IMG/VR virus record: IMGVR_UViG_3300022666_000342
Span: 1 to 57,826 of that record
Reading direction: 5' to 3' (one strand)
DNA from: a virus
Lineage: Duplodnaviria > Caudoviricetes
Length of the DNA: 57,826 bases
Shown: positions 1-57,826 of the stretch, piece after piece
How the letters are laid out: the number at the start of each line of letters is the position of its first letter
Position numbering within the stretch: the stretch's first letter is position 1
Position numbers and translations under genes: made by a program
The notes under the pieces: generated by a model
What the model was told of the DNA's origin: nothing
What the model saw: the letters and a program-made list of their open reading frames with translations, nothing else
Databases searched by the model: none

Positions 1-255
1 ATGAACGAGACGATGGACCGTAACGAGGAATGGCTTACCACCCAGGAAGCCGCAAAAGAATTTAGCTATTCAATCCCGTATTTCCACAAACTGGCCGGAC
101 AGAACAAAATCCGCCATATGAAGCGCGGACGCTTCCTGTTCGTTAACAAAACCGATCTCCAAGAACATAAGCGCCGCATGGACACCCTCGGCCCCCAAAA
201 GCACACATCCCGCGCGAGCGCGCCTGGAGGCACCAATGCCGCGATCTTCGACTAG
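1..255 (+). CDS. Excisionase-like / HTH_17 DNA-binding protein
   Basis: WLTTQEAAKEFSYS...KIRHMKRGRFLFV..DL fits the MerR/excisionase-type HTH pattern. Confidence 0.75.
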   Translation: MNETMDRNEEWLTTQEAAKEFSYSIPYFHKLAGQNKIRHMKRGRFLFVNKTDLQEHKRRMDTLGPQKHTSRASAPGGTNAAIFD

Positions 256-448
256 CGACACTACGCAGTACGCATGCGATTCAAACACCCTGGAGATCTG
301 GATTAAAACCGGCTATATCTCCGAGGATGGAGCAAAGGAATTGATCGACGAGGGAAAAGTCCTCGATACGCGGAAATCCCGCCACAACAGCAATGCCACC
401 CGGCGCTGGGGAGGCACAGTAAAAGTCAGTAGATCTTCTGGAACCTGA
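236..448 (+). CDS. Hypothetical protein
   Basis: GGAGG RBS upstream of the ATG; overlaps the previous gene. Confidence 0.45.
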   Translation: MPRSSTSDTTQYACDSNTLEIWIKTGYISEDGAKELIDEGKVLDTRKSRHNSNATRRWGGTVKVSRSSGT

Positions 449-495
449 TTCCCTGGTGGGACTCAGCGCAGTGGGTCCGATTCCCACAGGTTCTA
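439..495 (+). ncRNA. tRNA-like structure lacking an anticodon arm (putative)
   Basis: Acceptor-like stem GAACCT(441-446)/AGGTTC(488-493), T-arm-like GTGGG-TCCGATT-CCCAC (471-487), D-arm-like hairpin with TGGT loop (447-464). Confidence 0.3.
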
Positions 496-815
496 ATCCG
501 GGCACACGGCACCCGGAACCTCCTTGGGCAAAGGGGCTGGGACAATTGGAAGCTCAGCCCCGCGGGGAGGACAAACGCAGAATGCCACCGGTGCTCCAAC
601 CGCCGGCCGCAGAGAGGCAACCGCAGACAGATGGGAGAAAACGCAATCAGACGGGCCAGCGCCCCGCCGAGACCGGCTCGGATCGCCGGCAGCCTTTCCG
701 TCAGGGAAGACTGACGCCCACCTACAATTGAATATGGTAACGGATTATCAGGGAGAGCCGAGCGCCGATGAATACGGCGCTCGGCACCAAAAAACAAAAC
801 GAAAGGAGTAGGGGG

Positions 816-1049
816 ATGGCAGACTGGACAGCCGGCGAGCAAATGCAAGGGAAAGAAGTCTACACGATCAAGCCAATCGTCGTAGCCACAGGGACCTCGA
901 AGAAGTCAACCATCCCCAGCGGAGCCAGTGGTTACTGCGTTTCAGATGTGTGGGAGCCATGGCATATCCTCGCCGTTAAGTTCCGCATTTTCGGCCTCTG
1001 CATCGTCAACCGCGACGATATCTGGATCTGCGGAATGGTTCGAAAATGA
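816..1049 (+). CDS. Hypothetical protein
   Basis: ATG at 816 after GAAAGGAG RBS, preceded by a GC hairpin at 757-785. Confidence 0.6.
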   Translation: MADWTAGEQMQGKEVYTIKPIVVATGTSKKSTIPSGASGYCVSDVWEPWHILAVKFRIFGLCIVNRDDIWICGMVRK

Positions 1050-1285
1050 GCGGAGCCATGATAAAACCGATCAATAAAAACCGTAAACCCTGCAACAGTT
1101 GTCAGGAAACCCGCTCCCACCTTCACAAATGCGTCGCCTGCGGCGGCGGTTTCTGCGGCAGCTGCTCAATCAAGACGACGGACGGTCTGCACGACGTCCG
1201 CGTTTGTTTATCCCGTCACTGCCGCGCCCAACTGGTCCAGATCCGCCGGGAAAACCGGCAGTGGATCGGTGAGGTAGCCGCATGA
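1046..1285 (+). CDS. Small Cys-rich zinc-finger protein
   Basis: CNSC...CVAC...CGSC...CLSRHC; ATGA coupling to neighbours. Confidence 0.65.
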   Translation: MSGAMIKPINKNRKPCNSCQETRSHLHKCVACGGGFCGSCSIKTTDGLHDVRVCLSRHCRAQLVQIRRENRQWIGEVAA

Positions 1286-1578
1286 TAAAGCCGGCCTGGG
1301 CGGTCGGTCTGCTGCTGGTCATCGCGTCGGCATGCGCCGGCGAAGCCTATGCTGCAGTAGCCGATCGGGGACAGGCATGCGCCGAGGATACGCTGAGGAT
1401 CGACGATATGATCGTCGCCGGCAATCCTGCGGCACGACTGGAAGCCGCGGCTCTGGTGAGTCGAGCCGCAAACTGGTGTATGAGCGCCGACGAAGAAGAA
1501 CTCGCGACGGCTCAAGCCTGCCTATCTGTAGCCCTGGACATAGACGCCAGAGCCGAATCCATACAGGAGCAGCCGTGA
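1282..1578 (+). CDS. Hypothetical secreted/membrane protein
   Basis: N-terminal hydrophobic signal-like segment; translationally coupled. Confidence 0.55.
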   Translation: MIKPAWAVGLLLVIASACAGEAYAAVADRGQACAEDTLRIDDMIVAGNPAARLEAAALVSRAANWCMSADEEELATAQACLSVALDIDARAESIQEQP

Positions 1579-2765
1579 TGAACGACAAAAGCATGGTCCG
1601 AGTAGAAAGGGGAGTTATCCCCTTCGCCATGATTAACCTGGCTATTTTGGAGAACGCCACCCTTTCCTGGAAAGCAAAGGGAATCCTGGCGTATTGCCTC
1701 AGCCGCCCAGACAACTGGACAATCAACCTGACCGACCTGATCCGCCGCTCTCCAGACGGATCAGCCGCTGTCCGCAGCGCTCTGGAAGAGCTGGAGCTGG
1801 CCGGGTACATGGTGCGGATCGAAGTCCGCGAAAAGGGGCGATTCTCCAGATACGACATCGTAGTCTACAGCGAACCGATGCCAGAGGAAAAGCGGAGCAG
1901 CCCGGACCAGCGCCGCAAGAAGCGCAAGGCCAAGGTGGAAAATCTCCCTTGGGGAGAGCCGCTCGAATTGTCCAGCTGGGACAATACATCGGCCGAACCC
2001 GACTTCGACCCGAATTATATCCCAGAAACCCCGCCGGAGCCGGAAATGAATGCTTCACCGTATTGCGGTTTTCCGCAATCGGAAAATCCGCAAGCGGAAA
2101 AACCGCAAGCGGAAAATCGCAAACATAATTATATTAATAAGAGTATAAGAGAAGAAGAGGGAGAAGAAAAAACGCCCGCGCGCGAAACTTTACCTTCAAA
2201 ACCTCTTACCCCAGAAACGCCGCCTGAGAATCCCCAGGGAAATCAGATTGTCGGAAAAATCGCCAAAATGTACGAACAGGAAATTGGAATGATTACCCCG
2301 TTCGTCCGCGAAGACATCCTTGATCTGATCAAGACCTGTGACGATCCAGAGCGCTGGGAAGCCGTATTCAGGGCATCTGTAGGGAAAGGTTATCGATGGG
2401 GATGGATCAAGAAATGCATCCAGAACCCGGAAGCCGGAAACCTCGCCCGGGCCCCGCAGCCGGCCACCGCCGGCCAGCAACGTGGGAAAGCCCCGGCCTC
2501 AGTCCAGGCCCCGCCGGCCGTCGCCATTATCAACGAAATCTACAGCCCGCAAAGGCTGCCCGAATATCAATACGAAAATGTCGCCGGATTTACCGATCTC
2601 GACCTTCTGCGATGCATCCTGCAGGCTGGCAAGCTGCTGGGCTGGAAAGGCGATAACATCGCCTGGATGCGCGATTATTACAACCGAAAAGAAATCCCAG
2701 CCGTCAAAAAGCAGGAAAGCAAAAAGCCGGCGATCGTCGCCCCGGTCGGTCAGACCTTCAGATAA
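1578..2765 (+). CDS. Phage replication initiator (N-terminal winged HTH, DnaD-like C-terminal region)
   Basis: LSWKAKGILAYCLSRPDNW...VRSALEELELAGY HTH motif; YEQEIGMITP DnaD-like segment; directly upstream of the helicase; start at the TGATG overlap. Confidence 0.8.
   Translation: MNDKSMVRVERGVIPFAMINLAILENATLSWKAKGILAYCLSRPDNWTINLTDLIRRSPDGSAAVRSALEELELAGYMVRIEVREKGRFSRYDIVVYSEPMPEEKRSSPDQRRKKRKAKVENLPWGEPLELSSWDNTSAEPDFDPNYIPETPPEPEMNASPYCGFPQSENPQAEKPQAENRKHNYINKSIREEEGEEKTPARETLPSKPLTPETPPENPQGNQIVGKIAKMYEQEIGMITPFVREDILDLIKTCDDPERWEAVFRASVGKGYRWGWIKKCIQNPEAGNLARAPQPATAGQQRGKAPASVQAPPAVAIINEIYSPQRLPEYQYENVAGFTDLDLLRCILQAGKLLGWKGDNIAWMRDYYNRKEIPAVKKQESKKPAIVAPVGQTFR
2063..2148. repeat. 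Putative replication origin: ~15-bp iterons plus AT-rich tract inside the initiator gene
   Basis: TTGCGGTTTTCCGCAA-TCGGAAAATCCGCAA-GCGGAAAAACCGCAA-GCGGAAAATCGCAA followed by ACATAATTATATTAATAAGAGTATAA. Confidence 0.7.
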
Positions 2766-2788
2766 AAGGATTCCCAGGGAGGAACAAA

Positions 2789-4168
2789 ATGCCGAAAGCC
2801 GAATCCATCCCGCAAAATATCGACGCTGAGGAAGCCCTGCTCGGATCGCTCATGATCGATCCTGGATGCGCCGCCCTCATCGATCCTATCGTAAAAGCGG
2901 AAGATTTCTACCTCCAAAAGCACAGTTGGGTCTATCAGGCAATCATGAAACTCTGGAAAGCCGGTCAGCCGTCAACCGATTACCTGCTGATCTGCAACGA
3001 GTTGTCCGCAAAAGAGCAGTTGGACCCGATTGGTGGACATGCTTACATTGCCCAACTGATCAACGCTGTTCCTTCGGCTTTGAACGCCGAGTCTTACGCC
3101 CAGGAAGTTGCAGAAATGTCCTACCGCCGCCGGCTGTTGAACATCGCCACAGATCTGGCGAAGGTTGCCTACGACTATGAAAATCACCCGGAGCCGGGCG
3201 CCAATACAATCGCCGGGAAAATCATGACCGCCGGGAAGCCGGAAAACGGTCCGGTAACGGCAGAAAAACTCGCCCAGGATTTCTACAACGATGTGGAATT
3301 CTGGTACCAGAACCCGCTCCAGTATGGGCAGGTTCGCGGATTGTCCACAGGACTAAAAGCGCTCGATATGCTGCTGGACGGAATCAAGCCCGGCCTTTTT
3401 ATCCTGGCCGGCAGAGCCTCAATGGGCAAGACCAACATGGCCCTGCAGCTGACTACCAACATCTGCCGGCAGGGAAAACGCGCCCTGTACATCACGGCAG
3501 AAATGAGCGCCAAGAAACTCTCCAACCGCATGATCTGTCAGGCCGCCCACGTTGACTCGAAGCGAGTTGAGAAAGGCTGGATCAGCGATAGCGAATGGCC
3601 GACGATCACACAGGCCATGGACGAGTTCTCCGGCTTTGATCTGGTAATCGACGATATCACGCAACAATCGACGCTCAGCAGGGTCCGCTCGACCATTTAC
3701 CGGGAACACAACCGGAAGCCGGTCGATTTCCTGGTCGTCGACTATCTTGGCCTGTTGGCGAACGATGAACGCGACAAAAGCGACCGCAAAGCCGAGAATC
3801 GGAACATTGAATTGGGAAATCTGGCCCGGCACCTGCTGCTGATGTCGGCGTCGCTGCAGATCCCAATCTTCGCCCTGCATCAGGTCGGCAGAGCCGTCGA
3901 GAGCCGAGAGGATAAGCGGCCCCAGATGGGCGACTTATATGAGTCCGGTCATCTGGAGCAGCACGCCGACGTGGTCGCGTTTGTATACCGGGATTCGGTT
4001 TACAACGAAGCTACCGAGAAACCCAATATTCTTGAATTTATCGTCCGAAAGAACCGGTCCGGCATCATCGGCACCGCCGAACTATTCTGGGGAAGATTCG
4101 CTGAAATCAGCAACGCCTCGCCGATCGGCGAGCAGCTGCAAAACTTCGACATGGAAATGGCGCAGTGA
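2789..4168 (+). CDS. dnaB: Replicative DNA helicase
   Basis: PQNIDAEEALLGS N-terminus, Walker A AGRASMGKT, VVDYLGL, DLYESGHLEQHADVV, VRKNRSG. Confidence 0.95.
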   Translation: MPKAESIPQNIDAEEALLGSLMIDPGCAALIDPIVKAEDFYLQKHSWVYQAIMKLWKAGQPSTDYLLICNELSAKEQLDPIGGHAYIAQLINAVPSALNAESYAQEVAEMSYRRRLLNIATDLAKVAYDYENHPEPGANTIAGKIMTAGKPENGPVTAEKLAQDFYNDVEFWYQNPLQYGQVRGLSTGLKALDMLLDGIKPGLFILAGRASMGKTNMALQLTTNICRQGKRALYITAEMSAKKLSNRMICQAAHVDSKRVEKGWISDSEWPTITQAMDEFSGFDLVIDDITQQSTLSRVRSTIYREHNRKPVDFLVVDYLGLLANDERDKSDRKAENRNIELGNLARHLLLMSASLQIPIFALHQVGRAVESREDKRPQMGDLYESGHLEQHADVVAFVYRDSVYNEATEKPNILEFIVRKNRSGIIGTAELFWGRFAEISNASPIGEQLQNFDMEMAQ

Positions 4169-4180
4169 AAACGCTAAAGG

Positions 4181-4202
4181 TATCTGCAAACGTTTGCAGA
4201 TA
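4181..4202. promoter_or_regulatory. Palindrome copy 1 (TATCTGCAAACGTTTGCAGATA)
   Basis: Perfect palindrome, intergenic after dnaB; core repeated at 15935, 32141 and 41842. Confidence 0.85.
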
Positions 4203-4216
4203 GGAAAGGGAAAACG

Positions 4217-4480
4217 ATGAACGCACAGCAAGCCCTGAATATGATAGACCTTCCGGTCCGGGCCCTGGTTTATGGGAACACGGTTTGCAAAGAACTTCGC
4301 GCCTTGGGAGCAGAGCTGGACCAGAAAGAGGAAAAGAAAATCATCAATCTGGCACGTGGGATCTTGACGGCCTGGACGATCGAATACGCAGCCGGCCGGA
4401 ATATTGATCTGCCGCCGGCCCATGAGATTGCCGAAATCCACATCGAACAAAACCCGCAACTGAGAGGGAGTGCTAAATGA
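4217..4480 (+). CDS. Hypothetical protein
   Basis: ORF with purine-rich RBS; coupled to the next gene. Confidence 0.6.
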   Translation: MNAQQALNMIDLPVRALVYGNTVCKELRALGAELDQKEEKKIINLARGILTAWTIEYAAGRNIDLPPAHEIAEIHIEQNPQLRGSAK

Positions 4481-5466
4481 CTGAATCCCGCGAGATCCGC
4501 GTAATAACCCTGTTAAGCGCCGGCATGGTCTTCTTCCTGGCCGCCGCAGCGTTCGTGCTCAGCTACGAAGCGCTGCACCAGCTGGCCCTGAGCAACGGCA
4601 TCAGCCCGACCCTGGCCTGGCTTTTTCCTCTGGTCGTCGACGGCGCGATGATCACGGCCAGCCTCGCCGTGATGAGAAACTCGCTCCTGCAGGAGCACAC
4701 GCTGTACCAGTGGGGATTGGTCGGGTTATTCACTGCCGCGAGTATCGTGTTCAACGTGCTGCATGCCCAGGACAATCTGCTCGCCCGGGTCATCGGCGGC
4801 ACTGCACCGGTCTCGCTTTTCCTCGGGTACGAGTTGCTGATGGGCCAGATCCGCAGCAACGTTACCCGCCGCAGCGTCGCCGCCAGCCTCCAGGACCTGG
4901 AGCGCAAAGGGACCGAGCTGGCGCAGCAGCTGCGCGACCTCGAAGCGCAGATCGCGCAGGCCGGCGCAGATATCGCGCAAGCGGCCGCGGATCTGGACGC
5001 AAAGCGCGCGCAGATCGCGCAGGAAGACGCCGCAGCCCGCGCAGCCGCCGCGCAGCGCGACGCAGAACTGGCGCGCCTCGCGGCGCAAGCGGAGCAGGAC
5101 TGGAAAGCCCGCGCCGAAGCTGCGCGCAAGGAAGCGCGAGAAGCGCAAACCGCCGCGAAAGAAGCGCGGCAGCAGCGCGACGCATTGACGCAGGAAATCG
5201 AGCAACTGCGCATGGAGCGCGAACGAGCCGCAGATCAGCGCGAATCGAACGCAGACCCCGCGCAGCCGGCGCAAGAAGAGCGCAGCGCACGCATCACCCC
5301 CGCAGCATGGCGCGCAATCTGCGCCGGTTTGAACGGCCAGCGCGCGCAGATGACCGCAGATGCAGTGAATGAGATCCTTTCCGCGCGCGGATTCGCGCCG
5401 CTGAAAGAACGCACCGCGCAGGAATACGCCAAGACCGCGCGGGAGATGGCGCAGGTCGAAAATTAA
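4477..5466 (+). CDS. DUF2637-like membrane protein with coiled-coil C-terminus
   Basis: Four TM segments (AFVLSYEALHQLA...AWLFPLVVDG...SIVFNVLHA), then an Ala/Gln/Arg coiled coil. Confidence 0.7.
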   Translation: MTESREIRVITLLSAGMVFFLAAAAFVLSYEALHQLALSNGISPTLAWLFPLVVDGAMITASLAVMRNSLLQEHTLYQWGLVGLFTAASIVFNVLHAQDNLLARVIGGTAPVSLFLGYELLMGQIRSNVTRRSVAASLQDLERKGTELAQQLRDLEAQIAQAGADIAQAAADLDAKRAQIAQEDAAARAAAAQRDAELARLAAQAEQDWKARAEAARKEAREAQTAAKEARQQRDALTQEIEQLRMERERAADQRESNADPAQPAQEERSARITPAAWRAICAGLNGQRAQMTADAVNEILSARGFAPLKERTAQEYAKTAREMAQVEN

Positions 5467-5479
5467 AAGGAGTCACGAA

Positions 5480-5866
5480 ATGAACGGATTTTTAACTGCT
5501 GAAACCGAAATGCTGTTGTTACAAGACTTCCTGACGATCCTGCGCGACCTCGTTGGCGCACAAGAAGGCGAAAGCCTCTACGTGAAAATCCGCCAAATTG
5601 TCGCGGAGCGTGATTCATTGAAAGAAAAAGCCCAAAGACTTCAAGATGATTTGGATATCAGCAACGAAACCTTCGAGGACATGAAGAAAACCATGCGTTG
5701 CCCCGATGGCAGGAAAATCGACGAACACTTCGAAGTCATGATGCGGAAGGCCGACTTGCTCGATAAAGCGGTTGGTCTGCTTGAGGGATGCCAGGGTAGC
5801 ACGTTGACTCTAGATCAGAGAGCATACATCTGCAAATTCCTGGAAGAAGTTGCGGAGAGTAAGTGA
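5480..5866 (+). CDS. Hypothetical coiled-coil protein
   Basis: AAGGAG RBS; in operon. Confidence 0.65.
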   Translation: MNGFLTAETEMLLLQDFLTILRDLVGAQEGESLYVKIRQIVAERDSLKEKAQRLQDDLDISNETFEDMKKTMRCPDGRKIDEHFEVMMRKADLLDKAVGLLEGCQGSTLTLDQRAYICKFLEEVAESK

Positions 5867-6222
5867 CCAACGCTTACACGGTCTTTGTTCCCGGAAAGCC
5901 GATATCAAAAGAGCGCCCGCGGTTCGGAAAAAACGGGAACGTCTACACACCCAGGAAAACCCACAACTATGAGCAGTTGGTCAAGACCTACTATCGCGGC
6001 CCATTTTTCCAGGGGGAAGTAAAAATCGAATTGATCTTTGTGCTGCCGGACCGGCGGCGCGTCGATGTGGACAATTTGGTCAAGTCCGTTCTGGACGGCC
6101 TGAACGGGAAAGCCTGGACCGACGACTGCCAAGTCGTGAGCCTCCAGGCCGACAAATTCACCGGGGACGAACCCGGCGTCACCATCACCATCCAGGAAGC
6201 AGAGGAGGAGCGGAATGCCTAA
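5863..6222 (+). CDS. rusA: RusA-family Holliday junction resolvase
   Basis: VPGKPISKERPRF...DVDNLVKSVLDGLNGKAWTDDCQV catalytic Asp pattern. Confidence 0.9.
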   Translation: MTNAYTVFVPGKPISKERPRFGKNGNVYTPRKTHNYEQLVKTYYRGPFFQGEVKIELIFVLPDRRRVDVDNLVKSVLDGLNGKAWTDDCQVVSLQADKFTGDEPGVTITIQEAEEERNA

Positions 6223-6664
6223 GGGATTTATGGGCGGTATTTTTATGATTGCTGTTTTCATCATTCTGTTTACGCTGGCCGGCGCTCTTATCTCGCAATC
6301 CTGGGCTACGGCCCGCGCCGCCGACGCGGCAGCGATCGCCGCCGCCGGCCAGACGACTTCGGTGGTCGGCGTGACGATCATGGCGATCGGCATGGTGATC
6401 GTTGTCGTAACTGCTGCGACCGCCGTCGCATTCCTGGCCTGGAAGGTGACAAAGCTGCAGATGGAGCTGGAACGCCGGACCCAGATCCCGACCGCTGAAG
6501 CGCTGCTGGCGCAGAACACCCGCCGGCGCGCCGCGATCGCTACGCCCGTGCGGAACGCTGACGGCTATCAGATCGGCACGCAGGCCCAGTGGGAGCGACT
6601 CCCGCTGGAAGTCGAAGACTCAGACCCAGCCCCGATTATCCCCGCCGGATGGTGGCCGCAGTGA
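6215..6664 (+). CDS. Two-TM membrane protein
   Basis: Two long hydrophobic segments. Confidence 0.65.
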   Translation: MPKGFMGGIFMIAVFIILFTLAGALISQSWATARAADAAAIAAAGQTTSVVGVTIMAIGMVIVVVTAATAVAFLAWKVTKLQMELERRTQIPTAEALLAQNTRRRAAIATPVRNADGYQIGTQAQWERLPLEVEDSDPAPIIPAGWWPQ

Positions 6665-7788
6665 AGGCCCGCTCCCTGGCCCCCTGGGCAATCTGCGCCG
6701 GCCTCATCCTGACCACAGCCTGCACTGCCGCCGGCAGCTCGCCGGCGATGTACGCAGCCTCCGCCGCGCCAGTGGTTACCTCGTCGGATCTCCAGCCAAC
6801 CATTGCGGCCGCCCAGGTTGAAGCCTACCTTGCCGAGATCGAAGCCCGGCAAGGAGCCGAACGTTATCAGGTCACACTCAACGCTGCGTATGCGGCCAGC
6901 ACGGCCACGGCCCAGGCCCAACACGCGACAGCTACCGCTCGCGCATGGGAAGCCCAGGAACGCGCCGCCGCTCAAAGCGCGACGGCCACCGCTATGGCAT
7001 GGCAGACAACGGTCCAGGCCCAGCAGGCGCAAGCCACCGCGACCTCCCAGGCCCAACAGGCGACGGCCACCGCCGATGCGGAGCGCTTCCATGCCCAAGC
7101 TACTGCAACAGAGAGCGCCCTGCGCGCCCAGGCGCAAGCCACAGCCATGGCCTGGGGAATGCAGGCAACCGCGACCGCCGAGGCATGGCGCACGCAGGCG
7201 ACAGTCCAGGCCGCCCAGGCCGACAAGGCCCGGCTGGACGCGGAGCGGGAGCGGATGATCTACCCACTGAAGGCCTTCGGCCCCTGGGCTATCCTGGCGA
7301 TGGCCGTAGTTTTCATTTTGTGGGGCGGGTATCGGCTCGTCGGAGCCCTGGAGATGCGGCTGCGCGTCGTCAATCGAGATGCGCGCGGCGACGCCCCCCT
7401 GTTGGTCCTGCGGACCGGTCGTCTGGGGATCGCCGTCGTCGACGCCGACCGCTCGATGGGCCCGGCTACGCTCCTGATGAACGACAGCGTGAGCCAGCCG
7501 GCCCTGGCCGACCCGGATCGGCAGGCCCAGGTCACCGCCCGCGATCAGGCCGTCGATCTGGCCCATCGGGGATTGCCGGCCGGCAGCGAAGCCCAGAAGA
7601 AGCGCGTCGCCCAGGCCGCCCGAATGTTGACCGCCGAACCGCAGCCGGAGCCCGTCGAACCCAGGCCGCTGCCGGCCGGTTTGCGGATCGTACCGCCGGC
7701 TGAAGTGCGCCGCTGGCTGGACGATGTGAAGCCGAAGGCCCTGGCCGCCGCCATCACAGACAGAGAAATCATCGGGGAGGAAAAGTAA
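6661..7788 (+). CDS. Putative lipoprotein/membrane protein with ATATA-rich helical repeats
   Basis: GTG start overlapping the previous stop, lipobox-like ILTTAC, repeated QATATA units, second TM segment WAILAMAVVFILWGG. Confidence 0.65.
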   Translation: MKARSLAPWAICAGLILTTACTAAGSSPAMYAASAAPVVTSSDLQPTIAAAQVEAYLAEIEARQGAERYQVTLNAAYAASTATAQAQHATATARAWEAQERAAAQSATATAMAWQTTVQAQQAQATATSQAQQATATADAERFHAQATATESALRAQAQATAMAWGMQATATAEAWRTQATVQAAQADKARLDAERERMIYPLKAFGPWAILAMAVVFILWGGYRLVGALEMRLRVVNRDARGDAPLLVLRTGRLGIAVVDADRSMGPATLLMNDSVSQPALADPDRQAQVTARDQAVDLAHRGLPAGSEAQKKRVAQAARMLTAEPQPEPVEPRPLPAGLRIVPPAEVRRWLDDVKPKALAAAITDREIIGEEK

Positions 7789-8084
7789 TGGTTAAGCCGC
7801 TCGAAAAGCTCACCCTGAACGATCTGACAAAAGACCAACTCATCCAATTCATCCAGGATAACTACATCACGGTCCATCCGCGCGACATCGCCAGAGTCCT
7901 ATGGCACGCCACCGAAGTGTCCTGCCTGAAAGAGATGGAAGCCGCGAACGCCGACATGAAAAAAGCCAAAAGCTTGAAAGCAAAGACGGCCGCAAATAAC
8001 CGACTTGGTCGCGCCATGCTCACCGGAGCGAAAGCGGACGCGATGTATGACGCATGGTTCAGATCAAAGAAGGAGGAAGCGTGA
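7788..8084 (+). CDS. Hypothetical protein
   Basis: TAATG coupling; GGAGG RBS. Confidence 0.6.
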   Translation: MVKPLEKLTLNDLTKDQLIQFIQDNYITVHPRDIARVLWHATEVSCLKEMEAANADMKKAKSLKAKTAANNRLGRAMLTGAKADAMYDAWFRSKKEEA

Positions 8085-9391
8085 CCAACGCCATCGAAAT
8101 AACCCGCCCGCGGCAGGCCGAAGCTGCCGCCATTATGGAAGTTATCCCCTCGACTTTAAGCCGACGAGGACTGGCCCCGGAGTTCTGCGACTGGGCCCTG
8201 ACCGAGGAAGACGGAATGACCTGGCTCTTCGGCGCCATCGACACACAGAAAGTAGGACGCCTGGAAGCCTACATGAGCAACGACTTATTGCATCATCTCT
8301 CGACCGACCTCGGCGGCCGGCAGGTACATCTCAGCAACTCTTCCGGATTGCGCTACGCCGTGCTGCTTTCTCCGCCCCCGCAGCTGCCCAAGCGCGCCGA
8401 TTTCCCTGGCTTCCAACGCGGAGCCGTTCAGCTGGGCATTGACGCCGCCGGCCGGACCATCAAAGCAACCTGGGCGGATCTGGGCCATATGATGGTGCCC
8501 GGCATGACCCGCTCCGGGAAATCCGCTTTCCTGCGCATGTTGGTCTATCAGGCCCTGCTGGAAGGCTGCCGGCTGCTATTATCTGATGTAGACGGCGCAA
8601 CTTTCCCTATGCTGGAAGGCAACCCGGCCCTGCTGGCCCCGATCGCTGGCAGCGCGGAAGAAGCCCTGGAGATCGTCGAGTGCGCCCTGGCCGAGTGCGA
8701 AAACCGGTCGAACTTATTCAAATCTGCCCCCGGCTTCCCGGAGAAGCTGGAAGAATACAATACGGTCGCCGCCCGCGAAGGACTGCCGCAGCTACCCAGG
8801 ATCATCGTCATCCTGGACGAGTTCAATGCCACTGTTGCCGCCGGCGGCGGATATCGCGGAACGTTGGCCCGAGCAGCCGCCCGACTGGCATGGCGTGGGT
8901 TAAAATTCGGCATCACCCTGATCTTCGCCGCCCAGGATTTCAGCAAAGAGGTAGTCGGCCAAGTGAGGAATCAGGTCGGCACGGTGATCGGCTTCCGCGT
9001 CCGCAGCCTGGAGGTCGCCCGCCGGATGGGAATCGAGGACGCCTTCCGGATTGCTGCCAGCCGGCCAGGGACTGCCGTCACCGATCGCTGGGGACCGATG
9101 CAGGCCTTCTACCTGCCGAAGGAAGCCTTAGTGGAGCTGGCAGGGAAGATCGGACCGGTGGCCGCCAGGGGGATACTGACGCCGGCAGAACGAGAGATGG
9201 TTGCCTGGGCCCAGGCGGAGCGGGGCGGTCGGCTGACGATCCCAGATATCCAGGCCCGGATGGGAATCGGGCAAAAGCCAGCCCGCCGGCTGGCCGACGA
9301 ATGGGAAGCGCGCGGTTGGCTGAGAAAAGACGCGAACGAGAACAATGCGCGCGTGATAACGCCAGAATTGGCAAGAATTGCGACAGACTGA
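8081..9391 (+). CDS. FtsK/SpoIIIE-family DNA translocase with C-terminal winged-helix-like domain
   Basis: HMMVPGMTRSGKS Walker A, IIVILDEF Walker B, GITLIFAAQ; GTG start after AAGGAGG. Confidence 0.85.
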   Translation: MTNAIEITRPRQAEAAAIMEVIPSTLSRRGLAPEFCDWALTEEDGMTWLFGAIDTQKVGRLEAYMSNDLLHHLSTDLGGRQVHLSNSSGLRYAVLLSPPPQLPKRADFPGFQRGAVQLGIDAAGRTIKATWADLGHMMVPGMTRSGKSAFLRMLVYQALLEGCRLLLSDVDGATFPMLEGNPALLAPIAGSAEEALEIVECALAECENRSNLFKSAPGFPEKLEEYNTVAAREGLPQLPRIIVILDEFNATVAAGGGYRGTLARAAARLAWRGLKFGITLIFAAQDFSKEVVGQVRNQVGTVIGFRVRSLEVARRMGIEDAFRIAASRPGTAVTDRWGPMQAFYLPKEALVELAGKIGPVAARGILTPAEREMVAWAQAERGGRLTIPDIQARMGIGQKPARRLADEWEARGWLRKDANENNARVITPELARIATD

Positions 9392-9439
9392 CCGGCCCGA
9401 CAGACTCGACAGACCGACAGACTGCCAAAAAGGAGCAGA

Positions 9440-10054
9440 ATGAAAGAAAGGCCCGTTATTTTTACAGCTGAAAGCGTGAGGGCGATCCTGGCCGGCCACA
9501 AAACACAAACCCGGCGCGTCCTGAAACCCCAGCCATCCCCTACCGGTGGGAGCAGAATAGACAGGATCGAATACTCTGGTCCGCTGGGCTGGGTTCCAAC
9601 ATCCCCCAGTGGAAAGGTGGGAATTTTTCACCCGGTAACTTACCGCTGCCCTTATGGGAATGTAGGGGATAGATTGTGGGTTCGGGAGAGCTGGACAGAT
9701 GAAGCGCCCAATAAAATCTATTACCGCGCCGACATGGACTTCATTCCTTCAACTGCATGGAGATCGCCAATCTTCATGCCTCGAAACGCCTCCCGATTAC
9801 TTCTGGAGATAGTCCACATCCGAACCGAACCCTTGCACAATATAGGAACTCTGGACGCCATAGCCGAAGGAATAACCGGCCCTTTTGATGTGGGGTATAA
9901 AGCCTATTACATGCCCGGAGACTCCAAGCCAAGATACAGCTGTCCGCGAGCAGCTTTCGAGGCATTGTGGAATTACATAAATTTTAAGCGGCACCCCTGG
10001 GACTCAAATCCCTGGGTCTGGGCTATAACCTTTAAGGTTTGCTCAAAGGGATAA
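9440..10054 (+). CDS. Conserved phage protein (ASCH-like / 'morphogenetic' family)
   Basis: MKERPVIF...RAILAGHKTQTRR...CPYG.VGDRLWVRE...WRSPIFMPR.ASR...NPWVW. Confidence 0.8.
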   Translation: MKERPVIFTAESVRAILAGHKTQTRRVLKPQPSPTGGSRIDRIEYSGPLGWVPTSPSGKVGIFHPVTYRCPYGNVGDRLWVRESWTDEAPNKIYYRADMDFIPSTAWRSPIFMPRNASRLLLEIVHIRTEPLHNIGTLDAIAEGITGPFDVGYKAYYMPGDSKPRYSCPRAAFEALWNYINFKRHPWDSNPWVWAITFKVCSKG

Positions 10055-10056
10055 TC

Positions 10057-10395
10057 ATGAACAACAAAGAGATTTTCGAGACTTTGCTGAAATCACATCC
10101 AGAATCCGCCTACGCATTCCGGCGCGCCATGGCCGCCCAGGCCCGCCCCTGGGAATGGAATCGATGGGGAACCTTAATGAGCGCGAACGGCCCAGTGATG
10201 TCCGTCACGCAAGAACCGATCGGCCCGGACTTTGAATTCATCGCCGCAGCGCGCCAAGATATCCCGCGAATGGCGAACGAACTGACTGAAGCCCTGGCCG
10301 CCGTCGAATACCTCAGAGGGGAATTAAAGCGGGTAACCGCAGAACAACTATCACGATATGAGGAGAATCATCATGCCAGTACTCACAATAGATGA
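10057..10395 (+). CDS. Ead/Ea22-like phage protein
   Basis: PWEW...FEFIAAARQDIPRM pattern. Confidence 0.5.
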   Translation: MNNKEIFETLLKSHPESAYAFRRAMAAQARPWEWNRWGTLMSANGPVMSVTQEPIGPDFEFIAAARQDIPRMANELTEALAAVEYLRGELKRVTAEQLSRYEENHHASTHNR

Positions 10396-10669
10396 AATAG
10401 ACGCCGACCTCAGAACTGCCTTTGCTGCGCAGCGGGGCGACAAAGCTGCCCAGTGGACAATGATTCAAAAATTCATGACCATGAAAAAACACGAATGGCT
10501 GCGAGTCTTGGACACGATCAATCAGTGCAAGCGGTACGGGATTATGACGTTCGACGAAGCCAAAGCCATCGTCGGCGGAGACGACATGAGCATCCCGCCG
10601 AACACTGAGCCGTTCGTCGAAGAGATCAAGCGCCGGCTGGGAATTTTCGACGGAGGAAAGAATGAATAA
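10373..10669 (+). CDS. Hypothetical protein
   Basis: AGGAG RBS before ATG 10373. Confidence 0.6.
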   Translation: MPVLTIDEIDADLRTAFAAQRGDKAAQWTMIQKFMTMKKHEWLRVLDTINQCKRYGIMTFDEAKAIVGGDDMSIPPNTEPFVEEIKRRLGIFDGGKNE

Positions 10670-11027
10670 GGAAGAGTTGGTCCGAATAGCGACTCGGTTG
10701 GATACAGCAGGGTACCCGGAGCTGTCCCAGGCCATCAACTCCATGGCGAAGGCAACGCCCGGAAACTGGCATCATTATGAATGCAGAAAGGCCGGCGAGT
10801 GGGGAGGGGGGATTATTTCCCGTCACAACGGTGACGTGCTCAATGTTTCAAATTACAGCTCCCCTGGATTCGATGATACGCAGTTCATTATAGCAGCCCA
10901 CGAGACGCTGCCCCAGTTCGCCGCGACAATTCTCCATCTGCAGGAAAAGCTCAGGGAAGCAGAGCAGCGTCTGAAGGACGCCAAGTCCGAACTGGATGAA
11001 ATAGCCAGGCGCAACCGCAGAAAATAA
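10662..11027 (+). CDS. Ead/Ea22-like phage protein
   Basis: KATPGNW...FIIAAHETLP pattern; resembles 10057-10395. Confidence 0.55.
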   Translation: MNKEELVRIATRLDTAGYPELSQAINSMAKATPGNWHHYECRKAGEWGGGIISRHNGDVLNVSNYSSPGFDDTQFIIAAHETLPQFAATILHLQEKLREAEQRLKDAKSELDEIARRNRRK

Positions 11028-11064
11028 GAAAGCGCCGGCCTACTGGCCGGCGCTTTCTTATTTT
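11021..11064. terminator. Bidirectional intrinsic terminator
   Basis: 20-bp perfect arms AAAATAAGAAAGCGCCGGCC / GGCCGGCGCTTTCTTATTTT. Confidence 0.85.
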
Positions 11065-11117
11065 GTTCGCTCACAATATGGATTTATACTTATGCAATCA
11101 CTCACAAGGAACACAGC

Positions 11118-11816
11118 ATGAAATATATAACAAGGATTCAAATAACCGAGGCAGACAAAAAAACCATTTATCTAATTTTTAAAGCTCACCCCGAATTAAA
11201 AGGAAATGAAAATCGGGCAGTCTCGTTGGCACTTCACGAATGGAAACGCGCCTATTTAAATGAAAGCGACACCTACTACCCAATCCTTCTACAAGATCTT
11301 GGTAATCCAGATCGCTACGATATTATAAGAGTCCTTAAAGAACCAGGAAAAACAATTGCATCTGGAGAAGAAAAATTAACAGGTTGGCTTGGAACAACAA
11401 ATGACAGCATCTCAAAAACGGCTCTGGGAAAGCTTGACGCTGAAGGGTTGCGAGAACTTCTGCTTGAGTATAACGTCGGGATTGATCCAGTTACCCCAGT
11501 CCGTTACGTAAACTACGCAGTTGGAGGTAGCCGAGCCGCAGAATTGCACAACTACGACTACGCATATCCCTACCAAGGACCATGGATGGGAGTGACACCG
11601 GAGGGAGTAGGTTGGTGCGATGATCCAGCCACTGTAAAAAAGGCTCGAGTAATTATTCAAGATGAATATGTAATCATCATTTTTTCAGATGGTAAAAAGT
11701 GGTTTGTTTTTGATTCTTGCCCCCAAGGAACTGAAAACATGGAAGAACGAGCCAGAGAGATTGTAGGGTTGCGATTTGATCGTGAAAAATTTATTCAGTT
11801 TATCGAAAACAAATAA
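11118..11816 (+). CDS. Low-GC hypothetical protein (moron), possible N-terminal ribbon-helix-helix
   Basis: Own promoter-like TTGTTC-16-TATACT (11063-11090), AAGGA RBS, flanked by twin terminators. Confidence 0.7.
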   Translation: MKYITRIQITEADKKTIYLIFKAHPELKGNENRAVSLALHEWKRAYLNESDTYYPILLQDLGNPDRYDIIRVLKEPGKTIASGEEKLTGWLGTTNDSISKTALGKLDAEGLRELLLEYNVGIDPVTPVRYVNYAVGGSRAAELHNYDYAYPYQGPWMGVTPEGVGWCDDPATVKKARVIIQDEYVIIIFSDGKKWFVFDSCPQGTENMEERAREIVGLRFDREKFIQFIENK

Positions 11817-11840
11817 AAAACAGTCCCACCCAAAAACGCA

Positions 11841-11877
11841 AAGAAAGCGCCGGCAAGTTGCCGGCGCTTTCTTATTT
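11841..11877. terminator. Intrinsic terminator, near copy of 11021-11064
   Basis: AAGAAAGCGCCGGCAA-G-TTGCCGGCGCTTTCTT followed by ATTT. Confidence 0.8.
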
Positions 11878-11914
11878 CCCAACCTATCTCTTAGGAAATT
11901 CGCTCAATAACCTA

Positions 11915-11952
11915 TTGATCTCTCATTTGATTTGTAGTACAATTCAAATGAG
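11915..11952 (+). promoter_or_regulatory. Sigma70-type promoter overlapped by an operator-like inverted repeat
   Basis: TTGATC(11915-20)-17 bp-TACAAT(11938-43); inverted repeat CTCATTTGA...TCAAATGAG at 11922-11952. Confidence 0.6.
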
Positions 11953-12019
11953 TAGCATTTACATCAAAAATATCATCTATAAACATCGTTTTAATCTTAA
12001 AATTAAAATTGAGGATTAC

Positions 12020-12280
12020 ATGGCCGGAAAACAGGGAAAATCAGGGGGGTGCCGTTCTGGAGCGGGAAGACCTCCAAAAAACGCCACCATCGGAAGGAAT
12101 TTTACTTTTGAAAATGGACAACAGGTGAAAATTTCAGTGACGGGGAATGGGTCTGTTCAAAAACTTCTGGCATGCCTGAAGTTAGAACGAGGGGACCCGG
12201 GATACAGGATGCGGTTACGCGGAGATAACGGCTGGGAGTTGACAATTGAAACAGCTACTGATATCAGAGGTGAGCCGTAA
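12020..12280 (+). CDS. Small basic protein with GG.R.GAGRP motif, possibly DNA-binding
   Basis: GAGG RBS, MAGKQGKSGGCRSGAGRPPK; lies upstream of the RM genes. Confidence 0.55.
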   Translation: MAGKQGKSGGCRSGAGRPPKNATIGRNFTFENGQQVKISVTGNGSVQKLLACLKLERGDPGYRMRLRGDNGWELTIETATDIRGEP

Positions 12281-12411
12281 CCTGATTTCTTATCTGGAAA
12301 ACTAAAGTAAAATCCACCGCAGCAAGAAAACAATTTAAATATTTTTCTGGGCAAGGTGGCTTGGTAAATTACCCAAAACCATCTATATTTTTCACCCAAG
12401 GAAGACCTGAA

Positions 12412-14367
12412 ATGATGACAACCGAAGAAACAATTACCCTCGTACCGCTGGGGAAACTACAATGCGTTATAACAAACAAACTACGGGCTGATACCCCAGA
12501 AGAACATGTACGTCAACGTATTGCCAGGAGTCTCGTAGAAGATTACGGATATGATAAAGCCGATATTGAAATCGAGTTTACCGTCAAATTAGGAAGTAGT
12601 AAAAGACGTGTTGATATAGCAATTTTTCTACCTCAAACTAAACATAAACAAGAAAACATCAAAATAATTATCGAATGCAAGAGAGAAGAAATTCGCCCCA
12701 CTGACCGCGATAATGGCACAGAACAACTCAAATCATACCTCTCTGCATGTGCAAATGCTCATTTTGGAATGTGGATAGGTTCCGAGCTACAAGTATGGGA
12801 ACGACAAACATCCGACAAAGGCGAAGTATGTTTTGCAGAAGCAACAGATATTCCACGCTCTGGTTACGATACTCCAAAACCTATTACCTTTACAGAACTT
12901 GTTCCGGCACACGAAGAATTGATCTCCTTACTAAAACGCTGTCACAACTACATTTACGGAAATCAAGGCTTACAAAAAGAGCCCGCATTTCAGGAATTGC
13001 TAAAGTTAATCTTCTGCAAGGTTTATGATGAGGATACCTCATCGGGTGAGATGCGGATTTTTATCAGCAATGACGAACGCCGCTCCGAAATTGGACAAAG
13101 AAGATTACAGAAAACGATCGAACAACTCTTTGAAGATGTAAAAAATCGTTACCCGTACATTTTCGCCCCCGATGAACAAATCCGAATGGACAATAGGGTG
13201 TTAGCTTATGTAGTAGGTGAGTTGCAACGATATTCACTGTTACAAACTGTTGCCGATGTAAAAGGAGCAGCCTATGAACAATTGGTCGGCAGTAATCTAC
13301 GTGGAGATAGAGGAGAATTTTTCACTCCCCGCAATGTCTGCGATATGGCGGCTCAAATGGCACTGGCAACTTACCCACCTGAAAAATGGCTTAAATTGCA
13401 TACCATAGATCCCGCTTGTGGAACTGGCGGTTTTCTCGTAGCGGTACTAAATGTGTGGCGTGAACATCTCGAAAAAATACAACGCACTAAATGGCCGAAC
13501 AATGAAAGTAAAGCCTTAGAAGAAACCGTACGTTTATTAAAAGAAACTGCTAACCAATGTCTTACAGGGATTGATTTTAATCCAATTTTAGTCCGCGCAG
13601 CACAAATGAACTTAGTTATGCAGGGTGACGGTTCCACTAATGTTTATCATGCCAATTCACTTTTACCATCTGGTGAATGGATCTCGGATGTAAGCGATCA
13701 TGTACAACTAGGTAAATTTGACATTGTCCTGACAAATCCACCTTTTGGATCAAGAATCCCCATAGATGATCCTCATATACTGGCACAGTTTGAATTATCC
13801 ACATTTGAAATGGAAAATGGCGCTCGCCGCGCATCCATGCCGCCCGAGCAATTATTCATAGAACGTTGTCTGCAATTACTTAAACCTAATGGACGAATGG
13901 CGATCGTTCTTCCTGACAGCATTTTATCAAACCCTGGCCTTGCATTTATCCGACGCTGGATACTCAAGCGTACACGTGTAATTGCAAGCATAGACTTACC
14001 TCAAGTCACATTCGAGCCGTACACTGGCACCCAAACAAGTGTTTTATTACTGCAAAAGAAAACACGCGAAGAGATGATGATAGAACAGGAAGCCCACAAA
14101 AGCCGTGACTATGAAGTCTTTATGACGATACCTGAAGCCGTTGGGCATGATCGCCGCGGAGAAATTCATTACCTTCGAACACCAGAAGGGGAATTGATTG
14201 AATACGAGGACACCATCACAATAACACGACGCAATGCTAATGGACAACTTATGACAGAACAACGCCGACAAAAAGTACGTGAAAAATTCGACCAATTACC
14301 TGAGGTCGTCCGTTATTTCAAGGAATGGTTATCTAAACAAGAACGAATGAGATGGATCAATGGCTGA
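12412..14367 (+). CDS. Fused restriction endonuclease (HSDR_N-type PD-(D/E)xK) / N6-adenine methyltransferase (type IIB/IIG-like)
   Basis: PEEHVRQ...VDIAIF...IIIECK...QLKSY nuclease motif; GEFFTPR, DPACGTGGF and NPPFG methyltransferase motifs; low GC. Confidence 0.9.
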   Translation: MMTTEETITLVPLGKLQCVITNKLRADTPEEHVRQRIARSLVEDYGYDKADIEIEFTVKLGSSKRRVDIAIFLPQTKHKQENIKIIIECKREEIRPTDRDNGTEQLKSYLSACANAHFGMWIGSELQVWERQTSDKGEVCFAEATDIPRSGYDTPKPITFTELVPAHEELISLLKRCHNYIYGNQGLQKEPAFQELLKLIFCKVYDEDTSSGEMRIFISNDERRSEIGQRRLQKTIEQLFEDVKNRYPYIFAPDEQIRMDNRVLAYVVGELQRYSLLQTVADVKGAAYEQLVGSNLRGDRGEFFTPRNVCDMAAQMALATYPPEKWLKLHTIDPACGTGGFLVAVLNVWREHLEKIQRTKWPNNESKALEETVRLLKETANQCLTGIDFNPILVRAAQMNLVMQGDGSTNVYHANSLLPSGEWISDVSDHVQLGKFDIVLTNPPFGSRIPIDDPHILAQFELSTFEMENGARRASMPPEQLFIERCLQLLKPNGRMAIVLPDSILSNPGLAFIRRWILKRTRVIASIDLPQVTFEPYTGTQTSVLLLQKKTREEMMIEQEAHKSRDYEVFMTIPEAVGHDRRGEIHYLRTPEGELIEYEDTITITRRNANGQLMTEQRRQKVREKFDQLPEVVRYFKEWLSKQERMRWING

Positions 14368-15871
14368 AATAAACGATCACATTCTTACTCATCAAGAACG
14401 TCACCAGCAATTCATTGAATCAGGATGGTTAAATCCAATTTCAATAGCAACGGTTTCGTCTCATTGGCTTTATAATGGCGAAAGCAGACTTGATGGTGGT
14501 TATTATGCAAATGATGCTATTACAGCTTTGCATATCGTAAAAGACAGCGGTTTTCCCATGCAATTACTGGACCAATTGACCGAACCGCCATTTTACCCTA
14601 ATAGATTTAAGCGTATCTATGCAAAAAGCCAAAAAGCCGGTACGCCGTTCCTTACAGCATCTGAAATGCTCCAATTTAGACCGACCAGTGAAGCATTTTT
14701 AGCCAACAATACAAGGGCAGTTAATGTCTGCCAAGTACAACCAAATTGGATATTAGTTACCCGTTCTGGAACAGTGGGAAGATGTGTAATCGTGAATAAA
14801 CGATTATCTCACTTCGCTATTACCGATGATGCAATTCGAGTAAAACCTCGGGAAATACCGGGAGGTTACCTGTACGCTTTTCTTTCCTCGAAAATTGGAC
14901 AAGCACTAATTTCTAAAGATCAATATGGCTCAGCCATCAACCATCTCGAACCGCACCACCTCGCAAAAGTGCCAGTGCCACTACTACCAGAAGAAGCACA
15001 AATGGAAATACACACAGCCATTATGCAAGCTTACACATTGCGAGATGAAGCAAACCAAATGTTGGATGAAGCTGACGATCTACTTCATGAAAGATTGGGG
15101 CTAGTTCATTTTGATGAAGATTTTGTGAAGTATATCTCTGCTTCAAATACATCACAATCTATAACTCGCCTCTATATTCCTCACCCTAGAGCATTTAGCA
15201 TAAAGGCATCCGAATTGAATGATCGCTTGGATGTTTCGTACCACATACCAGTTGTACGAACAGTCACAGAATTACTACACAAAGGAAAATACCTACCAGT
15301 CCCTGTACACGAAATAGCAGAAAATATTTACCTTCCGCCACGCTTTAAACGCATCTATGTAACTGCCCAATATGGAGTCCCATTTTTGCGTCCTTCACAC
15401 CTCCCTCAGATGCGACATTATGATCTTGGGTACATTTCAAACCTTACTAAAGTTTTAGACTTGTTGGCATTAAAATCAGGAGATGTTTTGATAACTTCAG
15501 ACGGAACAGTAGGGAAAATCGGGTTAGTTACAAGTCGAATAACAGGATGGGCAGGAAGCAACAACATTGCTCGCATAACCTGTAAAAATTCCGACTCTGA
15601 GTTTACAAATGGTTATCTAGCAGCATTTTTAAATACACCTTACGGATATCATCAATTAGTACGTGAAATTTATGGTGGAGTAATTGATCATATAGAAGAG
15701 TCGCAAATCGGTTCTGTTCTTATTCCGAATCCACCATCCCACGTTCAGATGGAAATTGGTAAACAAGTTATCGAAGCTTTTGAGAAAAAAGATGAAGCCC
15801 GTGTAATAGAAGAAAATGCTATCCGTAAAATAGAAGCATTATTACTACACAAGGAAGAAACCCACAATTAG
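14360..15871 (+). CDS. HsdS-like specificity subunit
   Basis: Two repeated TRD halves (ILVTRSGTVG...YGSAINHLE; VLITSDGTVG...YGGVIDHIE); overlaps the RM gene. Confidence 0.85.
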   Translation: MAEINDHILTHQERHQQFIESGWLNPISIATVSSHWLYNGESRLDGGYYANDAITALHIVKDSGFPMQLLDQLTEPPFYPNRFKRIYAKSQKAGTPFLTASEMLQFRPTSEAFLANNTRAVNVCQVQPNWILVTRSGTVGRCVIVNKRLSHFAITDDAIRVKPREIPGGYLYAFLSSKIGQALISKDQYGSAINHLEPHHLAKVPVPLLPEEAQMEIHTAIMQAYTLRDEANQMLDEADDLLHERLGLVHFDEDFVKYISASNTSQSITRLYIPHPRAFSIKASELNDRLDVSYHIPVVRTVTELLHKGKYLPVPVHEIAENIYLPPRFKRIYVTAQYGVPFLRPSHLPQMRHYDLGYISNLTKVLDLLALKSGDVLITSDGTVGKIGLVTSRITGWAGSNNIARITCKNSDSEFTNGYLAAFLNTPYGYHQLVREIYGGVIDHIEESQIGSVLIPNPPSHVQMEIGKQVIEAFEKKDEARVIEENAIRKIEALLLHKEETHN

Positions 15872-15902
15872 ATAAAAAAATTTCAACAACCCTAAAAATA
15901 CA

Positions 15903-15931
15903 AAACCGGGCCCTTTATCAGGGCCCGGTTT
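15903..15931. terminator. Bidirectional terminator at convergent junction
   Basis: AAACCGGGCCC-TTTATCA-GGGCCCGGTTT. Confidence 0.75.
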
Positions 15932-15934
15932 CGC

Positions 15935-15954
15935 ATCTGCAAACGTTTGCAGAT
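15935..15954. promoter_or_regulatory. Palindrome copy 2 (ATCTGCAAACGTTTGCAGAT)
   Basis: Exact 20-bp core, 3 bp from the terminator hairpin. Confidence 0.85.
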
Positions 15955-15956
15955 AG

Positions 15957-16250
15957 CTACGCGGAAGGAACCTCGATCGGCGCTTCCGTCGCCTCAGCTG
16001 GCTGATCGGTCTGGGCCGGAGCCGGCTGAACCGGATCTTGAATCACCAGACTGAACTGACCATTAACAGTCTGGAACGCGTAGCGGCACCCATCAATAGA
16101 AATGCTGGGTCTCAGCACGCTGGAAAACCCCACCGCCAGCGCCGTGAGCGCTTCCTCCTGCGCCTGAACCTCAGCCTTCGCAGTCTCCAGGCTGCGGATG
16201 ATGGCGAGAGCTGCAGTCTTCTGCCCATTGCTCAACGGGATAACTCTCAT
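15957..16250 (-). CDS. Hypothetical protein (end of tail operon)
   Basis: Start MRVIPLS after GGAAAGGA. Confidence 0.55.
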   Translation of the reverse strand: MRVIPLSNGQKTAALAIIRSLETAKAEVQAQEEALTALAVGFSSVLRPSISIDGCRYAFQTVNGQFSLVIQDPVQPAPAQTDQPAEATEAPIEVPSA

Positions 16251-16318
16251 TCTTTTTTCCTTTCCGGGAGTGATACCCGAATTTTTAGGCCGTGGTCTAT
16301 TTTTGCAACCCCGCCGGC

Positions 16319-18676
16319 TCACAGCACATAACCCCAGATCTGCACAATTGCCAGACAGCTCGCGCCGCCGACCGTGATCACGATGTCCCCGTTTGCGTCA
16401 CAGGGAACCCACGCCGTCTGCTCATTGTACGTCGCCAGATTGGCCTTGACGGCCATGGCGACGCTCGTAGATCCGGCCGGCCCGACCGTCGCGTAGTACG
16501 ATGTACTCGCAGCGCTCCAGTTGCACGCCAGCCGAACCAGAGCCATCTTAATCCCAGCCGGAGCGCTGAAAGTGACGCTCGTGTCGATGGTATAAGATGC
16601 CGCAGTCTTGGTATTTCCATTCCAATCGGAGCTGGTCAGGGGAGAGGTAAGAGGAACGGTGAGATAGCCAGTCCGCAACGCTCCATCCCGGTAAGCGCGT
16701 AGGACTCCCGTAAATTCCACATTTCCGTCGCCCGGGTCCGTGGTTTTGTTTCCAAAGAAGGCCCCCTTGGCGTTCCGCAGGTCGCCGTCCATGTAGATCT
16801 CGCCGGCGGCCGGAGCATCCCCGGTAGTCCCCACCGCCATCCCGCCGGAAGTCCCGATTTTTCCAGACGCCAGAATCTGCCCGGCTGAAGGAGCCGCCGT
16901 CAGGGACCCCACCGACAACCCGCCCGAAGTGGCGATCTTGCCGGCGGCAAAGATCTGGCCGGCGGTCGGCGCAGTCCCCACCGAGCCGGCCGCGACGCCG
17001 CTGGCATTGACATTCCCGCCGGCATTGACGGCGCCGGACGCATTGACGCTGCCGGCGTCGGTCCCAGTTGCAGTGCCGGCCACCAGATAGCTGGCTTTCA
17101 CAGACCCTGATGCGCGCAAGGACCCCGCAGCAGCGCCCGATTCCGTCCCCAGATTGGTCCCCCCCTGGAAAGTATTCGTCAAATACCACGTATTCACCCC
17201 ATGCATGACGGGGATGTCGAAGCCGGACGGAGCCTTGACCTCGACTTTGTTGGTCGAGTCGTAATACCCCAAAATGTAACCATTAACGGGAGTCCCCCAG
17301 GTCACATCCGAGAGACTGCGCAGCTGATGATTGTGGCCGGCAACCGCAAAACCGGCGGCATGGATGCCGTCCAGGGTATCGGCATCGAGCCCGGAGCCAG
17401 GACCGTCGTGAGAAAGCACGTTGGTCCAGGAATTGTCGATGATTTGGGTATAGTGGTACCCGTCAATCAAATCGGCGTCCAGGCCGGAGCCGGAGCCGCC
17501 GCGATTTTCAAACGCTCCCTCAGCCGCGTTATAAACCAACGTCTGCCCGCTGGAAGGCGAACTGATTAACACATCGGTCAGATCGTTGATCTCCATCAAA
17601 ACATCGAGACCGCCGGCTTCAGGGATGTAGATATGGCTATTCAGGGCGAGCTTAACCGCAGCCGTCAGGACATGCGTACCGGGATCAAACGCAAGATCGA
17701 CGCTGCTTGTATCGGAAACCGTCAATGACGCCTCGACATCATCAGGGACCCAGGCCGTCCCGCTCCACACCAACGCCTGACCGGTCACGGGAGCGGCCGC
17801 GTCTACATTATCGATGTCGTCCAGGTTGGCACCGAAGACCAGCCCGTTGGCGTCATCGTTTACCCGCACCAGCTTCCGCGCCATCCCCGTGTAGGAGTCC
17901 ACCGTATCGCCCAGACCCAGGAACGTCTCCGTGCTGGTTTTCTGGGAGATGGTCCGCAGGTCGATAATTTCCCCATTGAGCCAATCGATCACATCCGCCG
18001 GCGGCTGGAGCTTGACGGCAGCCGTCACATACACATCGGCCGGAGGATAAGCCAGCGCCTCCAATGTCTGTGCGCCCGGAGCATAGACGCCGACCTCGCC
18101 GGTCGAATTGAAGTAGATCAGGACGTAGCGCGTCTCCGATTCATGATAGTACGTAGTGAGATCGACATCTACCGCCTCATAGGCCTGATGAAAAGCCCCG
18201 GCGCAGTAATACTGCCCACCCTGCACCACGACATGGCCGGCCGCCGCCCCCGGCTGGACCCGCAGCTCGTAGATCTGATGAAATGATAGGAAATACGGAA
18301 CATCGTCCGCTCCGCTCCGAAATTCATGCGTCCAGGCATGCGGATCGACGCGCCATGTTGGCGGTACGATCGGATTGCCCCCCGAATTCCCGATCTGGAT
18401 GCCGGTCTCGTCCGTCTCGGCGATGTACTGCACGCCGAGCAGCGGATGCGTCTGGATGATCACGGGCAGGTTCCACATCGGGCGAATCCGCCCAGGGAAA
18501 ACGCCCAGCTCATACCCGCCGGCTTTCGCCACCCGCACATACCACTCAGGACGCTCGGTCCCATCATCGTTCAGGGGATGAAAGTTTTTGTTGTCATCCC
18601 CCAGCAGCCCTCGCAGGAGCACGCCCTTGTGGCTTAGATCCTGAGCCGCATTTTCCAACTCTCTCAAACCTGACAT
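16319..18676 (-). CDS. Tail fibre / receptor-binding protein
   Basis: GSGSGLDADLIDG and GPGSGLDADTLDG fibre repeats, GQ.LVW/YN knob repeats, Gly/Ala-rich repeats; AAGGAG RBS at the MSGLREL start. Confidence 0.75.
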   Translation of the reverse strand: MSGLRELENAAQDLSHKGVLLRGLLGDDNKNFHPLNDDGTERPEWYVRVAKAGGYELGVFPGRIRPMWNLPVIIQTHPLLGVQYIAETDETGIQIGNSGGNPIVPPTWRVDPHAWTHEFRSGADDVPYFLSFHQIYELRVQPGAAAGHVVVQGGQYYCAGAFHQAYEAVDVDLTTYYHESETRYVLIYFNSTGEVGVYAPGAQTLEALAYPPADVYVTAAVKLQPPADVIDWLNGEIIDLRTISQKTSTETFLGLGDTVDSYTGMARKLVRVNDDANGLVFGANLDDIDNVDAAAPVTGQALVWSGTAWVPDDVEASLTVSDTSSVDLAFDPGTHVLTAAVKLALNSHIYIPEAGGLDVLMEINDLTDVLISSPSSGQTLVYNAAEGAFENRGGSGSGLDADLIDGYHYTQIIDNSWTNVLSHDGPGSGLDADTLDGIHAAGFAVAGHNHQLRSLSDVTWGTPVNGYILGYYDSTNKVEVKAPSGFDIPVMHGVNTWYLTNTFQGGTNLGTESGAAAGSLRASGSVKASYLVAGTATGTDAGSVNASGAVNAGGNVNASGVAAGSVGTAPTAGQIFAAGKIATSGGLSVGSLTAAPSAGQILASGKIGTSGGMAVGTTGDAPAAGEIYMDGDLRNAKGAFFGNKTTDPGDGNVEFTGVLRAYRDGALRTGYLTVPLTSPLTSSDWNGNTKTAASYTIDTSVTFSAPAGIKMALVRLACNWSAASTSYYATVGPAGSTSVAMAVKANLATYNEQTAWVPCDANGDIVITVGGASCLAIVQIWGYVL

Positions 18677-18687
18677 ATCGTTCTCCT

Positions 18688-21504
18688 TTACCGCTTGAAT
18701 AGGATGCCGTGATAACAAGCCCCCCCGCACGTACAGGGGATGCTGTTTGTGTAAGGGGCGGAGCCGGCAGAGGAGCCGGAGCGCCCGCGCGGCTCGGCGT
18801 CGTACCGAGTCAGCGTCAAGACTCCATGAGGGGAGCCGGACGTAAGGCCTTCGTACCGCCCGGTGACTAACCAATCCGTCTGCGTCGTCATCGGCATGAG
18901 CAGATGACATATACCCGCCAAGTTAATGGTGGGCGGGTTGGCCGTCACCAAAGTCTGCCAGCCGTCAGTCGTCGAATAGATCTTCCCGCCCGACATCACC
19001 CGCTGAAAATTCCAGCGATTAGCCAGAATCGCCAGCAGGTCGGGATGGCCGAGACCCAAGTTCTTCGAGTCCTGCAGCACGGTGAGAGACATCCCCGGAG
19101 CCTGAACTTTTACCAGGTCTGGCCCGCCAAAACCATTCCCAGCGACTAAAGCCTTCGAAGTATCCAAAGCCGAGACCGTCGCCCAGGGAGTCCAGGAACT
19201 GGCGCCCAAATTGTTGTTGTCGATCCAGTTCTGGCCCGAGTCTGGGCTGTAGGAGATCCAGCCGCCAATATTCAACGTGCGCCACATCACATTGCCGCGC
19301 ACGAAAAGGTTGCCGACCTGATAGATCGGGCCGGCGTCCAAAATTTTCCAGTTCGTCCAGCTTACGCCGTTGTCTACGCTCTTGAAGATGTACTGGCCGA
19401 CATCGTAAATGGCCCCGGAGAAGTAAGCGTAAACATGCCCAGTGGACTGGTCAACGGTCACCCAGTGTAATGTGCCGGCCCCGACCCCCAAAGCCACCCG
19501 CGCCTGCGCGGCGGTGAGCGACACGGCCCAACTGGCCGCCTCGGCAGAGCGGCGGTAGATGCACCGTTCATCCTCGGTCAGCATAAATAAATAGCCGACG
19601 CTTTCATTCATCGCGCCGACCCGGCATTTAAGCGAATTCAACCCGGTATTGATAGCCGTCCAGGTCGGCTGCGCGAGAGAGGACGGCTGCGGGAAGTTGT
19701 TGGTTTTGTAGACCCCCAGGAGGTTGGAGAAAAAGTACCACTCAGTGGGCCAGGATTCCGGCCGAGGGGGAAGGGGCGGTACAGGGGGAAGAGAAGGCGG
19801 CGGCGGAGTGGGGATTGTCTCGATCGGCGGGTAGATAATCATGACCGCGCCGGCCGTCACGCCGAACGTCCGCGCCTCGATCGAGAAGGCCCACCGGCCG
19901 GACGCCGCCTTGTACTCCAACCGCGCCCCTTCAACCGCCGCCCGCTCTGTCTTTCCCCGCGCCTTATCCATGAAATCGACCAGATGGTACATGGCTGGAT
20001 CGATCCAGCTGCGCGGTTTGAGTGTTACTTTGTCGGAATAGTTCTCGATGCCGTAATGCCGGCCGGCCCACAGGCGCAACTGCGCTTCATCATGGGGAGC
20101 CAGGCTATTCAACTCCGCCGGCGCGCCGAACGCATCAGGATGCGCCGGCGCGCGCGTTCGGGCCGGCGCATAGTTCCCGCCCGGAGCCCGGTACACGCCT
20201 TCGGCAAAGACTTCGCTGACCGAAGGCTGCGCCCGGTTGATCTCCACCTCGCCCTCCAGGGAAGAGCCGGCTGTGAGATTTACCGCCGAATACCCCGCCC
20301 AAGTCGCCGCGTCTTTATACAGTTCCTGCGGAGTCACCACCACCCCGCCCGAGAGATACCCCCGCACCGCCCAGAAGGTAGACTTCGTTAGGTAGTCCAC
20401 CTGGGAAATCAGGCTGCCCCCGCGGAATTCCTGGCCGGCAATCGATTCGCCGGCGGAGACCGAGACGTTACTGACCTCGCTCAGCGTCGAGTGCCAGTAA
20501 ATCAAGAACCAGAACGCCCGCGCCGTCGTCAGCTCGTACACCTGCGCCCAGTTGGATGGCGTTGTCACGCCGGTGATGTTGGTGACGATGAAGGGATAAG
20601 CATGCAGGTAGGAAGAAAACGCCAACGCCGGCAGCAGCTTGAACGACCAGCGGCTACGCTCGAAAGTGCTGGTATCCCGGTCGATTACCAGATAGCCCAG
20701 GAAGATCACATCCCCGCTTTCCAGATCGACAATGCACGCTTGCGAATAGCGCAACATACTGATGGGAGCCTCGATCGAAAGATCCACTTCCCAGCCTTTG
20801 TTGTAAGCCCAGCGGGCCGAGCAGGAGCTGAGGACCGCGGTATATTCCGGATTGACCCAGACGGGGATGTACCGGTAAGCCTCCGTCCCATTCGCGTCCG
20901 TGATGGTGCAGAGCAAATACCGGAATCCGGGAGTGGTGAACATGATCGAGACCTCCGGCCCGGTTCCGGTCACCACGCCCCCAAAGCCGGCGCTCCAGGC
21001 ATACGACAAAGGGGATCCTGTGGTAATGTTGGGGACCGACGCGATCGCCGTCGCGTCAAACGACTCGTACACGGAAACGACGACCGCCTCAGACCACGCC
21101 CCGCCCACTTTGCGCACCGACGCCACCGGTGAAGGCGGCAGCTCTCGCTGCCACGGGTCCGGGAAGGCAATGTCGCCGTCCTTGTAGACAACGCCGTTCG
21201 AGATCGTCTGATAGCGCGACCAGGGATAGCGCGCGTTATAAATGGACACCGTATCGCCGCCGGCGAACGTTACCGGATTCTCCGCCAACTTGATCGTCCC
21301 CAGCACCGCATCGACCTCGCGGACCCGCACCATCTCAAACGACGCATGGATCAGGACCAGATTGCGCATCCAGGCCCCCAGCGCCCCCGTGCTGGTCGAG
21401 ACGGTCAGCGTGTAGGTGGCTTCGTCGTAGGCGGTCACCGATCCGGTCCAGGTAGCCGTTGACGGAATTGTCAGCATTCCCAGACGCGCCTGATTGAGTT
21501 CCAT
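18688..21504 (-). CDS. Large tail/baseplate protein with C-terminal BNR/Asp-box propeller
   Basis: Position after the distal tail gene; Pro-rich linker; KSVDNGVSW, YSPDSGQNW and STTDGWQT Asp boxes. Confidence 0.65.
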   Translation of the reverse strand: MELNQARLGMLTIPSTATWTGSVTAYDEATYTLTVSTSTGALGAWMRNLVLIHASFEMVRVREVDAVLGTIKLAENPVTFAGGDTVSIYNARYPWSRYQTISNGVVYKDGDIAFPDPWQRELPPSPVASVRKVGGAWSEAVVVSVYESFDATAIASVPNITTGSPLSYAWSAGFGGVVTGTGPEVSIMFTTPGFRYLLCTITDANGTEAYRYIPVWVNPEYTAVLSSCSARWAYNKGWEVDLSIEAPISMLRYSQACIVDLESGDVIFLGYLVIDRDTSTFERSRWSFKLLPALAFSSYLHAYPFIVTNITGVTTPSNWAQVYELTTARAFWFLIYWHSTLSEVSNVSVSAGESIAGQEFRGGSLISQVDYLTKSTFWAVRGYLSGGVVVTPQELYKDAATWAGYSAVNLTAGSSLEGEVEINRAQPSVSEVFAEGVYRAPGGNYAPARTRAPAHPDAFGAPAELNSLAPHDEAQLRLWAGRHYGIENYSDKVTLKPRSWIDPAMYHLVDFMDKARGKTERAAVEGARLEYKAASGRWAFSIEARTFGVTAGAVMIIYPPIETIPTPPPPSLPPVPPLPPRPESWPTEWYFFSNLLGVYKTNNFPQPSSLAQPTWTAINTGLNSLKCRVGAMNESVGYLFMLTEDERCIYRRSAEAASWAVSLTAAQARVALGVGAGTLHWVTVDQSTGHVYAYFSGAIYDVGQYIFKSVDNGVSWTNWKILDAGPIYQVGNLFVRGNVMWRTLNIGGWISYSPDSGQNWIDNNNLGASSWTPWATVSALDTSKALVAGNGFGGPDLVKVQAPGMSLTVLQDSKNLGLGHPDLLAILANRWNFQRVMSGGKIYSTTDGWQTLVTANPPTINLAGICHLLMPMTTQTDWLVTGRYEGLTSGSPHGVLTLTRYDAEPRGRSGSSAGSAPYTNSIPCTCGGACYHGILFKR

Positions 21505-21884
21505 TAGACCGCCTCCAACAAAATAAACTCCAGGACCACATCTTTATAGTGCTCCCCCCAGCGCTCCAGGCCGGCCGGATCGGGGATGATGACAATAGCC
21601 CGGTAGTCGGCCCAGGTATCGAAAGTGTCCCGCGTCCGCACATAACACTGGGCGGAGTAAACATTGCCGATCAGGGTAAAGAACGCCGCCAGCTTATCCC
21701 TATGGATAGACTGAAACTTCCACTTGCTGCGCGGGTAGCCGACAAACGGCTGCAGCCCGCTCAGATCTGTGATCCGCTCGCCTGGAGAATAAGACGACGA
21801 CGGCATGTAGCCAAAAACATCCTCTGCGTTACAGGGATCGCCCCAGGGGACAGAAGTAGCGACTTTATATTCTGGGTCTGCCAT
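21504..21884 (-). CDS. Putative distal tail protein
   Basis: Immediately downstream of the tape measure; AGGAGG RBS. Confidence 0.5.
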   Translation of the reverse strand: MADPEYKVATSVPWGDPCNAEDVFGYMPSSSYSPGERITDLSGLQPFVGYPRSKWKFQSIHRDKLAAFFTLIGNVYSAQCYVRTRDTFDTWADYRAIVIIPDPAGLERWGEHYKDVVLEFILLEAV

Positions 21885-21895
21885 AGAAAATCCTC

Positions 21896-24800
21896 CTACC
21901 TGATAATCCGGGCTACCTGCCCGAGCACCTGGTCGGTGACCTGGCCGGCGAATTCGTCCAGTTTCTGGTCGATCCAGTCCCGATCCGCATCGGCCACCCC
22001 GACGAACTTGGCGTCGATCGGCACCTGCACCACCACGTCCCCGCCGCCGGCAGACATGCCGGCCAGCCGGCCCTGGGTGATCGGCCCCATATTAGCCTCG
22101 ATCTGAGCCGCCGTCCGCGCATTGATAACGAACTCGCCCTGATGGACCAGGGCCGGCTCGGTGGCCGTCACGTAGCCGCCCAGCGCATACGCCGCGCCGC
22201 CATGGGCCGGCGCCGCCGGTTGGGGATAGTAATCGGCCGGCGAGGAACCGCCGCCGGCGGCCCACTGGGGAGTGGGGAGCGAACTTACATAATTGAGCCA
22301 GAGCTGGCGATTGTGATCCAACCACAGGCTCATATCGGCCAACATCGCCGTCCGATGGGCGTCAAGCAGCGCCTGCTCTTCGGCGTTGTAGCCCATGATC
22401 TTTTTGATTTTTTCGTAATTTTCCTGGTCCAGCGCCGCAAGTTCCTCATCCCGCTGCCGCTGGATCTCGGCGACCCGTTCGGCGTATTCCTGCAGCCGGT
22501 TGGCCCGCTCTTCCTCGTATTCGACCTGCATGTCGGCCATCCGCTGCTCGAACTGCGCCTGTCGTTCTGCCCGCTCCCGCGCCGCATTTTCCGTGTCGGT
22601 GGCCTGTTTATTGGCGAAGTCCTCTTCCGCCCGTTTCTTTTCCAGGTCATATTTTTGATTCTCTTTGAACATGCTCAACGCATCGCGGGAGATGGAGAAT
22701 TCCCACAGCGCCAGATAGTGGTCTTCCTCCATCCGCTGCATTTTGAGCTGATGCTCGCGGAGCGCCTCTTCCTGCCGGCGACGAACCTCATCGTCGCGTT
22801 TTTGCTCGTCGTCGTAAAAATCCTGGGCGGTTTTATCCCGGTTTTTGTAGTAGTCCTTTTCCAGCTTGCCCAGATCCTTCTGGAGATCCCGCCCGGCATC
22901 GGCGATATCATCGGCCGCGTCTTTGATGATTTCGGTATGGCGTTTGAGATAAGCCTCATAAATTTCGATGGCTTTGTCCAGATCGTCCTGAGAAACCCCG
23001 CCGGCCGCCCCTTTATTAATCTGGGCGACCCCTTCCAGCCCTCCTCCGCCGCTGGCATACTGGCCGGCCAGACCCGCGTATCGCGCCGCCCAGGCATCCT
23101 GGGCCGATTGGGACATTCCATCCGTCGCCCGAGAAAAATCTTTCATTGCCCCGGTGGCCTGGGCTACGGCCGTAAACCAATCCTGGCCGGTCTGCTCGCT
23201 GAAAAGAGAGCCGATCTTATAGGCGGCGACCGACGCGAACTTGTCCAGCCCTGGCCCGTCGATGACGCCCAGCCCCCGCAGCCCTTCATAGCCGGCCCCG
23301 CCCAGGGCAAGCCCGCCGGCCACTACGGGAGCTGAAATAGCCGCCAGGAGCGATGACAACGACACGCCCCCGGCGGCAGTCAAAACAGTCCCGCCGGTAG
23401 CGATAGCGCCGCCGGCTACAGCGGGAGCGGCCGCCCCGGCAGCTCCCAGCGCAGCCTTGCCAGCCGCTCCGCCGTTTTCGATGGCGGTTTCAGTTGTCGC
23501 CCCGGCGACTTCGATCGCCGTCTCAGCTTCGCCGCCAGCCACTTCCGTCGCCGACTCAGCTACAGCGCCGCCTTCTTCGGTAGCTGCCGCCGTCGTCGCG
23601 CCGCCCTGGAGCGCCGCGGCTGCCTGCTCAGCAGCTGCAACGACAGTGGCTTGAAACTGCTGGCCGGCCGTGACGATCTGTCCGGCCTGGGCATTTTTAG
23701 CCGCTGCTTCGCCAGCGGAAGCCGCTTTCCAGGCAGCGAGCGTTGACCATGTCCCAGCCACTACTCTTCCGAGTGAGCTGATACCAGAAGCAAGCCCTAC
23801 AAGACCAATTCCACCCGCGCCAAGAACTCCCAAAGTTCCGATTGCAAATTTTGCAATTGGATTGTCTCGCACAAGATCCGTCATGTTTTCAAGCATTCCG
23901 ATAGCAGTCTCGATGGCAGGCATCGCCACATCCAGCGCATCCGCCCCGATGGTCAGCCAGAATCCCTTCCAGCGCATCTCTGCCTGAGCAACCCGCTGTA
24001 CGTCGGATTCATTCCAGGAGTCAATGGTCTTATTCCACAAATCAATCGCGCCCATCTGAGCGATGGTCGCCCCGGTCAACTCTTTCTGCATCGCCGCGTA
24101 AGCTTCGGTCTCCGAGTTCGTCACCCCATCGATCAAATCGGCCTGAGCCCGAAGCACGTTGATCCCCCGCTTGCGCCCTTCGGTCTGCGCCTCGATCAGG
24201 GAGGTCACCGTCGTCAGGGCCCTGGTCTCGAAGATTTTGTTGAGGAACTCCGACTTTTCCTGCTCGCTCATGTTCTCGGTAGCCGCCGCCAGTTTGTCGA
24301 TCGCGGCCGCCGTCCCAATGAACTGCCCCTGGGCATCAAAGAAAGGATTCTGGTCAGGCCCGAAGATTTCAGCGAGCGCCGCCTTGGCCTCTTTGCTTTG
24401 ATCGACCATCTGCACCAACATGGTGCGGTAGCCGGTACCGGCCATGCTCCCCTGCACGCCTTTGGAAGCCAGCGTTCCCAGCACAGCAAAAGCGTCAGAG
24501 AGGGAATCTCCCATCTGGCGCGCCTGCGGCCCCACGTATTTGAGCCCTTCAGCCAGGCTGCCGACCGACGCGATCGAGTTCTGGCTGGTAATGTAGAATT
24601 TAGCGGTGATCTCTTCCACATCGTCCATGGTGAGCCCGAATTGAGAAATCGCCGCGGCCGTCCCTTCCGTGATGTCGGTGATGTTTTCGTTAGCCAGGAC
24701 GGAAAGCCGCTGCATAGGAAGGGTTTCCTTCATAATGCGGGCAATGTCTTCCTGCCCCTCTACCACCTGACCGGTCGCCCGAGCCCACTCCGCCGTGCCG

Positions 24801-27800
24801 GCCGCCAGCTGGTCGGGTTCCAGCAGCCCCGTCGCGCCGGCGGTTTTGATAATTTCCTGGCCCAGGAGCCGCGTCTGCTCTCGCGTCAGGAGCAATGAAC
24901 GGCCGGCCCCCTCCACCTCCTTGGCGTATTCCACATAGGACTTCCCTGCCATGGTCAGCCCGCCGGTGACAGCCGTCCCCGCGAAGCCCACCGGCATGGC
25001 GATTTGCTCCAGATCACCGAAGATCTGCATGATGCCCATGGAATTCATGCGAGTCTTATTCAACTCATCGGCGAAGCGCCGCGCCCATCCGAATGAACCT
25101 TTGTATTTGTCTTCGGTTTCTTTGGCGTTTTGGGTAAGCCGGCGCTGCTCGGCCTGGGCCCGTCGCAACTCGCCGACCACCGTGTCGATCGTTTTGCCGG
25201 AAGCCTGCATGTCGGCCTCGACCTCGCCCCAGTCTTTACCCAGGCTGCCGGCCAGGACCCGCGCCTCCGCCGTCAGCTTATTGAGCCGGGTCTGCTCCGC
25301 CGCCGCGGCCTTTTTAGCGACAACCTCTTGCTTCGCCTCTTCGGTTTGTTGTTTCGCCGCCTCGACCATCACGGCCGCGCCGGCCTTCGTCTCCGCCGTC
25401 GCCCGCTTCTCCGCCTCCAGCGCCGCCGTCCGATCCGCCTGCAGCTTGAGCGTTGTCCGCCGCGCGGCCTGCTCCTTCTGGACCCCCTGCGCCTTTGCCT
25501 GGGCGGTGACCTCCGCCGTCGCCCGGCGCTCCGCCTGGATCTGCGCTTCAGCCCCAGCCCTGGCCGCCTGCGATCGCTCCGCCGCCTGGGCCCGCGCCTC
25601 CGCCGTCTCCTGCCGCATTCCTTCCGTGACCACGGCAGTGGCCCGGCGCGCCTCCTGAATGCGCTCCTCAGCTTCCGCGCGGGCGATCTGCCCGGCTTCG
25701 GCCGCCTGCGCCCGCGCCTGGGCGGTAACGTCGACCGAAGCGTCCGCCGGCTCAGCCGGAGCCGCCGCCTCCGGCGCCAGATCAGGAGCCTCAGCCGCAG
25801 CCCGGAGCTGAAAGGATTCCATGTCCGCGCCGGCATCCTGCAGACGCATCTGGAGATCTTCCATCTGCCCCCATAGCTGCTCCATCGCCGTCTCATCATT
25901 TTGGAGCACGGCTGCGTCGAAGGCCTTCGTCAGGCCCTCCATCCGCTGACTCAACAGAAGGGCGATCTGGGACTGCTTTGCGGAAATCTGCGAAGAAAGT
26001 TCGTCAAGCTTTTTCAGTTCGTCGGCGCTGTAGCGTTGCTTTTGTTGGATATCCGTGCTCAGAACTTTATGCCAGGAATCATCGGACTCGCTTATATTCG
26101 AGCCGCGCATGGCCCCCGGCTTATAGAATTTTGACTCCTGGCCGACGCCGAAGCCGGTCGGCAGGTAGCCCTGGGCATACATGGCCTCATCCGCTGGATT
26201 GACGCCCCGGAGCCGGCGCGCGTCCTCGACGGCTTGCTCAAACATAGCCTGATACCGGGCCGACGCAGCCGTCCCCCGCGTCATCATCCCCTCCATCTCG
26301 CTGCCCAGGCCGGAGATATCCGCCTCCAGCTCGCCGATCCGGGCATCGATAGCGTCCACCGGCAGGCCGGCCGCCGCTTCCTGGAACGCCGCCACTACCC
26401 GGTCGGCCGCCTGCTCCGAGTCTGCAATCAACTCGTTGTAGTCCAGCCCGGTCGCCCCCATCCGGGCAAGCCACTCATTGACATCCCGGACCATATCCGG
26501 CACCACCGAGTGCCCGACCAACTTGTCCCGCACCGTCTCCCAGATTTTGAGCAGCCCGGTCGCCTGCTGCGTCGCGCCTTCGATAACCGGCTGATCCAGG
26601 GACCGCTCCATGGCCTGCCGGGTAGCCTCGACCTCCTGCGCCAGCCGGCCCAGGATCTCGCGCGCCGCAGCCCCGCCTTCCTCCAAAGGCGCGCCGGTTT
26701 TGACGGTTCCTTTGATCTCCCGCTGAGCGACCGCTTCCAGCCGGCTCACCGCTTCCCGCTCCGCTTTCCCCATGCCGTCTGCAGACAGCCGCGCCGCGTC
26801 CAGGGCCGCCACCAACTTGATGAGCACCTTTTGCTGCTCGGAAAGCGCGATGGTGGCCGGCGCAGCCGCTTCGGCCAGAGCCCGCTCGCCCGCCACCAAA
26901 TCGACCAGCGTACCCTCGGCCCCCTTCGGCAGCTCAGTCGTCGCCCCTTGCTGGAGCCCGGCGCGCGTGGTCTCCATCTTTCTGATCAGATCGCGCCGGC
27001 GTTCCGCGAGGGATTGCATCTGTTCCAGCGCCGTCGCGGCAGCGCTCTGGCCGGACCCGCGCAACGCATTGGCGACTTCCGTCACGCTCTTCGACGACCA
27101 CTCCTGCCAGAACTTCAACTCGTCCCGCAGCGGCCCTTCCAACTCGTTGCGCCGCCGCTCCAGCATCTCGATCAGATGCTCGTTGTCCCCGGTCATACGC
27201 AGGGACCGCGCCTGATTCAACTGCTGATTGAGCCGATCCTGTTCGGCCAGCAGCCCCTGGTATTCGGCTTCCCACTGCCGGCGCTCTTCGCTCCAGGTTT
27301 CCGGCCGCTGGACCGAGCCGGCCGGCCGCGCCGCCAGCGCCGCTTCCATCTGCTGATTGACGGCCTCGATCTGGGGGAGAAGCGCGTCCACCGCAGCCTT
27401 CGCCGCCTGCATCTCGGCAGCCTGCCGGCGCTTGATCTCCTGAATCAAGTTGACCGTCTTCCCGCCAATATCCACGGTCATCTTGTTCAGTTCGCTGTCC
27501 ACTTCCTTGAGCCGACGAGTGACCGCGCCCTTGGTGCCGGCTTCGTCCAGACCCTTGAACAACTCCGAAAGGCCCGAAGTCGGCCCGCCGCCCATGGGAT
27601 TGACGGGAGTTGTCCCCAATTGGCCCATGCGGGCATTGATCGCGTCCAGCTCTCCCTGAAGCGCGCGCGCCTGCTCGGTGAGCTTGAGCGTTTTCTTACC
27701 GGCTTCGTCCAGGGCGATATTCAGACCCGGCAAGTCGGCGATGATGTCGTCGGCGATGTTGCCGGAGCCAGGACGGACCAGACCAGTGAGCCGGCGCTGA

Positions 27801-28195
27801 AAATCGGTGAGCAAGCTCTCGACTTGTCCCCACTGGCCCACCAGCCCCTCCGTCAGGGCAGAGCCGACTTTCCCGGCGGCGCTGCGCATGGCCGTAATCT
27901 GCCGCACAGTTTCAGCCAGCCCTTCCACCTCTACCTTCCCCGCGATGGTGAGCGGGCCGGAGCCGGCCGCGCGCAAGGCTTCGACCTGGGCAATGGCCTG
28001 ATCCAGGCCTTTGATTTTCACGGCCCCGCCGATGTTGAGCTGGTCCAAACGCTGGATCAGCGCCTGGATAGCAGCCTCGTCAAAGGCAAGCGGGATCTCC
28101 AGCGTGAGAGCCTGCTCCAGCTGCGCCCGCAGGGCCGGCGCCTGCGACTGCGCATCACGGCCGTCGATCGAGATCTGCAAACTCAGATCAGGCAT
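21896..28195 (-). CDS. Tail tape measure protein (TP901-type core)
   Basis: 2099 aa, Ala-rich and helical; LAEGLKYVGP.A...GVQGSMAGT motif; C-terminal YALGGYV...ALVHQGEFVI. Confidence 0.92.
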   Translation of the reverse strand: MPDLSLQISIDGRDAQSQAPALRAQLEQALTLEIPLAFDEAAIQALIQRLDQLNIGGAVKIKGLDQAIAQVEALRAAGSGPLTIAGKVEVEGLAETVRQITAMRSAAGKVGSALTEGLVGQWGQVESLLTDFQRRLTGLVRPGSGNIADDIIADLPGLNIALDEAGKKTLKLTEQARALQGELDAINARMGQLGTTPVNPMGGGPTSGLSELFKGLDEAGTKGAVTRRLKEVDSELNKMTVDIGGKTVNLIQEIKRRQAAEMQAAKAAVDALLPQIEAVNQQMEAALAARPAGSVQRPETWSEERRQWEAEYQGLLAEQDRLNQQLNQARSLRMTGDNEHLIEMLERRRNELEGPLRDELKFWQEWSSKSVTEVANALRGSGQSAAATALEQMQSLAERRRDLIRKMETTRAGLQQGATTELPKGAEGTLVDLVAGERALAEAAAPATIALSEQQKVLIKLVAALDAARLSADGMGKAEREAVSRLEAVAQREIKGTVKTGAPLEEGGAAAREILGRLAQEVEATRQAMERSLDQPVIEGATQQATGLLKIWETVRDKLVGHSVVPDMVRDVNEWLARMGATGLDYNELIADSEQAADRVVAAFQEAAAGLPVDAIDARIGELEADISGLGSEMEGMMTRGTAASARYQAMFEQAVEDARRLRGVNPADEAMYAQGYLPTGFGVGQESKFYKPGAMRGSNISESDDSWHKVLSTDIQQKQRYSADELKKLDELSSQISAKQSQIALLLSQRMEGLTKAFDAAVLQNDETAMEQLWGQMEDLQMRLQDAGADMESFQLRAAAEAPDLAPEAAAPAEPADASVDVTAQARAQAAEAGQIARAEAEERIQEARRATAVVTEGMRQETAEARAQAAERSQAARAGAEAQIQAERRATAEVTAQAKAQGVQKEQAARRTTLKLQADRTAALEAEKRATAETKAGAAVMVEAAKQQTEEAKQEVVAKKAAAAEQTRLNKLTAEARVLAGSLGKDWGEVEADMQASGKTIDTVVGELRRAQAEQRRLTQNAKETEDKYKGSFGWARRFADELNKTRMNSMGIMQIFGDLEQIAMPVGFAGTAVTGGLTMAGKSYVEYAKEVEGAGRSLLLTREQTRLLGQEIIKTAGATGLLEPDQLAAGTAEWARATGQVVEGQEDIARIMKETLPMQRLSVLANENITDITEGTAAAISQFGLTMDDVEEITAKFYITSQNSIASVGSLAEGLKYVGPQARQMGDSLSDAFAVLGTLASKGVQGSMAGTGYRTMLVQMVDQSKEAKAALAEIFGPDQNPFFDAQGQFIGTAAAIDKLAAATENMSEQEKSEFLNKIFETRALTTVTSLIEAQTEGRKRGINVLRAQADLIDGVTNSETEAYAAMQKELTGATIAQMGAIDLWNKTIDSWNESDVQRVAQAEMRWKGFWLTIGADALDVAMPAIETAIGMLENMTDLVRDNPIAKFAIGTLGVLGAGGIGLVGLASGISSLGRVVAGTWSTLAAWKAASAGEAAAKNAQAGQIVTAGQQFQATVVAAAEQAAAALQGGATTAAATEEGGAVAESATEVAGGEAETAIEVAGATTETAIENGGAAGKAALGAAGAAAPAVAGGAIATGGTVLTAAGGVSLSSLLAAISAPVVAGGLALGGAGYEGLRGLGVIDGPGLDKFASVAAYKIGSLFSEQTGQDWFTAVAQATGAMKDFSRATDGMSQSAQDAWAARYAGLAGQYASGGGGLEGVAQINKGAAGGVSQDDLDKAIEIYEAYLKRHTEIIKDAADDIADAGRDLQKDLGKLEKDYYKNRDKTAQDFYDDEQKRDDEVRRRQEEALREHQLKMQRMEEDHYLALWEFSISRDALSMFKENQKYDLEKKRAEEDFANKQATDTENAARERAERQAQFEQRMADMQVEYEEERANRLQEYAERVAEIQRQRDEELAALDQENYEKIKKIMGYNAEEQALLDAHRTAMLADMSLWLDHNRQLWLNYVSSLPTPQWAAGGGSSPADYYPQPAAPAHGGAAYALGGYVTATEPALVHQGEFVINARTAAQIEANMGPITQGRLAGMSAGGGDVVVQVPIDAKFVGVADADRDWIDQKLDEFAGQVTDQVLGQVARIIR

Positions 28196-28204
28196 AAGGA
28201 CCTC

Positions 28205-28759
28205 CTACTTTGCGCCCAGCCGGCGCATCCTCTGGTAAATGACCTGGGTGGCCTGGTTTTCCACCTGACGTTCAGCATCCCGGCTTAAACCGATAAAGGG
28301 CCGGGCCGGCACAATTGAATTGCTCATCGTAAGACCGCCCGAATTCAACGTTCTGATGCGGTTCGGCGTCTTCGGATCGTCTTCGGCGCTGAGGATAATG
28401 ATGGTGCGGCCCAGGATGCGCATGAACTGCGTAACATTCCGGGGATGCTGCGGATCGGTAAAGGACCGCTTGAGGTCGCCAGTCCGCACCAGGATTGGAT
28501 GCTCGGCCCCAACGCTGAACCGAATCCCGCGCCCATCGATGCCCAACCGGCGTTCTGCCTGAGTGCGACGCGCCAGCGGCACCCAGGGCTCGCCCGAAGG
28601 TTCGCTCTCCCGCTCAAAATTAAGCGCGATCCCGCGCCGCGCCGCGTCGGCGATGATTTCGCTTTCCCGGTTGGAGAGCAGGCCGACCTCAGATAGCGAC
28701 TTCCACCAGGAATCCGAAGCTTTACTGCGAGCAACGGTAACTTTAAGCGGCATTCCCAT
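28205..28759 (-). CDS. Phage virion morphogenesis protein (Mu gpG / P2 gpS-like)
   Basis: NFERESEPSGEPWVPL...ILVRTGDLKRS...VPARPFIGLS. Confidence 0.8.
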   Translation of the reverse strand: MGMPLKVTVARSKASDSWWKSLSEVGLLSNRESEIIADAARRGIALNFERESEPSGEPWVPLARRTQAERRLGIDGRGIRFSVGAEHPILVRTGDLKRSFTDPQHPRNVTQFMRILGRTIIILSAEDDPKTPNRIRTLNSGGLTMSNSIVPARPFIGLSRDAERQVENQATQVIYQRMRRLGAK

Positions 28760-30086
28760 TCTCCACTTTTTCAGGCTTCAATCCCAGGCCGGCCAACCGC
28801 TCCAGGATCACGGAGCACAACTCCGGCTTCAACTCGAAGCCGAACCCCAGCCGGCCCATGGTCTCGGCCGCCTCGAACATCGTCCCCGACCCAGAAAAGG
28901 GATCGTAGACCACATCGCCTCGCTTCGACCCATCGCTCATCAGCCGCGCGATCAATTCGACCGGCTTCTGGGTTGGATGCAAGGGGTTGGCCGCCGGTTT
29001 GTCGTACTCCAGAACCGTCGTACAAAACTTGCGGTAGAACTTGTGCCGGCCGCTCCAGCCGTACACTACAAAAGAAAAGGCCTTCTCCGGGCCGGCCGCC
29101 TCGATCACGCGCCGCTCCCGGCGGTCGCCCATCGCCACAAATTCATGGCGCGGGGAATAATCGGACCGCCCAGGGACGTGAAGATTTTTCACCCAGACCA
29201 GATAAGTGCTCAAGGTGAGCCGGCAATCGTCCAGAGCCAGCCGCAGGTTGTGCAGCTCGCGCCCCGACATGAAAATATAGAAGGTGTTGTAGCTCGCCCA
29301 GGGAATCGGACGGAGGAAAGACGCGAAGAAAGCGCGGTAATCGGTCCGCGCATCGTTGGCGACTTCCCGCGAAGCCGCCTTCGCAGTGGAGGAATGCCGC
29401 CGGCTGACCAGATCGAGGAAGTCGCTCTTCCCGCCGTAGTCCACTCCATAGGGCGGATCGGTGAGCAAGAGCGCCACTTTACGATCGCCCAACAGTTGCT
29501 TCACGTTGGCCGGGATGGAGCAATCCCCACATAGGAGATAATGCGCCTGACCGGGATGGGCCAAAGAGGGGATGCGCCAGAGGTCGCCGGCCTGGACCGC
29601 CCACTTCTCCTGGGCCGACTCCGCTACGGTCGGCTCGCGGTCGCCCTCCGGGGAGAAGTCGCCGGCCAGCAGACCGTTTTGATTGGCGAGATATTCCAGA
29701 AACTGAGCAACCGCCGGATCTTCGCTTTTTACCTGCAGGAGCAATTCTTCCAGTTTGCCTTTGTCCGCCTTCGCCAGCTGGGCGATCGGATCGTAGGCCA
29801 GCAGAAGCAGGTCGGCCTCTTCGTCGGTCAGGTCGGTGATCGCTACCCGCACAGTCAGCCCCGGCACAGTGCGCTTGCGCAGGTGACCGTCGACGAACGC
29901 CAGCCGGCCGCCAGCGCGCGCGGAGTAGTAAGCGAGAGGGACGCCGGCCCAACCAACTTCCCGCAGGACTCCCTCAAGAGCGTCCTGCTGCTCCTGGGGA
30001 TGGGTCTTCGGGTTCCGGGGATTGTCGTCGATCTCTCCCAACGTCATCTCTCGAACCTCTGTGATTCTGTTCCTGATCGCGTCCAT
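28743..30086 (-). CDS. DNA N6/N4 methyltransferase with ParB-like N-terminus
   Basis: NPRNPKTH...VDGHLR ParB-like segment; LLCGD, DPPY, HPTQKPVEL, DPFSGSGT; AGGAGGAG RBS. Confidence 0.9.
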   Translation of the reverse strand: MDAIRNRITEVREMTLGEIDDNPRNPKTHPQEQQDALEGVLREVGWAGVPLAYYSARAGGRLAFVDGHLRKRTVPGLTVRVAITDLTDEEADLLLLAYDPIAQLAKADKGKLEELLLQVKSEDPAVAQFLEYLANQNGLLAGDFSPEGDREPTVAESAQEKWAVQAGDLWRIPSLAHPGQAHYLLCGDCSIPANVKQLLGDRKVALLLTDPPYGVDYGGKSDFLDLVSRRHSSTAKAASREVANDARTDYRAFFASFLRPIPWASYNTFYIFMSGRELHNLRLALDDCRLTLSTYLVWVKNLHVPGRSDYSPRHEFVAMGDRRERRVIEAAGPEKAFSFVVYGWSGRHKFYRKFCTTVLEYDKPAANPLHPTQKPVELIARLMSDGSKRGDVVYDPFSGSGTMFEAAETMGRLGFGFELKPELCSVILERLAGLGLKPEKVENGNAA

Positions 30087-30095
30087 GCTCCTCCT

Positions 30096-30133
30096 AAAAA
30101 TAGCGACGCGAGGCAAAAGCCACCCCGCGCCGC
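30096..30133 (-). terminator. Terminator-like hairpin inside the late operon
   Basis: Minus strand GCGGCGCGGGG...CCTCGCGTCGC followed by TATTTTT. Confidence 0.5.
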
Positions 30134-30134
30134 C

Positions 30135-30374
30135 TCAATCCAGTCCCATATCCCGCCGGATCATGCGATCCTGCCAGTTGAGGATCGCCATATCGTGGAT
30201 AAACCACTCCGGCCAGTCGGCCATCCCTCCGGCAAAGAGGGGGATCTGCCAGTCAAAACTTTTCCCCATTTTCCACAGGGGTATGGATAACTCTGGTTTA
30301 TAAAGTTCCCATTCCCCATCATCTTCCAGATTTCCGGCGTTTTTTGACTCCTTAAGCGCCCGGTTGTATTCCAT
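30135..30374 (-). CDS. Tail assembly chaperone, frameshifted C-terminal part (gpT-like)
   Basis: In frame with the upstream chaperone after a -1 slip at 30413-30419. Confidence 0.7.
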   Translation of the reverse strand: MEYNRALKESKNAGNLEDDGEWELYKPELSIPLWKMGKSFDWQIPLFAGGMADWPEWFIHDMAILNWQDRMIRRDMGLD

Positions 30375-30385
30375 CAGCTTGAGTC

Positions 30386-30775
30386 TTACGTCTCGCTGAT
30401 GGGACTCCCTGCGTTTTTTTCGGCCTCCTGACTCGAAGACGTTTCGTAAGGCGACCAGTGTGGATTCAGGTCGAAGACCGCTTCGGACCAGATCCAGAAA
30501 AATTGCTCAGGAAGCTCCAAAAAAGTATCGATATCCATCTCGATATCCAGACCCTCTGCCTGGACAGTAGCGGCGATCAAAGCCGGGTAAGCGTACCGCG
30601 CCATAACAACGGCAGCCCCGCCGGCCAGGCCGGCGAGGCTGCTTTCTTTGATGTAGCGCTCTGCCCGTCCCTGGAGCACAGTTCGTTTCATGCCGTCCAG
30701 TGCGGTGGCCTCGCGGACCACCAAACGGATGTCGTGACCTGCGTCCTTGAATTCGACAGTGCGTGTATCGCCCAT
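30386..30775 (-). CDS. Tail assembly chaperone (gpG-like)
   Basis: Follows the tail tube gene; ends ...EAEKN at a slippery site. Confidence 0.75.
   Translation of the reverse strand: MGDTRTVEFKDAGHDIRLVVREATALDGMKRTVLQGRAERYIKESSLAGLAGGAAVVMARYAYPALIAATVQAEGLDIEMDIDTFLELPEQFFWIWSEAVFDLNPHWSPYETSSSQEAEKNAGSPISET
30413..30421 (-). other. Programmed -1 ribosomal frameshift site GAA AAA AAC
   Basis: Heptamer A AAA AAC; the -1 frame reads KRRESHQRDVRLKL-MEYNR with no stop. Confidence 0.8.
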
Positions 30776-31605
30776 TACGCCATCTCGTACAGGCAGAAGA
30801 TGATTACACCGGCGGCCGGAGCTGTCAAGAACGTGATCGCGGTAGCCGACGCGGTCGGTCCGGTCGGTTTATACTCGCCATCCACCCAGAAATAAACCTT
30901 AGCCGCCGACGCGGCCGGCTTATCGGTGGGCAAGTTAAAAACCGTCACGGTGCCGTCGCCTTTCCAGGCTACAACATTGGGCTCTTTCTCGGTAATACCG
31001 AAAGACACCTTTCCGCGCGTGTACCCGTCAGCGGCTTTCGTGTATTCGGCTCCCCACAAATGCGTCTTGCTGGGCGTCGGCTGGATGGTATAGCCGTTTT
31101 CATCGCCGGCGCTCTTTTCCATTGCGCCGCCCTTGGGAATGGCATGCGCCTTCGGTACCACCATGTACTTCCAACGCCGACTCCCAAAGGTAGGACTCGA
31201 TTCGTCAGTATCCAGCGCCTGACGATAAGCAAAAAGACCAACCAAAGGCTCTCGCCCCTGTTGATCCGTCCCCATCCCCATCACCTGCATGTCGCCGATG
31301 GTATTGACTTTCACCCCCTGCAACATCGCATCGAGATCAAGGTTGCTCTTGGAAGTTTTGAAATCGATGGTCCCGACTTCGGTAGGGGGAAGCGTGTCAG
31401 CTGCGAACACGTTATCATCACCGTAATGGGTGATGACCTCAGGTTCGGCGAAGTTGGGAGTCAGGGAACTGGCGCCCTGAGCGAGCATGCCTTCATAACC
31501 GGTCGCGCCGGCAGTCGCAACCACAACCGCACCGTCCGACCCCAACGCGAAAAACCGGGCATGTCGAAACCCGGCACCAGAAACAACTTTACCTACAGCA
31601 GTCAT
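30775..31605 (-). CDS. Major tail tube protein
   Basis: Size and position upstream of the frameshifted chaperone; beta-rich with an Ig-like C-terminal end. Confidence 0.7.
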   Translation of the reverse strand: MTAVGKVVSGAGFRHARFFALGSDGAVVVATAGATGYEGMLAQGASSLTPNFAEPEVITHYGDDNVFAADTLPPTEVGTIDFKTSKSNLDLDAMLQGVKVNTIGDMQVMGMGTDQQGREPLVGLFAYRQALDTDESSPTFGSRRWKYMVVPKAHAIPKGGAMEKSAGDENGYTIQPTPSKTHLWGAEYTKAADGYTRGKVSFGITEKEPNVVAWKGDGTVTVFNLPTDKPAASAAKVYFWVDGEYKPTGPTASATAITFLTAPAAGVIIFCLYEMA

Positions 31606-31607
31606 CT

Positions 31608-32093
31608 TTACCCTCCGTAAAATTCCTGATCTTTGCTGTAAACCAGATCGCCTTCGAACTTGACCTCTTCGAAGTCCAGATCGAAATCAGCGAACTTTTC
31701 ATGTCCGCCACGCTCGTCGTAACGGACCGTCACAATGGCCGCTCCGCGGGAGAGCAACACAGGCTTCCCGACCAGTGCGTCGATCACCGCATCCCTGACA
31801 TCCCGGATTTCTCCGTAACCGTTGGAGCGGTCATAAATGAAAACAGAGCAGCGAGCCACGCGCCCATTGCCGCCCTTCGTTTCCCCTCGATCCATTACCA
31901 GGACAGCCAGCACGCCGGAGCCGGAGCCGGAGCCCGCCATCCGGGTCTGCTGCGCCGCCGAAAGGAACTCCGGCGTCAAGTCGCCAGATCCGAAAATCCC
32001 AGCGCTCCCGTCGACGATAGCGCCAGTAACTTCCGGCGCCGCCTCCAGTGTTGCCTGGGCCCAGGCCGCAAGGTCGCTATACCGCGTCGCCAT
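31608..32093 (-). CDS. Putative tail terminator/completion protein
   Basis: Synteny, directly upstream of the tail tube. Confidence 0.5.
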   Translation of the reverse strand: MATRYSDLAAWAQATLEAAPEVTGAIVDGSAGIFGSGDLTPEFLSAAQQTRMAGSGSGSGVLAVLVMDRGETKGGNGRVARCSVFIYDRSNGYGEIRDVRDAVIDALVGKPVLLSRGAAIVTVRYDERGGHEKFADFDLDFEEVKFEGDLVYSKDQEFYGG

Positions 32094-32376
32094 GGTCGCC
32101 CTCAGCGGCCGCGTCTACCTGGCCGGTCGGCCCGCCCTCCATCTGCAAACGTTTGCAGATGGGTTTGTAAAAGATCTTCCACCGGCCTTCCTTCTCCGCC
32201 TCGATCTTCGTGACGGTCCCAACTCGCTGACCATCAGAGACCAGGGTGGAGCCGGTTGGGACCGGCGGACGCTGCCAGGCCATCCCCTGCGTCACAAAGA
32301 AACCTTCGCCGACTGCAAAGGGAACAAACCGCCAGAGAAAAACCTCACCGCTGAAAGCCGCAACCTCGTTGCCCAT
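32077..32376 (-). CDS. Hypothetical head-tail region protein
   Basis: In operon; contains palindrome copy 3 (encodes ICKRLQM). Confidence 0.5.
   Translation of the reverse strand: MGNEVAAFSGEVFLWRFVPFAVGEGFFVTQGMAWQRPPVPTGSTLVSDGQRVGTVTKIEAEKEGRWKIFYKPICKRLQMEGGPTGQVDAAAEGDHGDAV
32139..32162. promoter_or_regulatory. Palindrome copy 3 (CCATCTGCAAACGTTTGCAGATGG)
   Basis: Exact core 32141-32160, extending to 24 bp; intragenic. Confidence 0.85.
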
Positions 32377-32385
32377 GCGCCCCCT

Positions 32386-32736
32386 TTACTGGATTTGCTC
32401 CAAACTGACAACTAATCCGGCCGGATTGGGAGCCAGCGAAAGTGCCCGGTACCGCTCCGAACCAGTCCACACCTCGTCGCCGGCCTGGATGTTGGCGTAG
32501 GTCGGCGCATGCATGACAAAGCCGGCCTGCCCAGCCGTCCCCTGAACGGTCTGCGCATCGCCGTCGCCGGCCGCCTCAGCAATGCGAGCTGTAAAGAATC
32601 CGACCCGCTGCTGCTGGCCGCCTTTGGTCTTCCGGTAGATCTGAACCGCCGTGTACAGGTCAGAAGCGACCCGGTTCAAAGCGGCTTTAAAAAGCGCTTG
32701 CCTTACTCTTCCGTTGAATTGCGTTCGCGTTGGCAT
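32386..32736 (-). CDS. Putative head closure/stopper protein
   Basis: Synteny; NIQAGDEV...RYR beta pattern; GAGG RBS before MPTRTQ. Confidence 0.5.
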   Translation of the reverse strand: MPTRTQFNGRVRQALFKAALNRVASDLYTAVQIYRKTKGGQQQRVGFFTARIAEAAGDGDAQTVQGTAGQAGFVMHAPTYANIQAGDEVWTGSERYRALSLAPNPAGLVVSLEQIQ

Positions 32737-32743
32737 ATCCGCC

Positions 32744-33298
32744 TCACAAATCCCTGAATGGATCAAGCGCCTTTTGTTGGTCGGGGCTGGTCGCGATGAC
32801 CACGCCGGCCGCCGAAGCGCTTTTGTCGGAGCGCAGCTCTTCGATCACCGTCTGCAACGCACGTAAAGCAGTGGACCGGTCAACGGTCTCCTGACCAAAC
32901 GTGTACCGCATGAAGCGGTCGGTATCTGCAATCAACGACCGCGCAGCGGCGATCGACGCCCGTTGCCAGGACCCGTACAGGTCAAGAAATTCCTGCAGCT
33001 CAGCGTCGCTGAAAGCAGCCCACTTGTAGGTGACTACCACCTCCGCGCCGGCCGCCGGCGCCGCCGTCGTGATGATCAACCCGGTAGCGATATCGATGGT
33101 GTAATCGGCATCGCGCGCCAGCAAGGTCTCGACCCCGCCGGCGCGCACGATCGCCACATCCGTGCCGGCCACCACCGGCGGCAGCTGGACAACAAACTGC
33201 CGATTCTGACCGTCGCCCAGCCCCGCAGTCTCCCGCAGGGCCAGCCGTTGACGGTCAGAAATCGTCAGCCGAATTCGCTCGATGTCCGTGAGCGCCAT
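32744..33298 (-). CDS. Putative head-tail adaptor
   Basis: TDIERIRLTISD...FSDAELQEFL connector-like motifs with an inserted beta domain. Confidence 0.6.
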   Translation of the reverse strand: MALTDIERIRLTISDRQRLALRETAGLGDGQNRQFVVQLPPVVAGTDVAIVRAGGVETLLARDADYTIDIATGLIITTAAPAAGAEVVVTYKWAAFSDAELQEFLDLYGSWQRASIAAARSLIADTDRFMRYTFGQETVDRSTALRALQTVIEELRSDKSASAAGVVIATSPDQQKALDPFRDL

Positions 33299-33300
33299 CG

Positions 33301-33636
33301 CTACACCCGGCCGGCCGCGCGATCGGCCTCGTTTGCCAGATCAAGCCGACCTTTTATCCGCCGGCGATTTTCCATGTCCGCGTCCTCTACCGTCATCTCA
33401 TGGGATTCTCCGCAGATATCGCGTTGGCCCTCATCCCGAAAGTAAGCGCCGCAAGTCCCGCAGCGCGGGAGCTTGCTCAGCGATTTCTCGGTCGGCTGCG
33501 GAGAAAGCTCGACCACCAGTCCATGTCTGATCAGGCCGCCATCGTTGACGCACCCTTTCAGCTCGAAAATCTGCCCCGGCTTAACATTCATTCCGGGAAG
33601 GTAGCAAAACGGCTTACGCGCCTCAACCCATGACAT
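33301..33636 (-). CDS. Hypothetical protein with CxxC motif
   Basis: GAGGAGG RBS; follows the capsid gene. Confidence 0.55.
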   Translation of the reverse strand: MSWVEARKPFCYLPGMNVKPGQIFELKGCVNDGGLIRHGLVVELSPQPTEKSLSKLPRCGTCGAYFRDEGQRDICGESHEMTVEDADMENRRRIKGRLDLANEADRAAGRV

Positions 33637-33649
33637 TGACAGCCTCCTC

Positions 33650-34618
33650 TTAATCCGCGGCGTCCGAGAAGAAAACGCCGGCTTCTTTGGCGATCTGATG
33701 CATGTCGAAGTACTGATAGCCTTCGATCAAATCGCCTTTGTCCGTCATCGGATCGCGGCGTTTCTTGATCAGCCGCGGCCCACCCATGGCCGTCCGCCAC
33801 GTAAAGGTATAGCCGGCGGTCGGCGTCCAGAGAGACGGCCGGTTCGCCACGTAGAGCAACAGGGCATCGTCGTCAAAGTTGCTGACGTAGGTCACCGACG
33901 CTTCCGCCGTTCCCTCAGGGCTGGCGGTATACATCGATGTCCCCACCAACACCCGCTCAACGCCGAACAACTGAGCCATCAAAGCCGGCGTAGCCATGGC
34001 CGGCTGACTGGAACTGGACGAGTACTTGATTCTGTCCAAAATCGACGGGTGATCACAGAGCACGTCATACACGAGATCGCCCAGGACCAGCGTGTTGGCC
34101 TTTTTCCCCATCAGGGCTCGCCGAATGGCGCGCGCGGCCGTGCGAATGTCCTGGATCGGCGTAGAGGTCGCGTACGTGCTCCACTTCGTGATGCTGGCAT
34201 CGGTTCCCCAGACGCCGGTTTTCCAAAAGCCAGCCACAAACGTGCGCTCGCGATTGAGCGCAAGCTTGTCCGTGACAAACTCGGTGCCATCGATGTCCGC
34301 ATCGAAAGGCCGGTCCGTGTTTTTCCGGCGCGCATCCGAGATAAAGTGACCGAAGCCCTTCTCTTTGCAGTAGTAGGTCTTTGTCACATCGGTGGTATAG
34401 CCGCCCACGGGAGCAGCCTCACGCTCGCCAAGCTCTTTGGCCTCGTCCCGCGCCCAGGCAGACTTGCCATACTCGGGAACGATGTCAGAGCGCTTCTCGA
34501 CCAGCACTTCCGGGAAGATCTGGTCAACGATGTACTCCTCGTTTTTGTAACCAACACTGACGTTGGTGAGGAGCTGATTGACGTGGGAATCTCCAGCACC
34601 TGGTTGTTCAACAGGCAT
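33650..34618 (-). CDS. Major capsid protein
   Basis: 322 aa; LLTNVSVGYKN..YIVDQIFPEV.V...ANTLVLG..VYDVL..HP pattern; downstream of the cement gene. Confidence 0.85.
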   Translation of the reverse strand: MPVEQPGAGDSHVNQLLTNVSVGYKNEEYIVDQIFPEVLVEKRSDIVPEYGKSAWARDEAKELGEREAAPVGGYTTDVTKTYYCKEKGFGHFISDARRKNTDRPFDADIDGTEFVTDKLALNRERTFVAGFWKTGVWGTDASITKWSTYATSTPIQDIRTAARAIRRALMGKKANTLVLGDLVYDVLCDHPSILDRIKYSSSSSQPAMATPALMAQLFGVERVLVGTSMYTASPEGTAEASVTYVSNFDDDALLLYVANRPSLWTPTAGYTFTWRTAMGGPRLIKKRRDPMTDKGDLIEGYQYFDMHQIAKEAGVFFSDAAD

Positions 34619-34630
34619 CGTCCTACCTCC

Positions 34631-35023
34631 TTAAGCCGCCCGCGCGGGCGAAATGCAATTGACCACGGCAGCGACAATGTTGCCGGCCGCCGCGGTTTCC
34701 AAAACCCGACCCAGGATGTACTCCGTGACATCCGTTCCCGCAATCTTCTTGTCCGCCTGCCCATCAGCAGACGTTCCAATCAGATCGCCGGCCGCCAGCG
34801 TCCCATCGGCGCTGATCTTGGTCGGACCAAAGGCCACAACCGTAGCCAGCTGACCCGACGCCGGAGCATTCTGGAGAACGCCAATCGGAACATCGGTCGC
34901 GGCCGCGATTTTCACAAAGGCACCATTGGAGTCGTATTTGACAAAGTGCCATTGATAGTCGGTCAAAGCCTCGCCGGCCGGAGCCGAGAGAAGCTGTTCA
35001 GGCCCTGAAGGAGCTGCTGCCAT
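34631..35023 (-). CDS. Capsid cement/decoration protein (DUF2190-like)
   Basis: PIGVLQNAP..G..A.V..G...AGD.I...ADG.A...G..LE.AAAG. Confidence 0.75.
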   Translation of the reverse strand: MAAAPSGPEQLLSAPAGEALTDYQWHFVKYDSNGAFVKIAAATDVPIGVLQNAPASGQLATVVAFGPTKISADGTLAAGDLIGTSADGQADKKIAGTDVTEYILGRVLETAAAGNIVAAVVNCISPARAA

Positions 35024-36228
35024 TACCGGCCTCCTTTCTGGCTTTCGTCCTGTTCCAACTCATATTCCCGATACAGGTCGGGGTTTTGAGCAAAGACTTC
35101 AGACAAAGCCTGGGTATAGTCCGCCTCCGTGTGGGCGGCCCGATACTTGGCGACTTCCACGTTGATCTTTTCCATCGTCTTGCCGGAGCCGATCCGGGTA
35201 GCGCCAGACCCCCGAGCCGAGAAAGCCTCAGCGAGCACAGTATCCGCCTTCTCCAGCAACTGAGAGAAGAACTGCGCATGCGACTGATCCTTCTCCTGAT
35301 CCATGCTGTACAGCCAGCGCAGCTGCTGCGCCAGCTGGCCCGACTCGCCCGGCATATGCGAAAACTTCGCAGCCGCCATCATCGTGAAGCGCTCCAGCTG
35401 GCGTTCCTGTTCGATGACGCTGATCCGGCCGGCCGCCCCTTCCAACTGCGCCTTATACTGGTCGCTCTCGGCCGTCTTGGCCGTCAGCTTCGCGTTGGCT
35501 TCCTGAAGCTGAGTCTTCATGGTCGCCATCTCGGAAGTGAACTGCGCGAACTTCTGATTGAACTCTGACATATCCGGCGCCTGCTGGCCGGCCGGCTGCA
35601 TAGAGCGCAGCCCGCCAAAAAGCTCAGCGAAAAACGCCCGGAACCCTTCCATGGTCAGCGGCTGATCGCCGCCGCCCTGGCCTCCGCCGTTCGTTCCGTT
35701 GCCCATAGAACCTCCATCTCCATCACCAAGATATAAAATACCGCCCCCCGCAGAATACAGAGCGGTTATTTCCCCGAAAAACGGGTAATTCGTGAGCGCG
35801 CCTCCGCCTACTTGGTTACGAACCTTCTGGTTTGTAACCTGGTCCGTCTGTTCCCAGTAGATCGACGGGGAGAAATAAGCAAACTCGTCTTCTTCGAGAG
35901 CCGCGCGCCCCTTTTTTGTCCAACCGAACGTAGCCCCCAGGCCGTTCGGCAACTCAAGCAAGTCCTTGTACCAACCAACCGCGCCGCCTTCGTGGTCAAT
36001 ATCCACCGCAAGGCGATCCCTGCGAATACCGCGATTTAAACGGTTGGCATAGTTGTCAAGGAATTCCTTGATCGTCTCGTCGTTTACCTCGTAAGCCCGT
36101 CCGTTGCGATAAAACGTCCCCTTCGGGAGGATCAAAATAGGCTCGCCGGCCAGCGCGCGCGCGGCAGACGACTTTCCACCCTCCATCGAATACAGGTCAA
36201 TAAAAAAATCACCCTGCGGTTTTGCCAT
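35023..36228 (-). CDS. Mu gpI-like prohead protease/scaffold
   Basis: VDIDH..AVGW...WT..G...FAYFSPSI...ALTNYPF protease motifs plus coiled-coil scaffold; GGAGGTGGAGG RBS. Confidence 0.85.
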   Translation of the reverse strand: MAKPQGDFFIDLYSMEGGKSSAARALAGEPILILPKGTFYRNGRAYEVNDETIKEFLDNYANRLNRGIRRDRLAVDIDHEGGAVGWYKDLLELPNGLGATFGWTKKGRAALEEDEFAYFSPSIYWEQTDQVTNQKVRNQVGGGALTNYPFFGEITALYSAGGGILYLGDGDGGSMGNGTNGGGQGGGDQPLTMEGFRAFFAELFGGLRSMQPAGQQAPDMSEFNQKFAQFTSEMATMKTQLQEANAKLTAKTAESDQYKAQLEGAAGRISVIEQERQLERFTMMAAAKFSHMPGESGQLAQQLRWLYSMDQEKDQSHAQFFSQLLEKADTVLAEAFSARGSGATRIGSGKTMEKINVEVAKYRAAHTEADYTQALSEVFAQNPDLYREYELEQDESQKGGR

Positions 36229-36246
36229 CCTCCACCTCCGGGAAAT

Positions 36247-36460
36247 AAAAAACGGGCCTGTCCCGCTTCCCAATATGGGAGCAGGGCAGGCCCGTGTGCG
36301 CACCTTCCTGGGCCAGCGAGCGCCGCGGTGGCCCGTAGGCTCGCGTCGCTCAGAAACAAAAAACGGGCCGCCGTCGCATAAAGCAACAGCGGCCCGTGTG
36401 TGTAATCGTCCAAGGCCTGGCCGGTGAGCGGTGGCCCGTAGGCTCGCGCCGGCCGTCAAT
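36247..36460 (-). promoter_or_regulatory. Tandem attenuator-like 5' leader of the head/tail operon
   Basis: Two ~103-nt units, each with an identical 21-mer (36428-36448 and 36325-36345) followed by an intrinsic terminator (36358-36397 and 36247-36295). Confidence 0.7.
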
Positions 36461-36467
36461 CAATAAG

Positions 36468-36496
36468 ATTATAGAACAAAAGGCCTAAGAAGTCAA
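36468..36496 (-). promoter_or_regulatory. Consensus sigma70 promoter for the head/tail operon
   Basis: Minus strand TTGACT-17 bp-TATAAT. Confidence 0.8.
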
Positions 36497-36501
36497 TACA
36501 G

Positions 36502-36576
36502 ATAGTTATGACTTTCGTCTGATAGACTTTGTACCTAAATTAAGGTAAAATGTAATCATAGACTGAAAATTAAGAA
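36502..36576 (+). promoter_or_regulatory. Cassette promoter/operator, copy A
   Basis: 62/75 identical and ungapped against 40588-40662; -10-like TAAAAT. Confidence 0.7.
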
Positions 36577-36593
36577 TTAAGGAGAATTAAAAA

Positions 36594-36923
36594 ATGAAAC
36601 TCACCGGAATGACCGCGACCAAAGAGAACAAAATCGGCAAGGTAGTCGAGGACCTCGACTGGACGCTGGAAATCGAGTGGAACGACGGCACCGGCAGCGA
36701 AGAGCAAATCACCGACATCGCCCTGCCCGCAAGCCGCAACAACGCCGCCATCAACATCGAAGCCAACCGCCGCCGCATCCAGGCCTTGACGGAAGAGATC
36801 AACGCCTACATCGCAGCGGTCACCAGCGAATGCACGGAAAAAGCCAACTGGCCCAACGCCGGCGAGCTGGGACGGCTGGTCGAAGCCCTGGAACACGCCC
36901 GCGAATACATGATGGGCGAATAG
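36594..36923 (+). CDS. Small array protein 1
   Basis: AAGGAG RBS; paralog of 36986-37303. Confidence 0.75.
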   Translation: MKLTGMTATKENKIGKVVEDLDWTLEIEWNDGTGSEEQITDIALPASRNNAAINIEANRRRIQALTEEINAYIAAVTSECTEKANWPNAGELGRLVEALEHAREYMMGE

Positions 36924-36985
36924 AACAAACAAAGGGCCGGCCCCACAAGGAGCCGGCCCACCTACCCACAAAAAGGAACAGAGAA

Positions 36986-37303
36986 ATGAACCTCACAAGC
37001 AAGACGGTCAACAAAGAAAATCGAAGCGGAGAAGTCCAAAGGGACTATGGCTGGCAACTGGTGGTCAAGTGGAGCGATGGAACCTACAGCGACGAACAGG
37101 TTTCCAGCTTCACACGAAACCAGGAAGACAAAACGGTCGAAACCGAATGCATAAAACGCCACATCAACATCTACATCGGCGACATCATCGCCTACAACGA
37201 AGTGACGACAGAGGACGCAGCAAAAAGCGACAGGATGGTAGAAAACCTACGGTTTATCGCGGAATCACTCGAAAAAGCCTACAGCCGCTTAATGGAAATC
37301 TAA
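36986..37303 (+). CDS. Small array protein 2
   Basis: MNLTSKTVNKENRSG...W.L.V.WSDGT.SDEQ aligns with protein 1. Confidence 0.75.
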   Translation: MNLTSKTVNKENRSGEVQRDYGWQLVVKWSDGTYSDEQVSSFTRNQEDKTVETECIKRHINIYIGDIIAYNEVTTEDAAKSDRMVENLRFIAESLEKAYSRLMEI

Positions 37304-37359
37304 AAACAAAGGGCCGGCCCCGAAGGGAGCCGGCCCACCCAACACCCAAAAGGAGACCC

Positions 37360-37716
37360 ATGAAAAACTTAACTGGACTGCAACTGACCGAAATCCGAAA
37401 CGGCATCATGAACCACGGCACCGTAATAGAAGATCGCGGAGAAACGATCATGGTCAACTGGGAACTGGCCTGGAACACGGGGATCTTCGAGGAGGTCTTC
37501 GAAGGGCTGAGAATCGACCGGGCCGGCCATGTGGACCCGGAGCAAGAGATGGAATTCTACGTCCGGGTAGCCGCCTGGAACGCCCATCTGCTGCACACCT
37601 ACTTCAAACGCAAGCAAATGGAAGACCGACCCGCTGAAGTAGACACGGAAACTATGCGGAAACTCGGCGCTGAACTGGATACCATCCTCAACACCCTGAT
37701 GGGACTCAAGAGCTAA
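37360..37716 (+). CDS. Small array protein 3
   Basis: AAAGGAG RBS; MKNLTG start; G.VIED.G....V.W similar to proteins 1 and 2. Confidence 0.7.
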   Translation: MKNLTGLQLTEIRNGIMNHGTVIEDRGETIMVNWELAWNTGIFEEVFEGLRIDRAGHVDPEQEMEFYVRVAAWNAHLLHTYFKRKQMEDRPAEVDTETMRKLGAELDTILNTLMGLKS

Positions 37717-37782
37717 AGCCACCGGGCCGGCGCCCCCAGGACGCCGGCCCACAAAAAAACAAAAGACGAAAGGACCCATAAG

Positions 37783-38043
37783 ATGAAAAACTTAACCGCC
37801 GCCGCGATCCAGGAGAAACTGCTCGAATACGCCGAACTGGCCCTCGAAGAGGAGACCGGAGAGTACATCACCACGCAGATGACAGAGGGAGTGATGAACG
37901 ACCTAAACCTCTACAGCGACGAAGCCTCCGAAGCCATCGAAGAACTGATCGATCGGATGGCAGTAGATCTGAGCGAACGCCTTCCGCAGAGACTGCCGGC
38001 CAGCACCCTGGCCGAATACGGCCGGGAGATTAAAGCCCTTTAA
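37783..38043 (+). CDS. Small acidic array protein 4
   Basis: MKNLT start; strongly Glu/Asp-rich. Confidence 0.7.
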   Translation: MKNLTAAAIQEKLLEYAELALEEETGEYITTQMTEGVMNDLNLYSDEASEAIEELIDRMAVDLSERLPQRLPASTLAEYGREIKAL

Positions 38044-38104
38044 TCCCCTCGGGCCGGCCCCGAAAGGAGCCGGCCAGCTAAAAACAAACGAAAGGAACAG
38101 GAAA

Positions 38105-38287
38105 ATGGAACTCACAAAACAGATCGAAGAAAGAAAACGTCAGATCGCAGATTATCTCGAAAGATTGAATTCCAGAATTAACATGTATGTGGAGGATCAC
38201 GAGAACCCGACAACAAGAAACGTCGATCTACTCGGAAAACTGATCGACTCCATCGATCAAGCCATGGATCTCATGCCGCCCGATTAA
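38105..38287 (+). CDS. Small array protein 5
   Basis: MELT start; resembles the C-terminal helical half of protein 1. Confidence 0.7.
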   Translation: MELTKQIEERKRQIADYLERLNSRINMYVEDHENPTTRNVDLLGKLIDSIDQAMDLMPPD

Positions 38288-38293
38288 TTACCC

Positions 38294-38334
38294 AGAAGAA
38301 ATCCGCCTGATTGAAAATCAGGCGGGTTTCTTCT
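38294..38334. terminator. Bidirectional terminator
   Basis: AGAAGAAATCCGCCTGATT-GAA-AATCAGGCGGGTTTCTTCT. Confidence 0.8.
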
Positions 38335-38527
38335 ATAAAAGTACACCCCCATTAAAAATCCCTTTTTAAGCCCTCGACTAACGCTTGATTAACACCTTCT
38401 AATTACAATAGACCTAACCATAACCCTGGCACAACTTAACTAACGTAAAGCGATCTTATGCGTTAGAATAGTATAAAATTAACCCGCCATTTATTTTATT
38501 TCCCTTGTTTCCCAGGAGGTAAGTACC

Positions 38528-40474
38528 ATGCCAACAAAAAGTTCAGTTGAAAAGCCAAAATCAGAAACGCCGCATCTTAACCCAAGTTCGCAGCCTCAAG
38601 TTTCAGGAATTGCGCCCGATGGATTCGAGACGCCCATGATCTCGCCCACTGGATTAAATGCCCACACTTTAAACCCTCGTACATTACCCTCGATTCAACG
38701 AACCTTCGGTAATCAAGCTGCAAGCCGAATGATTCAAACTCAAAGACTGAATCATTCCCCAATTCAGGCTTCACCGATGATCCAACGTCAGGTTGAAAAA
38801 ACTGACGGAAGCTCAGCTATGGGGAAATATAAGATTGGAAGAGTGAATAACGATTGGATTCCCATTAAATGGGAAGGAGGGGATACCGTTCAAGATTTAA
38901 TAACGCTCTCTGAAATTAAAGAAGACTGCTTGGTAAAAAAAATAACGACGGCTTCTTCTCCCTCTACATCATCATCGGGGAAAAAGCCAGTTAAAAAATC
39001 AAGCAACTCATTCGCGCAGCAGCAAGAACAACTTGAAAATCTAAGTAATCCAAAAGAAACAGAAAAAATAGTCGGTAAAAGCGCTGCTTTGGAGGCAAAT
39101 AGTTCTTTCATTTTAATACCTGCCTTAAATTCACCAGTAAATAAGAATCATATGGCAGTTCTCAGTTCATTGTCTCGCCTGGCTCGCACTTTTGGGAAGA
39201 AAATATCCAAAGGCGGTCAAGAAGCACAGGCTATCTTTATCGATGGGAAAATTGTGCTCACAGGCAATAGTAATGCAGAAACAGCCGCTTTAGCAGCTCA
39301 AATACCCCAAGAAGGAAGCACTGCATCCCAAACAAAAACAGCATTACGATCTTTGTTTGCACTCTCATACGCAAAAGAGGGACTTCCTAAGGAGCTATCG
39401 AGTACTAAAGGTGAGCGCTCTTATGAGGATCTTCAAGTTGCCCGCTCCCAAGATCTTAAAATTGTCGAGGATTGGATTGATTTAGTTTCCCTCCCTGATG
39501 AGCAAAAATTTGCCAAAGTCGTATCCAGTGTCCAAGAAGCACAAACAACTGCAGCTCCTTTAATTATTTTATCGACTCCAACAAGCGATTCTTCTGAAGA
39601 CAGTAGCAGCCCAAAAGTAGAAAAGAAAGGAGCAAAAAAGGTAGAGGGAAAGAAAAAAGTTGGGGAAAAAGCAAAAGAAAAGAAAGGAGCAAAAAAAGTA
39701 GAGGAAAAGAAAAAAATAGGAGGAAAAGCAAAGCTAGAAGAGAAAGAAGAGGTAAAAGAAAAGGAACCGGTAAAAGAAGAGAAATGGCACGCTGAACAAA
39801 AGCTGCTGCTTGTTCTGGCCGAATATCTAAAAAGGGAGATTCCGGTTTCACAAGTCGCAATAGCTGGGGTTAAATACCCTTGTAATTTATGCAAGGCAGA
39901 ACTCGCTCTCCACAAAAAAGCATTAAAAATGGCCTATCCTACGTTAAAAGTATCGTATGACAAGATAAAGGACTCTTCGAAAGAGTCTTCAATTTCTCAA
40001 AATACAACGATGACAACAAATACTACCACAACAGAACTCACTACCAATACATCAAGCTCTACATCAAGCATGAAGGATCTGGATTCTTTTGGATATGAAG
40101 AAGATAATCATACAAGAAAACCTATCGAAGACAAGAAAGTAACAGAGGGAAACGCAACGCCGGCGCATAAACGTCTTATTTCCGATAACTTGACTAAAGA
40201 AGAATCCTTCACGAAAGAAGAATCAGTCAAGAAAGAATTGCCGCCAGCTTTCGCACATTATCTTAAACTCTTACAAGACCCATCCTCCATGGTGCAATCC
40301 CAACCATCATCATCATCATCATCTTCTTCCTCAAAAGGAATAGAAGTAGAAAAAAGCGGGGAGGGAGAAAAGGGCGAAGAGAAAGAAAAGAGCGAAGAAG
40401 GAGAAAAGGGTAAAGGGGTAGAAAAAGGCGGAGAGGAAAAAAAGGGGGAAAATGGCGACGGAGAGGAAGATTAG
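38528..40474 (+). CDS. Putative Zn-dependent nucleic-acid deaminase toxin with eCIS-cargo-like N-terminus
   Basis: HAEQKLL (39788) ... KYPCNLC (PCNLC at 39878-39892); N-terminal IQRTFGNQAA...PIQ..PMIQR; low GC; AGGAGGT RBS; K/E/S low-complexity tracts. Confidence 0.7.
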   Translation: MPTKSSVEKPKSETPHLNPSSQPQVSGIAPDGFETPMISPTGLNAHTLNPRTLPSIQRTFGNQAASRMIQTQRLNHSPIQASPMIQRQVEKTDGSSAMGKYKIGRVNNDWIPIKWEGGDTVQDLITLSEIKEDCLVKKITTASSPSTSSSGKKPVKKSSNSFAQQQEQLENLSNPKETEKIVGKSAALEANSSFILIPALNSPVNKNHMAVLSSLSRLARTFGKKISKGGQEAQAIFIDGKIVLTGNSNAETAALAAQIPQEGSTASQTKTALRSLFALSYAKEGLPKELSSTKGERSYEDLQVARSQDLKIVEDWIDLVSLPDEQKFAKVVSSVQEAQTTAAPLIILSTPTSDSSEDSSSPKVEKKGAKKVEGKKKVGEKAKEKKGAKKVEEKKKIGGKAKLEEKEEVKEKEPVKEEKWHAEQKLLLVLAEYLKREIPVSQVAIAGVKYPCNLCKAELALHKKALKMAYPTLKVSYDKIKDSSKESSISQNTTMTTNTTTTELTTNTSSSTSSMKDLDSFGYEEDNHTRKPIEDKKVTEGNATPAHKRLISDNLTKEESFTKEESVKKELPPAFAHYLKLLQDPSSMVQSQPSSSSSSSSSKGIEVEKSGEGEKGEEKEKSEEGEKGKGVEKGGEEKKGENGDGEED

Positions 40475-40547
40475 TAAAACCGATAAAAAATAACAGGTCT
40501 CAATTCTGACTTTGCTTTCCCAGCCAATCACACAATTTAGACAACAG

Positions 40548-40580
40548 GAACCCGCCGGATTTTCAATCCGGCGGGTTTTC
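40548..40580. terminator. Intrinsic terminator, inverted near-copy of 38294-38334
   Basis: GAACCCGCCGGATT-TTC-AATCCGGCGGGTTTTC. Confidence 0.8.
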
Positions 40581-40587
40581 AATTTAT

Positions 40588-40662
40588 ATAGTTATGACGT
40601 TCGTCTCATAGCTATTATACCTAAAATTAGGTATAATAGAAACGTAGACTGAAAATTAAGAA
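40588..40662 (+). promoter_or_regulatory. Cassette promoter/operator, copy B
   Basis: TATAAT inside a palindrome with 13-bp arms, CTATTATACCTAA-AA-TTAGGTATAATAG (40612-40639). Confidence 0.75.
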
Positions 40663-40680
40663 ACGAGAGGAGCCCTTAAA

Positions 40681-40970
40681 ATGTCAGATTTTGAATGCCC
40701 AGCCTGCGGAAAGAAACTCAGCCAGAAAACAGTAAATACGCCCTACAACGGAAACATCTTCGCATGGCAATGCCCGAAGTGCCAGTGCGTAATCGCAGAA
40801 GACATCACGCTGGGAAGCTCCTTCTCCCTGGTAGACAACACGATGACCGAAGACGAAGAAGCCTTCGCCCGCGCCATCCCCTACGACCTGACCTGCCTGA
40901 GCAGCCGCGGAATCTCCGACGGCACGGGTTCTTCGACCCGATCACCCGCAAAATCACGCAGGTCGGCTAA
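40681..40970 (+). pseudogene. Zn-ribbon protein with apparent single-base frameshift near 40916
   Basis: CPAC...CPKC. A plausible C-terminus RRHGFFDPITRKITQVG* lies in another frame and stops just before the hairpin/RBS unit. Confidence 0.5.
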
Positions 40971-41030
40971 ACAAACCAGCGCCGCCGGTCAGCCGGCCGG
41001 CGGCGCCCATCACAACAAAAGGAGACCAAC

Positions 41031-41255
41031 ATGAAAACCATACCGACCAAAAACGAATACTGGATGAAGCTGCTACCCCCGCATGTCCTGGCCCGCGTCA
41101 TCATCGAGATCGATGAAGCGAACCACGAACAAGACGAGGAAATCTACGACGTAGTTCTTGAAGGGCAATCAGTGCTCATCCTGACATGCGGTCAGGATCT
41201 GGCCCACGACCTGCTCACAAAGGCCTTCCTGGATCGCAACCGGCAGGTGGTATAA
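41031..41255 (+). CDS. Small acidic protein
   Basis: Hairpin 40979-41006 and AAAGGAG RBS; paralog of the next gene. Confidence 0.7.
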   Translation: MKTIPTKNEYWMKLLPPHVLARVIIEIDEANHEQDEEIYDVVLEGQSVLILTCGQDLAHDLLTKAFLDRNRQVV

Positions 41256-41449
41256 TGAGCGCCGCATGGATGAGCCGGCTCAGCAACGCAGCGCTCGCCC
41301 AGATGGTCGCCGCCCTCAATCTGGCCGGCGACCCCGAAGACCAAGACGACGAAGAGATCCGGGCCAGCGCCCGGATCGTCCTCGACGACCGGATCGGCCA
41401 GGAAGACGCCGCCCGAGAGATAGAAGAAGCTTACAGAAGGATGGTGTGA
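41255..41449 (+). CDS. Small acidic protein
   Basis: TAATG coupling; WM..L....LA...DEEI...VL....GQ..A pattern shared with the previous gene. Confidence 0.65.
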   Translation: MSAAWMSRLSNAALAQMVAALNLAGDPEDQDDEEIRASARIVLDDRIGQEDAAREIEEAYRRMV

Positions 41450-41451
41450 AA

Positions 41452-41805
41452 ATGCCCCGAGCAGGATACTACAGCCTTCCGATCAACGCAGGAAATCAAG
41501 CCCCCCTAAAGGCCATCTGCGCCGCGCACGGCTGGCCGGCCAACTCTACCGGCTACACCGCAGCCTTCCGCCTCGCCCTGGCCTCCGCCCTGGGCGAGAT
41601 CGACCCGGAGATCCGCCCCCAGCCGGAGCGCTCCGAAGTCGGCGAGGATTGGGTGATTTTAAAAATCGACGACCCCACCATCCGCCGGCGGCTCGACGCC
41701 CTGGTGACAAGACTGCATCTGGAGCCCGGCACCCGGGCCGACCGGGAAGCGCTTCAATTCGCCATCCTTCTCCTGAACTACGCCATGCTCCCCCCGCAGG
41801 AATAA
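41452..41805 (+). CDS. Hypothetical protein, possibly a tandem ribbon-helix-helix regulator
   Basis: Two strand-helix-helix-like halves (YYSLPIN...AAFRLAL; WVILKID...EALQFAI); weak. Confidence 0.5.
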   Translation: MPRAGYYSLPINAGNQAPLKAICAAHGWPANSTGYTAAFRLALASALGEIDPEIRPQPERSEVGEDWVILKIDDPTIRRRLDALVTRLHLEPGTRADREALQFAILLLNYAMLPPQE

Positions 41806-41839
41806 AAAGACGGGCCCGGATCGCCTCCGGGCCCGTTTT
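41806..41839. terminator. Bidirectional terminator at convergent junction
   Basis: AAAGACGGGCCCGGA-TCGCC-TCCGGGCCCGTTTT. Confidence 0.8.
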
Positions 41840-41863
41840 CTATCTGCAAACGTTTGCAGATAG
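41840..41863. promoter_or_regulatory. Palindrome copy 4 (CTATCTGCAAACGTTTGCAGATAG)
   Basis: Exact core extended to 24 bp; abuts the terminator. Confidence 0.85.
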
Positions 41864-41881
41864 TTGCGATCCGACAGAAAC

Positions 41882-42139
41882 CTATCCCGCCGCTGTTGCA
41901 TCCCCGTCCAACACTTGTTGCATCCCGTCAGCCCGGCACTCCTCGCGCGGCCGCTCCAACGCGCCCGACAGCATCACCGACCAGCTCGATACCCCCGCAG
42001 CGCCCCCGCCAGTCTTGACCAACTGGATCAAAAACACGCCCTCGGGGAGAGAAAAAATCCGATTTAAAAAGCTTGCCATCGCCCGCGGGAGAGTCACCAT
42101 TGCCGTCTGTCCCCCTCCAGGTTTTAAAGCCATACCCAC
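41882..42139 (-). CDS. Hypothetical protein
   Basis: GGAGG RBS; overlaps the portal stop. Confidence 0.45.
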   Translation of the reverse strand: MGMALKPGGGQTAMVTLPRAMASFLNRIFSLPEGVFLIQLVKTGGGAAGVSSWSVMLSGALERPREECRADGMQQVLDGDATAAG

Positions 42140-44322
42140 CGCCCTCCTTCGTACTTTTGGAGATCACACCGGCAATTGCCGTCGCATGGGGTTCCATGTC
42201 CCGGCAACGTCCCCTGGGTAAAAGCAATCATCTGATTCCAGGAAGCGTATTCCCGCGCGTAACGCGGGCATTCCGAACAATGCTTCGCTAAATTGTCCAT
42301 CACCCAGCGAACCGGCACCGTCGCCCGCTCCACCGGCGTCATCCGCTGGCCGGCCCCGGCCCAGATAGAATGCCACACATGCCCCGCATACAGCCCTCCG
42401 CGCGCGTAGCTGTTGGTAGCCTCTTTGACCGCTGCAATGAACTCCGCGCCGGCCTCCTGCCGCCGGCCGGCCTTCAAAAGGAGCAGAATCGCCGCAATAC
42501 GCCCCTCCAGCGTTCCCGCAATGTCCCCGAATAGAGTGCCGCCCCCATCCGGATTGACGCGCCGGATTCTATCCGGCCCATCATATCCAATATAGGAGTC
42601 GGCCATATCCGTCTCTCGGCTCAGCGCTGCGTTCTCCTCGGACCCGCCCGCCGGCTTCCCAAAAGCCAGCCAGAAGGCCGCCGCGATGTCGATGACCGAA
42701 CGCTCCCGAAAAAGGAGCATCCCCACCAGCGTCCAATCGTCGATCTTCGATCGAAGATCCGCCTCGGTCGTCTCTGGCCCCAGGCCAGCGATGGCGTCCG
42801 CCGCGTCCCCGGCCCAGTTTTCCAGGTTGGCCCGCTGCGTCTGGGCATTGGCGTCTGCCGCCGCCGTGTATCGTTGCTGGCGCTCCGCAGCCGGCACCAC
42901 CGCAAAGGTCTCAGTGCCGCCGAGCATGGCTTCTTGGGCATCCTCTTCTGGCTCGACCTCTTCGCCAGCGGCCGGATCTTCTCCGTCCCTCTCACCGTCC
43001 TCCTCGCCGCCCTGGGGCGGGTCCTTTTCCTCTGCTTCCCCGTCTTTCCCGTCAGATAGGGCCGGCTTCCCGGTACCCGGCCGGCCGGCCGGCTTCGGCT
43101 CGTCGTCCTCTACCCCCTCAGCCACCTCAGTGGGCATGCCGGGAATCAAAGAACGCAGGAAGACTTCCGCGTCCCGATCAGGAGTGAAAGCCCCGGCCCC
43201 CGACAGGGACCCGATAAATTGCCCGATCGCCCCCAGATCCAGCGCCCTGGGCGAAGAGCAGGTAAGCACCGGCATCCCGGTCACCCCCCGCATCGAATTC
43301 CAGCGCATCAGGTAAGGGATCGCCTTCCGATTGAAGACCGACATGATCGAGTTGAGATAGGCCTCGATTGCCAGCCAATAAGCCTCCATCAGAGTGCCGG
43401 CGAGGGATTGCGTCCCCGTTTCGCGGAGCCCCACCAGCATAAACTGCGCCAAAATCGACCGGGCCATCTCCAGATCTTTGCGCATGATGGTCGCCCCCAA
43501 GGTGTCGTCCACCGTCCCCTGCGGACCGCCCAGGTCAATGCTCCACCCAGATGGAAGGTGGGCGCCCATAACCTCATCGTTGTAAATCTGTTCTACCAAA
43601 TCCTTCGCTTTCTGCTCGTCGGATTTCTGACCTTCTTCCTCAATTGTCGTCGCGCCGTTCGGCAGCGTGACAACCGGGAAGCCGGCCCACCGACGATACA
43701 ATCCCATCCCCTCAATCTGCTCCAGCCGCCTCTTGAATTGATACGCCCGCGCCGCCGCCCGATAAATCGAAAGCCCCTCCGGGATATTCCCATCCCGACA
43801 AGTTCGGAAATGCAAACTGCGCTCGACCGGGATGATGGCATTGGAGCCCTTGAGCGTGTATTGCTCCATTGCAGTGAGCTTTCCGGTCTCGTCATCGATC
43901 ACCCACTGATACCATGAATGCTGCGGACGAAAGGCAATCTCCCCAAAGCCTACCGTCCCATCCGACCGTCTGCGCATGACCATCTCAAACCACGCCCACC
44001 CGTAAGTGAACATGGTGCAGATGTCATCTAACAGGTCAGGAAACGACATGTCAGGCATCGTCGAAAGGCAATCCCACACAAACTCAGCCGCCGTCTGGTC
44101 TCCCCGCGTCTTTCTGCCCCCAGGAACGACGCGCCACTGCACCTTCAAGATGGGCAGCGTCAGAATTTGATGCATGGCGATTCCCGTGGGATCTGTGTGC
44201 CGAATTTCGTCATACACCCGGGCCCCAGCCGGCCAGCGGAAGCGCGGGTCTGGATCGATATAAAGCAGCCGGCCCCACTGAGACAGACCAGAGGACCCTA
44301 ATTCCTTAAATTTTCCTGGCAT
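42124..44322 (-). CDS. Portal protein (Mu gp29/DUF935-like) fused to a MuF-like minor head domain
   Basis: YGWAWFEMV...PEGLSIYR...MARSILAQF portal motifs; acidic linker; C-terminal W...HCSEC...LPG..TPCDGNCRC. Confidence 0.8.
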   Translation of the reverse strand: MPGKFKELGSSGLSQWGRLLYIDPDPRFRWPAGARVYDEIRHTDPTGIAMHQILTLPILKVQWRVVPGGRKTRGDQTAAEFVWDCLSTMPDMSFPDLLDDICTMFTYGWAWFEMVMRRRSDGTVGFGEIAFRPQHSWYQWVIDDETGKLTAMEQYTLKGSNAIIPVERSLHFRTCRDGNIPEGLSIYRAAARAYQFKRRLEQIEGMGLYRRWAGFPVVTLPNGATTIEEEGQKSDEQKAKDLVEQIYNDEVMGAHLPSGWSIDLGGPQGTVDDTLGATIMRKDLEMARSILAQFMLVGLRETGTQSLAGTLMEAYWLAIEAYLNSIMSVFNRKAIPYLMRWNSMRGVTGMPVLTCSSPRALDLGAIGQFIGSLSGAGAFTPDRDAEVFLRSLIPGMPTEVAEGVEDDEPKPAGRPGTGKPALSDGKDGEAEEKDPPQGGEEDGERDGEDPAAGEEVEPEEDAQEAMLGGTETFAVVPAAERQQRYTAAADANAQTQRANLENWAGDAADAIAGLGPETTEADLRSKIDDWTLVGMLLFRERSVIDIAAAFWLAFGKPAGGSEENAALSRETDMADSYIGYDGPDRIRRVNPDGGGTLFGDIAGTLEGRIAAILLLLKAGRRQEAGAEFIAAVKEATNSYARGGLYAGHVWHSIWAGAGQRMTPVERATVPVRWVMDNLAKHCSECPRYAREYASWNQMIAFTQGTLPGHGTPCDGNCRCDLQKYEGGRWVWL

Positions 44323-44332
44323 ATGATTCTCC

Positions 44333-46036
44333 TTAATTCCATTCGCTTCCGCCAGGCTTCCGAACACCGGCCTGGTCGGGCAACGGAGCCGGCCTGGGCA
44401 TTGCCAGCGCCGCCTCACAGTAAACTTCCGCCAGAGCAAAGTGGTCGGCCTTCGAGCCTTCGGTATAGCGGGCGACCATCTTCCCATCCGCGGCCTTTTC
44501 CAACACCCGCATCGGCGCTTTCATCTGCTCGTAATAATCCGGTACATCCCGAATGTTCAACGGCAGGACCCGATGCCCGTCCATCAATTCGGCGTACATC
44601 TGGTCGAAAGCCCGCGTGCGATCAATCGTCACCGTCCCCTCCTCTTGATTGGGAACGGCCATCTCCGCCTTTTTCTCACTGGCCGTCGATCCGAAGAATG
44701 CCAGCCAGACTAGCCCCCTGGGGAATTGCGCCTGCAGCTCGCGATCTTTCCGGGTTTCCGGCAATCCATCGATGACCAACGTCTTCACATTGAACCGCCG
44801 CAGCTGGCCGGCCAGCTCTTCGAACGATTGCACCGCACCGGCCCACCGAAGGGGAGCGACCTCGCTGCCTCTGGGCAACGCCCGGATCACGATGTGGAGC
44901 AAACTTCCCACATCGCAGCCAGCCACCGTCGCCTCACGCCCCACCGGTCCCAGGGCATACTCCCGCCGCACCGAATCCAGCAACGCATCATCAATCCGAC
45001 TGCCCCTGGGAGTGTAGACTTCCCCCAGATCCTGGTTGAAACACTCCCGGCGCTTGGTCTCGTCGATGACTTGCAACCCCCGCACCACATCAATGAGCTG
45101 GGTGACCGGGCTGAAAAACTTCGTCAGGTGATAACCGACAATATCTCGCCCAGGGAAACGAGGCACCCATCGCCCCGCCGCTGTCCGATCCAGCTCGGCC
45201 CCGCAACGCCGGCACGCCACAAAAGCGCGCCCTTCTTTCATCCCATGCCACGCCGCTGGCCGCTCCAGAGCATCCCACTCGATCACCACACCCTGGATGG
45301 TCATTACCTGCAGCTCGCCGCACCGCGGGCAGGGAACGAACCACTCCCGCTGATCGGAAAGCTTCCACCGTTCATCGATTCCCATGTCGGCATAGGTTGG
45401 CGTTGATATATCCAGCTCTTCGGCGAACTTACTATGCCCGAGCCGCTTCAGCGCGATGGCCGGCGCTCGCTGGTCCATCTCGTCCAGCTCATCAAAGACC
45501 AACAAGTCCACCGCCACCGACTTCAACCCCGGCGCGCGCCCGTCCGGCGAGACCTGCCCACCGCGCAGATAGAGAAACCGGTTGCGAATCCTCTTCAAGG
45601 TGACCCGATCCGCCCCCCGCCTTCTTTTTTCGCTCCCATCGCCAGGGCCATCCCCAACGATGGAGCCGAGATAGGGAGAAGCCTCCAACGCCCCGCCCAA
45701 CCGCTCGGTAGAAAAATCCGTGATGTGCCGATCCGTAGGGAAGAGGTACATCACGGTCTCTTGCCGCACGTCCGCTGCATGCAAAGCGCGCGAAACCGCA
45801 TATTCAGACGCGCCCATCTGGCTGGATTTGTAAAGCACCAGATGCCGCGCCTTTTCGCGGTACAGATCGACCAGATAGGGATGGGTCTGCAGATCGAATA
45901 GACTGTCAGGCCGCAAATAGGACCGGTTGATAATCGTCCAGGTCAGGAGATCCATCTCGCCGCCGTTCGATCGGCGAGACTGCTCCGCCTGGATCTCCGC
46001 GTAGCGGATCAGATCCTCACGCCGGCCCATCGCCAT
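44333..46036 (-). CDS. Terminase large subunit (lambda gpA-like family)
   Basis: KSSQMGASE, LLVFDELDEM, ISTPT, SDQREWFVPCPRCG, AGCDVG, DHF. Confidence 0.92.
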   Translation of the reverse strand: MAMGRREDLIRYAEIQAEQSRRSNGGEMDLLTWTIINRSYLRPDSLFDLQTHPYLVDLYREKARHLVLYKSSQMGASEYAVSRALHAADVRQETVMYLFPTDRHITDFSTERLGGALEASPYLGSIVGDGPGDGSEKRRRGADRVTLKRIRNRFLYLRGGQVSPDGRAPGLKSVAVDLLVFDELDEMDQRAPAIALKRLGHSKFAEELDISTPTYADMGIDERWKLSDQREWFVPCPRCGELQVMTIQGVVIEWDALERPAAWHGMKEGRAFVACRRCGAELDRTAAGRWVPRFPGRDIVGYHLTKFFSPVTQLIDVVRGLQVIDETKRRECFNQDLGEVYTPRGSRIDDALLDSVRREYALGPVGREATVAGCDVGSLLHIVIRALPRGSEVAPLRWAGAVQSFEELAGQLRRFNVKTLVIDGLPETRKDRELQAQFPRGLVWLAFFGSTASEKKAEMAVPNQEEGTVTIDRTRAFDQMYAELMDGHRVLPLNIRDVPDYYEQMKAPMRVLEKAADGKMVARYTEGSKADHFALAEVYCEAALAMPRPAPLPDQAGVRKPGGSEWN

Positions 46037-46661
46037 CCCCACCTGGCTTCCCGAAGGCCAGCAGCAGATTGCGTTTCATTTGTTCCAGCTCTTCGTCGGT
46101 TCGTTTCTCTAGGTCGTTGCGCTGCCCCGGAGCCACCGATAGATCGACCGCCAACTTCTCTTCGCCCAGTTCGCGCCGCATTTCCTCTGTAACCATTTTG
46201 ATCCCGGCTGTGATCTCCGCCCATGTCGCCGCAGCCGGATCGATCTGCTGCAACGCCTGAAGAAGCTTCGATCGGTAAGCTGTCAGGGTTTTGATCCGCA
46301 GATCTTTCTCCTTGATCTGCAGATCGATGAAAGCATCCAGAATCTTCTCCTGCAGGAGCAGATCAAAAGCCTGGGACCGCTCCACCCACAAGAAGTTCTT
46401 AGACCACGACGACAGCGTGCTCCAGCTATCGGTCGGAGCAGTCTGGCCCAACCGGAGCCGATCCTGATAGGACGCCAACAGAATGCGCAGCGACCGCCGG
46501 CGAGTTTTCCGCAGGGAGCCAGGCTTTAACCCCTCGGTTCCCTCCGGGTACGCCATCATGGCGTAATCCCGCAGGGCCGAATTGGCGAGCACCGACTCGC
46601 CATGACACAAGGCGATCGGATCGGCCTGCTCCTGGTCCCACAGGAACTTTTTCCGGCTCAT
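46017..46661 (-). CDS. Probable terminase small subunit
   Basis: Directly upstream of TerL; GES..A...RSL...WS..F.WVER.QAFD; C-terminal TDEELEQ. Confidence 0.65.
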   Translation of the reverse strand: MSRKKFLWDQEQADPIALCHGESVLANSALRDYAMMAYPEGTEGLKPGSLRKTRRRSLRILLASYQDRLRLGQTAPTDSWSTLSSWSKNFLWVERSQAFDLLLQEKILDAFIDLQIKEKDLRIKTLTAYRSKLLQALQQIDPAAATWAEITAGIKMVTEEMRRELGEEKLAVDLSVAPGQRNDLEKRTDEELEQMKRNLLLAFGKPGGDGDGPA

Positions 46662-47368
46662 TTTCTCTTCGCCCCGCCCCGGCGCTTCTCCAGGAGATAC
46701 CCAATGCGGGCAGCCGCCGAGCACATCATGCGGCCCCGATACTGTTGTCCGGTCTCGGGATCATCCAGGTCACAGTTGTCGCCGCAGATGAACCCGACCA
46801 CGTTCTCGCCGTCCAGGACAGGGACCACCATCATGGTTACCACGCCCTGTTCGCCTAACATCCCTTTCGAGATACTGTCTGGGCTCGTGGGAACGTCGTA
46901 CCAGATAATGAGCCGATCGCATCCGGGCCGGCAGTCGCATAACAAACGCGACGCCCCTGCAGGAAGCTCTTCTTCCCACAGGGGCGCTAAAAGATCGATC
47001 ATCACGCTGATCGGGATATTTTGCATATCCCGCGCATGGTACGAAACCCCTGGCCGGCACACCTCGTGCGTCCGACTCAGCTTCCACACGGGGTTCCTGG
47101 CGCTGAAGAAATTCCCATTGTGGAATTGCGTCAGATGCACCCGATCGAAACCGGCTCTGACCCGGATCTCGACCAGCACGCTATAGATGCTCCGGTCAAG
47201 CTCGACATCTCTGGCGGTAAACACATGATCCCCGCCAAAAAGCCGATCAAACGCCCTTTGCAAATCCCCCTGGAGACGCTCCCGCAGGAGCGCCACCAGG
47301 GCGATGATCGCAAACGCCAATATTAATCCGACAGTCTGAAAAATCCCCTCAACTGCGGATTGCGCCAT
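46658..47368 (-). CDS. Single-TM protein with GAF-like domain (T4 gpT-like holin candidate)
   Basis: N-terminal TM; DRVHLTQFHNG...HEVC.PGVS...VVGFICGD GAF-like pattern; start uncertain (47368 or 47398). Confidence 0.55.
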   Translation of the reverse strand: MAQSAVEGIFQTVGLILAFAIIALVALLRERLQGDLQRAFDRLFGGDHVFTARDVELDRSIYSVLVEIRVRAGFDRVHLTQFHNGNFFSARNPVWKLSRTHEVCRPGVSYHARDMQNIPISVMIDLLAPLWEEELPAGASRLLCDCRPGCDRLIIWYDVPTSPDSISKGMLGEQGVVTMMVVPVLDGENVVGFICGDNCDLDDPETGQQYRGRMMCSAAARIGYLLEKRRGGAKRK

Positions 47369-47903
47369 TCTCACCGCCCGATCCAACATCTTTGACATCT
47401 CCCTGGGGACCCGGTCCGCTGACCAGAAATCCAGCCACCGCTGCGGCCCCCGCCTCGCTTTTTTCTTTCTGTTCCTGGAGATAAGCCTGAACCGGCTTAA
47501 TCCCCAGAAAATAGATCCCCTGGGATGTCGCCCAGACCATCAGTCCCTTGACCAAACGCTGCCAGTGGGGTTCCAAAGCAGAGATGACATCGGGAGGAAC
47601 ATACTGCAGGAGCAGACCGGCCGCAAAGGGGAGAACTACCACCAATCCAAACACTACCCACCCTTTAACCTGGGGAGCAAGGTCCTGGAACCACTTACTC
47701 TTCTCGCCCAGGAAAACGACGATGAGAGCAGCCAGGGCCACATCGGCAATCCCCTGGATCACAGACTGAAGGGATGGAATCTGAACCCCTCCATCCCCGC
47801 CCTGACCCAGGCCGGCGGCCGCCGCAGGAGCAGCGAAGATCAGCGCAGCCAGAACGGCCAACGCTACCGAAAACCGAACTTTGGAAAACAAATTGGTTAA
47901 CAT
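47349..47903 (-). CDS. Multi-TM membrane protein (holin-like)
   Basis: Signal/TM segments; first gene after the leader terminator; GGAGG RBS. Confidence 0.5.
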   Translation of the reverse strand: MLTNLFSKVRFSVALAVLAALIFAAPAAAAGLGQGGDGGVQIPSLQSVIQGIADVALAALIVVFLGEKSKWFQDLAPQVKGWVVFGLVVVLPFAAGLLLQYVPPDVISALEPHWQRLVKGLMVWATSQGIYFLGIKPVQAYLQEQKEKSEAGAAAVAGFLVSGPGPQGDVKDVGSGGENGAIRS

Positions 47904-47923
47904 ACGATCCTCCACTTGAATTT

Positions 47924-47965
47924 AAAATAGAAACCGGGACAGCTCGATTGCTCGAACTGCCCCGG
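47924..47965 (-). terminator. Leader terminator in front of the lysis/packaging operon
   Basis: Minus strand CCGGGGCAGTTCGA-GCAA-TCGAGCTGTCCCGG followed by TTTCTATTTT. Confidence 0.7.
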
Positions 47966-48012
47966 GATCTTTGCTCCTGACAGGCGGTCAGAAAACCAAC
48001 TATAGGGTAGGA

Positions 48013-48237
48013 TTATTGTCTTGCAGCTTTACGGGTCCGCCGATTAAGCTGGAGAGACTCTTCCTTTACCACGTATGCATATTCTCCACCGCTAATCTCA
48101 ATGATAATTTTACCGAAACCAGACCGGGCTATAATTTCACGCCCGACCATAAGGACTGTTTTGATCATCGCCTCCTCCGACATCGCTTCGTCGTTTACTG
48201 CAGGTTGGATTTTCGCCGGAGCAGCCACAGATGCCAT
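48013..48237 (-). CDS. Small YezD/DUF2292-like protein
   Basis: GFGKIIIEISGG...VVKEES pattern; AAGGAGG RBS; upstream TTGACA-16-TAAATT (48303-48276). Confidence 0.5.
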   Translation of the reverse strand: MASVAAPAKIQPAVNDEAMSEEAMIKTVLMVGREIIARSGFGKIIIEISGGEYAYVVKEESLQLNRRTRKAARQ

Positions 48238-48345
48238 AACCCCCTCCTTAACTAATATTTTACCATCTAAAGGGAAATTTAACGCCATGGTCTATTCTGT
48301 CAACATGAAGGCACTACAAATCGGTTACAATTCAGTAACAAATTA

Positions 48346-48372
48346 GAAAAAGGCCCGGATCGCTCCGGGCCC
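48346..48372 (-). terminator. Intrinsic terminator after ssb
   Basis: GGCCCGGA-GCGA-TCCGGGCC followed by TTTTT on the minus strand. Confidence 0.75.
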
Positions 48373-48386
48373 TGAGAAAATACCCC

Positions 48387-48833
48387 TTAAAACGGGATGT
48401 TGTCCTCCTCGTCTGGCGGAGGACCTCCGGCCCCAGGCCGGCGCCCGCCGGCCATTCCCACCGGCGCGCCCACGTCACCATCCCCGGCCGACCCGCTCAG
48501 GAATTTCACGTTCTCCGCTGTCAGCTCAAACGACGCCCGCGGCTTCCCGTCCTCACCGGTCCACACTCGCGGCCCGCCGGTCTCCTTGTCCGGCTGGAGC
48601 CGGCCCTCCACCAACACCTTGCTTCCCTTTTTCAGGTATTGGTTGACCGTCTCGGCCTGCCGCCGCCAGCAGGTCACCCGAAACCAAATCACTTCCTCCC
48701 CCTGGGAGCCGTCCGGGTTGTTCCACTTCCGATTGGTAGCCACGCTGAAGGTGGTGACCGGAGCGCCGTCCGGCGTGTAGCGCATTTCCGGGTCTCTGCC
48801 CAGGTTTCCGATGATGATGACTTTGTGATACAT
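48387..48833 (-). CDS. ssb: Single-stranded DNA-binding protein
   Basis: KVIIIGNLGRDPEMRYTP...FSVATNR...VEGRL...acidic tail EEDNIPF. Confidence 0.97.
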   Translation of the reverse strand: MYHKVIIIGNLGRDPEMRYTPDGAPVTTFSVATNRKWNNPDGSQGEEVIWFRVTCWRRQAETVNQYLKKGSKVLVEGRLQPDKETGGPRVWTGEDGKPRASFELTAENVKFLSGSAGDGDVGAPVGMAGGRRPGAGGPPPDEEDNIPF

Positions 48834-48863
48834 ATCAAATTCCCTTTCGTGTTTTTAAGTTTA

Positions 48864-49655
48864 TTACCTCACAATCCCCAGCGACCGCGCCGACCCGGAA
48901 ACCAGATCGACGTAGGTCGCATACACGTCCAGATCCCGACTCACCAGGAGCCGAGACAGGTACGACGCCGCCCAGGTACTCATGGCCGTGTTGACCATGA
49001 GCGACTGCTGCTCCATCACCGCCAGATCGGCGCAGCTCAAAGGATGCTCCGCTTCCTCCTGAACCTCCAGCAACTCAGGATGCTGGATCGACGGAAGAGG
49101 GATCTCGTTGCACATTCCCATCAATACCATCGGTTTTTGAACGCTGCTGTTCCCGAGCAAGACCTGTCCAGAATCCCGATGATTTCCACAATCGAGCCAC
49201 CATACAGAACTATTTTTGTGCGCCTCATGGATCGCCGTCCGCCCTGACGCGCCGTCGACACACCCAATAACGATTTTTAAAATCCTCGGGCCAAATTCCG
49301 ACGTCGCTTCTCTGAAAAAAGCTTCCTGCGTTTGATCGTTAAAACTCTGGATCGCAAATTCTATATTCAGGCCGAAAGCCAGACTATACCGACGCGCCAG
49401 GGCCTCAGCCTTCGGCATCCCCACCTCAGCCGGGCAAAAATTCTGCCGGCCAAGATTCTTCCTCTCAACAGAGTCATAATCGACAAAACCGACCTTCCCC
49501 GTCATCCCTTTTCGATCCAAAAGGTGATAAGCCAACCGGGCAATGTGAAGCGCCATAAAGGACCCCGTTCCCCCACACCCCACCAGCATGATGGCGTACC
49601 CCTTTATCTCTCCCAACTCGACGCGCGCCCGCTTTTCAATTTTTATCTGCTCCAT
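48864..49655 (-). CDS. ThiF/E1-like adenylyltransferase (PRTRC ThiF family)
   Basis: VGCGGTGS, D.D.VE.KNLGRQNF, IGCVD, WLDCGN, LSCA (candidate catalytic Cys), QSLMVN. Confidence 0.9.
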   Translation of the reverse strand: MEQIKIEKRARVELGEIKGYAIMLVGCGGTGSFMALHIARLAYHLLDRKGMTGKVGFVDYDSVERKNLGRQNFCPAEVGMPKAEALARRYSLAFGLNIEFAIQSFNDQTQEAFFREATSEFGPRILKIVIGCVDGASGRTAIHEAHKNSSVWWLDCGNHRDSGQVLLGNSSVQKPMVLMGMCNEIPLPSIQHPELLEVQEEAEHPLSCADLAVMEQQSLMVNTAMSTWAASYLSRLLVSRDLDVYATYVDLVSGSARSLGIVR

Positions 49656-50275
49656 GAAAATTCCCCCATGTCACGCATCTCCCCTATTCCCCCAAATAAA
49701 ACCGTCGCCGGAAGATCGACAAAATCACCGTAAATTCCCAACCGGACCCGGATCTCAGGCTGCCGCTCGAAAATCAAACCCATAACCGCGTAAAAGCGAA
49801 ACCCCAACTCATCTTTATTGTCGGTACCGCTAAAAAACGCTCGATAATTGCAATGTGAATGCAGGTCGCAAAACGTCTCAGGACCATCGCCCCCTAAATA
49901 TTGGAGCGAGTCAGCGGTCGCCGTCTGAACCGGCCGCGTCAACCGCACCATGCCGTTTTGAAACGAATAATGGTATCCGGCCTCAACCGGCTTAACAGCC
50001 GCCTGCCGGCGAGCGTCTTCCAGAGTAGTCAGGAGCAACCGCTCAGGGATTCTCCCGTGTCGGATTTTCACCCAGGGCCGGATCTCGGGCAGCCCCGCCA
50101 CGCGGACGCGGGAGATCGGAACGCACACATCAAAGTGGGAATTCTCTGCCCGCTTGAACACCCCATTCCCGGCCAAAACATAACCGTAAGCCTTCCCCTC
50201 CAGGGCAGGGACCTCGTCGCCCATGATTCCGTAACATACGGGATTGAACTTCATCGCACTAATAACTGCTTCCAT
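49643..50275 (-). CDS. JAB/MPN metalloprotease (PRTRC protein A-like)
   Basis: YVLAGNGVF N-terminus; E...DLHSH...AFFSGTD.KDE JAMM motif. Confidence 0.9.
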   Translation of the reverse strand: MEAVISAMKFNPVCYGIMGDEVPALEGKAYGYVLAGNGVFKRAENSHFDVCVPISRVRVAGLPEIRPWVKIRHGRIPERLLLTTLEDARRQAAVKPVEAGYHYSFQNGMVRLTRPVQTATADSLQYLGGDGPETFCDLHSHCNYRAFFSGTDNKDELGFRFYAVMGLIFERQPEIRVRLGIYGDFVDLPATVLFGGIGEMRDMGEFSWSR

Positions 50276-50960
50276 TCAGAACCTCCCCCAAAGTGAGACC
50301 GGCCTCAATGAGATCATTCATGGGGTAAGCAGACACCCCCTCAATCTCCCGCCACAATTCGGTAACCCTGGAATTATGGCGCTTGCTTTTTTGATTCCCC
50401 AGATCGTTATTGAAATAGCTCTCAAAAAATTCCTTAATGGCCCCTGAAATGCCGTCCAGAGACGGAGCCGGGAAATCGGCCGTTCCCTGACACACATGAC
50501 CGTCGTCGTATATGTTGGGATAAGGAGCCTTAAAAAGCCTCGATCCCATATCCACCGGCCGTTGCTTGACCGCAAAGACCATAAAAGTTTTGGCCGTGAT
50601 AAACAAGAGCGGCGGACACGGAATCTTCCCCGACCAGCCCCCGTCCATCCTCACCTTCCGCTGGGAAGGTGGAAGATAGACAGCCGCTTCTTCGCGTCCA
50701 TTGGCCCGGCGGTAAAAAATTGTATTTTTAGGGAGCAAAGGAGTCTCGATTAAAATGCCGCCAAAAACGGCAGCGAGATCCTCAGGAGAAACCTCAAACG
50801 TCGCATAAGCTTGCCCGCCCTCGTTGTGTTTCGTCAAAATGATCGACTCCGAATAAACCCGTATCTCAGCCCGTAAGACCTGCGTGTCAGGCTTCTCCGC
50901 CGGCACCGAGAAACCGCCCAGGGCCATCTCAAACACGTTGGAAGCATGAACTCTAAGCAC
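50259..50960 (-). CDS. Prokaryotic E2 family D protein (PRTRC protein B-like)
   Basis: PPLLF...VFAVK.RP...LFKAPYPNIYDDGHVCQG...FFESYFN; GTG start after GAGGAGG. Confidence 0.85.
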   Translation of the reverse strand: MLRVHASNVFEMALGGFSVPAEKPDTQVLRAEIRVYSESIILTKHNEGGQAYATFEVSPEDLAAVFGGILIETPLLPKNTIFYRRANGREEAAVYLPPSQRKVRMDGGWSGKIPCPPLLFITAKTFMVFAVKQRPVDMGSRLFKAPYPNIYDDGHVCQGTADFPAPSLDGISGAIKEFFESYFNNDLGNQKSKRHNSRVTELWREIEGVSAYPMNDLIEAGLTLGEVLNGSSY

Positions 50961-51855
50961 GATATTCCTCCTCGACTGAAGCAAAGAACTTCGACAGAAG
51001 CTGCCTGGAATTTTCAGTGGATTCGTACCAGTTTGTGAAACGATAAAACCGCTCAACATCATCCCGAATCCGAGCGTAAAAATCCGCATACCGCCTGATC
51101 ACATCATAATCCACCACCATCTCAGTATCATCGTAGCCACAGTCTACGCGCCACGCCGAAGGAGTGTCTATAAACGGATTATTCGTGTTCCCCAGAACGC
51201 ACTGGTATAGAAAGTCAACGCCTGAAAAAATGCCCGTCTCTTTTCTGAACCTATCGAGAGTCCAGTCCTCGTTCTCAAAGAAAAAGAAACCCGGATCGTC
51301 GTCATCGGAATCTTCCCCCAGCAGACCGGCTTCCGAAAGCAGCTCGGAATACAGAATAGCGATATCTTCCTCGCCGCTGTAATCTTCAATCGGAATAGAA
51401 GCCCGACCTGAAACCGCGTCCATGCACGCGACTAAAACCCGCTCGTATTCTTCCAATTCGTCGAAAGATGCTCCCCCACGCGGAACGCCAAACGAGACGA
51501 ATGGAATTCCATACATTAAAACATCCGGCTCGGACCCATATTCAAAGTCCCAGGTATCAAATATCCCATCCAACATCGCCAGATCCACCGGGAAGAGTTC
51601 TGCGTCAACTTTATCGACGAACTCCGCTTGAACCTCAACAAAACTCAGATCTCCCCGAAGATTCTCGCCGAATAGCAGTTTGTGAATTCGGCGCAGCCGA
51701 TACGGCCCCGTAGTCCAGGAAAGCAATAAATCTCGGGCCGGCCTGACGCACTGCAACCCCGAAGGGAGCACATCAAAGAGCCGGTTATACAGCTCGTAAT
51801 AACTCAAAATCCCTGAGGAACTTCCCCCGCTGGTATCGGTTTTAAAGATTGACAT
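50953..51855 (-). CDS. Acidic hypothetical protein within the Ubl cassette
   Basis: Coupled to the E2 gene; D/E-rich; occupies the slot of the helical accessory gene of PRTRC loci. Confidence 0.65.
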   Translation of the reverse strand: MSIFKTDTSGGSSSGILSYYELYNRLFDVLPSGLQCVRPARDLLLSWTTGPYRLRRIHKLLFGENLRGDLSFVEVQAEFVDKVDAELFPVDLAMLDGIFDTWDFEYGSEPDVLMYGIPFVSFGVPRGGASFDELEEYERVLVACMDAVSGRASIPIEDYSGEEDIAILYSELLSEAGLLGEDSDDDDPGFFFFENEDWTLDRFRKETGIFSGVDFLYQCVLGNTNNPFIDTPSAWRVDCGYDDTEMVVDYDVIRRYADFYARIRDDVERFYRFTNWYESTENSRQLLSKFFASVEEEYRA

Positions 51856-52067
51856 CTCGCATTGATTCCTTCCATCCTTTTGACATGCCCGGAAATTTCA
51901 GCGGCCGCCTTCTCCAGGTCGCGTTCGAGCCTTTGATTAAATTCCCGATCCTCCGGGTAAACTGGATAAAACTCTTCCAACTGAAACAACAGCTCAACGC
52001 CCAGAAGGCGGAGCGGCTGTAAACCAGCCAGCCGCTCCACTACGCCCGCCACATCTATGCCGGCCAC
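51804..52067 (-). CDS. Hypothetical protein
   Basis: GTG start right after the Ubl gene stop; fills the operon gap. Confidence 0.45.
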   Translation of the reverse strand: MAGIDVAGVVERLAGLQPLRLLGVELLFQLEEFYPVYPEDREFNQRLERDLEKAAAEISGHVKRMEGINARCQSLKPIPAGEVPQGF

Positions 52068-52068
52068 C

Positions 52069-52626
52069 TCACCGGCCCTCGCCTGCAGGAGCCAGTTCCG
52101 GCGCCTGGACCTGCACACACACCCGGCGCGCCGCTCCCGGCCCGGCGATCGAGTCCAGCGCCTCAATTGCCTTCCAGATGTGCGCCGGGTACATCCCGGA
52201 GTAAACCTCGCCGGTCTCCAGGCCAGCGTCATGGTCCTTGAAGTAGTCCTGAAGAATTGCCACCAACGCCCCCATGGCATTGGCCTTCAGAATCGACCGG
52301 TAAGCCTGAGCCTGCATCATCAGGCCCAGCACAACGTCGGTATGCAGATCGATGTGCGTGTCTCCAGCCCGTTGGACATGCTCGACCCGAGTCTGGAGCA
52401 GCAGGAATTCCTCATCGCTGGGGATGGAGGAAAACGCCCCCTTGGTCCCCGCTTTCTTCGCAAACACGACCCGCTCAGTGCCGTCCGGCATTACCTTCGT
52501 CTCAATGCTGGCGTTTGCCAATTCCGGGAAATACCCGGCGAACTGCGCTCGCACCTCTTCCTTCGACATAGAAGGATCGTGGTCTTCGTATTCTTTATCT
52601 CCGTAAACAAAAATCCGCTTTGCCAT
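52069..52626 (-). CDS. Ubiquitin-like protein (PRTRC protein C-like) with C-terminal extension
   Basis: KRIFVYG...D.DPSMS.EEVR..FA.YFPELANA.I...VF.KKAGTKG (aa 1-63), then ~120 extra aa. Confidence 0.85.
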   Translation of the reverse strand: MAKRIFVYGDKEYEDHDPSMSKEEVRAQFAGYFPELANASIETKVMPDGTERVVFAKKAGTKGAFSSIPSDEEFLLLQTRVEHVQRAGDTHIDLHTDVVLGLMMQAQAYRSILKANAMGALVAILQDYFKDHDAGLETGEVYSGMYPAHIWKAIEALDSIAGPGAARRVCVQVQAPELAPAGEGR

Positions 52627-52629
52627 TTT

Positions 52630-54084
52630 TTACTCCTTCCCGCCGAAGAATTCATTCCGAGCAACGTCCACCAGGGACGCCAGATCAGCATACCGGCCGC
52701 TGTGCCAGACAGAAGGGCCAGCCCCATCCAGGCCGACCGTCACGATTACGCGCCGGTTGTCCAGGTCCGGCCCTTCCTGAACCCGAATCATAATGACGGC
52801 AGTCTTCGATTTATCAGGAGCAGCCTCAACCGGCTTCGCCACCGGAACCGGAGCCGGCATCGGATTCACCGCCGGAGTTGAAACTGGCTTAACCGCTGTC
52901 GCCGGAACGGGAACGCGAGAAACAACGGGATTCACTGCCGGAGCCGGAGCATGCTGCGCCTGGGGAGCCGGCCGGACCGGAGTCACGTACTGAACCACCG
53001 GAGCCCGCGGAGCCGGAACCTCTTCCTCATAGCCGACCTCATCATCTTCGGATTCTTCCCCGGTCTCTTCGCCGATCTCCTCAATCTCGCCGACCTCTTC
53101 GGCTTCTTCGTCAGGATCGAACGAAGACACCGCCGGCCGACCACCGACAACTTTGCCGCCCACCCGAATCACCGGTTCATCCTGCATCAAATCGGTGACC
53201 TGAGCGGAAATGGAAGCCGTCCGATCAGCGAAGCGCGGCGCCCAGGCCGACGCCCCGCCCAGTTGGGCCGGAGCCACAACAGGAGCAGCCTCGGCCAGGA
53301 GCAAAGCCGGTTCGGGTTCTGCTTCGCGGCCAATGTTGGCCGTCGTCATCGTGTAAACTTTCCCGCCCCGCTCCACCAGCCGTTCGCCAGGGTCCCCGTC
53401 CGGGTACATCTCCCGGCGAATCTTCGCCACAAACGGCCCGGAGACATCCGCAACCTCGGCAACCCTTCGATCGCTCCAGCCGCGCCATTCCTCATCCGCC
53501 AGAAGCATCCGCACCGCCTTGCGCTTATCGTCATCCGTCCGGCGAATCCCATGCCGGCCGTTCGCCCCCACGGAATACAGCAACGCCTCCCGCTTTCCGC
53601 CCGTATGGATCTCGGCCCATATCATCTCAATGCCGGCCTGCCGCGCGGCTTCCACCCGGTGGAAGCCATCGGCCAACCAGTAATGCTCGCCGTCGCTGAA
53701 AACCACAACCGGAGGAAAGTTTGCCCCCTCAGCCATTTTGTCGGCATACTCGCCGACCGTGAAAAGATCCATCTGAACGCGGGTCTGAAGATCCGGGTCC
53801 GAGACGATCATGTCCAACGCCAGCATCCGATTGTTGTTGCTCACCATCTCCCGCTGCTCCTTCTTTTGGTTGGCGGCGATCGCGCCGCTCACAATCTGAA
53901 ACGTGTTGTTTACCGGGAGAGAATCCCGGCCAAGAATCGAACTGGCCGTCCGATGGGAGCGACCGGAGCCGCCCCCACCGTGAGACAGCGCACCCAGGAC
54001 CCGCGGCTTGGGGGGATGGCAACGCGGGCACTTCCACCCAGAAAACCGAAGATTGCAATCCTTGCAGGTCCTGAATGTAGCCAT
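52630..54084 (-). CDS. ParB-like protein (ParB N-domain + HTH) with N-terminal Zn finger and Pro/Glu-rich linker
   Basis: FPPVVVF..G..YWLADGFHRVEAA; N.RHG..RT.DDKR; WSDRRVAEVADVS..FV; possible internal start at 53847. Confidence 0.85.
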   Translation of the reverse strand: MATFRTCKDCNLRFSGWKCPRCHPPKPRVLGALSHGGGGSGRSHRTASSILGRDSLPVNNTFQIVSGAIAANQKKEQREMVSNNNRMLALDMIVSDPDLQTRVQMDLFTVGEYADKMAEGANFPPVVVFSDGEHYWLADGFHRVEAARQAGIEMIWAEIHTGGKREALLYSVGANGRHGIRRTDDDKRKAVRMLLADEEWRGWSDRRVAEVADVSGPFVAKIRREMYPDGDPGERLVERGGKVYTMTTANIGREAEPEPALLLAEAAPVVAPAQLGGASAWAPRFADRTASISAQVTDLMQDEPVIRVGGKVVGGRPAVSSFDPDEEAEEVGEIEEIGEETGEESEDDEVGYEEEVPAPRAPVVQYVTPVRPAPQAQHAPAPAVNPVVSRVPVPATAVKPVSTPAVNPMPAPVPVAKPVEAAPDKSKTAVIMIRVQEGPDLDNRRVIVTVGLDGAGPSVWHSGRYADLASLVDVARNEFFGGKE

Positions 54085-54086
54085 AG

Positions 54087-54986
54087 TTACCTCTCTGACC
54101 CGTAGAACAACCGAATCCGAGAAAGCGAAGCCTCACACAGCTTGGAGAGATTTTCTCCGTCGCTCTTCCCGTTGATGTAGTCAATGGAACCGTTAGCAAG
54201 ACCTCCAACAATACGAACCAAAGCTTTCTCCAGCGATTCCCCATTACCCTGCGCCAACAGAGCCCCCATACTCCCGGCCTCGAAATTACGCGCGTTCAGC
54301 TGCAAAACGGTCTCGCGCGATTTTTGATAGAAATCCAGGACAGCTTCTTTTGTGGACTGACCAGCGGCCCCGCCGATGATTTCATGGATGGCGTTCAACT
54401 CCGCCTCCCGCCGGGAAGCCTCCAATTGCCATTGCCCATCCTTCTGGGCCGGCGTCGCCGGGGCCACAGCCGCCGCGACTCGCTCACCAAAGTCGGGAAT
54501 GTCGAAGTCTTCTTCGATTTTTGTCCCATCCAGGGAGACGGAAACATCAGGAACAGCATCGCCGACATCGAAGACATCCCCGCCCATCTGGTCGCAATCC
54601 GTCTCCTGGTCCGCAGCTTCCTGGAAAATCCAGGGAGACAACGACTGCACCTGACACTCCCGGATCGCTGACCGCAGCGCTGTCGCCTCCATCTCCAGGC
54701 CGGCAATGCGAGCGTCCACAACGCCCAAGAGATTCTTGACTCTGCCGATGTATTGCAACCGGCCAGCATAATCAGAGTCATCATTGAGCAAGGCCGCGAT
54801 CGCCACGGCCCGCTGCTGCTCGTTGCTTCCCAAGGCCTTGAAATCGACGCCGCGCAGCAAGTCAGTCTCACGCTTTTTCAGGCTTGCCTCATCATGCCGT
54901 AGGATCTCCATTTTTTCGGCTCGCTCTATGTACAAAGCGGTCAATTCGCCCGCCACCTCAATCAGACGTTGCCGGTAAGTTCCCAT
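54087..54986 (-). CDS. Hypothetical coiled-coil protein
   Basis: GGAGG RBS; LGSNEQQRA helical N-terminus. Confidence 0.65.
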   Translation of the reverse strand: MGTYRQRLIEVAGELTALYIERAEKMEILRHDEASLKKRETDLLRGVDFKALGSNEQQRAVAIAALLNDDSDYAGRLQYIGRVKNLLGVVDARIAGLEMEATALRSAIRECQVQSLSPWIFQEAADQETDCDQMGGDVFDVGDAVPDVSVSLDGTKIEEDFDIPDFGERVAAAVAPATPAQKDGQWQLEASRREAELNAIHEIIGGAAGQSTKEAVLDFYQKSRETVLQLNARNFEAGSMGALLAQGNGESLEKALVRIVGGLANGSIDYINGKSDGENLSKLCEASLSRIRLFYGSER

Positions 54987-55191
54987 GATTCCCTCCCGTA
55001 ATTTCTTTGAGCTTTGCAACGGCATCGACCAGGGAGTCGATGTCAACCAGGACAACCCCCATCTGCCCCCCGCGAGCGCCGAACACAGAAACGCTCACGG
55101 ATTTATTACCTACCTGCGCCATCAAGAGCCGGCGCACCCCGCTCCCGTTGGAAATCTCCACCGCCCGCCCCTTCGTTACTTTCGCTTCCAT
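54958..55191 (-). CDS. Hypothetical protein
   Basis: AAGGTG RBS; in operon. Confidence 0.55.
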   Translation of the reverse strand: MEAKVTKGRAVEISNGSGVRRLLMAQVGNKSVSVSVFGARGGQMGVVLVDIDSLVDAVAKLKEITGGNHGNLPATSD

Positions 55192-55245
55192 TTTTTCACC
55201 TTTACCCAGGCTGCCGGCGAGCCGTCCTGCCGGCAGCCCTAAAAA

Positions 55246-56736
55246 CTACAGCGTCAGCTGCTCCGGCTGGGCAGGCGGTTCTACCGACGCCAGCGGAGCC
55301 TGAGCGGCGATCTCGTCCCAGATCCCCACGATTTCCTTGGCGGCCATAGCGTCTACGCTATAATTTCCGCCCGAGTCCTTGACCGGCTTCAGCCAGTCAT
55401 TCAGCGCGGCCAGCACCGCGCCCGCGCCAGCATCGCGCAGGCTTTCCTGCCCGAAGAGGAAAAGCTGGACCGCATGTCTCTTTTCCTTTGATTGCCCATC
55501 GCCCGCGAAGGGCATCTCCAGCAGCATTGCTACGATCCCGTACTGCTTATCGGTCGGAGCTTTCCCGGCGTAATGCGCCGCGCGCGTCGCCAACCGATCC
55601 TTTACCACAAACGGCGCATACGGTCGGCCCGGAGCCGCCGGAGCGGAAGCCGGATTGCTGGCCGGCGCTGCCGGCCGAGAAGGAGCCGCCGGAGCGGAGA
55701 GATACTCCGGCTCGGGCATGCCGGCATATGGATCTTCGCCAGGATTAACCGGCTCGCCATCCAGAACCTGCCCCTCGCTCGGATCTTCCTGCGCCGCCCG
55801 TTGCCCGGCATGGGGCGGAGGAAGCGGAGCATCCTCTTCCCAATCAGACACGCCCTCCGAAAAATCATCATCGTAATAAGAAGGATCTGCCGGCCCGGAG
55901 ATAGCAAGAGCCCCGCCAGGACTGGCAATCAAGGCCCCCTTAGTAGCCCGCAGGTACATCTGCCGAACTACTTCCTGCGTCGGTTCAAGCTGAACGAACC
56001 AGCGCTCTCCATGCGTGAAAATCCCACCGCGAGACTTATCCTCATAGATCGTTGATTCCAGGACAAGACGCAGCGTCATCGGAATCCACGAGATCTTCCC
56101 GAAAATCGCGTATACCTGTTTCAACGTGTAATCGATGCTGTCATAATTGCGACCGCTTCCGGTCGCCAGCTGATAATATCCCAGCCGCAGCAGGTCTTTG
56201 TGTTGCGGATCGGCCACCGTGAACTTTAGCAACGCCGATGCCTTACAGGCCCGGCAGTGAGGATACAAATCACGCCGGCTACCGCTGCATTTCACCCGGT
56301 CACCCGGCTTAAAGGATTCCTCTCCCAGCGTGAAAGAACGAACCGCAAGACCACCCTCTACCAGCCGCCCACCCGGAGCGTTATGCACCGTGATCGCCCC
56401 GGTTTTTTCATTCCGCTCCGTCCGAAAGGAGCTGGCGGCGGAGATGAACTCCCCGTCGCCGGAACAGACGTTAATGCCCCCGGCCCAAACGCTGTACGAA
56501 GCCCTGAAAGCCCGCTCCACTTCATCAAAAACAAAAATAACCGGCAACGAACGGCAGCAATCGCCATAGGCTGCCAGCAAAGCCGGAGCATCGGTTAGGA
56601 CGAAATGATCGTCCGGTACCGGAAACTTCACCTTCCGGCCATCATCCCGGATTTTTTCTTCCGTATGGCCCAGCCGAACCACACCCAGCCGGCTCAGCCG
56701 TTTAACCTGTCTTGCATCACGATCTTTGAGCGGCAT
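55246..56736 (-). CDS. Gp3-like / recombination directionality factor-like protein
   Basis: RLGVVRLG...DHF...L.V.F...CSGDGE...C...C...L.F...G.YQL.TGS pattern; GGGAGG RBS. Confidence 0.7.
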   Translation of the reverse strand: MPLKDRDARQVKRLSRLGVVRLGHTEEKIRDDGRKVKFPVPDDHFVLTDAPALLAAYGDCCRSLPVIFVFDEVERAFRASYSVWAGGINVCSGDGEFISAASSFRTERNEKTGAITVHNAPGGRLVEGGLAVRSFTLGEESFKPGDRVKCSGSRRDLYPHCRACKASALLKFTVADPQHKDLLRLGYYQLATGSGRNYDSIDYTLKQVYAIFGKISWIPMTLRLVLESTIYEDKSRGGIFTHGERWFVQLEPTQEVVRQMYLRATKGALIASPGGALAISGPADPSYYDDDFSEGVSDWEEDAPLPPPHAGQRAAQEDPSEGQVLDGEPVNPGEDPYAGMPEPEYLSAPAAPSRPAAPASNPASAPAAPGRPYAPFVVKDRLATRAAHYAGKAPTDKQYGIVAMLLEMPFAGDGQSKEKRHAVQLFLFGQESLRDAGAGAVLAALNDWLKPVKDSGGNYSVDAMAAKEIVGIWDEIAAQAPLASVEPPAQPEQLTL

Positions 56737-56738
56737 GA

Positions 56739-57077
56739 CTAACCTCCCCATAAAAGAGCAGAAAGGTCAACTTTAGAATCGACGGGCCGGTCCTCCGGCT
56801 CGTCGATCCCAAACAAATCCCGATACTCTTGAGGCATGTGAGCCATAGCAAGAGCGGTATCAACTTCCTCCTGCCGCAGCGTGTCCAGAGAAACAACGGT
56901 CCGAGTCACTCCACAGCCGCAGCGCGGGTACATAAACCGCAATTGTCCATTCCAGGACCCCACTGGAACCTTTCCGCACTCGGTGCAACGATATCCAATC
57001 TGTAAAACCCGGTACGAGAGGGACGCACCGGTGCTCAACAGGACGCCTCGCTCGTTAAAGCTAACGATCTTGGGCAT
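56739..57077 (-). CDS. Zn-finger hypothetical protein
   Basis: CTEC...CGC; GAGGAGG RBS. Confidence 0.6.
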   Translation of the reverse strand: MPKIVSFNERGVLLSTGASLSYRVLQIGYRCTECGKVPVGSWNGQLRFMYPRCGCGVTRTVVSLDTLRQEEVDTALAMAHMPQEYRDLFGIDEPEDRPVDSKVDLSALLWGG

Positions 57078-57288
57078 TTTGCACCTCCTCAACTGGAGCC
57101 GGAGCCAACTCGACCACTTTGGTCTCGCCGCAGTAGCACTTCGGGAAGTGTCGCTTCCCGTCGAAATTCACAGAGGGAGCCAGACCGCAGACCGGGCAAA
57201 CATACCGCTCGCTCAGGTCTTTGTACGTAACCCACTCGCCGGTTTCCAGACGAACGTGAGTGCTGATGGCAAGCTTAATGTTCGTCAT
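57061..57288 (-). CDS. Zn-finger hypothetical protein, similar to the adjacent gene
   Basis: Y.CPVCG..P...PKCYCG parallels YRCTECG..P...PRCGCG. Confidence 0.6.
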   Translation of the reverse strand: MTNIKLAISTHVRLETGEWVTYKDLSERYVCPVCGLAPSVNFDGKRHFPKCYCGETKVVELAPAPVEEVQNAQDR

Positions 57289-57569
57289 CGCCGCACATCC
57301 ATCAACCGCAGTAGCCCGCGCGCAACCTCAACTTGGCGCTGCAGCGCGCGATAATTTGTACCGGTAGAATGGTCGTACCAATCCACCAACGCCCGCGCGA
57401 CCGCTTCCATCTTCGCCTGCTCATCGGCCGTCATCAGCTCGACGCCGATCTGGTCGGAGAGCCGGTCGTATTCATTCACCAGGACCTGGAGCCGGGCGAC
57501 TTCGGCCTGGAGCGCCTGAATCTGTACATCTTTCTCATCCAGTTGTTGAAGGGAGGTAACGTCGATCAT
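57285..57569 (-). CDS. Hypothetical coiled-coil protein
   Basis: ATGA coupling at both ends. Confidence 0.6.
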   Translation of the reverse strand: MIDVTSLQQLDEKDVQIQALQAEVARLQVLVNEYDRLSDQIGVELMTADEQAKMEAVARALVDWYDHSTGTNYRALQRQVEVARGLLRLMDVRR

Positions 57570-57826
57570 TCCTCACCTCCAAAATCCCCAGCATCGCCCG
57601 CATCCTGGTCAGCTGCATGTTGGATTTCGTCGATAATCCGATCCACATCGACCCGGGCGAGCGGCTCGATCGCCGCCGACTGCAGGCCGGAGAGCACAAC
57701 AAACAAATCGCCCTGGCGACGGCCGATAATGGCCGTCACCAGGGCGACGATCCCGCTCTCGTCCAGCCCGATCAAGGCATGGGCGAGATCTTCAGTCCGA
57801 ACCGGGATCAAGATAGCGCTGTTCAT
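57566..57826 (-). CDS. Hypothetical protein
   Basis: ORF starting at the window edge; coupled to the next gene. Confidence 0.55.
   Translation of the reverse strand: MNSAILIPVRTEDLAHALIGLDESGIVALVTAIIGRRQGDLFVVLSGLQSAAIEPLARVDVDRIIDEIQHAADQDAGDAGDFGGEE

Follow-up and report, generated by a model that had tools for sequence, protein, structure and literature searches.

A tandem hairpin-terminator leader that may gate the late operon of a Chloroflexota-type prophage

Results

A promoter and two hairpin-terminator units precede the head genes

The head and tail genes of a prophage with a presumed Chloroflexota-type host are preceded by a leader in which a near-consensus promoter is followed by two apparently duplicated units, each comprising a hairpin built around the same 21-mer and an intrinsic terminator. 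We consider it about an even chance that this leader acts as a conditional terminator gate on the late operon, which a trans-acting factor would release, with the hairpins as the likely RNA recognition sites of that factor. In its layout, the leader looks like a new version of the lambda-like late-gene switch, in which transcription stops unless it is released.

The window, by which we mean the whole 57,826-nt stretch of DNA that was analysed, corresponds to C30:8273-66098, part of one contig in a genome of 7.97 Mb and 136 contigs. It is a prophage region whose phage proteins have their named homologues in Anaerolineae/Chloroflexi MAGs, and the host is probably an uncultured bacterium of Chloroflexota type. 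The gene blocks that frame the leader are as follows.

1332-4168, plus strand: replication genes (Pfam and/or PHROGs scan)
about 57000 to 42124, minus strand: block with the terminase and portal genes at its end
44333-46042, minus strand: large terminase, within the block ending at 42124
42124-44487, minus strand: portal, within the same block
36594-41805, plus strand: block between the portal gene and the leader
36228 to 16319, minus strand: late operon of head and tail genes, ~20 kb
35023-36228, minus strand: head maturation protease (Mu-like I protein), first gene of the operon (PF10123, 7.2e-10)
34631-35023, minus strand: scaffold, 3' of the protease
33650-34618, minus strand: major capsid protein, 3' of the scaffold

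The leader occupies precisely the interval that separates the plus-strand block from the protease gene. The protease N-terminus read from the ATG at 36228 aligns with its homologues, the protease, scaffold, and capsid region matches the PHROGs families phrog_328, phrog_673, and phrog_1005, and the operon includes an ORF of 2099 aa.

The plus-strand block has two features of its own. At 36594-38288, divergent from the leader promoter, are five small tandem genes (60-118 aa), the first two visibly paralogous, with A far exceeding T (AT skew 0.3-0.57) and with near-identical hairpins (GGGCCGGC...GCCGGCCC) following genes one to four; none of the five matched a Pfam or PHROG family, except for a weak DUF3135 match on the last gene. 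At 38200-40600 is a low-GC island (39-43% versus about 60%) with its own terminators; its 648-aa ORF (38528-40474) had no Pfam or PHROG match and resembles a cargo gene of foreign origin placed within the structural region. On the minus strand at 48864-52626, the prophage also carries a prokaryotic ubiquitin-like conjugation set, which is followed by an SSB gene.

52069-52626, minus strand: Prok_Ub
50259-51089, minus strand: Prok-E2_D
49643-50275, minus strand: JAB (weak match)
48864-49655, minus strand: ThiF/E1
48387-48833: SSB gene, after the conjugation set

The two units share sequence-identical blocks and paired stems

The elements of the leader, all on the minus strand, are listed in the order of transcription.

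36468-36496, minus strand: sigma-70-type promoter TTGACT-17 nt-TATAAT (11/12 consensus matches)
36419-36454, minus strand: hairpin P1a, basal stem GGCCGG/CCGGCC, holding 21-mer copy 1 (36428-36448); -20.8 kcal/mol, z -2.4
36398-36418, minus strand: spacer 1, predicted to be single-stranded, with GGCC..GGA..CACAC common to spacer 2
36357-36397, minus strand: intrinsic terminator T1, 15-bp stem ACGGGCC...GGCCCGU, then U6-G-U3; -32 kcal/mol, z -8.5
36318-36351, minus strand: hairpin P1b, basal stem GAGCG/CGCUC, holding 21-mer copy 2 (36325-36345); -19.6 kcal/mol, z -3.05
36296-36317, minus strand: spacer 2 (from the unit alignment)
36246-36295, minus strand: intrinsic terminator T2 with the same 7-bp base, then U6-A-U3; -35 kcal/mol, z -7.6
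36226-36239, minus strand: RBS GGAGGTGGAGG and ATG of the protease gene (ATG at 36228)

The initial annotation had described the promoter, two units of ~103 nt with an identical 21-mer in a hairpin, and two terminators that run from ACGGGCC to GGCCCGT-U6 with different but pairing upper stems; all of these are present, and the units fold stably. The -35 box (TTGACT) occupies 36496-36491 and the -10 box (TATAAT) 36473-36468, with a predicted start near 36461. This promoter is the top-scoring promoter-like site within 28000-47900, and it looks constitutive. The 21-mer, CGCGAGCCTACGGGCCACCGC, lies at 36448-36428 and again at 36345-36325, giving a period of 103. At up to three mismatches these are its only two matches in the window (0 in 100 shuffles), and its 15-nt core occurs only at these two places in the 7.97-Mb genome.

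P1a and P1b have identical architecture, in which the basal stem is followed by GCG/CGC, an A/CAC internal loop, GCC/GGC, and a UACG loop, which we take to be an UNCG-type tetraloop; they hold 94% and 87% of the predicted ensemble, respectively. Their closing stems were initially said to differ and still pair. The pairing holds, while the difference is smaller than that wording implied: when the stems are compared in the register of the 21-mer, three of the five comparable pairs are unchanged and two are compensatory (C:G to G:C and G:C to A:U). The hairpin-to-terminator gap is 21-22 nt in each unit. The terminator hairpins alone span 36397-36363 (T1) and 36295-36252 (T2), and their upper stems are unrelated in sequence and length, yet fully paired. 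Aligning the two units leaves three blocks free of differences, namely the 21-mer, CACACGGGCC, and GGCCCGTTTTTT, with diverged sequence between them, and the fold of the whole leader has a z-score of -5.96. The units thus appear to be diverged duplicates. Since neither the 21-mer nor the terminator base nor the U tract has changed, while the stems have diverged and still pair, selection has probably acted on an RNA structure together with a sequence-specific element. It is extremely unlikely that the repeats are instead protein-binding sites in the DNA, 103 bp apart, or a non-functional remnant of the duplication: identical 21-bp direct repeats about 10 helical turns apart would suit DNA binding, but the compensatory stem changes and strong fold z-scores point to RNA, and the 21-mer lacks palindromic symmetry.

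No competing fold exceeds chance

The initial annotation had proposed that the ACGGGCC within the 21-mer competes for the 3' strand of the terminator. The ingredients of such a self-contained RNA switch, be it a riboswitch or an attenuator working through alternative pairing of the heptamers, are in place, as ACGGGCC occurs in both 21-mers and in both terminator bases and each spacer has a GGCC(U/C) able to pair with GGGCC. The energies do not bear this out. The top duplex between the upstream region and the terminator 3' strand reaches ~-22 kcal/mol, a value that 15% of shuffled upstream sequences also attain. For the terminator 5' strand, RNAduplex gave -14.8 kcal/mol in unit 1 and -20.6 kcal/mol in unit 2, values that 93% and 91% of shuffles, respectively, equalled or bettered; no upstream segment thus pairs competitively with the terminator 5' strand as in a classical attenuator or RAT. 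When the terminator 5' strand was masked, P1 still formed in unit 1 and unit 2 refolded around the 21-mer, and the 21-mer paired with the terminator 3' strand in neither. Even if the 21-mer did pair with GGCCCGU, the resulting helix would lie right next to the U tract and hence pose no obvious block to termination.

The alternative helices are 5-7 bp long, versus terminators of -31 to -35 kcal/mol, and the upstream hairpin already holds 87-94% of the ensemble. A further terminator with the same ACGGGCC/GGCCCGT base, ACGGGCCCGG...CCGGGCCCGT, lies at 41810-41836 between the convergent portal and plus-strand operons, where it is bidirectional and has no 21-mer nearby; the shared heptamer may therefore simply be the terminator base that this phage favours. 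(A perfect 24-nt palindrome, CTATCTGCAAACGTTTGCAGATAG, adjoins this terminator within 41810-41870.) With no competing fold above chance and no match in Rfam, we reject a self-contained switch as the leading model and judge it very unlikely; the riboswitch option in particular finds a small, very stable, UACG-capped hairpin and no alternative fold. The lack of a built-in alternative fold favours a trans-acting factor.

The leader is the only visible entry to the late operon

The U tract of T2 ends 7 nt 5' of the RBS and 17 nt 5' of the ATG at 36228, and the space between the terminators and the RBS is too small for a further promoter. A promoter scan of 15800-36228 revealed no second strong promoter on the minus strand. 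Farther upstream, the intervening plus-strand block contains six minus-strand terminator-like hairpins (41836, 41007, 40577, 38325, 37336, and 36959), so that transcription from the terminase-portal genes is unlikely to reach the head genes. Given this shielding from the portal operon and no other visible entry, virion production would then require antitermination. Internal terminators are few within the late operon, and both a local and a processive mode of factor action therefore fit the data.

The flank of the promoter offers a point against the gate. Next to it, on the other strand, is the following feature.

36499-36551, plus strand: divergent promoter region TAGACT-17 nt-TAAAAT, back-to-back with the leader promoter, with the palindrome TACCTAAATTAAGGTA

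The promoter region at 36499-36590 has a copy, 81% identical, at 40594-40680 on the plus strand; both have a palindrome (TACCTAAnnTTAGGTA) that spans the -10 box, preceded by the conserved block ATAGTTATGACnTTCGTCTnATAG. The first of them reaches directly up to the -35 box of the leader promoter, and a shared 26-bp segment separates the two divergent -35 boxes. The duplicated regions look like possible sites of a shared regulator, and through the 26-bp segment the leader promoter itself may be regulated, in which case the terminators would need a different rationale.

Candidates for the factor were sought among about 67 ORFs of the window by Pfam and/or PHROGs (not every ORF with both), and no member of the Q, N, ANTAR, CAT/BglG, NusG-like, or sigma families was found. 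An ESM Atlas search gave no usable match for the divergent 109-aa gene and only a DUF2292 lead for a 74-aa ORF at 48013-48237. If no such protein acts, the hairpins could be cis-acting elements that render RNA polymerase terminator-resistant by themselves, as put does in phage HK022, leaving regulation to the promoter. The location of the hairpins between promoter and terminators and the possible operator adjoining the promoter would suit this reading, as would the outcome of the factor search. It is nonetheless highly improbable: constitutive read-through would render two strong terminators pointless, and the HK022 put site is a two-stem element of about 70 nt, versus a single hairpin of 34-36 nt here.

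The 21-mer leader is known from one genome

A search of the whole window against Rfam 15 returned no match at the gathering thresholds. With E-values up to 10, the best matches in 36100-36650 were mir-4484 (24 bits, cutoff 90) and P18 (23 bits, cutoff 60), which we read as chance; the initial annotation, which recognised no known Rfam family in the leader, thus holds in both searches. By blastn, the leader had no match in the phage GenBank collection, and no additional copy is present in its own genome. A search of viral contigs did not retrieve the 21-mer. A 20-mer search of metagenome contigs gave three matches (L035-L037) in coding or high-GC DNA without terminators, which we also read as chance.

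Searching closer relatives gave a similar picture. Sixty-one relatives searched by DNA gave no more than two matches, both of them short and weak (29-31 nt, E 2e-4 to 1e-3); with the protease as query, 401 genomes of the class, G000 included, gave no match outside G000; and a DNA search of 145 genomes of the order retrieved G001 only, which has an L006-type protease without the leader. The 21-mer leader is therefore known from one genome, and the homologous leaders once hoped for as a source of covariation come down to short contigs from two public runs of other habitats, X3 and X4, that overlap it. In X3, a run labelled RNA-Seq but classified as probably DNA, a 233-nt contig covers 36180-36412 with two differences; none of the runs listed as holding the leader is on record as RNA. 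In X4, a 322-nt contig spans the whole leader with 21 substitutions and four indels, and hence the tandem layout is present in at least one diverged relative. All four indels (36315, 36353, 36404, and 36425) fall at positions predicted to be unpaired, an outcome estimated to arise by chance in about 18% of cases, which lends weak support to the proposed gate. Base 36315, in spacer 2, is substituted in X3 and absent in X4.

Several other identities for the repeat were considered and rejected. A guanidine-II-like tandem ACGR hairpin is contradicted by the UACG loop and by the Rfam result, a CRISPR-repeat mimic by the lack of a related repeat in the genome, a leader peptide by the lack of an RBS or a plausible ORF, and a cos or pac site by its position. 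A type III toxin-antitoxin locus (ToxIN-like) does not fit either, as the gene downstream is the PF10123 head protease and each repeat has a terminator.

Related phages place a terminator at the same position

The protease has relatives with 34-62% identity. Their loci were collected (29 fetched, eight exact duplicates dropped) and 21 distinct ones were examined for a compact hairpin of -23 kcal/mol or lower, with at least five T among the 8 nt of its tail, located immediately before the protease gene or before a small ORF that precedes it. Such a terminator was present in eight of the 21 (L007, L011, L012, L013, L015, L017, L019, and L023), and a ninth locus, L008, has the same hairpin with four T. 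Hairpins in L028 and L030 passed the energy cut and were left uncounted, being coding sequence with poor tails. In seven of the nine loci, a promoter with at least 10/12 consensus matches, usually TTGACA-17/18-TGnTATACT, lies within 260 nt upstream of the terminator; L011 and L017 have 9/12 promoters as judged by eye. Two loci have a promoter and no terminator (L032 and L033), one has a promoter-like site farther upstream (L009), and the other nine have neither.

The order promoter, terminator, gene is constant among these relatives and is the reverse of a plain operon boundary, which argues for regulated read-through or for production of a short RNA. With a terminator in nine of 21 loci, mostly accompanied by a promoter, a gate at the head-protease position would be a conserved design. 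The earlier proposal that the leader gates the head and tail operon accordingly keeps its support from placement and from recurrence in relatives and loses the competing-heptamer switch. All nine relatives are single modules, and the tandem form sets the window apart. In several of these relatives, the cassette lies directly 3' of a portal/MuF-like gene, the C-terminus of which resembles that of the portal of the window; here, the plus-strand block has apparently been inserted between the portal gene and the cassette.

Most terminators of the relatives carry a second, unrelated motif

Most of the relatives with a terminator before the protease share what we call Group A, an invariant single-stranded GCC[CU]GACUGAG located 9-11 nt 5' of an intrinsic terminator with the base CCGGGGC/GCCCCGG. 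The upper stem covaries, both partners having changed in six of 13 predicted pairs. Pattern scans of viral contigs gave 31 distinct regex matches, ~14 of them convincing by eye; the others lie in coding-like DNA without a terminator. Its members (L008, L012, L013, L015, L017, L019, L039 with three copies, L052, L064, L076, L088, and L091) come up to three to a phage, since L013, L052, and L064 belong to one phage and L019 and L091 to another. Most copies follow a consensus promoter, and one copy of L039 sits between a minor head protein gene and a scaffold gene. The spacing of the motif is kept relative to the terminator and not to the promoter. Rfam gave no family match on these loci, and Group A appears to be a terminator-coupled RNA motif that has not been described before; its reverse complement resembles, we presume, a tRNA D-arm.

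Some of these phages have further elements nearby. L008 (about 1828-1920) and L015/L018 (about 2029-2125), two related phage contigs, have, 5' of the Group A cassette, a second cassette made up of a promoter, a short RNA, and a terminator, with the sequence TTGACACCGG.GGGCGGATATGATA... and the terminator.GCCCCAGG...CCGTGGGGC. The leaders of L012 and L015 contain an optional hairpin, GCGC-ACAAA-GCGC or GCGC-CAAAA-GCGC, between the transcription start and the Group A motif; with its A-rich pentaloop, it looks similar to the boxB hairpins of lambdoid phages.

A covariance model of Group A (R1) scored 22.4 bits (rough E 1.4e-4) at 47991-47926 on the minus strand of the window. This site is a terminator between the promoter-driven 74-aa ORF and an operon that runs on to the terminase gene and starts, as read from the sequence, with a predicted membrane protein. 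Matches to the motif itself in the window are at chance level (three found versus 2.2 expected). On the tandem leader, R1 scored 9 bits (E 0.59, unit 1), which indicates that the leader is not a Group A member. The two are alike in the slot they occupy and in the order of promoter, short RNA, terminator, and RBS of a protease or scaffold gene, and both combine a conserved upstream element and a conserved terminator base with a free upper stem. They differ in that the Group A motif is single-stranded and unrelated in sequence.

Proposed operation of the leader

From the arrangement of these elements, we infer termination, read-through, a factor, and binding of that factor to the hairpins. Host RNA polymerase would start at the near-consensus promoter and by default stop at T1, which would yield a ~105-nt RNA; those few polymerases that escape T1 would stop at T2 (about 210 nt), and the virion genes would stay silent. 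During lytic growth, a putative factor would let polymerase pass both terminators. Being conserved in sequence and structure and present once per terminator, the two identical hairpins are natural candidates for its recognition sites on the nascent RNA, nut-like and one to each terminator. Short terminated RNAs would be expected to arise as a by-product, and they may have gained functions of their own. Two features count against the gate: a processive nut-like factor needs one site only, and a local factor normally binds a site overlapping the terminator, which here lies 21-22 nt away from the hairpin.

A more specific proposal is tentative and rather doubtful at present: the 21-nt UACG hairpin may be the site of a new type of phage antiterminator, acting locally and once per terminator, and together with Group A it may belong to a motif-tagged late programme in Chloroflexota-type phages.

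The same constellation could serve a different end, with the cassette being mainly one or two nested sRNA genes (about 105 and 210 nt) that act in trans, and the head genes being expressed by leaky read-through or otherwise. A 5' hairpin, a single-stranded stretch, and a Rho-independent terminator with poly-U make an sRNA-like shape, the promoter has a constitutive look, Group A relatives occur up to three times per phage, mostly with their own promoter, and phage leader RNAs can turn into sRNAs (PMC7547250). Still, we regard this as unlikely as the main role. In the window and the relatives alike the element is always in the same orientation and directly 5' of an RBS, no other promoter was found for the 20-kb operon, and the 15-nt core has no complementary copy in the genome. 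An sRNA role is compatible with the gate as its second function.

The recognition site could also lie in the DNA rather than in the RNA. A Q-like factor would then be recruited at the promoter by a DNA site together with a promoter-proximal pause, and the hairpins would be 5' stabilisers or sRNA structure. In lambda, a -35-like element is located in the initial transcribed region, and here TTGAC occurs 10 nt downstream of the -10 box. A strong promoter followed by a terminator before late genes is also the arrangement of lambda PR'-tR' (PMC7547250). This reading leaves the perfectly conserved 21-mer and the one hairpin per terminator unexplained, no Q family was found among the ORFs scanned, and in Group A the spacing of the motif is constant with respect to the terminator and not to the promoter; we consider it distinctly unlikely.

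Discussion

Late-gene control has been worked out mainly in lambdoid and a few other model phages, and a literature search, the query of which did not name the group, found nothing on it in Chloroflexota phages. Were the tentative proposal of a hairpin-specific antiterminator true, the leader would be a two-step, near-digital gate on virion genes, and phages of Chloroflexota-type hosts would, with Group A, control their late programme by way of motif-tagged terminators, a regulatory scheme for which neither Rfam nor the literature found has a description. Motif-tagged terminators at the same position in unrelated phage contigs suggest that the principle is possibly widespread. The locus is a compact, testable cassette of about 270 bp, which would be expected to stop transcription by itself and to allow read-through only when a phage factor is present, and it could thus serve to fish for a new antiterminator together with its RNA site.

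Three known types of system invite comparison. In BglG/LicT RAT-terminators and PyrR binding loops, each terminator has one conserved binding hairpin and the arrangement is repeated serially, as is the case with the hairpins and terminators in series of the window. Their sites overlap or compete with the terminator, whereas the hairpin of the window is separate from it and has no above-chance competing fold; also, no CAT-, ANTAR-, or PyrR-like protein was found in the window ORFs scanned.

From the lambda N/nut system, the leader differs in that its two copies are 103 nt apart in a single leader and not in two operons, and in that the hairpin departs from boxB in loop and size, having a UACG tetraloop on an irregular 12-bp stem. 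Neither a boxA in the leader, inspected by eye, nor an arginine-rich N-like protein was recognised. The likeness is that of a small conserved hairpin in the nascent RNA between promoter and terminator, in two copies per phage, as described for N (PMC2724277).

The third is the lambdoid PR'-tR'/Q system with its 6S RNA/StxS. PR' transcripts terminate at tR' just downstream unless Q acts, and the short PR'-tR' RNA became the sRNA StxS in lambdoid phages (PMC7547250). The tandem leader likewise has a strong promoter, immediate intrinsic terminators, and virion genes downstream, and would, under the gate proposed here, share the short terminated RNA as a by-product and the release by antitermination. 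Unlike PR'-tR', it has two tandem terminators with an identical hairpin before each, its gated genes begin with a head protease and not with lysis genes, its host is of Chloroflexota type, and no Q-family protein was found among the window ORFs scanned. The PR'-tR' precedent and StxS make a dual role plausible, in which the leader would serve both as a gate on the late operon and as a source of abundant short RNA in lysogens.

Follow-up and report, generated by a model that had tools for sequence, protein, structure and literature searches.

Gene content and boundaries of the locus

P0001, the protein considered here, is encoded in an integrated siphovirus-like prophage on contig C30, in which genes for a terminase, a portal, a protease, a capsid and a 2099-aa tape measure are found. 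At the right edge of this prophage, a serine recombinase gene is followed by the host genes NusG/L1/L10. The phage had been described in the initial annotation as lacking a contractile sheath, and no sheath match was obtained on the prophage contig. The features that delimit the P0001 cassette are given below, with positions referring to the window, that is, the whole stretch of 57,826 nucleotides that was analysed.

35023..36459, minus strand: Mu-like head protease/scaffold, at one edge of the plus-strand block
38303..38325, no strand assigned: GC-rich hairpin 5' of the cassette, closing the preceding small plus-strand gene
38514..38519, plus strand: AGGAGG ribosome-binding site (RBS), read directly, 8 nt 5' of the P0001 ATG
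38528..40474, plus strand: P0001, 648-aa ORF (paralog with 35% identity, E 3e-70)
40547..40579, plus strand: 15-pair terminator-like hairpin 3' of the P0001 stop codon
40681..41034, plus strand: 117-aa zinc-ribbon-like ORF with its own RBS and a TATAAT-like box
42124..44487, minus strand: Mu-type portal, 787 aa, with a C-terminal extension, at the other edge of the block

The ORF proposed for P0001 was confirmed as real, and so was its low GC content, which is 0.413 versus 0.581 in the 10-kb flanks. In 1-kb bins across the ORF, values of 0.435, 0.402 and 0.456 were obtained, the neighbouring bins having 0.54 and 0.62, and the composition of P0001 is foreign. The start of the low-GC stretch is marked by the hairpin at 38303..38325, whose stem is similar to that of the hairpin located after the stop codon. 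The gene had been credited with its own terminators, and hairpins do flank the ORF on both sides, the 3' one with only a weak T-run. Another assembly, of what is probably the source run, contains positions 36000-43000 in one 61,894-bp contig with 0 differences; it was made from the same reads and is therefore not independent data. A search of sequencing runs gave one DNA run containing the sequence, probably that of the source sample, and listed no RNA run.

The claim that no immunity-sized ORF follows P0001 could not be maintained, because the 117-aa ORF starts 207 nt downstream of it, and ORFs of 74 and 87 aa come afterwards. No homolog of the 117-aa ORF was found elsewhere in the genome, the flank of the paralog included.

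The cassette lies inside a 5.6-kb plus-strand block, on the strand opposite to the flanking portal and protease genes, and minus-strand terminator-like hairpins part this block from the late genes. The portal had been annotated as a portal-MuF protein, but Pfam gave Portal_Mu only, with no Phage_Mu_F listed at E <= 0.1, and its C-terminal part matches only phrog_24776. Relatives of the portal protein were not found in viral and genome contig sets, and only three distant ones (29-31% identity) appeared in 300 other genomes of the phylum.

The MuF polymorphic toxins of temperate phages are a known kind of phage-borne toxin, and, as in P0001, their deaminase modules are encoded in the head-morphogenesis region. 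The position that had been assigned to P0001, at the locus of MuF toxins, holds in that it occupies the gap between portal and protease; however, P0001 has its own RBS, is encoded on the opposite strand and is fused to no other ORF. P0001 could also be a component of the virion, packaged in head or tail and entering the cell together with the DNA, which is the route proposed for MuF-fused polymorphic toxins. The location between portal and protease would agree with packaging, as would the presence of a MuF-deaminase fusion cluster among the ESM Atlas structural leads, but the independent start, the lack of fusion to a head protein, the hairpins that separate the block from the late genes and the existence of a chromosomal paralog without surrounding phage make this explanation highly improbable.

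The N-terminal leader

Four parts follow one another in P0001, namely a leader, a middle region, a deaminase domain and a low-complexity tail, in which these elements were delimited:

38528..38800, plus strand: N-terminal leader, aa 1-91, starting with MPTKSS, with low AF2 confidence
38801..39124, plus strand: middle region, aa 92-199, conserved with the paralog only
39125..39967, plus strand: predicted divergent CDA-fold deaminase domain, aa ~200-480, from motifs and AF2 models
39221..39268, plus strand: EAQAIFIDGKIVLTGN, aa 232-247, predicted strand 1-2 hairpin
39548..39784, plus strand: Lys/Glu-rich low-complexity run, aa 341-419, pLDDT 25-31
39788..39892, plus strand: HAEQxLL ... G-x-K-x-PCxxC, aa 421-455, predicted zinc ligands and catalytic Glu
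39968..40471, plus strand: C-terminal tail, aa 481-648, Ser/Thr/Glu/Lys/Gly-rich

The leader holds LNPRTLPSIQRTFGNQAASRMIQ, with its GN at aa 61-62, and then PIQ and MIQR, in agreement with the motifs previously noticed in it (IQRTFGNQAA, aa 56-65; PIQ, 78-80; MIQR, 84-87). These motifs had been linked to proteins associated with eCIS, and when this relationship was checked the motif was found to be the leader of host DUF4157/eCIS_core proteins. An HMM built only from six host DUF4157 proteins of the 'LQLQRxVGNxA' type recovers P0001 with an E value of 1.8e-5, and its paralog with 8.1e-5, among 61,465 ORFs, and none of 5000 shuffles reached the P0001 score. With an HMM that mixes both host leader types, P0001 obtains only E 0.15. 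The shared traits are a start of the form M[PS]xK (MPxKxS in P0001), the motif LQRxxGNxA and a conserved distance from the initial Met to GN, which is 62 aa in P0001, 62 in the paralog and 62-66 in 11 host proteins with the leader. More generally, a [QR]xxGN motif occurs in 19 of the 20 N-terminal DUF4157 proteins of the host genome.

The DUF4157 domain (eCIS_core, PF13699) itself gave no Pfam match in P0001 at E <= 0.1. Judged by these sequence comparisons, the first ~90 residues of P0001 are the leader of one subgroup of host eCIS_core/DUF4157 proteins, carried without the DUF4157 domain. Five further proteins of the genome, outside its eCIS_core set, match the leader HMMs, and the Pfam families recognised in them are Peptidase_M91/metallopeptidase (below cut-offs), SLT+SH3, Peptidase_C15+LysM and Het-C+LysM. 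A word-indexed homolog search with aa 30-135 of P0001 against 5.8 billion proteins returned the query alone.

A predicted divergent deaminase domain

No family match was found for the middle region (aa 92-199), in which two short predicted strands are followed by a Ser/Lys-rich stretch. The deaminase signature that the initial annotation had recognised after it was located in full. The motif HAE...PCxxC is formed by HAE at aa 421-423 and PCNLC at aa 451-455, EAQAIFIDGKIVLTGN is present ahead of it, and the long Lys/Glu insert between both contains 24 Lys and 15 Glu in the 79 residues of aa 341-419. The predicted order of elements (helix 1, strand 1-2 hairpin, large insert, HAE helix, strand 3, PCxxC helix, strand 4) fits the three-layer alpha/beta fold of CDA proteins, in which helix 1, strands 1-2, helix 2, strand 3 and helix 3 succeed one another. 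In P0001, the insert between strand 2 and the HAE helix has ~170 aa, including the Lys/Glu run, and in 11 of 11 family members a spacer of 90-170 aa separates the GN hairpin from HAE. The E, Q and N of the EAQAIFIDGKIVLTGN hairpin are invariant in these 11 members, as are HAE, PCxxC and the G and K that precede PC. The strict pattern HAE(20-40)PCxxC is present in only 2 of the 61,465 six-frame ORFs of the genome, which are P0001 and its paralog, and the looser HxE form in 8.

Profile searches point in the same direction. The sole Pfam match of P0001 at E <= 0.1 is OTT_1508_deam (PF14441), at aa 421-464 with E 0.047, its best score being 14.1 bits versus a cut-off of 27 bits, which is not reached by the relatives either (13-18 bits). 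This family is also the most frequent Pfam match among the seven members, appearing in four of them with E values of 0.002-0.05. Four of the six relatives (P0002, P0005, P0006 and P0007) match deaminase families exclusively, P0003 matches only a Nuf2_DHR10-like family, and P0004 gave no match at E <= 0.1.

The deaminase fold was also checked by structural comparison, and deaminases were the top matches of two AF2 models, with modest Z scores of 5.6-6.8. In the model of P0001 (aa 95-490), the core has a pLDDT of 60-87 and 185 of the 396 residues are below 50; when it was compared with the full library, solved CDA-fold deaminases occupied 16 of the top 18 rows, the best one with Z 5.6 over 97 aligned residues. 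The model of P0004, a relative of 245 aa, reaches a pLDDT of 70.5 and a pTM of 0.75, and all of its top 12 rows are deaminases, among them blasticidin-S deaminase (Z 6.8, 117 aligned residues) and a T6S cytidine deaminase toxin (Z 6.7, 119 aligned), all structural Z scores being below 8, a range that the comparison tool calls common. ESM Atlas leads also point to a deaminase. With neither model did Foldseek reach E <= 0.001 for any PDB entry, and when the family alignment was used as a profile against PDB sequences no deaminase was recovered, the best result being a methyltransferase at a chance-level E of 0.1. A search for PF14441 at E <= 1e-5 was negative in 400 other genomes of the phylum, and in the controls too. 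PADLOC gave no match for P0001, the paralog, P0004 or the downstream ORFs, nor did PHROGs for P0001.

The clade to which these matches lead, the OTT_1508-like deaminases (PF14441; Iyer, Zhang, Rogozin and Aravind 2011), shares with P0001, as far as it is described there, the HxE and PCxxC motifs, the G and K before PC and the degenerate C-terminal elements. The published 'GxxK before CxxC' corresponds to G-x-K-x-PC in P0001, with the spacing off by one, and the insert of ~170 aa with a Lys/Glu low-complexity run is a difference of P0001. Members of this clade are reported to be tied to PVC delivery and to a PVC metallopeptidase, and immunity-less versions to occur in prophages (PMC3239186). 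Among the T6SS toxins of the DddA/SsdA type (PDB 6u08, 8e5d and 9c63), which the model of P0004 matches with Z 4.6, 4.4 and 6.7, there is no detectable sequence similarity to P0001; their delivery module is another one, and their cognate immunity proteins are a further difference. Taking motifs and models together, we assign the core of P0001 (aa ~200-480) to the zinc deaminases of the CDA fold, as a very divergent form whose nearest counterparts are in the OTT_1508-like toxin clade, and P0001 is probably a nucleic-acid-editing toxin.

After the putative strand 4 (LKVSYD), P0001 turns low-complexity, a position at which some relatives are His-rich, and neither helix 4 nor strand 5 of the deaminase fold was predicted in the tail, so the enzyme could be crippled. 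This, together with the length of the Lys/Glu and Ser/Thr runs and the proportion of modelled residues with a pLDDT under 50, would suit a decaying, inactive toxin remnant in which low-complexity runs have expanded and the C-terminal half of the fold has been lost. Against such decay, the frame of 648 codons is intact and preceded by a strong RBS, both copies of the gene keep all the catalytic and family-invariant residues, and in the OTT_1508 and XOO_2897 clades a degenerate C-terminus is reported to be the normal state (PMC3239186); we consider a remnant very unlikely.

Relatives of P0001

P0001 had been regarded as an orphan, but contig C5 of its genome encodes a paralog with 35% identity, and five clusters of more distant relatives were found elsewhere, the family comprising 7 clusters among 1.84 billion representatives. 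The paralog lies in a plain chromosomal context, with a kdp operon and a Na+/H+ exchanger, and no phage genes were found near it. A word-indexed homolog search with the whole P0001 returned the paralog alone, and the same kind of search with the family alignment, which produced 8000 candidates, returned only two already-known proteins. In two distant relatives, an OTU-like 'GDCLFEAL' stretch was seen by eye and was discarded, Pfam at E <= 0.1 giving no support to it.

Alternatively, the deaminase could benefit the phage inside the lysogen, where it might exclude superinfecting phages, act in counter-defence or mutate incoming DNA or RNA, and the leader would then be left over from the origin of the gene. 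P0001 does form a self-contained prophage cassette with its own RBS and hairpins, and the same prophage contains other accessory islands, one for restriction-modification and another with an E1/JAB/E2 set. However, a paralog with the same leader is encoded in the chromosome away from phage genes, and this leader has been conserved although the two copies share only 35% identity, which is an argument for its being in use; a function confined to the lysogen is thus regarded as quite unlikely.

Contractile systems of the host

A contractile locus was looked for in the host, and three loci with sheath, tube and Pvc16_N genes were found, on contigs C61, C52 and C1 (possibly C59). Those on C52 and C1 are complete (Pvc16_N, sheath, tube, CIS_tube, spike, gp25, Baseplate_J and Tail_P2_I), contain no head genes and lie between housekeeping genes; the C61 locus is cut off by the contig end. 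Neither of these complete loci showed an AAA+ loader. The host genome contains 23 eCIS_core/DUF4157 domain matches, 0 of them on contig C30, and P0001 and all the host DUF4157 genes are on contigs other than those with the contractile loci, in an assembly of 136 contigs.

In other genomes of the phylum, the leader is present at 8 of 28 DUF4157 loci. Five genomes picked for having leader-bearing loci were checked, two further such genomes being left out, and in three of the five a leader-bearing DUF4157 gene is 2.65-2.71 kb from Pvc16_N, with no adjacency in the other two. This association, at less than 3 kb, agrees with the connection between motif and eCIS that had been anticipated.

These data allow the link between leader and contractile particles to be weighed. 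The leader might have a non-contractile role, for instance as a processing or export signal of the DUF4157-type polymorphic toxins of this lineage, its contractile connection being coincidental. Consistent with such a role, none of the leader-bearing genes of the genome is on a contractile-locus contig, there are 23 DUF4157 matches versus three contractile loci, the AAA+ loader was not seen in the two complete ones, and the part of the eCIS literature on DUF4157 considered here contains no conserved eCIS leader sequence. By contrast, DUF4157 is reported to be highly eCIS-specific (PMC8213781), a DUF4157 protein is reported to co-purify with baseplate proteins of a Streptomyces CIS (PMC11126660), and leader-bearing DUF4157 genes are close to Pvc16_N in three of the five genomes. 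A signal unrelated to contractile systems is, on this balance, unlikely.

Comparison with known eCIS effectors

Among the closest known proteins is EAT11 of Amycolatopsis (Geller et al. 2021, PMC8213781), a protein with DUF4157 and a deaminase that, according to that report, kills E. coli and yeast. Like P0001, it has an N-terminal leader followed by a deaminase toxin module; the host encodes eCIS-type loci, and a clear immunity gene is absent. P0001 differs from it in having no DUF4157, in being located inside a prophage and in being neither in nor beside a contractile operon.

The absence of DUF4157 can be compared with the situation in AlgoCIS, whose cargo loading is reported to require a disordered N-terminal domain and not DUF4157 (bioRxiv 10.64898/2026.05.27.728243). 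In its cargo proteins Cgo1 and Cgo2, as in P0001, a disordered N-terminal domain lies ahead of the usual position of DUF4157. Since that domain alone is required there and DUF4157 is dispensable, a cargo that has only the leader is plausible. However, the N-terminal domains of Cgo1 and Cgo2 have no sequence similarity to the P0001 leader, and AlgoCIS leaders are reported to be system-specific, so the transfer of this behaviour to the P0001 motif is an analogy. Furthermore, loading in AlgoCIS is described as needing an AAA+ protein, whereas none was found in the two complete host loci.

Proposed role and implications

The explanation that we prefer, and to which we give an even chance of being right, is that P0001 is a phage-carried, leader-only cargo for a host contractile injection system. 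It would be a modular effector, acquired by the host as lysogenic-conversion cargo of the integrated siphovirus-like prophage. The leader would address P0001 to one of the three eCIS-type machines of the host, and the payload would deaminate a nucleic-acid base in the target cell, from C to U or from A to I. Loading, delivery, toxicity, substrate and target organism are all steps that we infer. If the leader does address the protein to a host machine, the phage adds cargo to the host arsenal.

It is well established that prophages can carry effectors of type III and type VI secretion systems. A comparable prophage-borne eCIS effector was not encountered in the part of the eCIS literature on DUF4157 considered here. 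More tentatively, and with considerable doubt, it can be suggested that a temperate, non-contractile phage carries a leader-only effector for the contractile particles of its host, in a form of phage-eCIS cooperation, with a member of a rare deaminase clade as payload. In such cooperation, lysis driven by the prophage could even release loaded particles.

Were this cooperation real, P0001 would provide the first studied representative of a rare deaminase clade whose catalytic core contains an insert of ~170 aa. If the preferred explanation holds, a phage would be able to re-arm the eCIS of its host, and the short leader M-P-x-K ... LQRxxGNxA, with ~62 residues to GN, would mark cargo without DUF4157; a loading signal characterised in the literature by composition only could then be recognised from sequence. 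The payload is predicted to be a very divergent deaminase, and enzymes of this kind have repeatedly been turned into base-editing tools. Should this explanation fail, P0001 would still illustrate clearly how a cassette for a putative toxin, apparently without an immunity gene, moves horizontally.

Genomic setting of P0001

The window corresponds to C30:8273-66098 of a 7.97-Mb, 136-contig genome (56.5% GC), probably assembled from a biofilm metagenome, and is occupied by an integrated siphovirus-like prophage encoding a large terminase, a Mu-type portal, a Mu-like protease/scaffold, a major capsid protein, tail completion proteins and a 2099-aa tape measure. Host genes flank it on the left; directly to its right lies a large serine recombinase, followed by host NusG, L1 and L10. 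As the initial annotation stated, the phage has no contractile sheath of its own, the three sheath matches of the host genome all being located on contigs other than C30.

The gene under study, P0001, lies inside a 5.6-kb plus-strand block bounded by two minus-strand genes, portal (42124-44487) and protease (35023-36459), the latter preceded by a near-consensus promoter-like site (11/12). Terminator-like hairpins facing the minus strand are dispersed across this block, and low GC is confined to 38.3-41.0 kb. The cassette comprises:

38528-40474, plus strand: P0001 ORF, 648 aa
38303-38325 and 40547-40579: GC-rich hairpins with similar stems, bracketing P0001

The T-run after the second hairpin, 3' of the gene, is weak, and an AGGAGG ribosome-binding site is found 8 nt 5' of the ATG. 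GC reaches 0.413 in the ORF versus 0.581 in its 10-kb flanks (the three 1-kb bins covering it have 0.435, 0.402 and 0.456, the adjoining ones 0.54 and 0.62), and every peptide string quoted for this low-GC ORF was found at its reported position. In a second assembly of the probable source run, 36000-43000 falls within one 61,894-bp contig with 0 differences; thus, the junctions between cassette and phage are not an artefact of one assembler, although both assemblies drew on identical reads. P0001 is a self-contained, compositionally foreign prophage gene encoding a leader, a linker, a deaminase-fold domain and a disordered tail.

It had been suggested that P0001 occupies the usual locus of MuF toxins. 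Its position is indeed similar, but it is a separate gene in the opposite orientation, and the neighbouring portal, described as a portal-MuF protein, gives no Phage_Mu_F match in Pfam at E <= 0.1. Nor does the statement that no immunity-sized ORF follows the gene hold, since a 117-aa ORF with its own ribosome-binding site begins 207 nt downstream; no second copy of this ORF was found anywhere in the host genome.

A leader shared with host DUF4157 proteins

The host genome contains 23 matches to eCIS_core (DUF4157), a domain with no match in any of 14 control genomes. A [QR]xxGN motif is present upstream of it in 19 of the 20 host proteins carrying the domain near the N-terminus, and two leader types can be distinguished, hxRxQGNRHVQ (13 proteins) and LQLQRxVGNxA (six proteins). 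When a leader HMM built solely from the latter six was searched against 61,465 six-frame host ORFs, the six were followed by five more proteins, P0001 (E 1.8e-5, 26.1 bits) and a P0001 paralog (E 8.1e-5). In a shuffle test of P0001 aa 1-110, none of 5000 sequences reached the real 28.7 bits (best, 12.5). The recovery of P0001 by this HMM agrees with the initial annotation, which considered its N-terminal motif eCIS/DUF4157-like, and the leader (aa ~1-91), judged from its sequence, very probably shares ancestry with the host DUF4157 leaders. When both leader types were combined in one HMM, P0001 reached an E-value of only 0.15, and aa 30-135 queried against 5.8 billion proteins retrieved no sequence other than P0001 itself; the similarity is therefore limited to one leader subtype and seen only by a local profile.

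All 13 proteins of this leader type start with M-[PSN]-x-[KSH] (MPTKSS in P0001), and nine carry an hQR motif after the GN motif. The distance from Met to GN, determined by script, is 62-66 residues in 12 of them, including P0001 (62); in the paralog, a manual count starting at MPAKNT gives 62. Seven of the 13 fall outside the eCIS_core matches of the host genome, and in the five host proteins of these seven that were scanned with Pfam, PF13699 was absent at E <= 0.01. Proteins recovered by either leader HMM outside those matches show Peptidase_M91 and metallopeptidase families, below cut-offs, SLT+SH3+PG_binding, Peptidase_C15+LysM or Het-C+LysM combinations, or no known domain. Several genes with this leader type are low in GC (0.39-0.49 versus 0.51-0.59 in their flanks).

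The predicted deaminase payload and its relatives

An exhaustive HMMER search over 1.84 billion cluster representatives yielded seven proteins: P0001, a 670-aa protein (E 9e-53) and five distant relatives (E 3e-6 to 1e-3) matching aa ~400-487 only. The 670-aa protein is the host-genome paralog (C5:11361-13403; 35% identity over 521 columns, E 3e-70), so that P0001 is not the orphan it was taken for. The paralog (GC 0.462 versus 0.549 in its flanks) is bordered on one side by the kdp operon and its two-component regulators and on the other by a Na+/H+ exchanger; its neighbourhood on C5 contains no phage genes. Corallococcus is the source of two distant relatives, of which one is labelled in UniRef as having a CMP/dCMP-type deaminase domain. 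The distant relatives have no leader, and their N-terminal regions are different or absent; the catalytic module thus behaves as a movable toxin domain.

In an 11-sequence alignment, the invariant columns are E-x-Q and N of EAQAIFIDGKIVLTGN, HAEQxLL and G-x-K-x-PC-xx-C. The strict pattern HAE(20-40)PCxxC occurs in two of the 61,465 six-frame host ORFs, P0001 and its paralog, and its looser HxE version in eight. Pfam matches of the family are all sub-threshold, and nearly all are to deaminase families on the HAE-PCxxC segment: OTT_1508_deam on P0001 (E 0.047, 14.1 bits versus a cut-off of 27) and on three relatives, and APOBEC_N, SNAD4, Toxin-deaminase and dCMP_cyt_deam_1 on others, the sole exception being a Nuf2_DHR10-like match on the relative P0003.

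The AF2 model of P0001 aa 95-490, computed with the 11-sequence alignment, has a mean pLDDT of 55 (60-87 in the core). It opens with a helix and a strand hairpin; next come a helical insert and a Lys/Glu stretch left unmodelled, and the HAE helix, one strand and the PCxxC helix complete the series. The same order is seen in the model of the compact 245-aa relative P0004 (pLDDT 70.5, pTM 0.75). Foldseek returned no match for either model, but with a full-library structural aligner solved CDA-fold deaminases filled 16 of the 18 top rows for P0001 (best, blasticidin-S deaminase: Z 5.6, rmsd 3.4, 97 residues aligned) and all 12 for P0004, every Z obtained being modest and below the aligner's own safe level. 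P0004 gave Z 6.8 with blasticidin-S deaminase (117 aligned) and Z 6.7 with a Pseudomonas syringae T6S cytidine deaminase toxin (119 aligned); guanine deaminase, ADAT2/3, CDA and TadA ranked next, and DddA lower (Z 4.6). In the ESM Atlas, features pointed to an OTT_1508_deam cluster (0.83), and three clusters were picked up by structure: fungal OTT_1508 (TM 0.51), MuF + Toxin-deaminase and eCIS_core-protein. All these leads are under the tool's bar. The case combines one superfamily topping both aligner lists with the evidence of the motifs and of the Pfam leads, and a deaminase fold can be assumed with good confidence.

The OTT_1508 clade, as described in PMC3239186, resembles the P0001 family in having G and K ahead of PCxxC, although the G-x-K-x-PC spacing of the family differs by one from the published GxxK. 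Further parallels with P0001 are a strand-2/helix-2 insert, known in the clade from its fungal members, a degenerate C-terminal part, a PVC-type delivery that for P0001 is putative, and the occurrence in prophages of versions lacking immunity genes. However, the strand-4/helix-4 loop signature given there is absent from P0001, and no family member reaches the Pfam OTT_1508_deam cut-off. P0001 is therefore best described as a divergent CDA-fold deaminase that stands closest to that clade without belonging to it. For the clade, PMC3239186 predicts action on cytosine, whereas A-to-I RNA editing is reported for fungal OTT_1508-like proteins (PMC12754623); P0001 may act on either base.

Contractile injection loci in the host and DUF4157 genes in its phylum

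The host has three contractile loci, to which such an effector might be addressed, with Pvc16_N beside sheath and tube genes. Those on C52 and C1, bordered by housekeeping genes, are complete (Pvc16_N, sheath, gp19 tube, CIS_tube, GPD/base_V spike, gp25, Baseplate_J and Tail_P2_I) and also encode PASTA-bearing distal proteins; neither an AAA+ protein nor a DUF4157 gene was seen in them. The third, on C61, is truncated by the contig end. Leader-bearing genes and contractile loci are always on different contigs of this 136-contig genome. Host eCIS_core sites include C83:22238-33704, C9:40413-58060 and C11:49767-62979, and among the matches are several tandem arrays and a 3822-aa open frame with three eCIS_core domains.

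DUF4157 was found in 22 of 120 other genomes of the phylum, with one to four matches each versus 23 in the host, and eight of the 28 loci fetched from them have an LQRxxGN leader on the DUF4157-carrying ORF. Adjacency to Pvc16_N was checked in five of the seven genomes owning such loci, a small, feature-selected sample: in three (G017, G079 and G088; three genera, two families) the leader-bearing DUF4157 gene lies 2.65-2.71 kb from a Pvc16_N gene, in G031 they occupy separate contigs, and in G108 the contig of the leader-bearing ORFs has no Pvc16_N.

Published work describes DUF4157 as strongly eCIS-specific and N-terminal to toxins, among them the validated DUF4157 + deaminase toxin EAT11 (PMC8213781), and co-purification of Streptomyces CIS baseplate proteins with a DUF4157 protein (PMC11126660). 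In AlgoCIS, loading requires the disordered domain preceding DUF4157, which is itself dispensable, and leaders are system-specific (bioRxiv 10.64898/2026.05.27.728243); a machine-learning study gives the loading signal by composition alone and reports that it detected no conserved sequence (PMC11297309).

Proposed mechanism

The leader would steer unfolded P0001 into the tube of a host contractile particle; lysis would free these particles, which would inject P0001, and its deaminase might then damage or recode the nucleic acid of the target. The apparent lack of a conserved immunity partner would fit either a target other than self, perhaps eukaryotic, or a protein that stays inactive before delivery. 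A cargo function, as suggested by these sequence features, has an even chance of being correct, and the whole chain, from leader through loading, release and injection to deamination, may equally well hold or fail.

Each component has a precedent: PVC-linked OTT_1508-type deaminases, immunity-less prophage copies, a DUF4157 + deaminase eCIS toxin and leader-dependent loading. What is new is their combination, a DUF4157-less, leader-only putative cargo on a non-contractile temperate phage with a chromosomal paralog, together with a candidate leader defined by explicit sequence and a rare lineage of deaminases whose catalytic core contains a very large insert.

Other features of the prophage and its surroundings

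The portal (787 aa versus 470-508-aa open frames in three distant relatives) has ~250 additional C-terminal residues with a Cys-rich end, whose sole match is phrog_24776, of unassigned function. At 36594-38287 (plus strand), four or five small ORFs with similar N-termini (MKLTG.., MNLTS.., MKNLTG.., MKNLTA..) are spaced by near-identical GC-rich hairpins (36934-36959 and 37311-37336), family searches in Pfam and PHROGs giving none. Another short GC-rich hairpin, at 41810-41862, matches four further sites of the same 61.9-kb contig and is therefore a recurrent terminator-like phage element.

Three adjacent genes at 48864-51089 (minus strand) constitute a predicted phage-borne ubiquitin-like conjugation set. 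They encode a ThiF-like E1, with additional matches to PADLOC 'E1-E2' models, a protein weakly resembling JAB (E 2e-4) and Prok-E2_D. A second low-GC island (0.40-0.42) at 11118-15871 (plus strand) encodes a 668-aa HSDR_N + N6_Mtase enzyme and a 503-aa Methylase_S specificity protein, and looks like restriction-modification cargo. The same element also carries DUF2637, FtsK/SpoIIIE and a Gp3-like recombination directionality factor (4477-5466, 8054-9391 and 55246-56751), the first two being typical of conjugative integrative elements.

The 61,894-bp contig of the second assembly corresponds to C30:~7642-69535, overhanging the window by ~630 bp on the left and ~3.4 kb on the right, and stops just beyond the serine recombinase; its breaks may coincide with the attachment sites, as would be expected from mixed integrated and excised/empty forms. 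Among the host genes left of the prophage, a Tc-toxin B-like 853-aa ORF with SpvB, FG-GAP and TcdB_toxin_midN domains, truncated by the contig end (C30:3-2561, minus strand; locus L072, 3-2561), is adjoined by a BTAD-AAA-TPR regulator.

Follow-up and report, generated by a model that had tools for sequence, protein, structure and literature searches.

The window, meaning the whole stretch of 57,826 nucleotides that was analysed, contains a cassette at 48864-54084 on the minus strand, whose co-oriented genes are separated by short gaps or overlap each other. The cassette and its flanking features are listed below from upstream to downstream.

55246-56751, minus strand, Gp3-like protein (501 aa; PF18897), upstream of the cassette in the same co-oriented run
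54087-55055, minus strand, 322-aa protein not assigned to a family, lying between the genes for the Gp3-like and ParB-like proteins
52630-54084, minus strand, ParB-like protein (484 aa; DGFHR motif; phrog_1033 match)
52069-52626, minus strand, ubiquitin-like (Ubl) precursor (185 aa; PF14454 and TIGR03738 matches)
51804-52067, minus strand, accessory protein Y (87 aa; GTG start 1 nt past the Ubl stop)
50953-51855, minus strand, accessory protein X (300 aa, acidic, all-alpha)
50259-50927, minus strand, E2-like protein (222 aa; PF14460 Prok-E2_D and TIGR03737 matches; PNIYDDGHVC)
49643-50275, minus strand, JAB/JAMM metallopeptidase (210 aa; TIGR03735 and PF14464 matches; HSH...S..D motif)
48864-49655, minus strand, ThiF-type E1 (263 aa; TIGR03736 match; GCGGTG and SC)
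48387-48833, minus strand, ssb, single-stranded DNA-binding protein (PF00436, TIGR00621 and phrog_44 matches)
48350-48373, minus strand, terminator-like hairpin just past ssb (consensus scan only)

All genes named in the earlier note were found on the minus strand where it had placed them, and its assignment of the gene set to the PRTRC type was upheld: four NCBIfam PRTRC models were the best matches, and the searches with PRTRC and Pfam HMMs matched the core genes, including the E2 (PF14460) and Ubl (PF14454) families. Accessory ORF Y was placed by reading its frame and start from the sequence, and it overlaps the beginning of X by its final 52 nt. The ssb gene, which starts 30 nt beyond the ThiF stop and matches PF00436 (8.4e-33), TIGR00621 (2.1e-37) and phrog_44 (1.4e-39), is the last gene of the run, and the consensus scan placed past it a hairpin whose 10-bp stem includes 7 G-C pairs and which has a T-rich tail. 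The 322-aa protein showed no match in Pfam, NCBIfam, PHROG or PADLOC and no homologue among 84 related loci. Given that HMM E-values for the cassette genes range from 1e-11 to 1e-42 and that a survey of related phages, proposed in the earlier note, found Ubl, E2, JAB and E1 in the same order in 72 of the 80 IMG/VR viral loci examined (the other 8 end at a contig edge), the cassette call stands above chance.

The E2-like protein is encoded by an ORF of 276 aa in which M55 is the likely start, giving 222 aa. It is of the PRTRC_B/Prok-E2_D type (PF14460 Prok-E2_D, 4.5e-22; TIGR03737, 1.2e-19, 70.6 bits against a cut-off of 131.45), with a candidate catalytic Cys146 within YPNIYDDGHVCQG, and P135, N138 and C146 are each kept in 81/82 related loci. 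An exhaustive structure search with its model (pLDDT 91.3) listed UBC/UEV-fold proteins in each of its first 19 rows, but the best Z was no higher than 4.6, and Foldseek returned nothing at E<=0.001. The JAB protein is of the PRTRC_A type (TIGR03735, 1.2e-15; PF14464, 2.1e-4, 21.6 bits against a cut-off of 25) and carries the motif residues E98, H139-S-H141, S149 and D152, of which H139, H141, S149 and D152 are present in 83/83 related loci. The E1 matched TIGR03736 (2.5e-42; 144.9 bits, cut-off 144.75), with secondary NCBIfam matches to ThiF and MoeB, and consists of one adenylation domain that contains G26-C-G-G-x-G31, D134 and a candidate catalytic Cys208. Its residues G26, G28, G29, G31, D59, D61, N67, R70, K82 and D134 were found in 84/84 loci and C208 in 83/84, and among solved structures human UBA5 is the closest to it in sequence (1.4e-8, residues 15-161). 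Taken together, the catalytic residues are all present here and are invariant or nearly so across 82-84 related loci; the JAB, E2 and Ubl scores fall under the NCBIfam curated cut-offs.

The Ubl precursor matched PF14454 Prok_Ub (4.2e-11) and TIGR03738 PRTRC_C (1.4e-11; 44.4 bits, cut-off 45.95). Its beta-grasp domain takes up residues 1-63 and ends in AGTKG; the tail of 122 residues that follows, for which a search for relatives found none, has a coding-type GC content by codon position (0.71/0.42/0.76). K62 and G63 are identical in 76/76 related Ubl genes, and these ORFs end exactly at KG in 7 loci, 1-5 residues later in 4 and with tails of 33-157 residues in 65. Judged by this comparison, a KG-ending domain with a variable extension is the pattern of a precursor that would be trimmed at that glycine.

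The accessory genes and the ParB-like gene set this cassette apart. X has 38 distant relatives of similar length and occupies the slot of PRTRC_F in canonical cassettes, and its AlphaFold2 model (pLDDT 83.6, pTM 0.78) is all helical. The model had no clear match in the PDB, X showed no similarity to PRTRC_F of phages Dina and BgVeeders33, and neither X nor Y matched an NCBIfam model, nor did any member of the X family (0/38). Y has a Pro-containing tail with a terminal Gly-Phe; of its homologues, present in 25 related loci, 12 are fused to the Ubl C-terminus and all end in GF (23/25) or CF (2/25), with F87 invariant and G86 and P79 conserved at 90% or more in alignment A5. The ParB-like protein matched phrog_1033 ('ParB-like partition protein', 1.1e-16) over residues 69-221, with no Pfam ParB match and no NCBIfam ParB match even at E<=10. 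It comprises an N-terminal CxxC...CxxC, a ParB/Srx-type domain that contains DGFHR, a linker rich in Pro, Ala and Glu, and a C-terminal domain of ~50 residues that is common to ParB proteins of related cassettes; alignment with the ParB proteins of loci L011 (6e-9) and L012 (1e-6) is confined to the 90-100 residues at its C-terminus. In the preferred reading given below, X, Y and the conserved ParB-like C-terminal domain would be lineage-specific partners, which could act as specificity factors, DNA tethers or targets themselves.

The carrier is a prophage of ~61.5 kb inserted at a tRNA-Glu gene, beside the host nusG-rplK-rplA genes; one copy of a 14-bp direct repeat lies at the 3' end of the tRNA-Glu and the other past a large serine recombinase, which is found at the end of the prophage (L006:1364-2899). 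Its genes include those for TerL, portal, capsid, tape measure, DnaB and RusA, and the proposed location in a tailed (pro)phage, in one co-oriented run with the Gp3-like gene and ssb, was borne out. A chimeric assembly had been named as a possible refutation; a contig from a second assembler covers the cassette and the terminase with zero differences, and no chimera exists as far as the contigs show. The Gp3-like protein (PF18897, 8.4e-20; a homologue was detectable in one related locus, L012) had been taken for a recombination gene. The Pfam description of PF18897 as 'recombination directionality factor-like' fits the large serine recombinase better than a role in homologous recombination, and the protein is probably the excision (directionality) factor of that recombinase. 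The most likely reading is that of a temperate, siphovirus-like prophage with the cassette in an early, replication/lysogeny-side operon, which we grade jointly with the class assignment below.

The earlier note had regarded a phage location as unusual and had linked the cassette to ssb, and neither point was upheld in that form. Relatives of the E1 are encoded on 146 IMG/VR contigs, the RefSeq record of Ralstonia phage Dina (NC_055026) already labels PRTRC genes E, C, F, B, A and ThiF, whose order C-F-B-A-ThiF matches the order here, and PRTRC genes are mentioned in two 2026 papers on prophages. One of these (PMC13366799) describes the cassette in a Burkholderia prophage as a partitioning cassette, whose function, according to its authors, has not been studied. 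An SSB gene, detected with our own query, lies within 8 kb in only 4/80 viral loci, and because neighbours other than ParB differ between phages, the context places little constraint on function. Large Bacillus, Vibrio and Salmonella phages (180-234 kb), which we take to be lytic, encode ThiF relatives as well; our own query gave an E2 match only in the two Bacillus phages among them. The cassette is therefore real but not a first, being a divergent version of a catalogued cassette that is common in phages, and its novelty, lower than the earlier note assumed, resides in the X and Y families, a ParB head of another type and the orphan 122-residue Ubl tail.

With a probability of about 0.6, we read the locus as an intact, divergent PRTRC or 'operon type 6d' Ubl conjugation cassette in the early operon of a temperate prophage, acting by the following steps. 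The JAB peptidase would cut the 185-residue precursor after Gly63, leaving a ...Thr-Lys-Gly end and a free 122-residue tail. The small UBA5-like E1 would then adenylate Gly63 and form a Ubl thioester on its Cys208, and the Ubl would be handed to Cys146 of the E2-like protein, which would join it to lysine residues of one target or several, supposed in the earlier note to be proteins of the phage itself or host defence proteins; the JAB peptidase may also undo the conjugation. We infer each of these steps, Ubl conjugation included, as well as the biological role; no target, E3 or substrate-recognition domain was identifiable, and a literature search found no biochemical evidence for any PRTRC cassette. 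The reading is supported by the family assignment of all four core genes, the UBC/UEV matches of the E2 model and the nearness of the E1 to UBA5, and also by the shared gene order, the near-invariant catalytic residues, the KG end in 76/76 genes, the co-oriented run with its hairpin and the prophage setting. Counted against it are the sub-cut-off JAB, E2 and Ubl scores, the weak E2 fold match, the variable neighbours and the single-Gly end (KG, not GG), which is also a feature of sulfur-carrier proteins.

Prophages often carry defence genes, and the cassette might instead provide anti-phage defence (superinfection exclusion) by Bil-like tagging of proteins of other incoming phages, a possible but doubtful reading. 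In the available portions of PMC10557695 and PMC11601596, the bacterial E1/E2/JAB systems of known role (type II CBASS and also Bil) serve as defence systems. A low-GC island of the same prophage (12361-15871) encodes a type I R-M-like methylase and specificity subunit, and ThiF gave weak partial matches to CBASS E1-E2 models in PADLOC (best 5.1e-9). However, these partial matches were the only ones, since the ParB-like protein, Ubl, Y, X, E2 and JAB had no PADLOC match, and the E1 is a 263-aa single domain as opposed to the multidomain Bil E1 or the Cap2 fusion. Moreover, the cassette forms no separate island but lies within the early operon, among the genes for the excision factor, ParB and ssb, and superinfection exclusion is less obvious in the large, presumably lytic phages with ThiF relatives.

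A DNA partition or maintenance accessory, regulating a ParB-DNA complex without broad tagging (for example, with the ParB-like protein as the only substrate), appears unlikely. The label 'ParB/ThiF partitioning cassette' and the name partitioning cassette in PMC13366799 agree with it, as does a ParB-family gene directly upstream here and in many relatives (profile match in 19/80 viral loci; Pfam ParB_N or HTH_ParB in 8 of 19 loci scanned), and the fact that ParB proteins of related cassettes have just the C-terminal domain in common with this one hints that this domain is the cassette-specific part. By contrast, this phage is integrated by a serine recombinase with no ParA seen in the window, and the same profile left ParB undetected in 61/80 viral cassettes, the canonical ones (34 loci) having PRTRC_E instead. 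Exposure of the Gly of a sulfur carrier by a JAB protein is known from such pairs as CysO/Mec+ and QbsE/QbsD. A sulfur-carrier or small-molecule pathway in place of protein tagging, in which ThiF would form a Ubl Gly thiocarboxylate for, e.g., nucleic-acid or cofactor modification and JAB would merely expose the Gly, is very improbable: sulfur-transfer pathways also use a ThiF, beta-grasp and JAB set (Iyer et al. 2006, PMC1779556, in the portion available), the mature Ubl would end in a single Gly and the secondary E1 matches are ThiF and MoeB, but an E2-like protein with a near-invariant Cys and PN...C motif is found in 81/82 loci, and no rhodanese, cysteine desulfurase or sulfur-acceptor enzyme was found in the operon or among 150 neighbour ORFs of 19 related loci.

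Returning to the conjugation cassette, its closest counterpart is PRTRC of phage Dina, also present in Burkholderia phage BgVeeders33. Like the present cassette, those of these tailed phages have a Ubl, an E2-like protein, a JAB and a single-domain E1 as the four core proteins, arranged as Ubl, helical protein, E2, JAB, E1, together with the same catalytic residues and a Ubl with KG followed by a tail. However, partial alignments to the Dina proteins show only 27-37% identity, the A, B and C proteins score below curated cut-offs, and PRTRC_E, PRTRC_F and a PRTRC-type ParB are undetectable here, with X, Y and a ParB-like protein of another subtype in their place. In the eukaryotic UBA5-UFM1 system, the minimal E1 UBA5 is likewise a short, single adenylation domain, although the Rossmann part alone aligns and its partner E2 and Ubl have no sequence relationship to those here. 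UBA5 acts as a homodimer. Operon type 6d (Iyer, Burroughs and Aravind 2006, PMC1779556), as described in the accessible part of that paper, shares a Ubl with a C-terminal glycine, a JAB, a rhodanese-less E1, an E2-like protein without the classical His ahead of the PN motif and an alpha-helical protein that evolves fast; that part lists bacterial genomes, not phages, for it, and the E2 residue that it terms an 'absolutely conserved histidine C-terminal to the cysteine' does not appear in the invariant or >=90% columns of our 59-sequence alignment. Bil (BilABCD) has the same parts, Ubl, E2, JAB peptidase and E1, and in the passages available of PMC10557695, residues past the conserved Gly of its Ubl need trimming. 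Bil belongs to the bacterium and is directed against phages, whereas the present cassette is carried by a phage; its Ubl, E2 and JAB have no PADLOC match. Finally, Bub (6E/DUF6527) operons differ in peptidase type, domain organisation and gene families, but a Bub complex chain is among the weak E2 structural matches (Z 3.4), and their Ubl, according to the available portion of PMC11601596, is likewise made as a fusion that becomes functional after cleavage.

The minus strand of the window carries a co-oriented gene run from 56751 to 48350, in which genes are separated by short gaps or overlap. The motifs quoted in the earlier note were all found in translations of ORFs in the window, and its identification of a ubiquitin-like (Ubl) conjugation cassette proved right: the cassette is real, looks intact and is well placed in a prophage. 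The run contains the following features.

55246-56751 (-), Gp3-like protein (PF18897, 8.4e-20)
54087-55055 (-), 322-aa protein, family unassigned
52630-54084 (-), ParB-like protein (phrog_1033, 1.1e-16)
52069-52626 (-), Ubl precursor (Prok_Ub, 4.2e-11; PRTRC_C, 44.4 bits against a cut-off of 45.95)
51804-52067 (-), small accessory gene Y
50953-51855 (-), accessory gene X, 300 aa
50259-50927 (-), E2-like protein (Prok-E2_D, 4.5e-22; PRTRC_B, 70.6 bits against 131.45)
49643-50275 (-), JAB peptidase (Prok-JAB, 2.1e-4; PRTRC_A, 57.5 bits against 101.8)
48864-49655 (-), ThiF-type E1 (ThiF, 7.4e-16; PRTRC_ThiF, 144.9 bits against 144.75)
48387-48833 (-), ssb
48373-48350, terminator-like hairpin at the end of the run

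In its listed form of 276 aa, the E2 ORF shares 137 nt with X; a start at Met55, 26 nt past the X stop, gives a protein of 222 aa, close in length to the PRTRC_B model with its 228 positions. A 158-aa ORF at 51804-52280 was rejected as the second accessory gene, its first half being the Ubl tail read out of frame. When the window was compared with L011 and L012, two related loci from the same bacterial family, Y emerged as a conserved protein roughly 85 aa long with the end ...P.GF. Its start in the window is a GTG at 52067, 1 nt past the Ubl stop codon, and its final 52 nt overlap X, the corresponding overlaps being 52 nt in L012 and 55 nt in L011.

Structural genes in the window encode a gpA-type large terminase, a Mu-like portal, a head protease, a major capsid protein and a 2099-aa tape measure, and further genes encode DnaB, RusA, an FtsK-like ATPase and a DUF2637 protein. 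The window corresponds to 8273-66098 of an 87,871-base contig in a 7.97-Mb genome of 136 contigs, with a STAND/BTAD-TPR gene and tRNA-Glu upstream, and a large serine recombinase, four tRNAs and then nusG, rplK and rplA downstream. The last 14 bases of tRNA-Glu are repeated 170 nt past the recombinase gene (contig 7657-7670 and 69166-69179, the latter being 3068-3081 of L006, the downstream host flank), a match for which the chance expectation between the two stretches compared is about 0.003. The repeat therefore points to a prophage of about 61.5 kb, which, judging from these sequences, appears to have integrated at the 3' terminus of the tRNA-Glu(TTC) gene (contig 7597-7670, in the upstream host flank L005). 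A 61,894-base contig built by another assembler from one public run, possibly the run from which this DNA came, starts and ends near the two repeat points and matches 44000-57826 throughout, free of differences and gaps. Low-depth pieces of the cassette and terminase regions came from a second run, both runs coming from one study and so not being independent sampling. With the cassette spanned without difference by the second assembler's contig, the contig evidence gives no sign of the plasmid or integrative-element chimera that the earlier note had named as a concern.

Several other stretches of the prophage and its flanks can be recorded here. Outside the prophage, the upstream flank carries a gene with SpvB, TcdB_toxin_midN and FG-GAP domains (L005:3-2561) and the STAND-type regulator, a 1356-aa BTAD/AAA_16/TPR protein (L005:3454-7524). 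Inside it, a type I R-M-like N6 methylase with an HSDR_N_2 domain and a specificity subunit (12361-15871, +) lie in a low-GC stretch at 10001-16000 (41-47% against about 57-60% elsewhere) that looks like an acquired island; a similar methylase/specificity pair follows the cassette in a related viral locus, L021. A second low-GC stretch (38001-40000, 42%) is the site of a 648-aa ORF (38528-40474, +) that has no Pfam match and lies on the strand opposite to the flanking structural genes.

A phage had been thought an unusual location for such a cassette, a view that the survey of related phages proposed with it, once run, did not bear out. A tblastn search with E1 returned 12 phage records, including the Ralstonia phage Dina (NC_055026), the Burkholderia phage BgVeeders33 and large Bacillus, Vibrio and Salmonella phages, and the RefSeq record of Dina is annotated with PRTRC proteins E, C, F, B, A and ThiF, which confirms E and F as annotation names. 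With two seed patterns only, 146 IMG/VR contigs were found to encode an E1 relative, and Ubl, E2, JAB and E1 stand in order on one strand in 72 of the 80 IMG/VR loci kept, the other 8 ending at a contig edge. Among species-representative genomes, 241 loci encode an E1 relative, and the nearest named genome records belong to Anaerolineae and other Chloroflexota, then to Cyanobacteria and Acidobacteriota. Prophages have also been covered in 2026 by a preprint reporting that PRTRC protein B of a prophage varies recurrently and by a paper that records the cassette in AB2, a B. gladioli prophage, and calls the function unstudied (PMC13366799); among the literature matches listed, judged by title, no functional study of PRTRC was found.

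Two cassette subtypes were distinguished, the canonical one with PRTRC_E (34 loci, including Dina and BgVeeders33) and that of the window. Homologues of X and Y occur in 24 and 23 of the 80 viral loci, respectively, and the ParB-like protein, searched with a profile from this analysis, in 19. Using a query from this analysis, SSB was found within the fetched 8 kb in only 4 of 80, and therefore adjacency to ssb is not conserved. Among the genes around the cassette in 19 related loci are those for ParB proteins, AAA_24 and AAA_25 ATPases, DnaB, DnaA_N-domain proteins, integrases and terminases; by gene content, the cassette neighbourhood is the side of temperate phage genomes given to replication and lysogeny. 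In one of these 19, ThiF is directly followed by a DNA polymerase III beta-clamp gene (L022:8825-9973). In another related viral contig, the cassette is closely followed downstream by the components of a diversity-generating retroelement, namely a reverse transcriptase and a bAvd-like gene (L024:5101-6774); the window showed no reverse transcriptase.

To follow the catalytic residues, the best ORF for each component was aligned across 84 related loci, comprising the 80 IMG/VR loci (obtained via the ThiF alignment), Dina, BgVeeders33 and the genomes of two relatives. In E1, G26, G28, G29, G31, D59, D61, N67, R70, K82 and D134 are identical in 84/84 loci and C208 in 83/84. P135, N138 and C146 of E2 are each kept in 81 of 82 loci, H139, H141, S149 and D152 of JAB in all 83, and K62 and G63 of Ubl in all 76. 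The upstream Glu of JAB is E98 in 44 loci and lies one position earlier in the other subtype (Dina, BgVeeders33). None of these residues is missing from the window proteins. The E2 motif reads ...PN(I/V)xxxGx(I/V)C with no His before PN, and its Asn-to-Cys spacing is the same as in the classical E2 HPN...C motif. The AlphaFold2 model of E2 (pLDDT 91.3, 59-row alignment) had no significant Foldseek match. In an exhaustive structure search with this model, E2/UEV proteins filled the top 19 rows at Z 3.5-4.6, below the tool's caution level, the best being UbcH10 (Z 4.6, rmsd 3.9 Å, 104 residues aligned); these modelled matches are weakly consistent with a UBC-like fold. Profile searches of JAB and E2 against PDB sequences gave 0 matches at E<=1, a scan of viral contigs with E2 as a single-protein query gave no relatives, and word-based searches for close relatives of X and E2 gave nothing beyond the window's own proteins.

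The Ubl domain ends in ...G(T/R/S)KG in all 76 loci, T replacing the first G in two. What follows KG differs widely: 7 of the 76 Ubl ORFs stop at once, 4 extend by 1-5 residues and 65 carry tails of 33-157 residues, and among the 25 related loci having a Y homologue, 12 have Y as an in-frame extension of the Ubl C-terminus. The 122-residue tail in the window has GC of 0.71/0.42/0.76 by codon position, lowest at position 2 as in neighbouring genes, and is therefore read as coding; no relatives of it were found in the 84 loci or in a word-based search of a large protein collection. Because tails that vary freely after an invariant Lys-Gly are the pattern expected if a peptidase removes them, these alignments provide evidence for a Ubl made as a precursor with a KG end and a variable tail, with the JAB peptidase encoded downstream as the obvious candidate for its removal. 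Maturation by trimming is described for Bil Ubls (PMC10557695), and cleavage of a fusion for Bub Ubls (PMC11601596).

X belongs to a family with 38 distant relatives of similar length and conserved motifs, and its AlphaFold2 model is all-alpha (pLDDT 83.6, pTM 0.78). No convincing fold counterpart was found in the PDB (Foldseek best E 0.46; VIA-align best Z 3.5), the ESM Atlas gave no usable match, and 0/38 family members match any NCBIfam model. PRTRC_F was rejected as its identity, BLASTP and hhalign against the Dina and BgVeeders33 F proteins giving nothing (probability about 0.1%). Y is largely unconserved except for a Pro-containing tail, in which the C-terminal Phe is invariant and the preceding Gly is kept in at least 90%. 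The X-Y complex prediction scored 0.01 against a mark of 0.32, which speaks neither for nor against pairing. The clamp-binding pentapeptide is QL[SD]LF; the Y tail (...P.P....P.GF) does not fit it and was rejected as such a motif, and the C-terminus of the Gp3-like protein (55246-55275), ...PEQLTL, bears a loose likeness to it.

Only the last 90-100 residues of the ParB-like protein align to ParB of L011 (6e-9) and L012 (1e-6), with no alignment between the N-terminal DNA-binding parts. It goes undetected by the ParB models of Pfam and NCBIfam, phrog_1033 being its sole match, unlike upstream genes in related loci, which match Pfam HTH_ParB or ParB_N. Such a modular ParB, with a shared C-terminus and a differing head, suggests that what belongs to the cassette is the C-terminal domain. 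That domain was rejected as PRTRC_E (hhalign probability 0.2%); the predicted beta-beta-beta-alpha order common to both was judged by eye only. A second ParB-type domain in the phage occurs in a DNA methyltransferase at 28743-30116 (-) (N6_N4_Mtase, phrog_498), whose N-terminus also matches ParB-like PHROGs.

We read the cassette, with a probability of roughly 0.6, as a working Ubl-conjugation cascade. JAB would mature Ubl at Gly63, a UBA5-like E1 would use Cys208, and E2 would use Cys146. [quoted passage not shown] We consider this unlikely, as no cassette protein matches PADLOC apart from partial ThiF matches, in which E1 aligns to the E1 domain of E1-E2 models only (best 5.1e-9, residues 17-111), and the E1 architecture is unlike those of Bil and Cap2; Ubl, E2 and JAB had no match in PADLOC 2.0, which may not include Bil models. 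That the cassette is a narrow accessory regulating ParB appears decidedly improbable, and a sulfur-carrier pathway is hardly to be expected, with no sulfur enzymes seen and E2 always present.

The Ubl-conjugation cascade could be extended, speculatively and with little confidence, to a DNA-tethered tagging machine of the phage itself, a virus-side ubiquitination in counter-defence or replication control. A swappable ParB-type head would bring the conserved C-terminal domain to phage DNA, carrying the Ubl, E1 and E2 machinery along early after induction or infection. The JAB cut would activate Ubl and simultaneously free the hypervariable tail or Y, and Ubl would then be joined to host proteins bound to DNA, namely defence nucleases or nucleoid proteins, or else to proteins of phage replication. 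The window by itself does not reveal the function of the cassette. The related kit is widespread on the phage side, in cultured phages as well as IMG/VR contigs, and would show whether bacterial viruses use Ubl tagging offensively or for their own replication.

[quoted passage not shown] Type II CBASS has an E1-E2 fusion (Cap2) beside a CD-NTase, whereas E1 and E2 are separate genes here, and no nucleotidyltransferase was seen in the operon with Pfam or NCBIfam. The order Ubl - helical protein - E2 - JAB - ThiF on a mobile element is that of PRTRC, and the PRTRC match claimed in the earlier note held for this order and for the E1 cut-off (TIGR03736), which is reached at the borderline (144.9 bits for the ORF against 144.75; 144.4, "not over", in a six-frame search). 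It did not hold for the A, B and C cut-offs or for a PRTRC-type ParB, D, E and F, proteins for which we take NCBIfam models to exist. PRTRC_A, PRTRC_B and PRTRC_C are the only NCBIfam matches of JAB, E2 and Ubl, all under curated cut-offs; by these scores the three are homologous to them yet outside the equivalog boundaries. At E<=10, the ParB-like protein, Ubl tail, X, 322-aa protein and Gp3-like protein have no PRTRC match in NCBIfam.

PRTRC/6d cassettes were predicted in 2006, when Iyer et al. described this operon as type 6d and noted its E2 without the classical His (PMC1779556). As characterised there, type 6d has a standalone Ubl with a conserved C-terminal glycine, which G63 fits, but in the window the 122-residue tail follows. 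X occupies the place of the fast-evolving alpha-helical protein between Ubl and E2 and is all-helical in its model; no homology to other 6d helical proteins was detected by hhalign against the Dina and BgVeeders33 F proteins or in NCBIfam. The extra N-terminal alpha+beta domain of the 6d JAB may correspond to about 110 residues before the JAMM motifs, with a weak DUF2016 match (E 0.011). The 6d E2 has a conserved Cys and a UBC-like fold, and in the window Cys146 is kept (81/82 loci) and the fold match is weak. Taken together, the cassette is a known kind of system in a variant form, to which the window adds an intact and clearly delimited example whose prophage context is clean, evidence for the Ubl precursor, and X, Y and the ParB C-terminal domain as marks of a Chloroflexota/Cyanobacteria-centred variant.

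Follow-up and report, generated by a model that had tools for sequence, protein, structure and literature searches.

The minus strand of a tailed-phage sequence of 57,826 nucleotides (the window, i.e., the whole stretch of DNA that was analysed) encodes a 185-aa protein (52069-52626; ATG start, TGA stop at 52069-52071) in which a ubiquitin-like (Ubl) domain is fused in frame, directly after its terminal glycine, to a second domain. In our judgement this product is fairly probably a pro-protein, from which a cut after G63 by the JAB metallopeptidase of the same cassette would free a conjugatable Ubl and a helical protein of 122 residues. Moreover, comparison with related loci suggests that the fusion is one instance of a family-wide cargo slot, in which the tails that follow the GTKG motif are widespread and variable.

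The ubiquitin-like domain and its in-frame extension

The Ubl domain comprises aa 1-63 (52438..52626, minus strand); nucleotides 52438-52452 encode the motif A59-G-T-K-G63 with which it ends. An earlier note had placed a Ubl at 52626-52438 that ends in KKAGTKG and is followed by 122 in-frame residues, and the ORF translation reads exactly so, with ...FAKKAGTKG as the domain end and an extension beginning AFSSIPSDEEFLLL. The Pfam model Prok_Ub (PF14454) matches aa 3-61 with 42.9 bits (cut-off 25) over profile positions 6-64 of 64, and the NCBIfam model PRTRC_C (TIGR03738) matches aa 3-63 with 44.4 bits, reaching profile position 66 of 66; as this score narrowly misses the curated cut-off of 45.95, the domain is called PRTRC_C-like. 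Since both alignments run to the profile end, the family model ends at G63. In the AF2 model, with a pLDDT of 91-97 over aa 1-60, strands 4-8, 11-14, 40-45 and 51-56 and helix 22-30 make up a beta-grasp fold. Fold comparison by VIA returned Fubi (8bs3_B; Z 5.1, 57 aa, rmsd 2.7), MoaD (6jc0_A; also Z 5.1) and ubiquitin fusions at Z ~5, which is a middling Z in rows that were consistently Ubl folds. The full-length AF2 model consists of two domains with a low-confidence linker at residues 61-70, and a Foldseek search with this model gave no row at E<=0.001. In a word-based protein search the full protein retrieved no near-length protein (101-324 aa) but itself, and none of the shorter ones, and relatives of the Ubl protein were obtained by a search of cluster representatives instead.

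The in-frame extension after G63 is real; a sequence error is unlikely and a recent read-through is not involved. The frame of its 366 nt stayed open in 493 of 20,000 mononucleotide shuffles (2.5%), and its GC content by codon position (0.71/0.42/0.76) has the coding pattern of the adjoining genes. For X1, the probable source sample, the Logan assembly (made by another assembler, and hence not an independent sample; word depth 54.6) is identical to the window over 51700-52900, free of differences and indels; sample X2 spans 51935-52267 only, short of the junction, sample X3 covers nothing, and no RNA run was listed as holding this stretch. An artefact, either an assembly or sequencing error or the very recent loss of a stop codon, might be suspected because a stop comes directly after the Gly in 11 of the 30 distinct loci that were compared, and because the exact 185-aa protein is a singleton in the protein collection. 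This explanation is hardly tenable and already contradicted by the evidence, in that the Logan sequence is identical and without an indel at that depth, the GC pattern is that of coding DNA, so few shuffles retain an open frame, and P0009, P0141, P0022, P0030, P0112, P0152, L005 and L013 all have this passenger attached behind GTKG. The earlier note had regarded a stop directly after GTKG in homologs as counting against a precursor; such stops do occur, yet they do not refute it because other sequences keep this passenger in fused form, which leaves no place for a recent read-through.

The passenger domain

The passenger (aa 64-185; 52072..52437, minus strand; in frame after G63 and followed by the stop codon) is predicted by AF2 to consist of a linker (64-70), helices at 71-86, 96-131, 148-161 and 165-174, and a disordered end. 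Modelled alone it reached a pLDDT of 83.5 and a pTM of 0.62, and it is thereby predicted to be a confidently folded helical domain without a family or fold match; prediction of both halves, which the earlier note had put forward as a check, thus gave a well-modelled beta-grasp and a well-modelled helical part. No match to the passenger was obtained in PHROG at E<=1 or in Pfam at E<=10, the NCBIfam scan returned a noise match only (SDR, E 0.048), and the top feature score in the ESM Atlas was 0.76, under the lead level. Fold searches with the passenger alone remained within the noise for helical models, both in VIA (best Z 5.3, YebC 4f3q_A, 67 aa) and in BFVD (best E 0.98).

A PDB profile search with the tails had artificial multi-RecA fusions as its top rows (E 2.6e-4), with no single stretch passing, and these were discounted because repeated copies inflate the score. 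That the passenger derives from the downstream PxGF protein as a diverged copy was also considered and rejected (hhalign probability 3%).

The passenger is homologous to the tails of the proteins and loci named above (at least 8 sequences), of which L005 and L013 are two additional loci that carry it. A profile of 6 tails retrieved 6 proteins, every one with an N-terminal Ubl and 0 stand-alone. Two sequence modules of the passenger are kept at 16-33% identity over 9 sequences, with both modules present in 3 of the 9, and all passenger-bearing homologs are metagenome singletons. The confident fold, the conserved modules and the coding-type GC together indicate purifying selection on the tail. 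The first start codon within the passenger is V99 (gtg), with none earlier, and because the conserved first helix consequently lacks one, the passenger would be producible only through the fusion.

Cassette genes around the fusion

The fusion gene lies in a prophage-borne cassette with the minus-strand order ParB-like protein, Ubl with cargo, PxGF protein, 300-aa protein, E2 (Prok-E2_D), JAB and E1 (ThiF), and the same gene order was found in 11 further loci. The ParB-like protein (484 aa; 52630..54084, minus strand), encoded directly upstream of the Ubl gene and syntenic in related loci, matches phrog_1033 (E 1.1e-16), with no Pfam match and no NCBIfam match at E<=0.01. Downstream, a small helical protein of 87 aa (51804..52067, minus strand), read from the sequence, ends in ...PQGF; its probable GTG start at 52065-52067 lies one base past the Ubl stop, and the sequence GAGGG precedes it by 8 nt. 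Homologs of this PxGF protein directly follow the Ubl gene in L005, L006, L008, L010 and L011 (tblastn), ORFs ending in PxGF were found in 9 loci by a motif scan, and among the matches listed the PxGF protein is fused to a Ubl in 11 proteins. The 300-aa protein (50953..51855, minus strand; its true start may lie downstream of 51855) has no family match in Pfam, PHROG or NCBIfam and a weak syntenic tblastn match in L005, L007, L008, L015 and L016; it may be the counterpart of the 'novel alpha-helical protein' of Iyer's 6d operons.

The catalytic motifs of the three enzymes are intact. The E2-like conjugating enzyme (50259..51089, minus strand; coordinates of the longest ORF, the real start being probably later) is Prok-E2_D/PRTRC_B-like, with 79 bits to PF14460 and 70.6 bits to TIGR03737 (PRTRC_B), which does not reach the cut-off of 131.45; its C200 is invariant in 11 of 11 sequences, and G197 and G202 are also among the invariant residues. 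The JAB/JAMM metallopeptidase (49643..50275, minus strand), the predicted processing enzyme, is PRTRC_A-like, scoring 57.5 bits against TIGR03735 (PRTRC_A; below the cut-off of 101.8) and 21.6 bits against PF14464 (Prok-JAB; below the gathering score of 25). Its JAMM site, E98 with H139-S-H141-x7-S149-x2-D152, is invariant in 10 of 10 JAB sequences, an alignment from which L007 was left out on account of a stop near the end of its JAB segment. The E1-like adenylating enzyme of the ThiF family (48864..49655, minus strand) has 144.9 bits to TIGR03736 (PRTRC_ThiF), just above the cut-off of 144.75, and none of GCGGTGS, R70/Q71/N72, D134 and C208 varies among the 11 sequences aligned. The PRTRC D, E and F models gave no match to the 87-aa, 300-aa or 322-aa neighbours, there was no PRTRC ParB match, and no peptidase besides JAB was noticed in NCBIfam and Pfam scans of the cassette. 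Judged by its sequences, the cassette resembles operon type 6d of Iyer and is a divergent relative of PRTRC.

Tails after the terminal glycine in related loci

The 43 related loci that were collected reduce to 30 distinct strings of Ubl end plus tail, in which the tail has 0 aa (stop at the Gly; L018 is counted here) in 11/30, 2-9 aa in 4/30 and 33-240 aa in 15/30. Whether the passenger is variable or absent in homologs, which the earlier note had raised, thus received the answer that it is both, as the long tails are mostly without relation to each other. What follows the Gly in related phages may be a stop, a short propeptide, the PxGF protein, a Zn-ribbon-like protein or another unrelated domain. 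A 33-aa REGEGERGSGG... tail, which is short or of low complexity, recurs in L004, L014, L017 and L043. This spread and variability of the tails had escaped the earlier note.

The boundaries of the slot are exact. In L014, L013 and L015, with flanks that are 75-89% identical, homology ends with the final base of the Gly codon and returns at the ATG of the next gene, 13-14 nt ahead of the tail stop, and the inserts of ~88, 400 and 253 nt are mutually unrelated and all open in the Ubl frame. Breakpoints of this precision mark the region as an in-frame, swappable cargo slot that starts at the codon after the Gly and is variably filled among related phages.

The fused forms retain an invariant GTKG. 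Multiple Ubls were called in 27 of 150 other scored matches (phmmer re-scan), and those inspected were head-to-tail arrays in which GTKG is joined directly to M. Long tails were present in 103 of 123 single-domain cluster representatives vs 15 of the 30 distinct loci, the former figure being inflated because clustering at 50% identity puts tail variants in separate clusters. At the P1' position Pro was encountered once in 115 sequences vs 7.1 expected, with Ala, Gly and Ser together accounting for 57/115; the binomial P of 0.006 overstates the depletion of Pro, as the sequences are related. A scan of a genome collection yielded 2 loci only, and 2 of 60 genomes of relatives contained a match.

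Predicted processing and alternative readings

In the proposed mechanism, the first 63 residues would act as the modifier of a phage-borne ubiquitination-like cassette related to type 6d and PRTRC, and the JAB/JAMM metallopeptidase of this cassette would cut the bond between GTKG and AFSS after G63. The C-terminal Gly exposed in this way could be adenylated by the ThiF-type E1 and transferred to the Cys of the E2, and the same cut would release the helical protein. The Ubl probably must be cut by the adjoining protease before it can work; that such a cut would operate as a protease-gated switch is speculation.

Modelling of JAB with Ubl(1-80) and Zn predicted a complex that passed its controls, with a median score of 0.75 vs 0.00 for the best control; in calibration, 58 of 80 solved complexes and 2 of 110 mismatched pairs attained the mark. 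The runs share at least 43% of their contacts, with a partner pLDDT of at least 69, and 1 of the 3 runs scored just 0.12. In the modelled interface JAB residues 98, 139, 149, 151-152 and 155 stand against Ubl residues 59-63 and 32-35. The JAB profile has no PDB sequence relative at E<=0.1, although the predictor may have learnt the fold; because JAMM-Ubl complexes have already been solved, the result may reflect likeness to those complexes. Taken together, the loci that stop at the Gly, the poly-Ubl relatives, the invariant JAMM residues, the complex model, the depletion of Pro at P1' and the precedents in other systems support a precursor that JAB would cleave after G63. The earlier note had held that JAB must cleave after GTKG, of which the precursor, G63 as the mature end and JAB as the likely processor are well supported by comparison and modelling and the word must is too strong.

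Rad23 and parkin-type proteins contain Ubl domains that dock and are not conjugated. An analogous arrangement, in which the fusion is never cleaved and the beta-grasp serves for docking, so that the helical part is held at the E1/E2/JAB complex or at ParB, would agree with the passenger being fused in every case, with the long C-terminal parts of many family members, and with the top Foldseek row of the full-length model, AtBAG1 (4hwi_B; Ubl plus helical bundle), though this row is not significant (E 0.012, TM 0.24). It is unlikely, however, given the invariance of GTKG in the fused forms, the near-identical Ubls that either stop at the Gly or carry unrelated tails, the intact catalytic residues of E1, E2 and JAB, the flexible linker of the model together with the scarcity of Pro at P1', and the position of Ubl residues 59-63 in the JAB site of the complex model. 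The confident fold of the passenger, its two modules and its coding-type GC argue against a cleaved precursor whose tail is merely a removable cap or the decaying remnant of an inserted gene and is functionless once released; we consider this improbable, even though some relatives have tails of 2-9 aa or the 33-aa low-complexity tail, which look like run-on into the start of the next gene, and the family, feature and fold searches gave the passenger no function.

Retention of JAB in L006, L008, L009 and L010, where the Ubl already ends at the Gly, indicates that processing is not its sole role, and would suit maturation by another protease, of the host or another of the phage, with JAB as a deconjugating isopeptidase only. 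This is very improbable in view of the complex model, which sets the AGTKG tail at the JAMM site, of the two studied bacterial systems, in both of which the operon's own JAB pre-processes the Ubl, and of the single peptidase noticed in the cassette.

Discussion

It is plausible, although we would not give it quite an even chance, that these phages maintain a hypervariable in-frame slot after the Gly, in which start-less cargo is made as Ubl-cargo pro-proteins with JAB-gated release and modifier activation, the whole being a natural ubiquitin-fusion device for expression and timing whose exchange between phages takes place by recombination, with the Gly codon and the following ATG as breakpoints. 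Examples of such start-less cargo are the helical domain of the window, Zn-ribbon-like proteins and the PxGF partner of the operon. Bacterial and phage Ubl conjugation has become experimentally tractable only recently, through CBASS Cap2, Bil and Bub, and no functional study of a 6d/PRTRC-type cassette was found in the literature searched. With E1, E2 and JAB as separate genes and a Ubl naturally fused to a folded passenger, the locus offers a simple test case, and the comparative result, a swappable slot with base-precise boundaries, is wider than one gene. Should the cargoes prove functional, phages would have a new route to carry and time accessory proteins, and ubiquitin-ribosomal protein fusions would have a prokaryotic counterpart; should they be inert, the finding shrinks to an ordinary Ubl with a propeptide.

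Eukaryotic ubiquitin is made as polyubiquitin arrays or as ribosomal-protein fusions (UBA52/RPS27A), which a DUB cuts after the Gly to give products in a 1:1 ratio. The locus and its relatives resemble these precursors in that the modifier occurs in head-to-tail arrays or fused to an unrelated protein, a resemblance at the level of mechanism only; the eukaryotic Ubl ends in GG rather than KG, and its passengers are fixed, whereas here they differ between close relatives.

The PRTRC cassette, in the TIGRFAM definition, consists of ParB, ThiF and proteins A-F. The ParB-like neighbour is found here as in PRTRC, and the Prok_Ub, Prok-E2_D, PRTRC_A, PRTRC_B, PRTRC_C and PRTRC_ThiF models all match, with a score above the curated cut-off for ThiF, scores below it for A, B and C, and less than the full member set. 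The element that carries the cassette is a tailed phage in the present case and a plasmid or ICE for PRTRC.

Iyer, Burroughs and Aravind predicted in 2006 that the Ubls of these operons are processed by JAB (PMC1779556). The gene set described there for type 6d is matched by the locus, viz. a Ubl with a C-terminal Gly, an E2-like protein, a JAB, a ThiF-type E1 and a helical protein (PMC1779556). The type 6d Ubl is described as small and stand-alone, with no C-terminal cargo mentioned in that description (PMC1779556), whereas 122 residues follow the Gly here; the relatives of the window Ubl include both forms, ending at the Gly or extended. The type 6d E2 is reported to have an absolutely conserved His C-terminal to the Cys (PMC1779556), whereas none is invariant here among 11 aligned sequences taken from tblastn segments with incomplete ends. 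Strictly conserved Arg and Trp residues are reported for the type 6d JAB-N (PMC1779556); in the N-terminal half of the JAB, 10 sequences, several of them with incomplete N-termini, share a nearly invariant R89 but no invariant Trp. For phage lambda, the same work describes TAPI with the JAB of protein K as a phage Ubl linked to a C-terminal globular domain and predicted to be cut at the last Gly (PMC1779556). As described, that pair belongs to a tail-assembly context without E1 or E2 and to a different Ubl family, and its cleavage is likewise a prediction (PMC1779556).

Experiments have demonstrated such cleavage in two other bacterial Ubl systems. In BilABCD (Chambers et al.), as reported, BilC cuts BilA-GFP after G97 (10.1101/2023.09.26.559546), so that, as proposed here, the Ubl is pre-processed behind the reactive Gly by a DUB of the JAB type, which can remove a large passenger, in that case the artificial GFP. 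The natural extension of BilA in the system studied is a single residue (10.1101/2023.09.26.559546) vs 122 residues here. Bil is described as an antiphage system of the host whose E1 is multidomain, and its likeness to the locus is mechanistic. In BubAB (Type I Bub, 6E.1; Ye, Gong, Chambers and Corbett), a bacterial Ubl is, as in the locus, naturally fused to a second protein, and the JAB of BubCD is reported to cut this natural Ubl-E2 fusion right after G229 (10.1101/2024.11.21.623953). There, cleavage by the operon's own JAB/JAMM protease immediately behind a conserved Gly yields a free partner and a Ubl competent for conjugation, as is predicted here. In Bub, according to the published description, the passenger is always an E2, JAB and E1 form one fused protein, and the reaction proceeds through oxyesters (10.1101/2024.11.21.623953). 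Unlike Bub, the present locus has E1, E2 (with the invariant Cys200) and JAB as separate genes, its passenger is helical and varies among relatives, and it is borne by a phage.

Results

The Ubl gene continues in frame past its terminal glycine

The gene for the ubiquitin-like protein (Ubl; 52069-52626, minus strand) encodes 185 aa, with an ATG start and a TGA stop at 52069-52071. Reading of the sequence bore out the in-frame extension past GTKG claimed in the earlier note: residues 1-63 end in ...FAKKAGTKG and are followed by 122 further residues in the same frame. Residues 3-61 match Pfam Prok_Ub (PF14454; 42.9 bits, cut-off 25) up to the last profile position, and residues 3-63 match NCBIfam PRTRC_C (TIGR03738) to position 66 of 66 with 44.4 bits, slightly below its cut-off of 45.95. 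The known family thus stops exactly at G63 and the remainder is extra. The lysine before this glycine, K62, is the sole fully invariant column among 87 Ubls in a broad alignment, is more conserved than the glycine, and may be recognised by JAB or E1, or act as an acceptor lysine.

The 366-nt extension is coding, on the basis of a shuffle test (only 493 of 20000 shuffles lacked a stop), GC contents at codon positions 1, 2 and 3 of 0.71, 0.42 and 0.76, which resemble those of neighbouring genes, and its homologs. The Logan assembly of the probable source sample, which represents another assembler applied to the same sample rather than an independent sample, was identical over 1201 bases (51700-52900), with 0 substitutions, 0 indels and a word depth of 54.6; coverage in a second sample was limited to 51935-52267. 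In the probable source sample this stretch lies on a Logan contig of 61,894 bases, and the same protein is recorded on a 192,100-base contig in the protein collection.

The cassette lies in a tailed phage

All cassette genes are on the minus strand. A ParB-like protein (52630-54084) precedes the Ubl-passenger fusion, which is followed by an 87-aa helical protein with C-terminus ...PQGF (PxGF protein; 51804-52067), a 300-aa protein of no family (50953-51855), an E2-like protein (50259-51089; Prok-E2_D, 79 bits), a JAB peptidase (49643-50275), a ThiF-type E1 (48864-49655; PRTRC_ThiF, 144.9 bits) and SSB (48387-48833). The PxGF gene has a likely GTG start one base past the Ubl stop, with GAGGG upstream of it. 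The longest reading frame of the 300-aa protein shares 137 nt (50953-51089) with that of E2 and 52 nt (51804-51855) with that of the PxGF protein, and the E2 HMM match starts at aa 116 of its longest frame; the true starts of E2 and the 300-aa protein probably lie further downstream.

The region around the cassette is a tailed phage, with a large terminase, portal, head protease, major head protein and Gp3-like protein. Prok_Ub was matched once in its own genome, and 2 of 60 relatives' genomes had one match. Within the prophage structural region, 28743-30116 (minus strand, 457 aa) encodes a ParB-methyltransferase fusion, matching ParB-like and DNA methyltransferase PHROGs (phrog_498, E 1.1e-66). 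Two low-GC islands (0.41-0.47; 10001-16000 and 38001-40000), in a window otherwise of 0.55-0.65 GC, may be recently acquired inserts.

A variable slot with base-precise limits follows the glycine

The 43 related loci at which DNA was read through from the Ubl came from genomes, metagenomes and IMG/VR viral contigs and contained 30 distinct Ubl-end and tail strings. Whether the passenger is variable or absent in homologs, a question raised by the earlier note, was answered by the presence of both: a stop codon directly follows the Gly in 11 of the 30 strings (L018 being counted as tail length 0), 4 run 2-9 residues past it, and 15 run 33-240 residues. Among the matches listed, 123 single-domain cluster representatives comprised 7 ending at the Gly, 13 with 1-5 extra residues and 103 with more than 5, a count given less weight than that of the loci because clustering at 50% identity puts each tail variant in its own cluster. 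The order ParB, Ubl, PxGF, 300-aa protein, E2, JAB, E1 is kept in loci of sufficient extent, mostly viral contigs of 28-57 kb.

The limits of the slot are evident from three loci (L014, L013 and L015) with nearly identical Ubl domains and flanks of 75-89% identity. Homology is lost at the final base of the Gly codon and returns 13-14 nt before the tail stop, at the ATG of the PxGF gene, where two frames overlap. The inserts in between (approximately 88, 400 and 253 nt) share no homology with one another, and each stays open in the frame of the Ubl.

Most long tails bear no relation to one another, and further types occur besides those described here. The window-type helical domain occurs in L005 and L013, and Zn-ribbon-like tails with several CxxC in L007, L016/L025 and L026/L027. 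Several CxxC/CxxH pairs were seen in these and in the tails of L042, P0026, P0027, P0033, P0039, P0042 and P0049; a module common to some of them, ...CERHYE..LL.SRCERQG...V..RMKAA.FAVW..AEAEVAGLL..., suggests that the slot also holds a second family of conserved cargo. The PxGF protein itself is fused in frame as the tail in L003 and L032, and past the Gly in 11 Ubl homologs among the matches listed. As a separate protein it is helical, of about 77-92 aa, and always 3' of the Ubl gene (window; L005, L007, L008, L011-L016), with a conserved ...P.P....P.GF motif at its extreme C-terminus; it had no family match in Pfam or NCBIfam.

A phmmer re-scan called multiple Ubls in 27 of 150 other scored hits among the matches listed, and those inspected were arrays in which GTKG is joined to the M... 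of the next unit, resembling polyubiquitin. P0004 and P0021, two giant proteins of 5751 and 1580 aa, contain 26 and 9 Prok_Ub-like stretches by re-scan, and 16 and 8 by library search, far above the 2-5 units of polyUbl arrays.

The passenger is conserved and predicted to fold

As judged from sequence comparison and structure prediction, the passenger is conserved, forms a folded domain and is found only as a fusion. An exhaustive representative search with the Ubl reading frame yielded 251 proteins at E≤0.001, the best 150 of which were examined. Among the matches listed, P0009 (193 aa) aligned to query residues 2-172, and alignments passed residue 105 in P0022, P0030, P0084, P0112 and P0141, the tail of P0084 being of another passenger type. 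A first module after GTKG, approximately [ST]D.[DE]L..L...A..AG....l..P..vL.L, is present in P0009, P0141, P0022, P0030, P0112, P0152, L005 and L013, and a second, ..DYF...........P..v..A...L, is common to the window, P0009 and P0141. A six-tail profile searched against 5.8 billion proteins (29-308 aa) found 6 proteins, all with a Ubl in front, and no stand-alone passenger at the limited sensitivity of this word-based search. The first in-frame ATG/GTG/TTG past G63 is the gtg of V99, so the conserved first helix is translatable only from the Ubl start codon.

AlphaFold2 modelled the full protein with a beta-grasp at pLDDT 91-97, a linker (61-70) at pLDDT 63, and passenger helices at 71-86, 96-131, 148-161 and 165-174; modelled alone, the passenger reached a mean pLDDT of 83.5 and a pTM of 0.62. 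Family, language-model and fold searches of the passenger gave no informative match, and its descent from a copy of the downstream PxGF protein was rejected (hhalign probability 3%).

Predicted processing by JAB

The JAMM residues E98, H139, H141, S149 and D152 are invariant in 10 of 10 JAB sequences, and C200 of E2, as well as GCGGTGS, R70/Q71/N72, D134 and C208 of E1, in 11 of 11. The predicted complex of JAB, Ubl(1-80) and Zn had a median score of 0.75 against 0.00 for the best control, a pass that may partly reflect memory of the fold, since JAMM-Ubl complexes have already been solved. Contact agreement between runs was at least 43% and partner pLDDT at least 69, with one of three runs scoring 0.12; in calibration, the score mark was attained for 58 of 80 solved complexes and for 2 of 110 mismatched pairs. 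The predicted interface joins JAB residues 98, 139, 149, 151-152 and 155 to Ubl 59-63 and the invariant FPE patch (32-35). By sequence, the JAB profile had no PDB relative at E≤0.1. At P1', half of 115 sequences have A, G or S, and Pro occurs once where 7.1 were expected, with a P value that is optimistic because the sequences are related. Two precedents are experimental: BubAB, a natural fusion of Ubl and E2, is cleaved by the JAB of BubCD directly after G229 (10.1101/2024.11.21.623953), and BilA fused to GFP is cleaved by BilC after G97 (10.1101/2023.09.26.559546). JAB processing of the Ubls of operons like this one was predicted earlier (Iyer 2006; PMC1779556). From the model, the P1' statistics, these precedents and that prediction, we infer that JAB most probably cuts the G63-A64 bond. 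The products would be a modifier of 63 aa, whose terminal Gly is free to enter the E1 and E2 steps, and a released helical protein of 122 aa.

That the fusion instead stays uncleaved as a Ubl-domain adaptor is unlikely, given the invariant GTKG in fused forms, the relatives with a stop at the Gly, the intact E1, E2 and JAB enzymes, and the flexible linker of the model. Cleavage leaving an inert tail would agree with the short or low-complexity tails of some relatives, but is quite improbable for the folded and conserved passenger of the window, and maturation by a protease other than JAB is very improbable. The homologous passengers, all with a Ubl in front, the modules shared with other Ubl tails, the identical Logan assembly, the shuffle test and the coding GC pattern make an artefact or recent read-through extremely improbable. 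The gene anatomy implies that cargo and modifier are made 1:1, and that release of the cargo and activation of the modifier would hinge on a single cut; the 'protease-gated switch' of the earlier note is possible but speculative.

Discussion

Eukaryotic ubiquitin fusions are a textbook case of such precursors, and cutting of bacterial Ubl precursors by the cognate JAB is already known (Bub, Bil). Among the openly accessible papers listed by the literature searches, neither a functional study of a 6d/PRTRC-type cassette nor a description of variable cargo past the Gly of its Ubl was found. On its own, the fused gene is of modest interest; what deserves further study is that phage cassettes have a cargo slot with base-precise limits and swappable contents.

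PolyUbls were noted earlier for operon type 6e in the available text of Iyer, Burroughs and Aravind 2006 (PMC1779556). The window cassette has the same gene set as their type 6d, the Ubl of which is described there as a small stand-alone protein, and as the TIGRFAM 'PRTRC' cassette. It differs from PRTRC in that its PRTRC_A, B and C scores fall below their cut-offs, and the PRTRC ParB, D, E and F models had no match in the cassette; it differs from 6d in that the aligned E2 sequences of this clade (n=11) have no invariant His after the E2 Cys. The cassette is a divergent relative of 6d/PRTRC.
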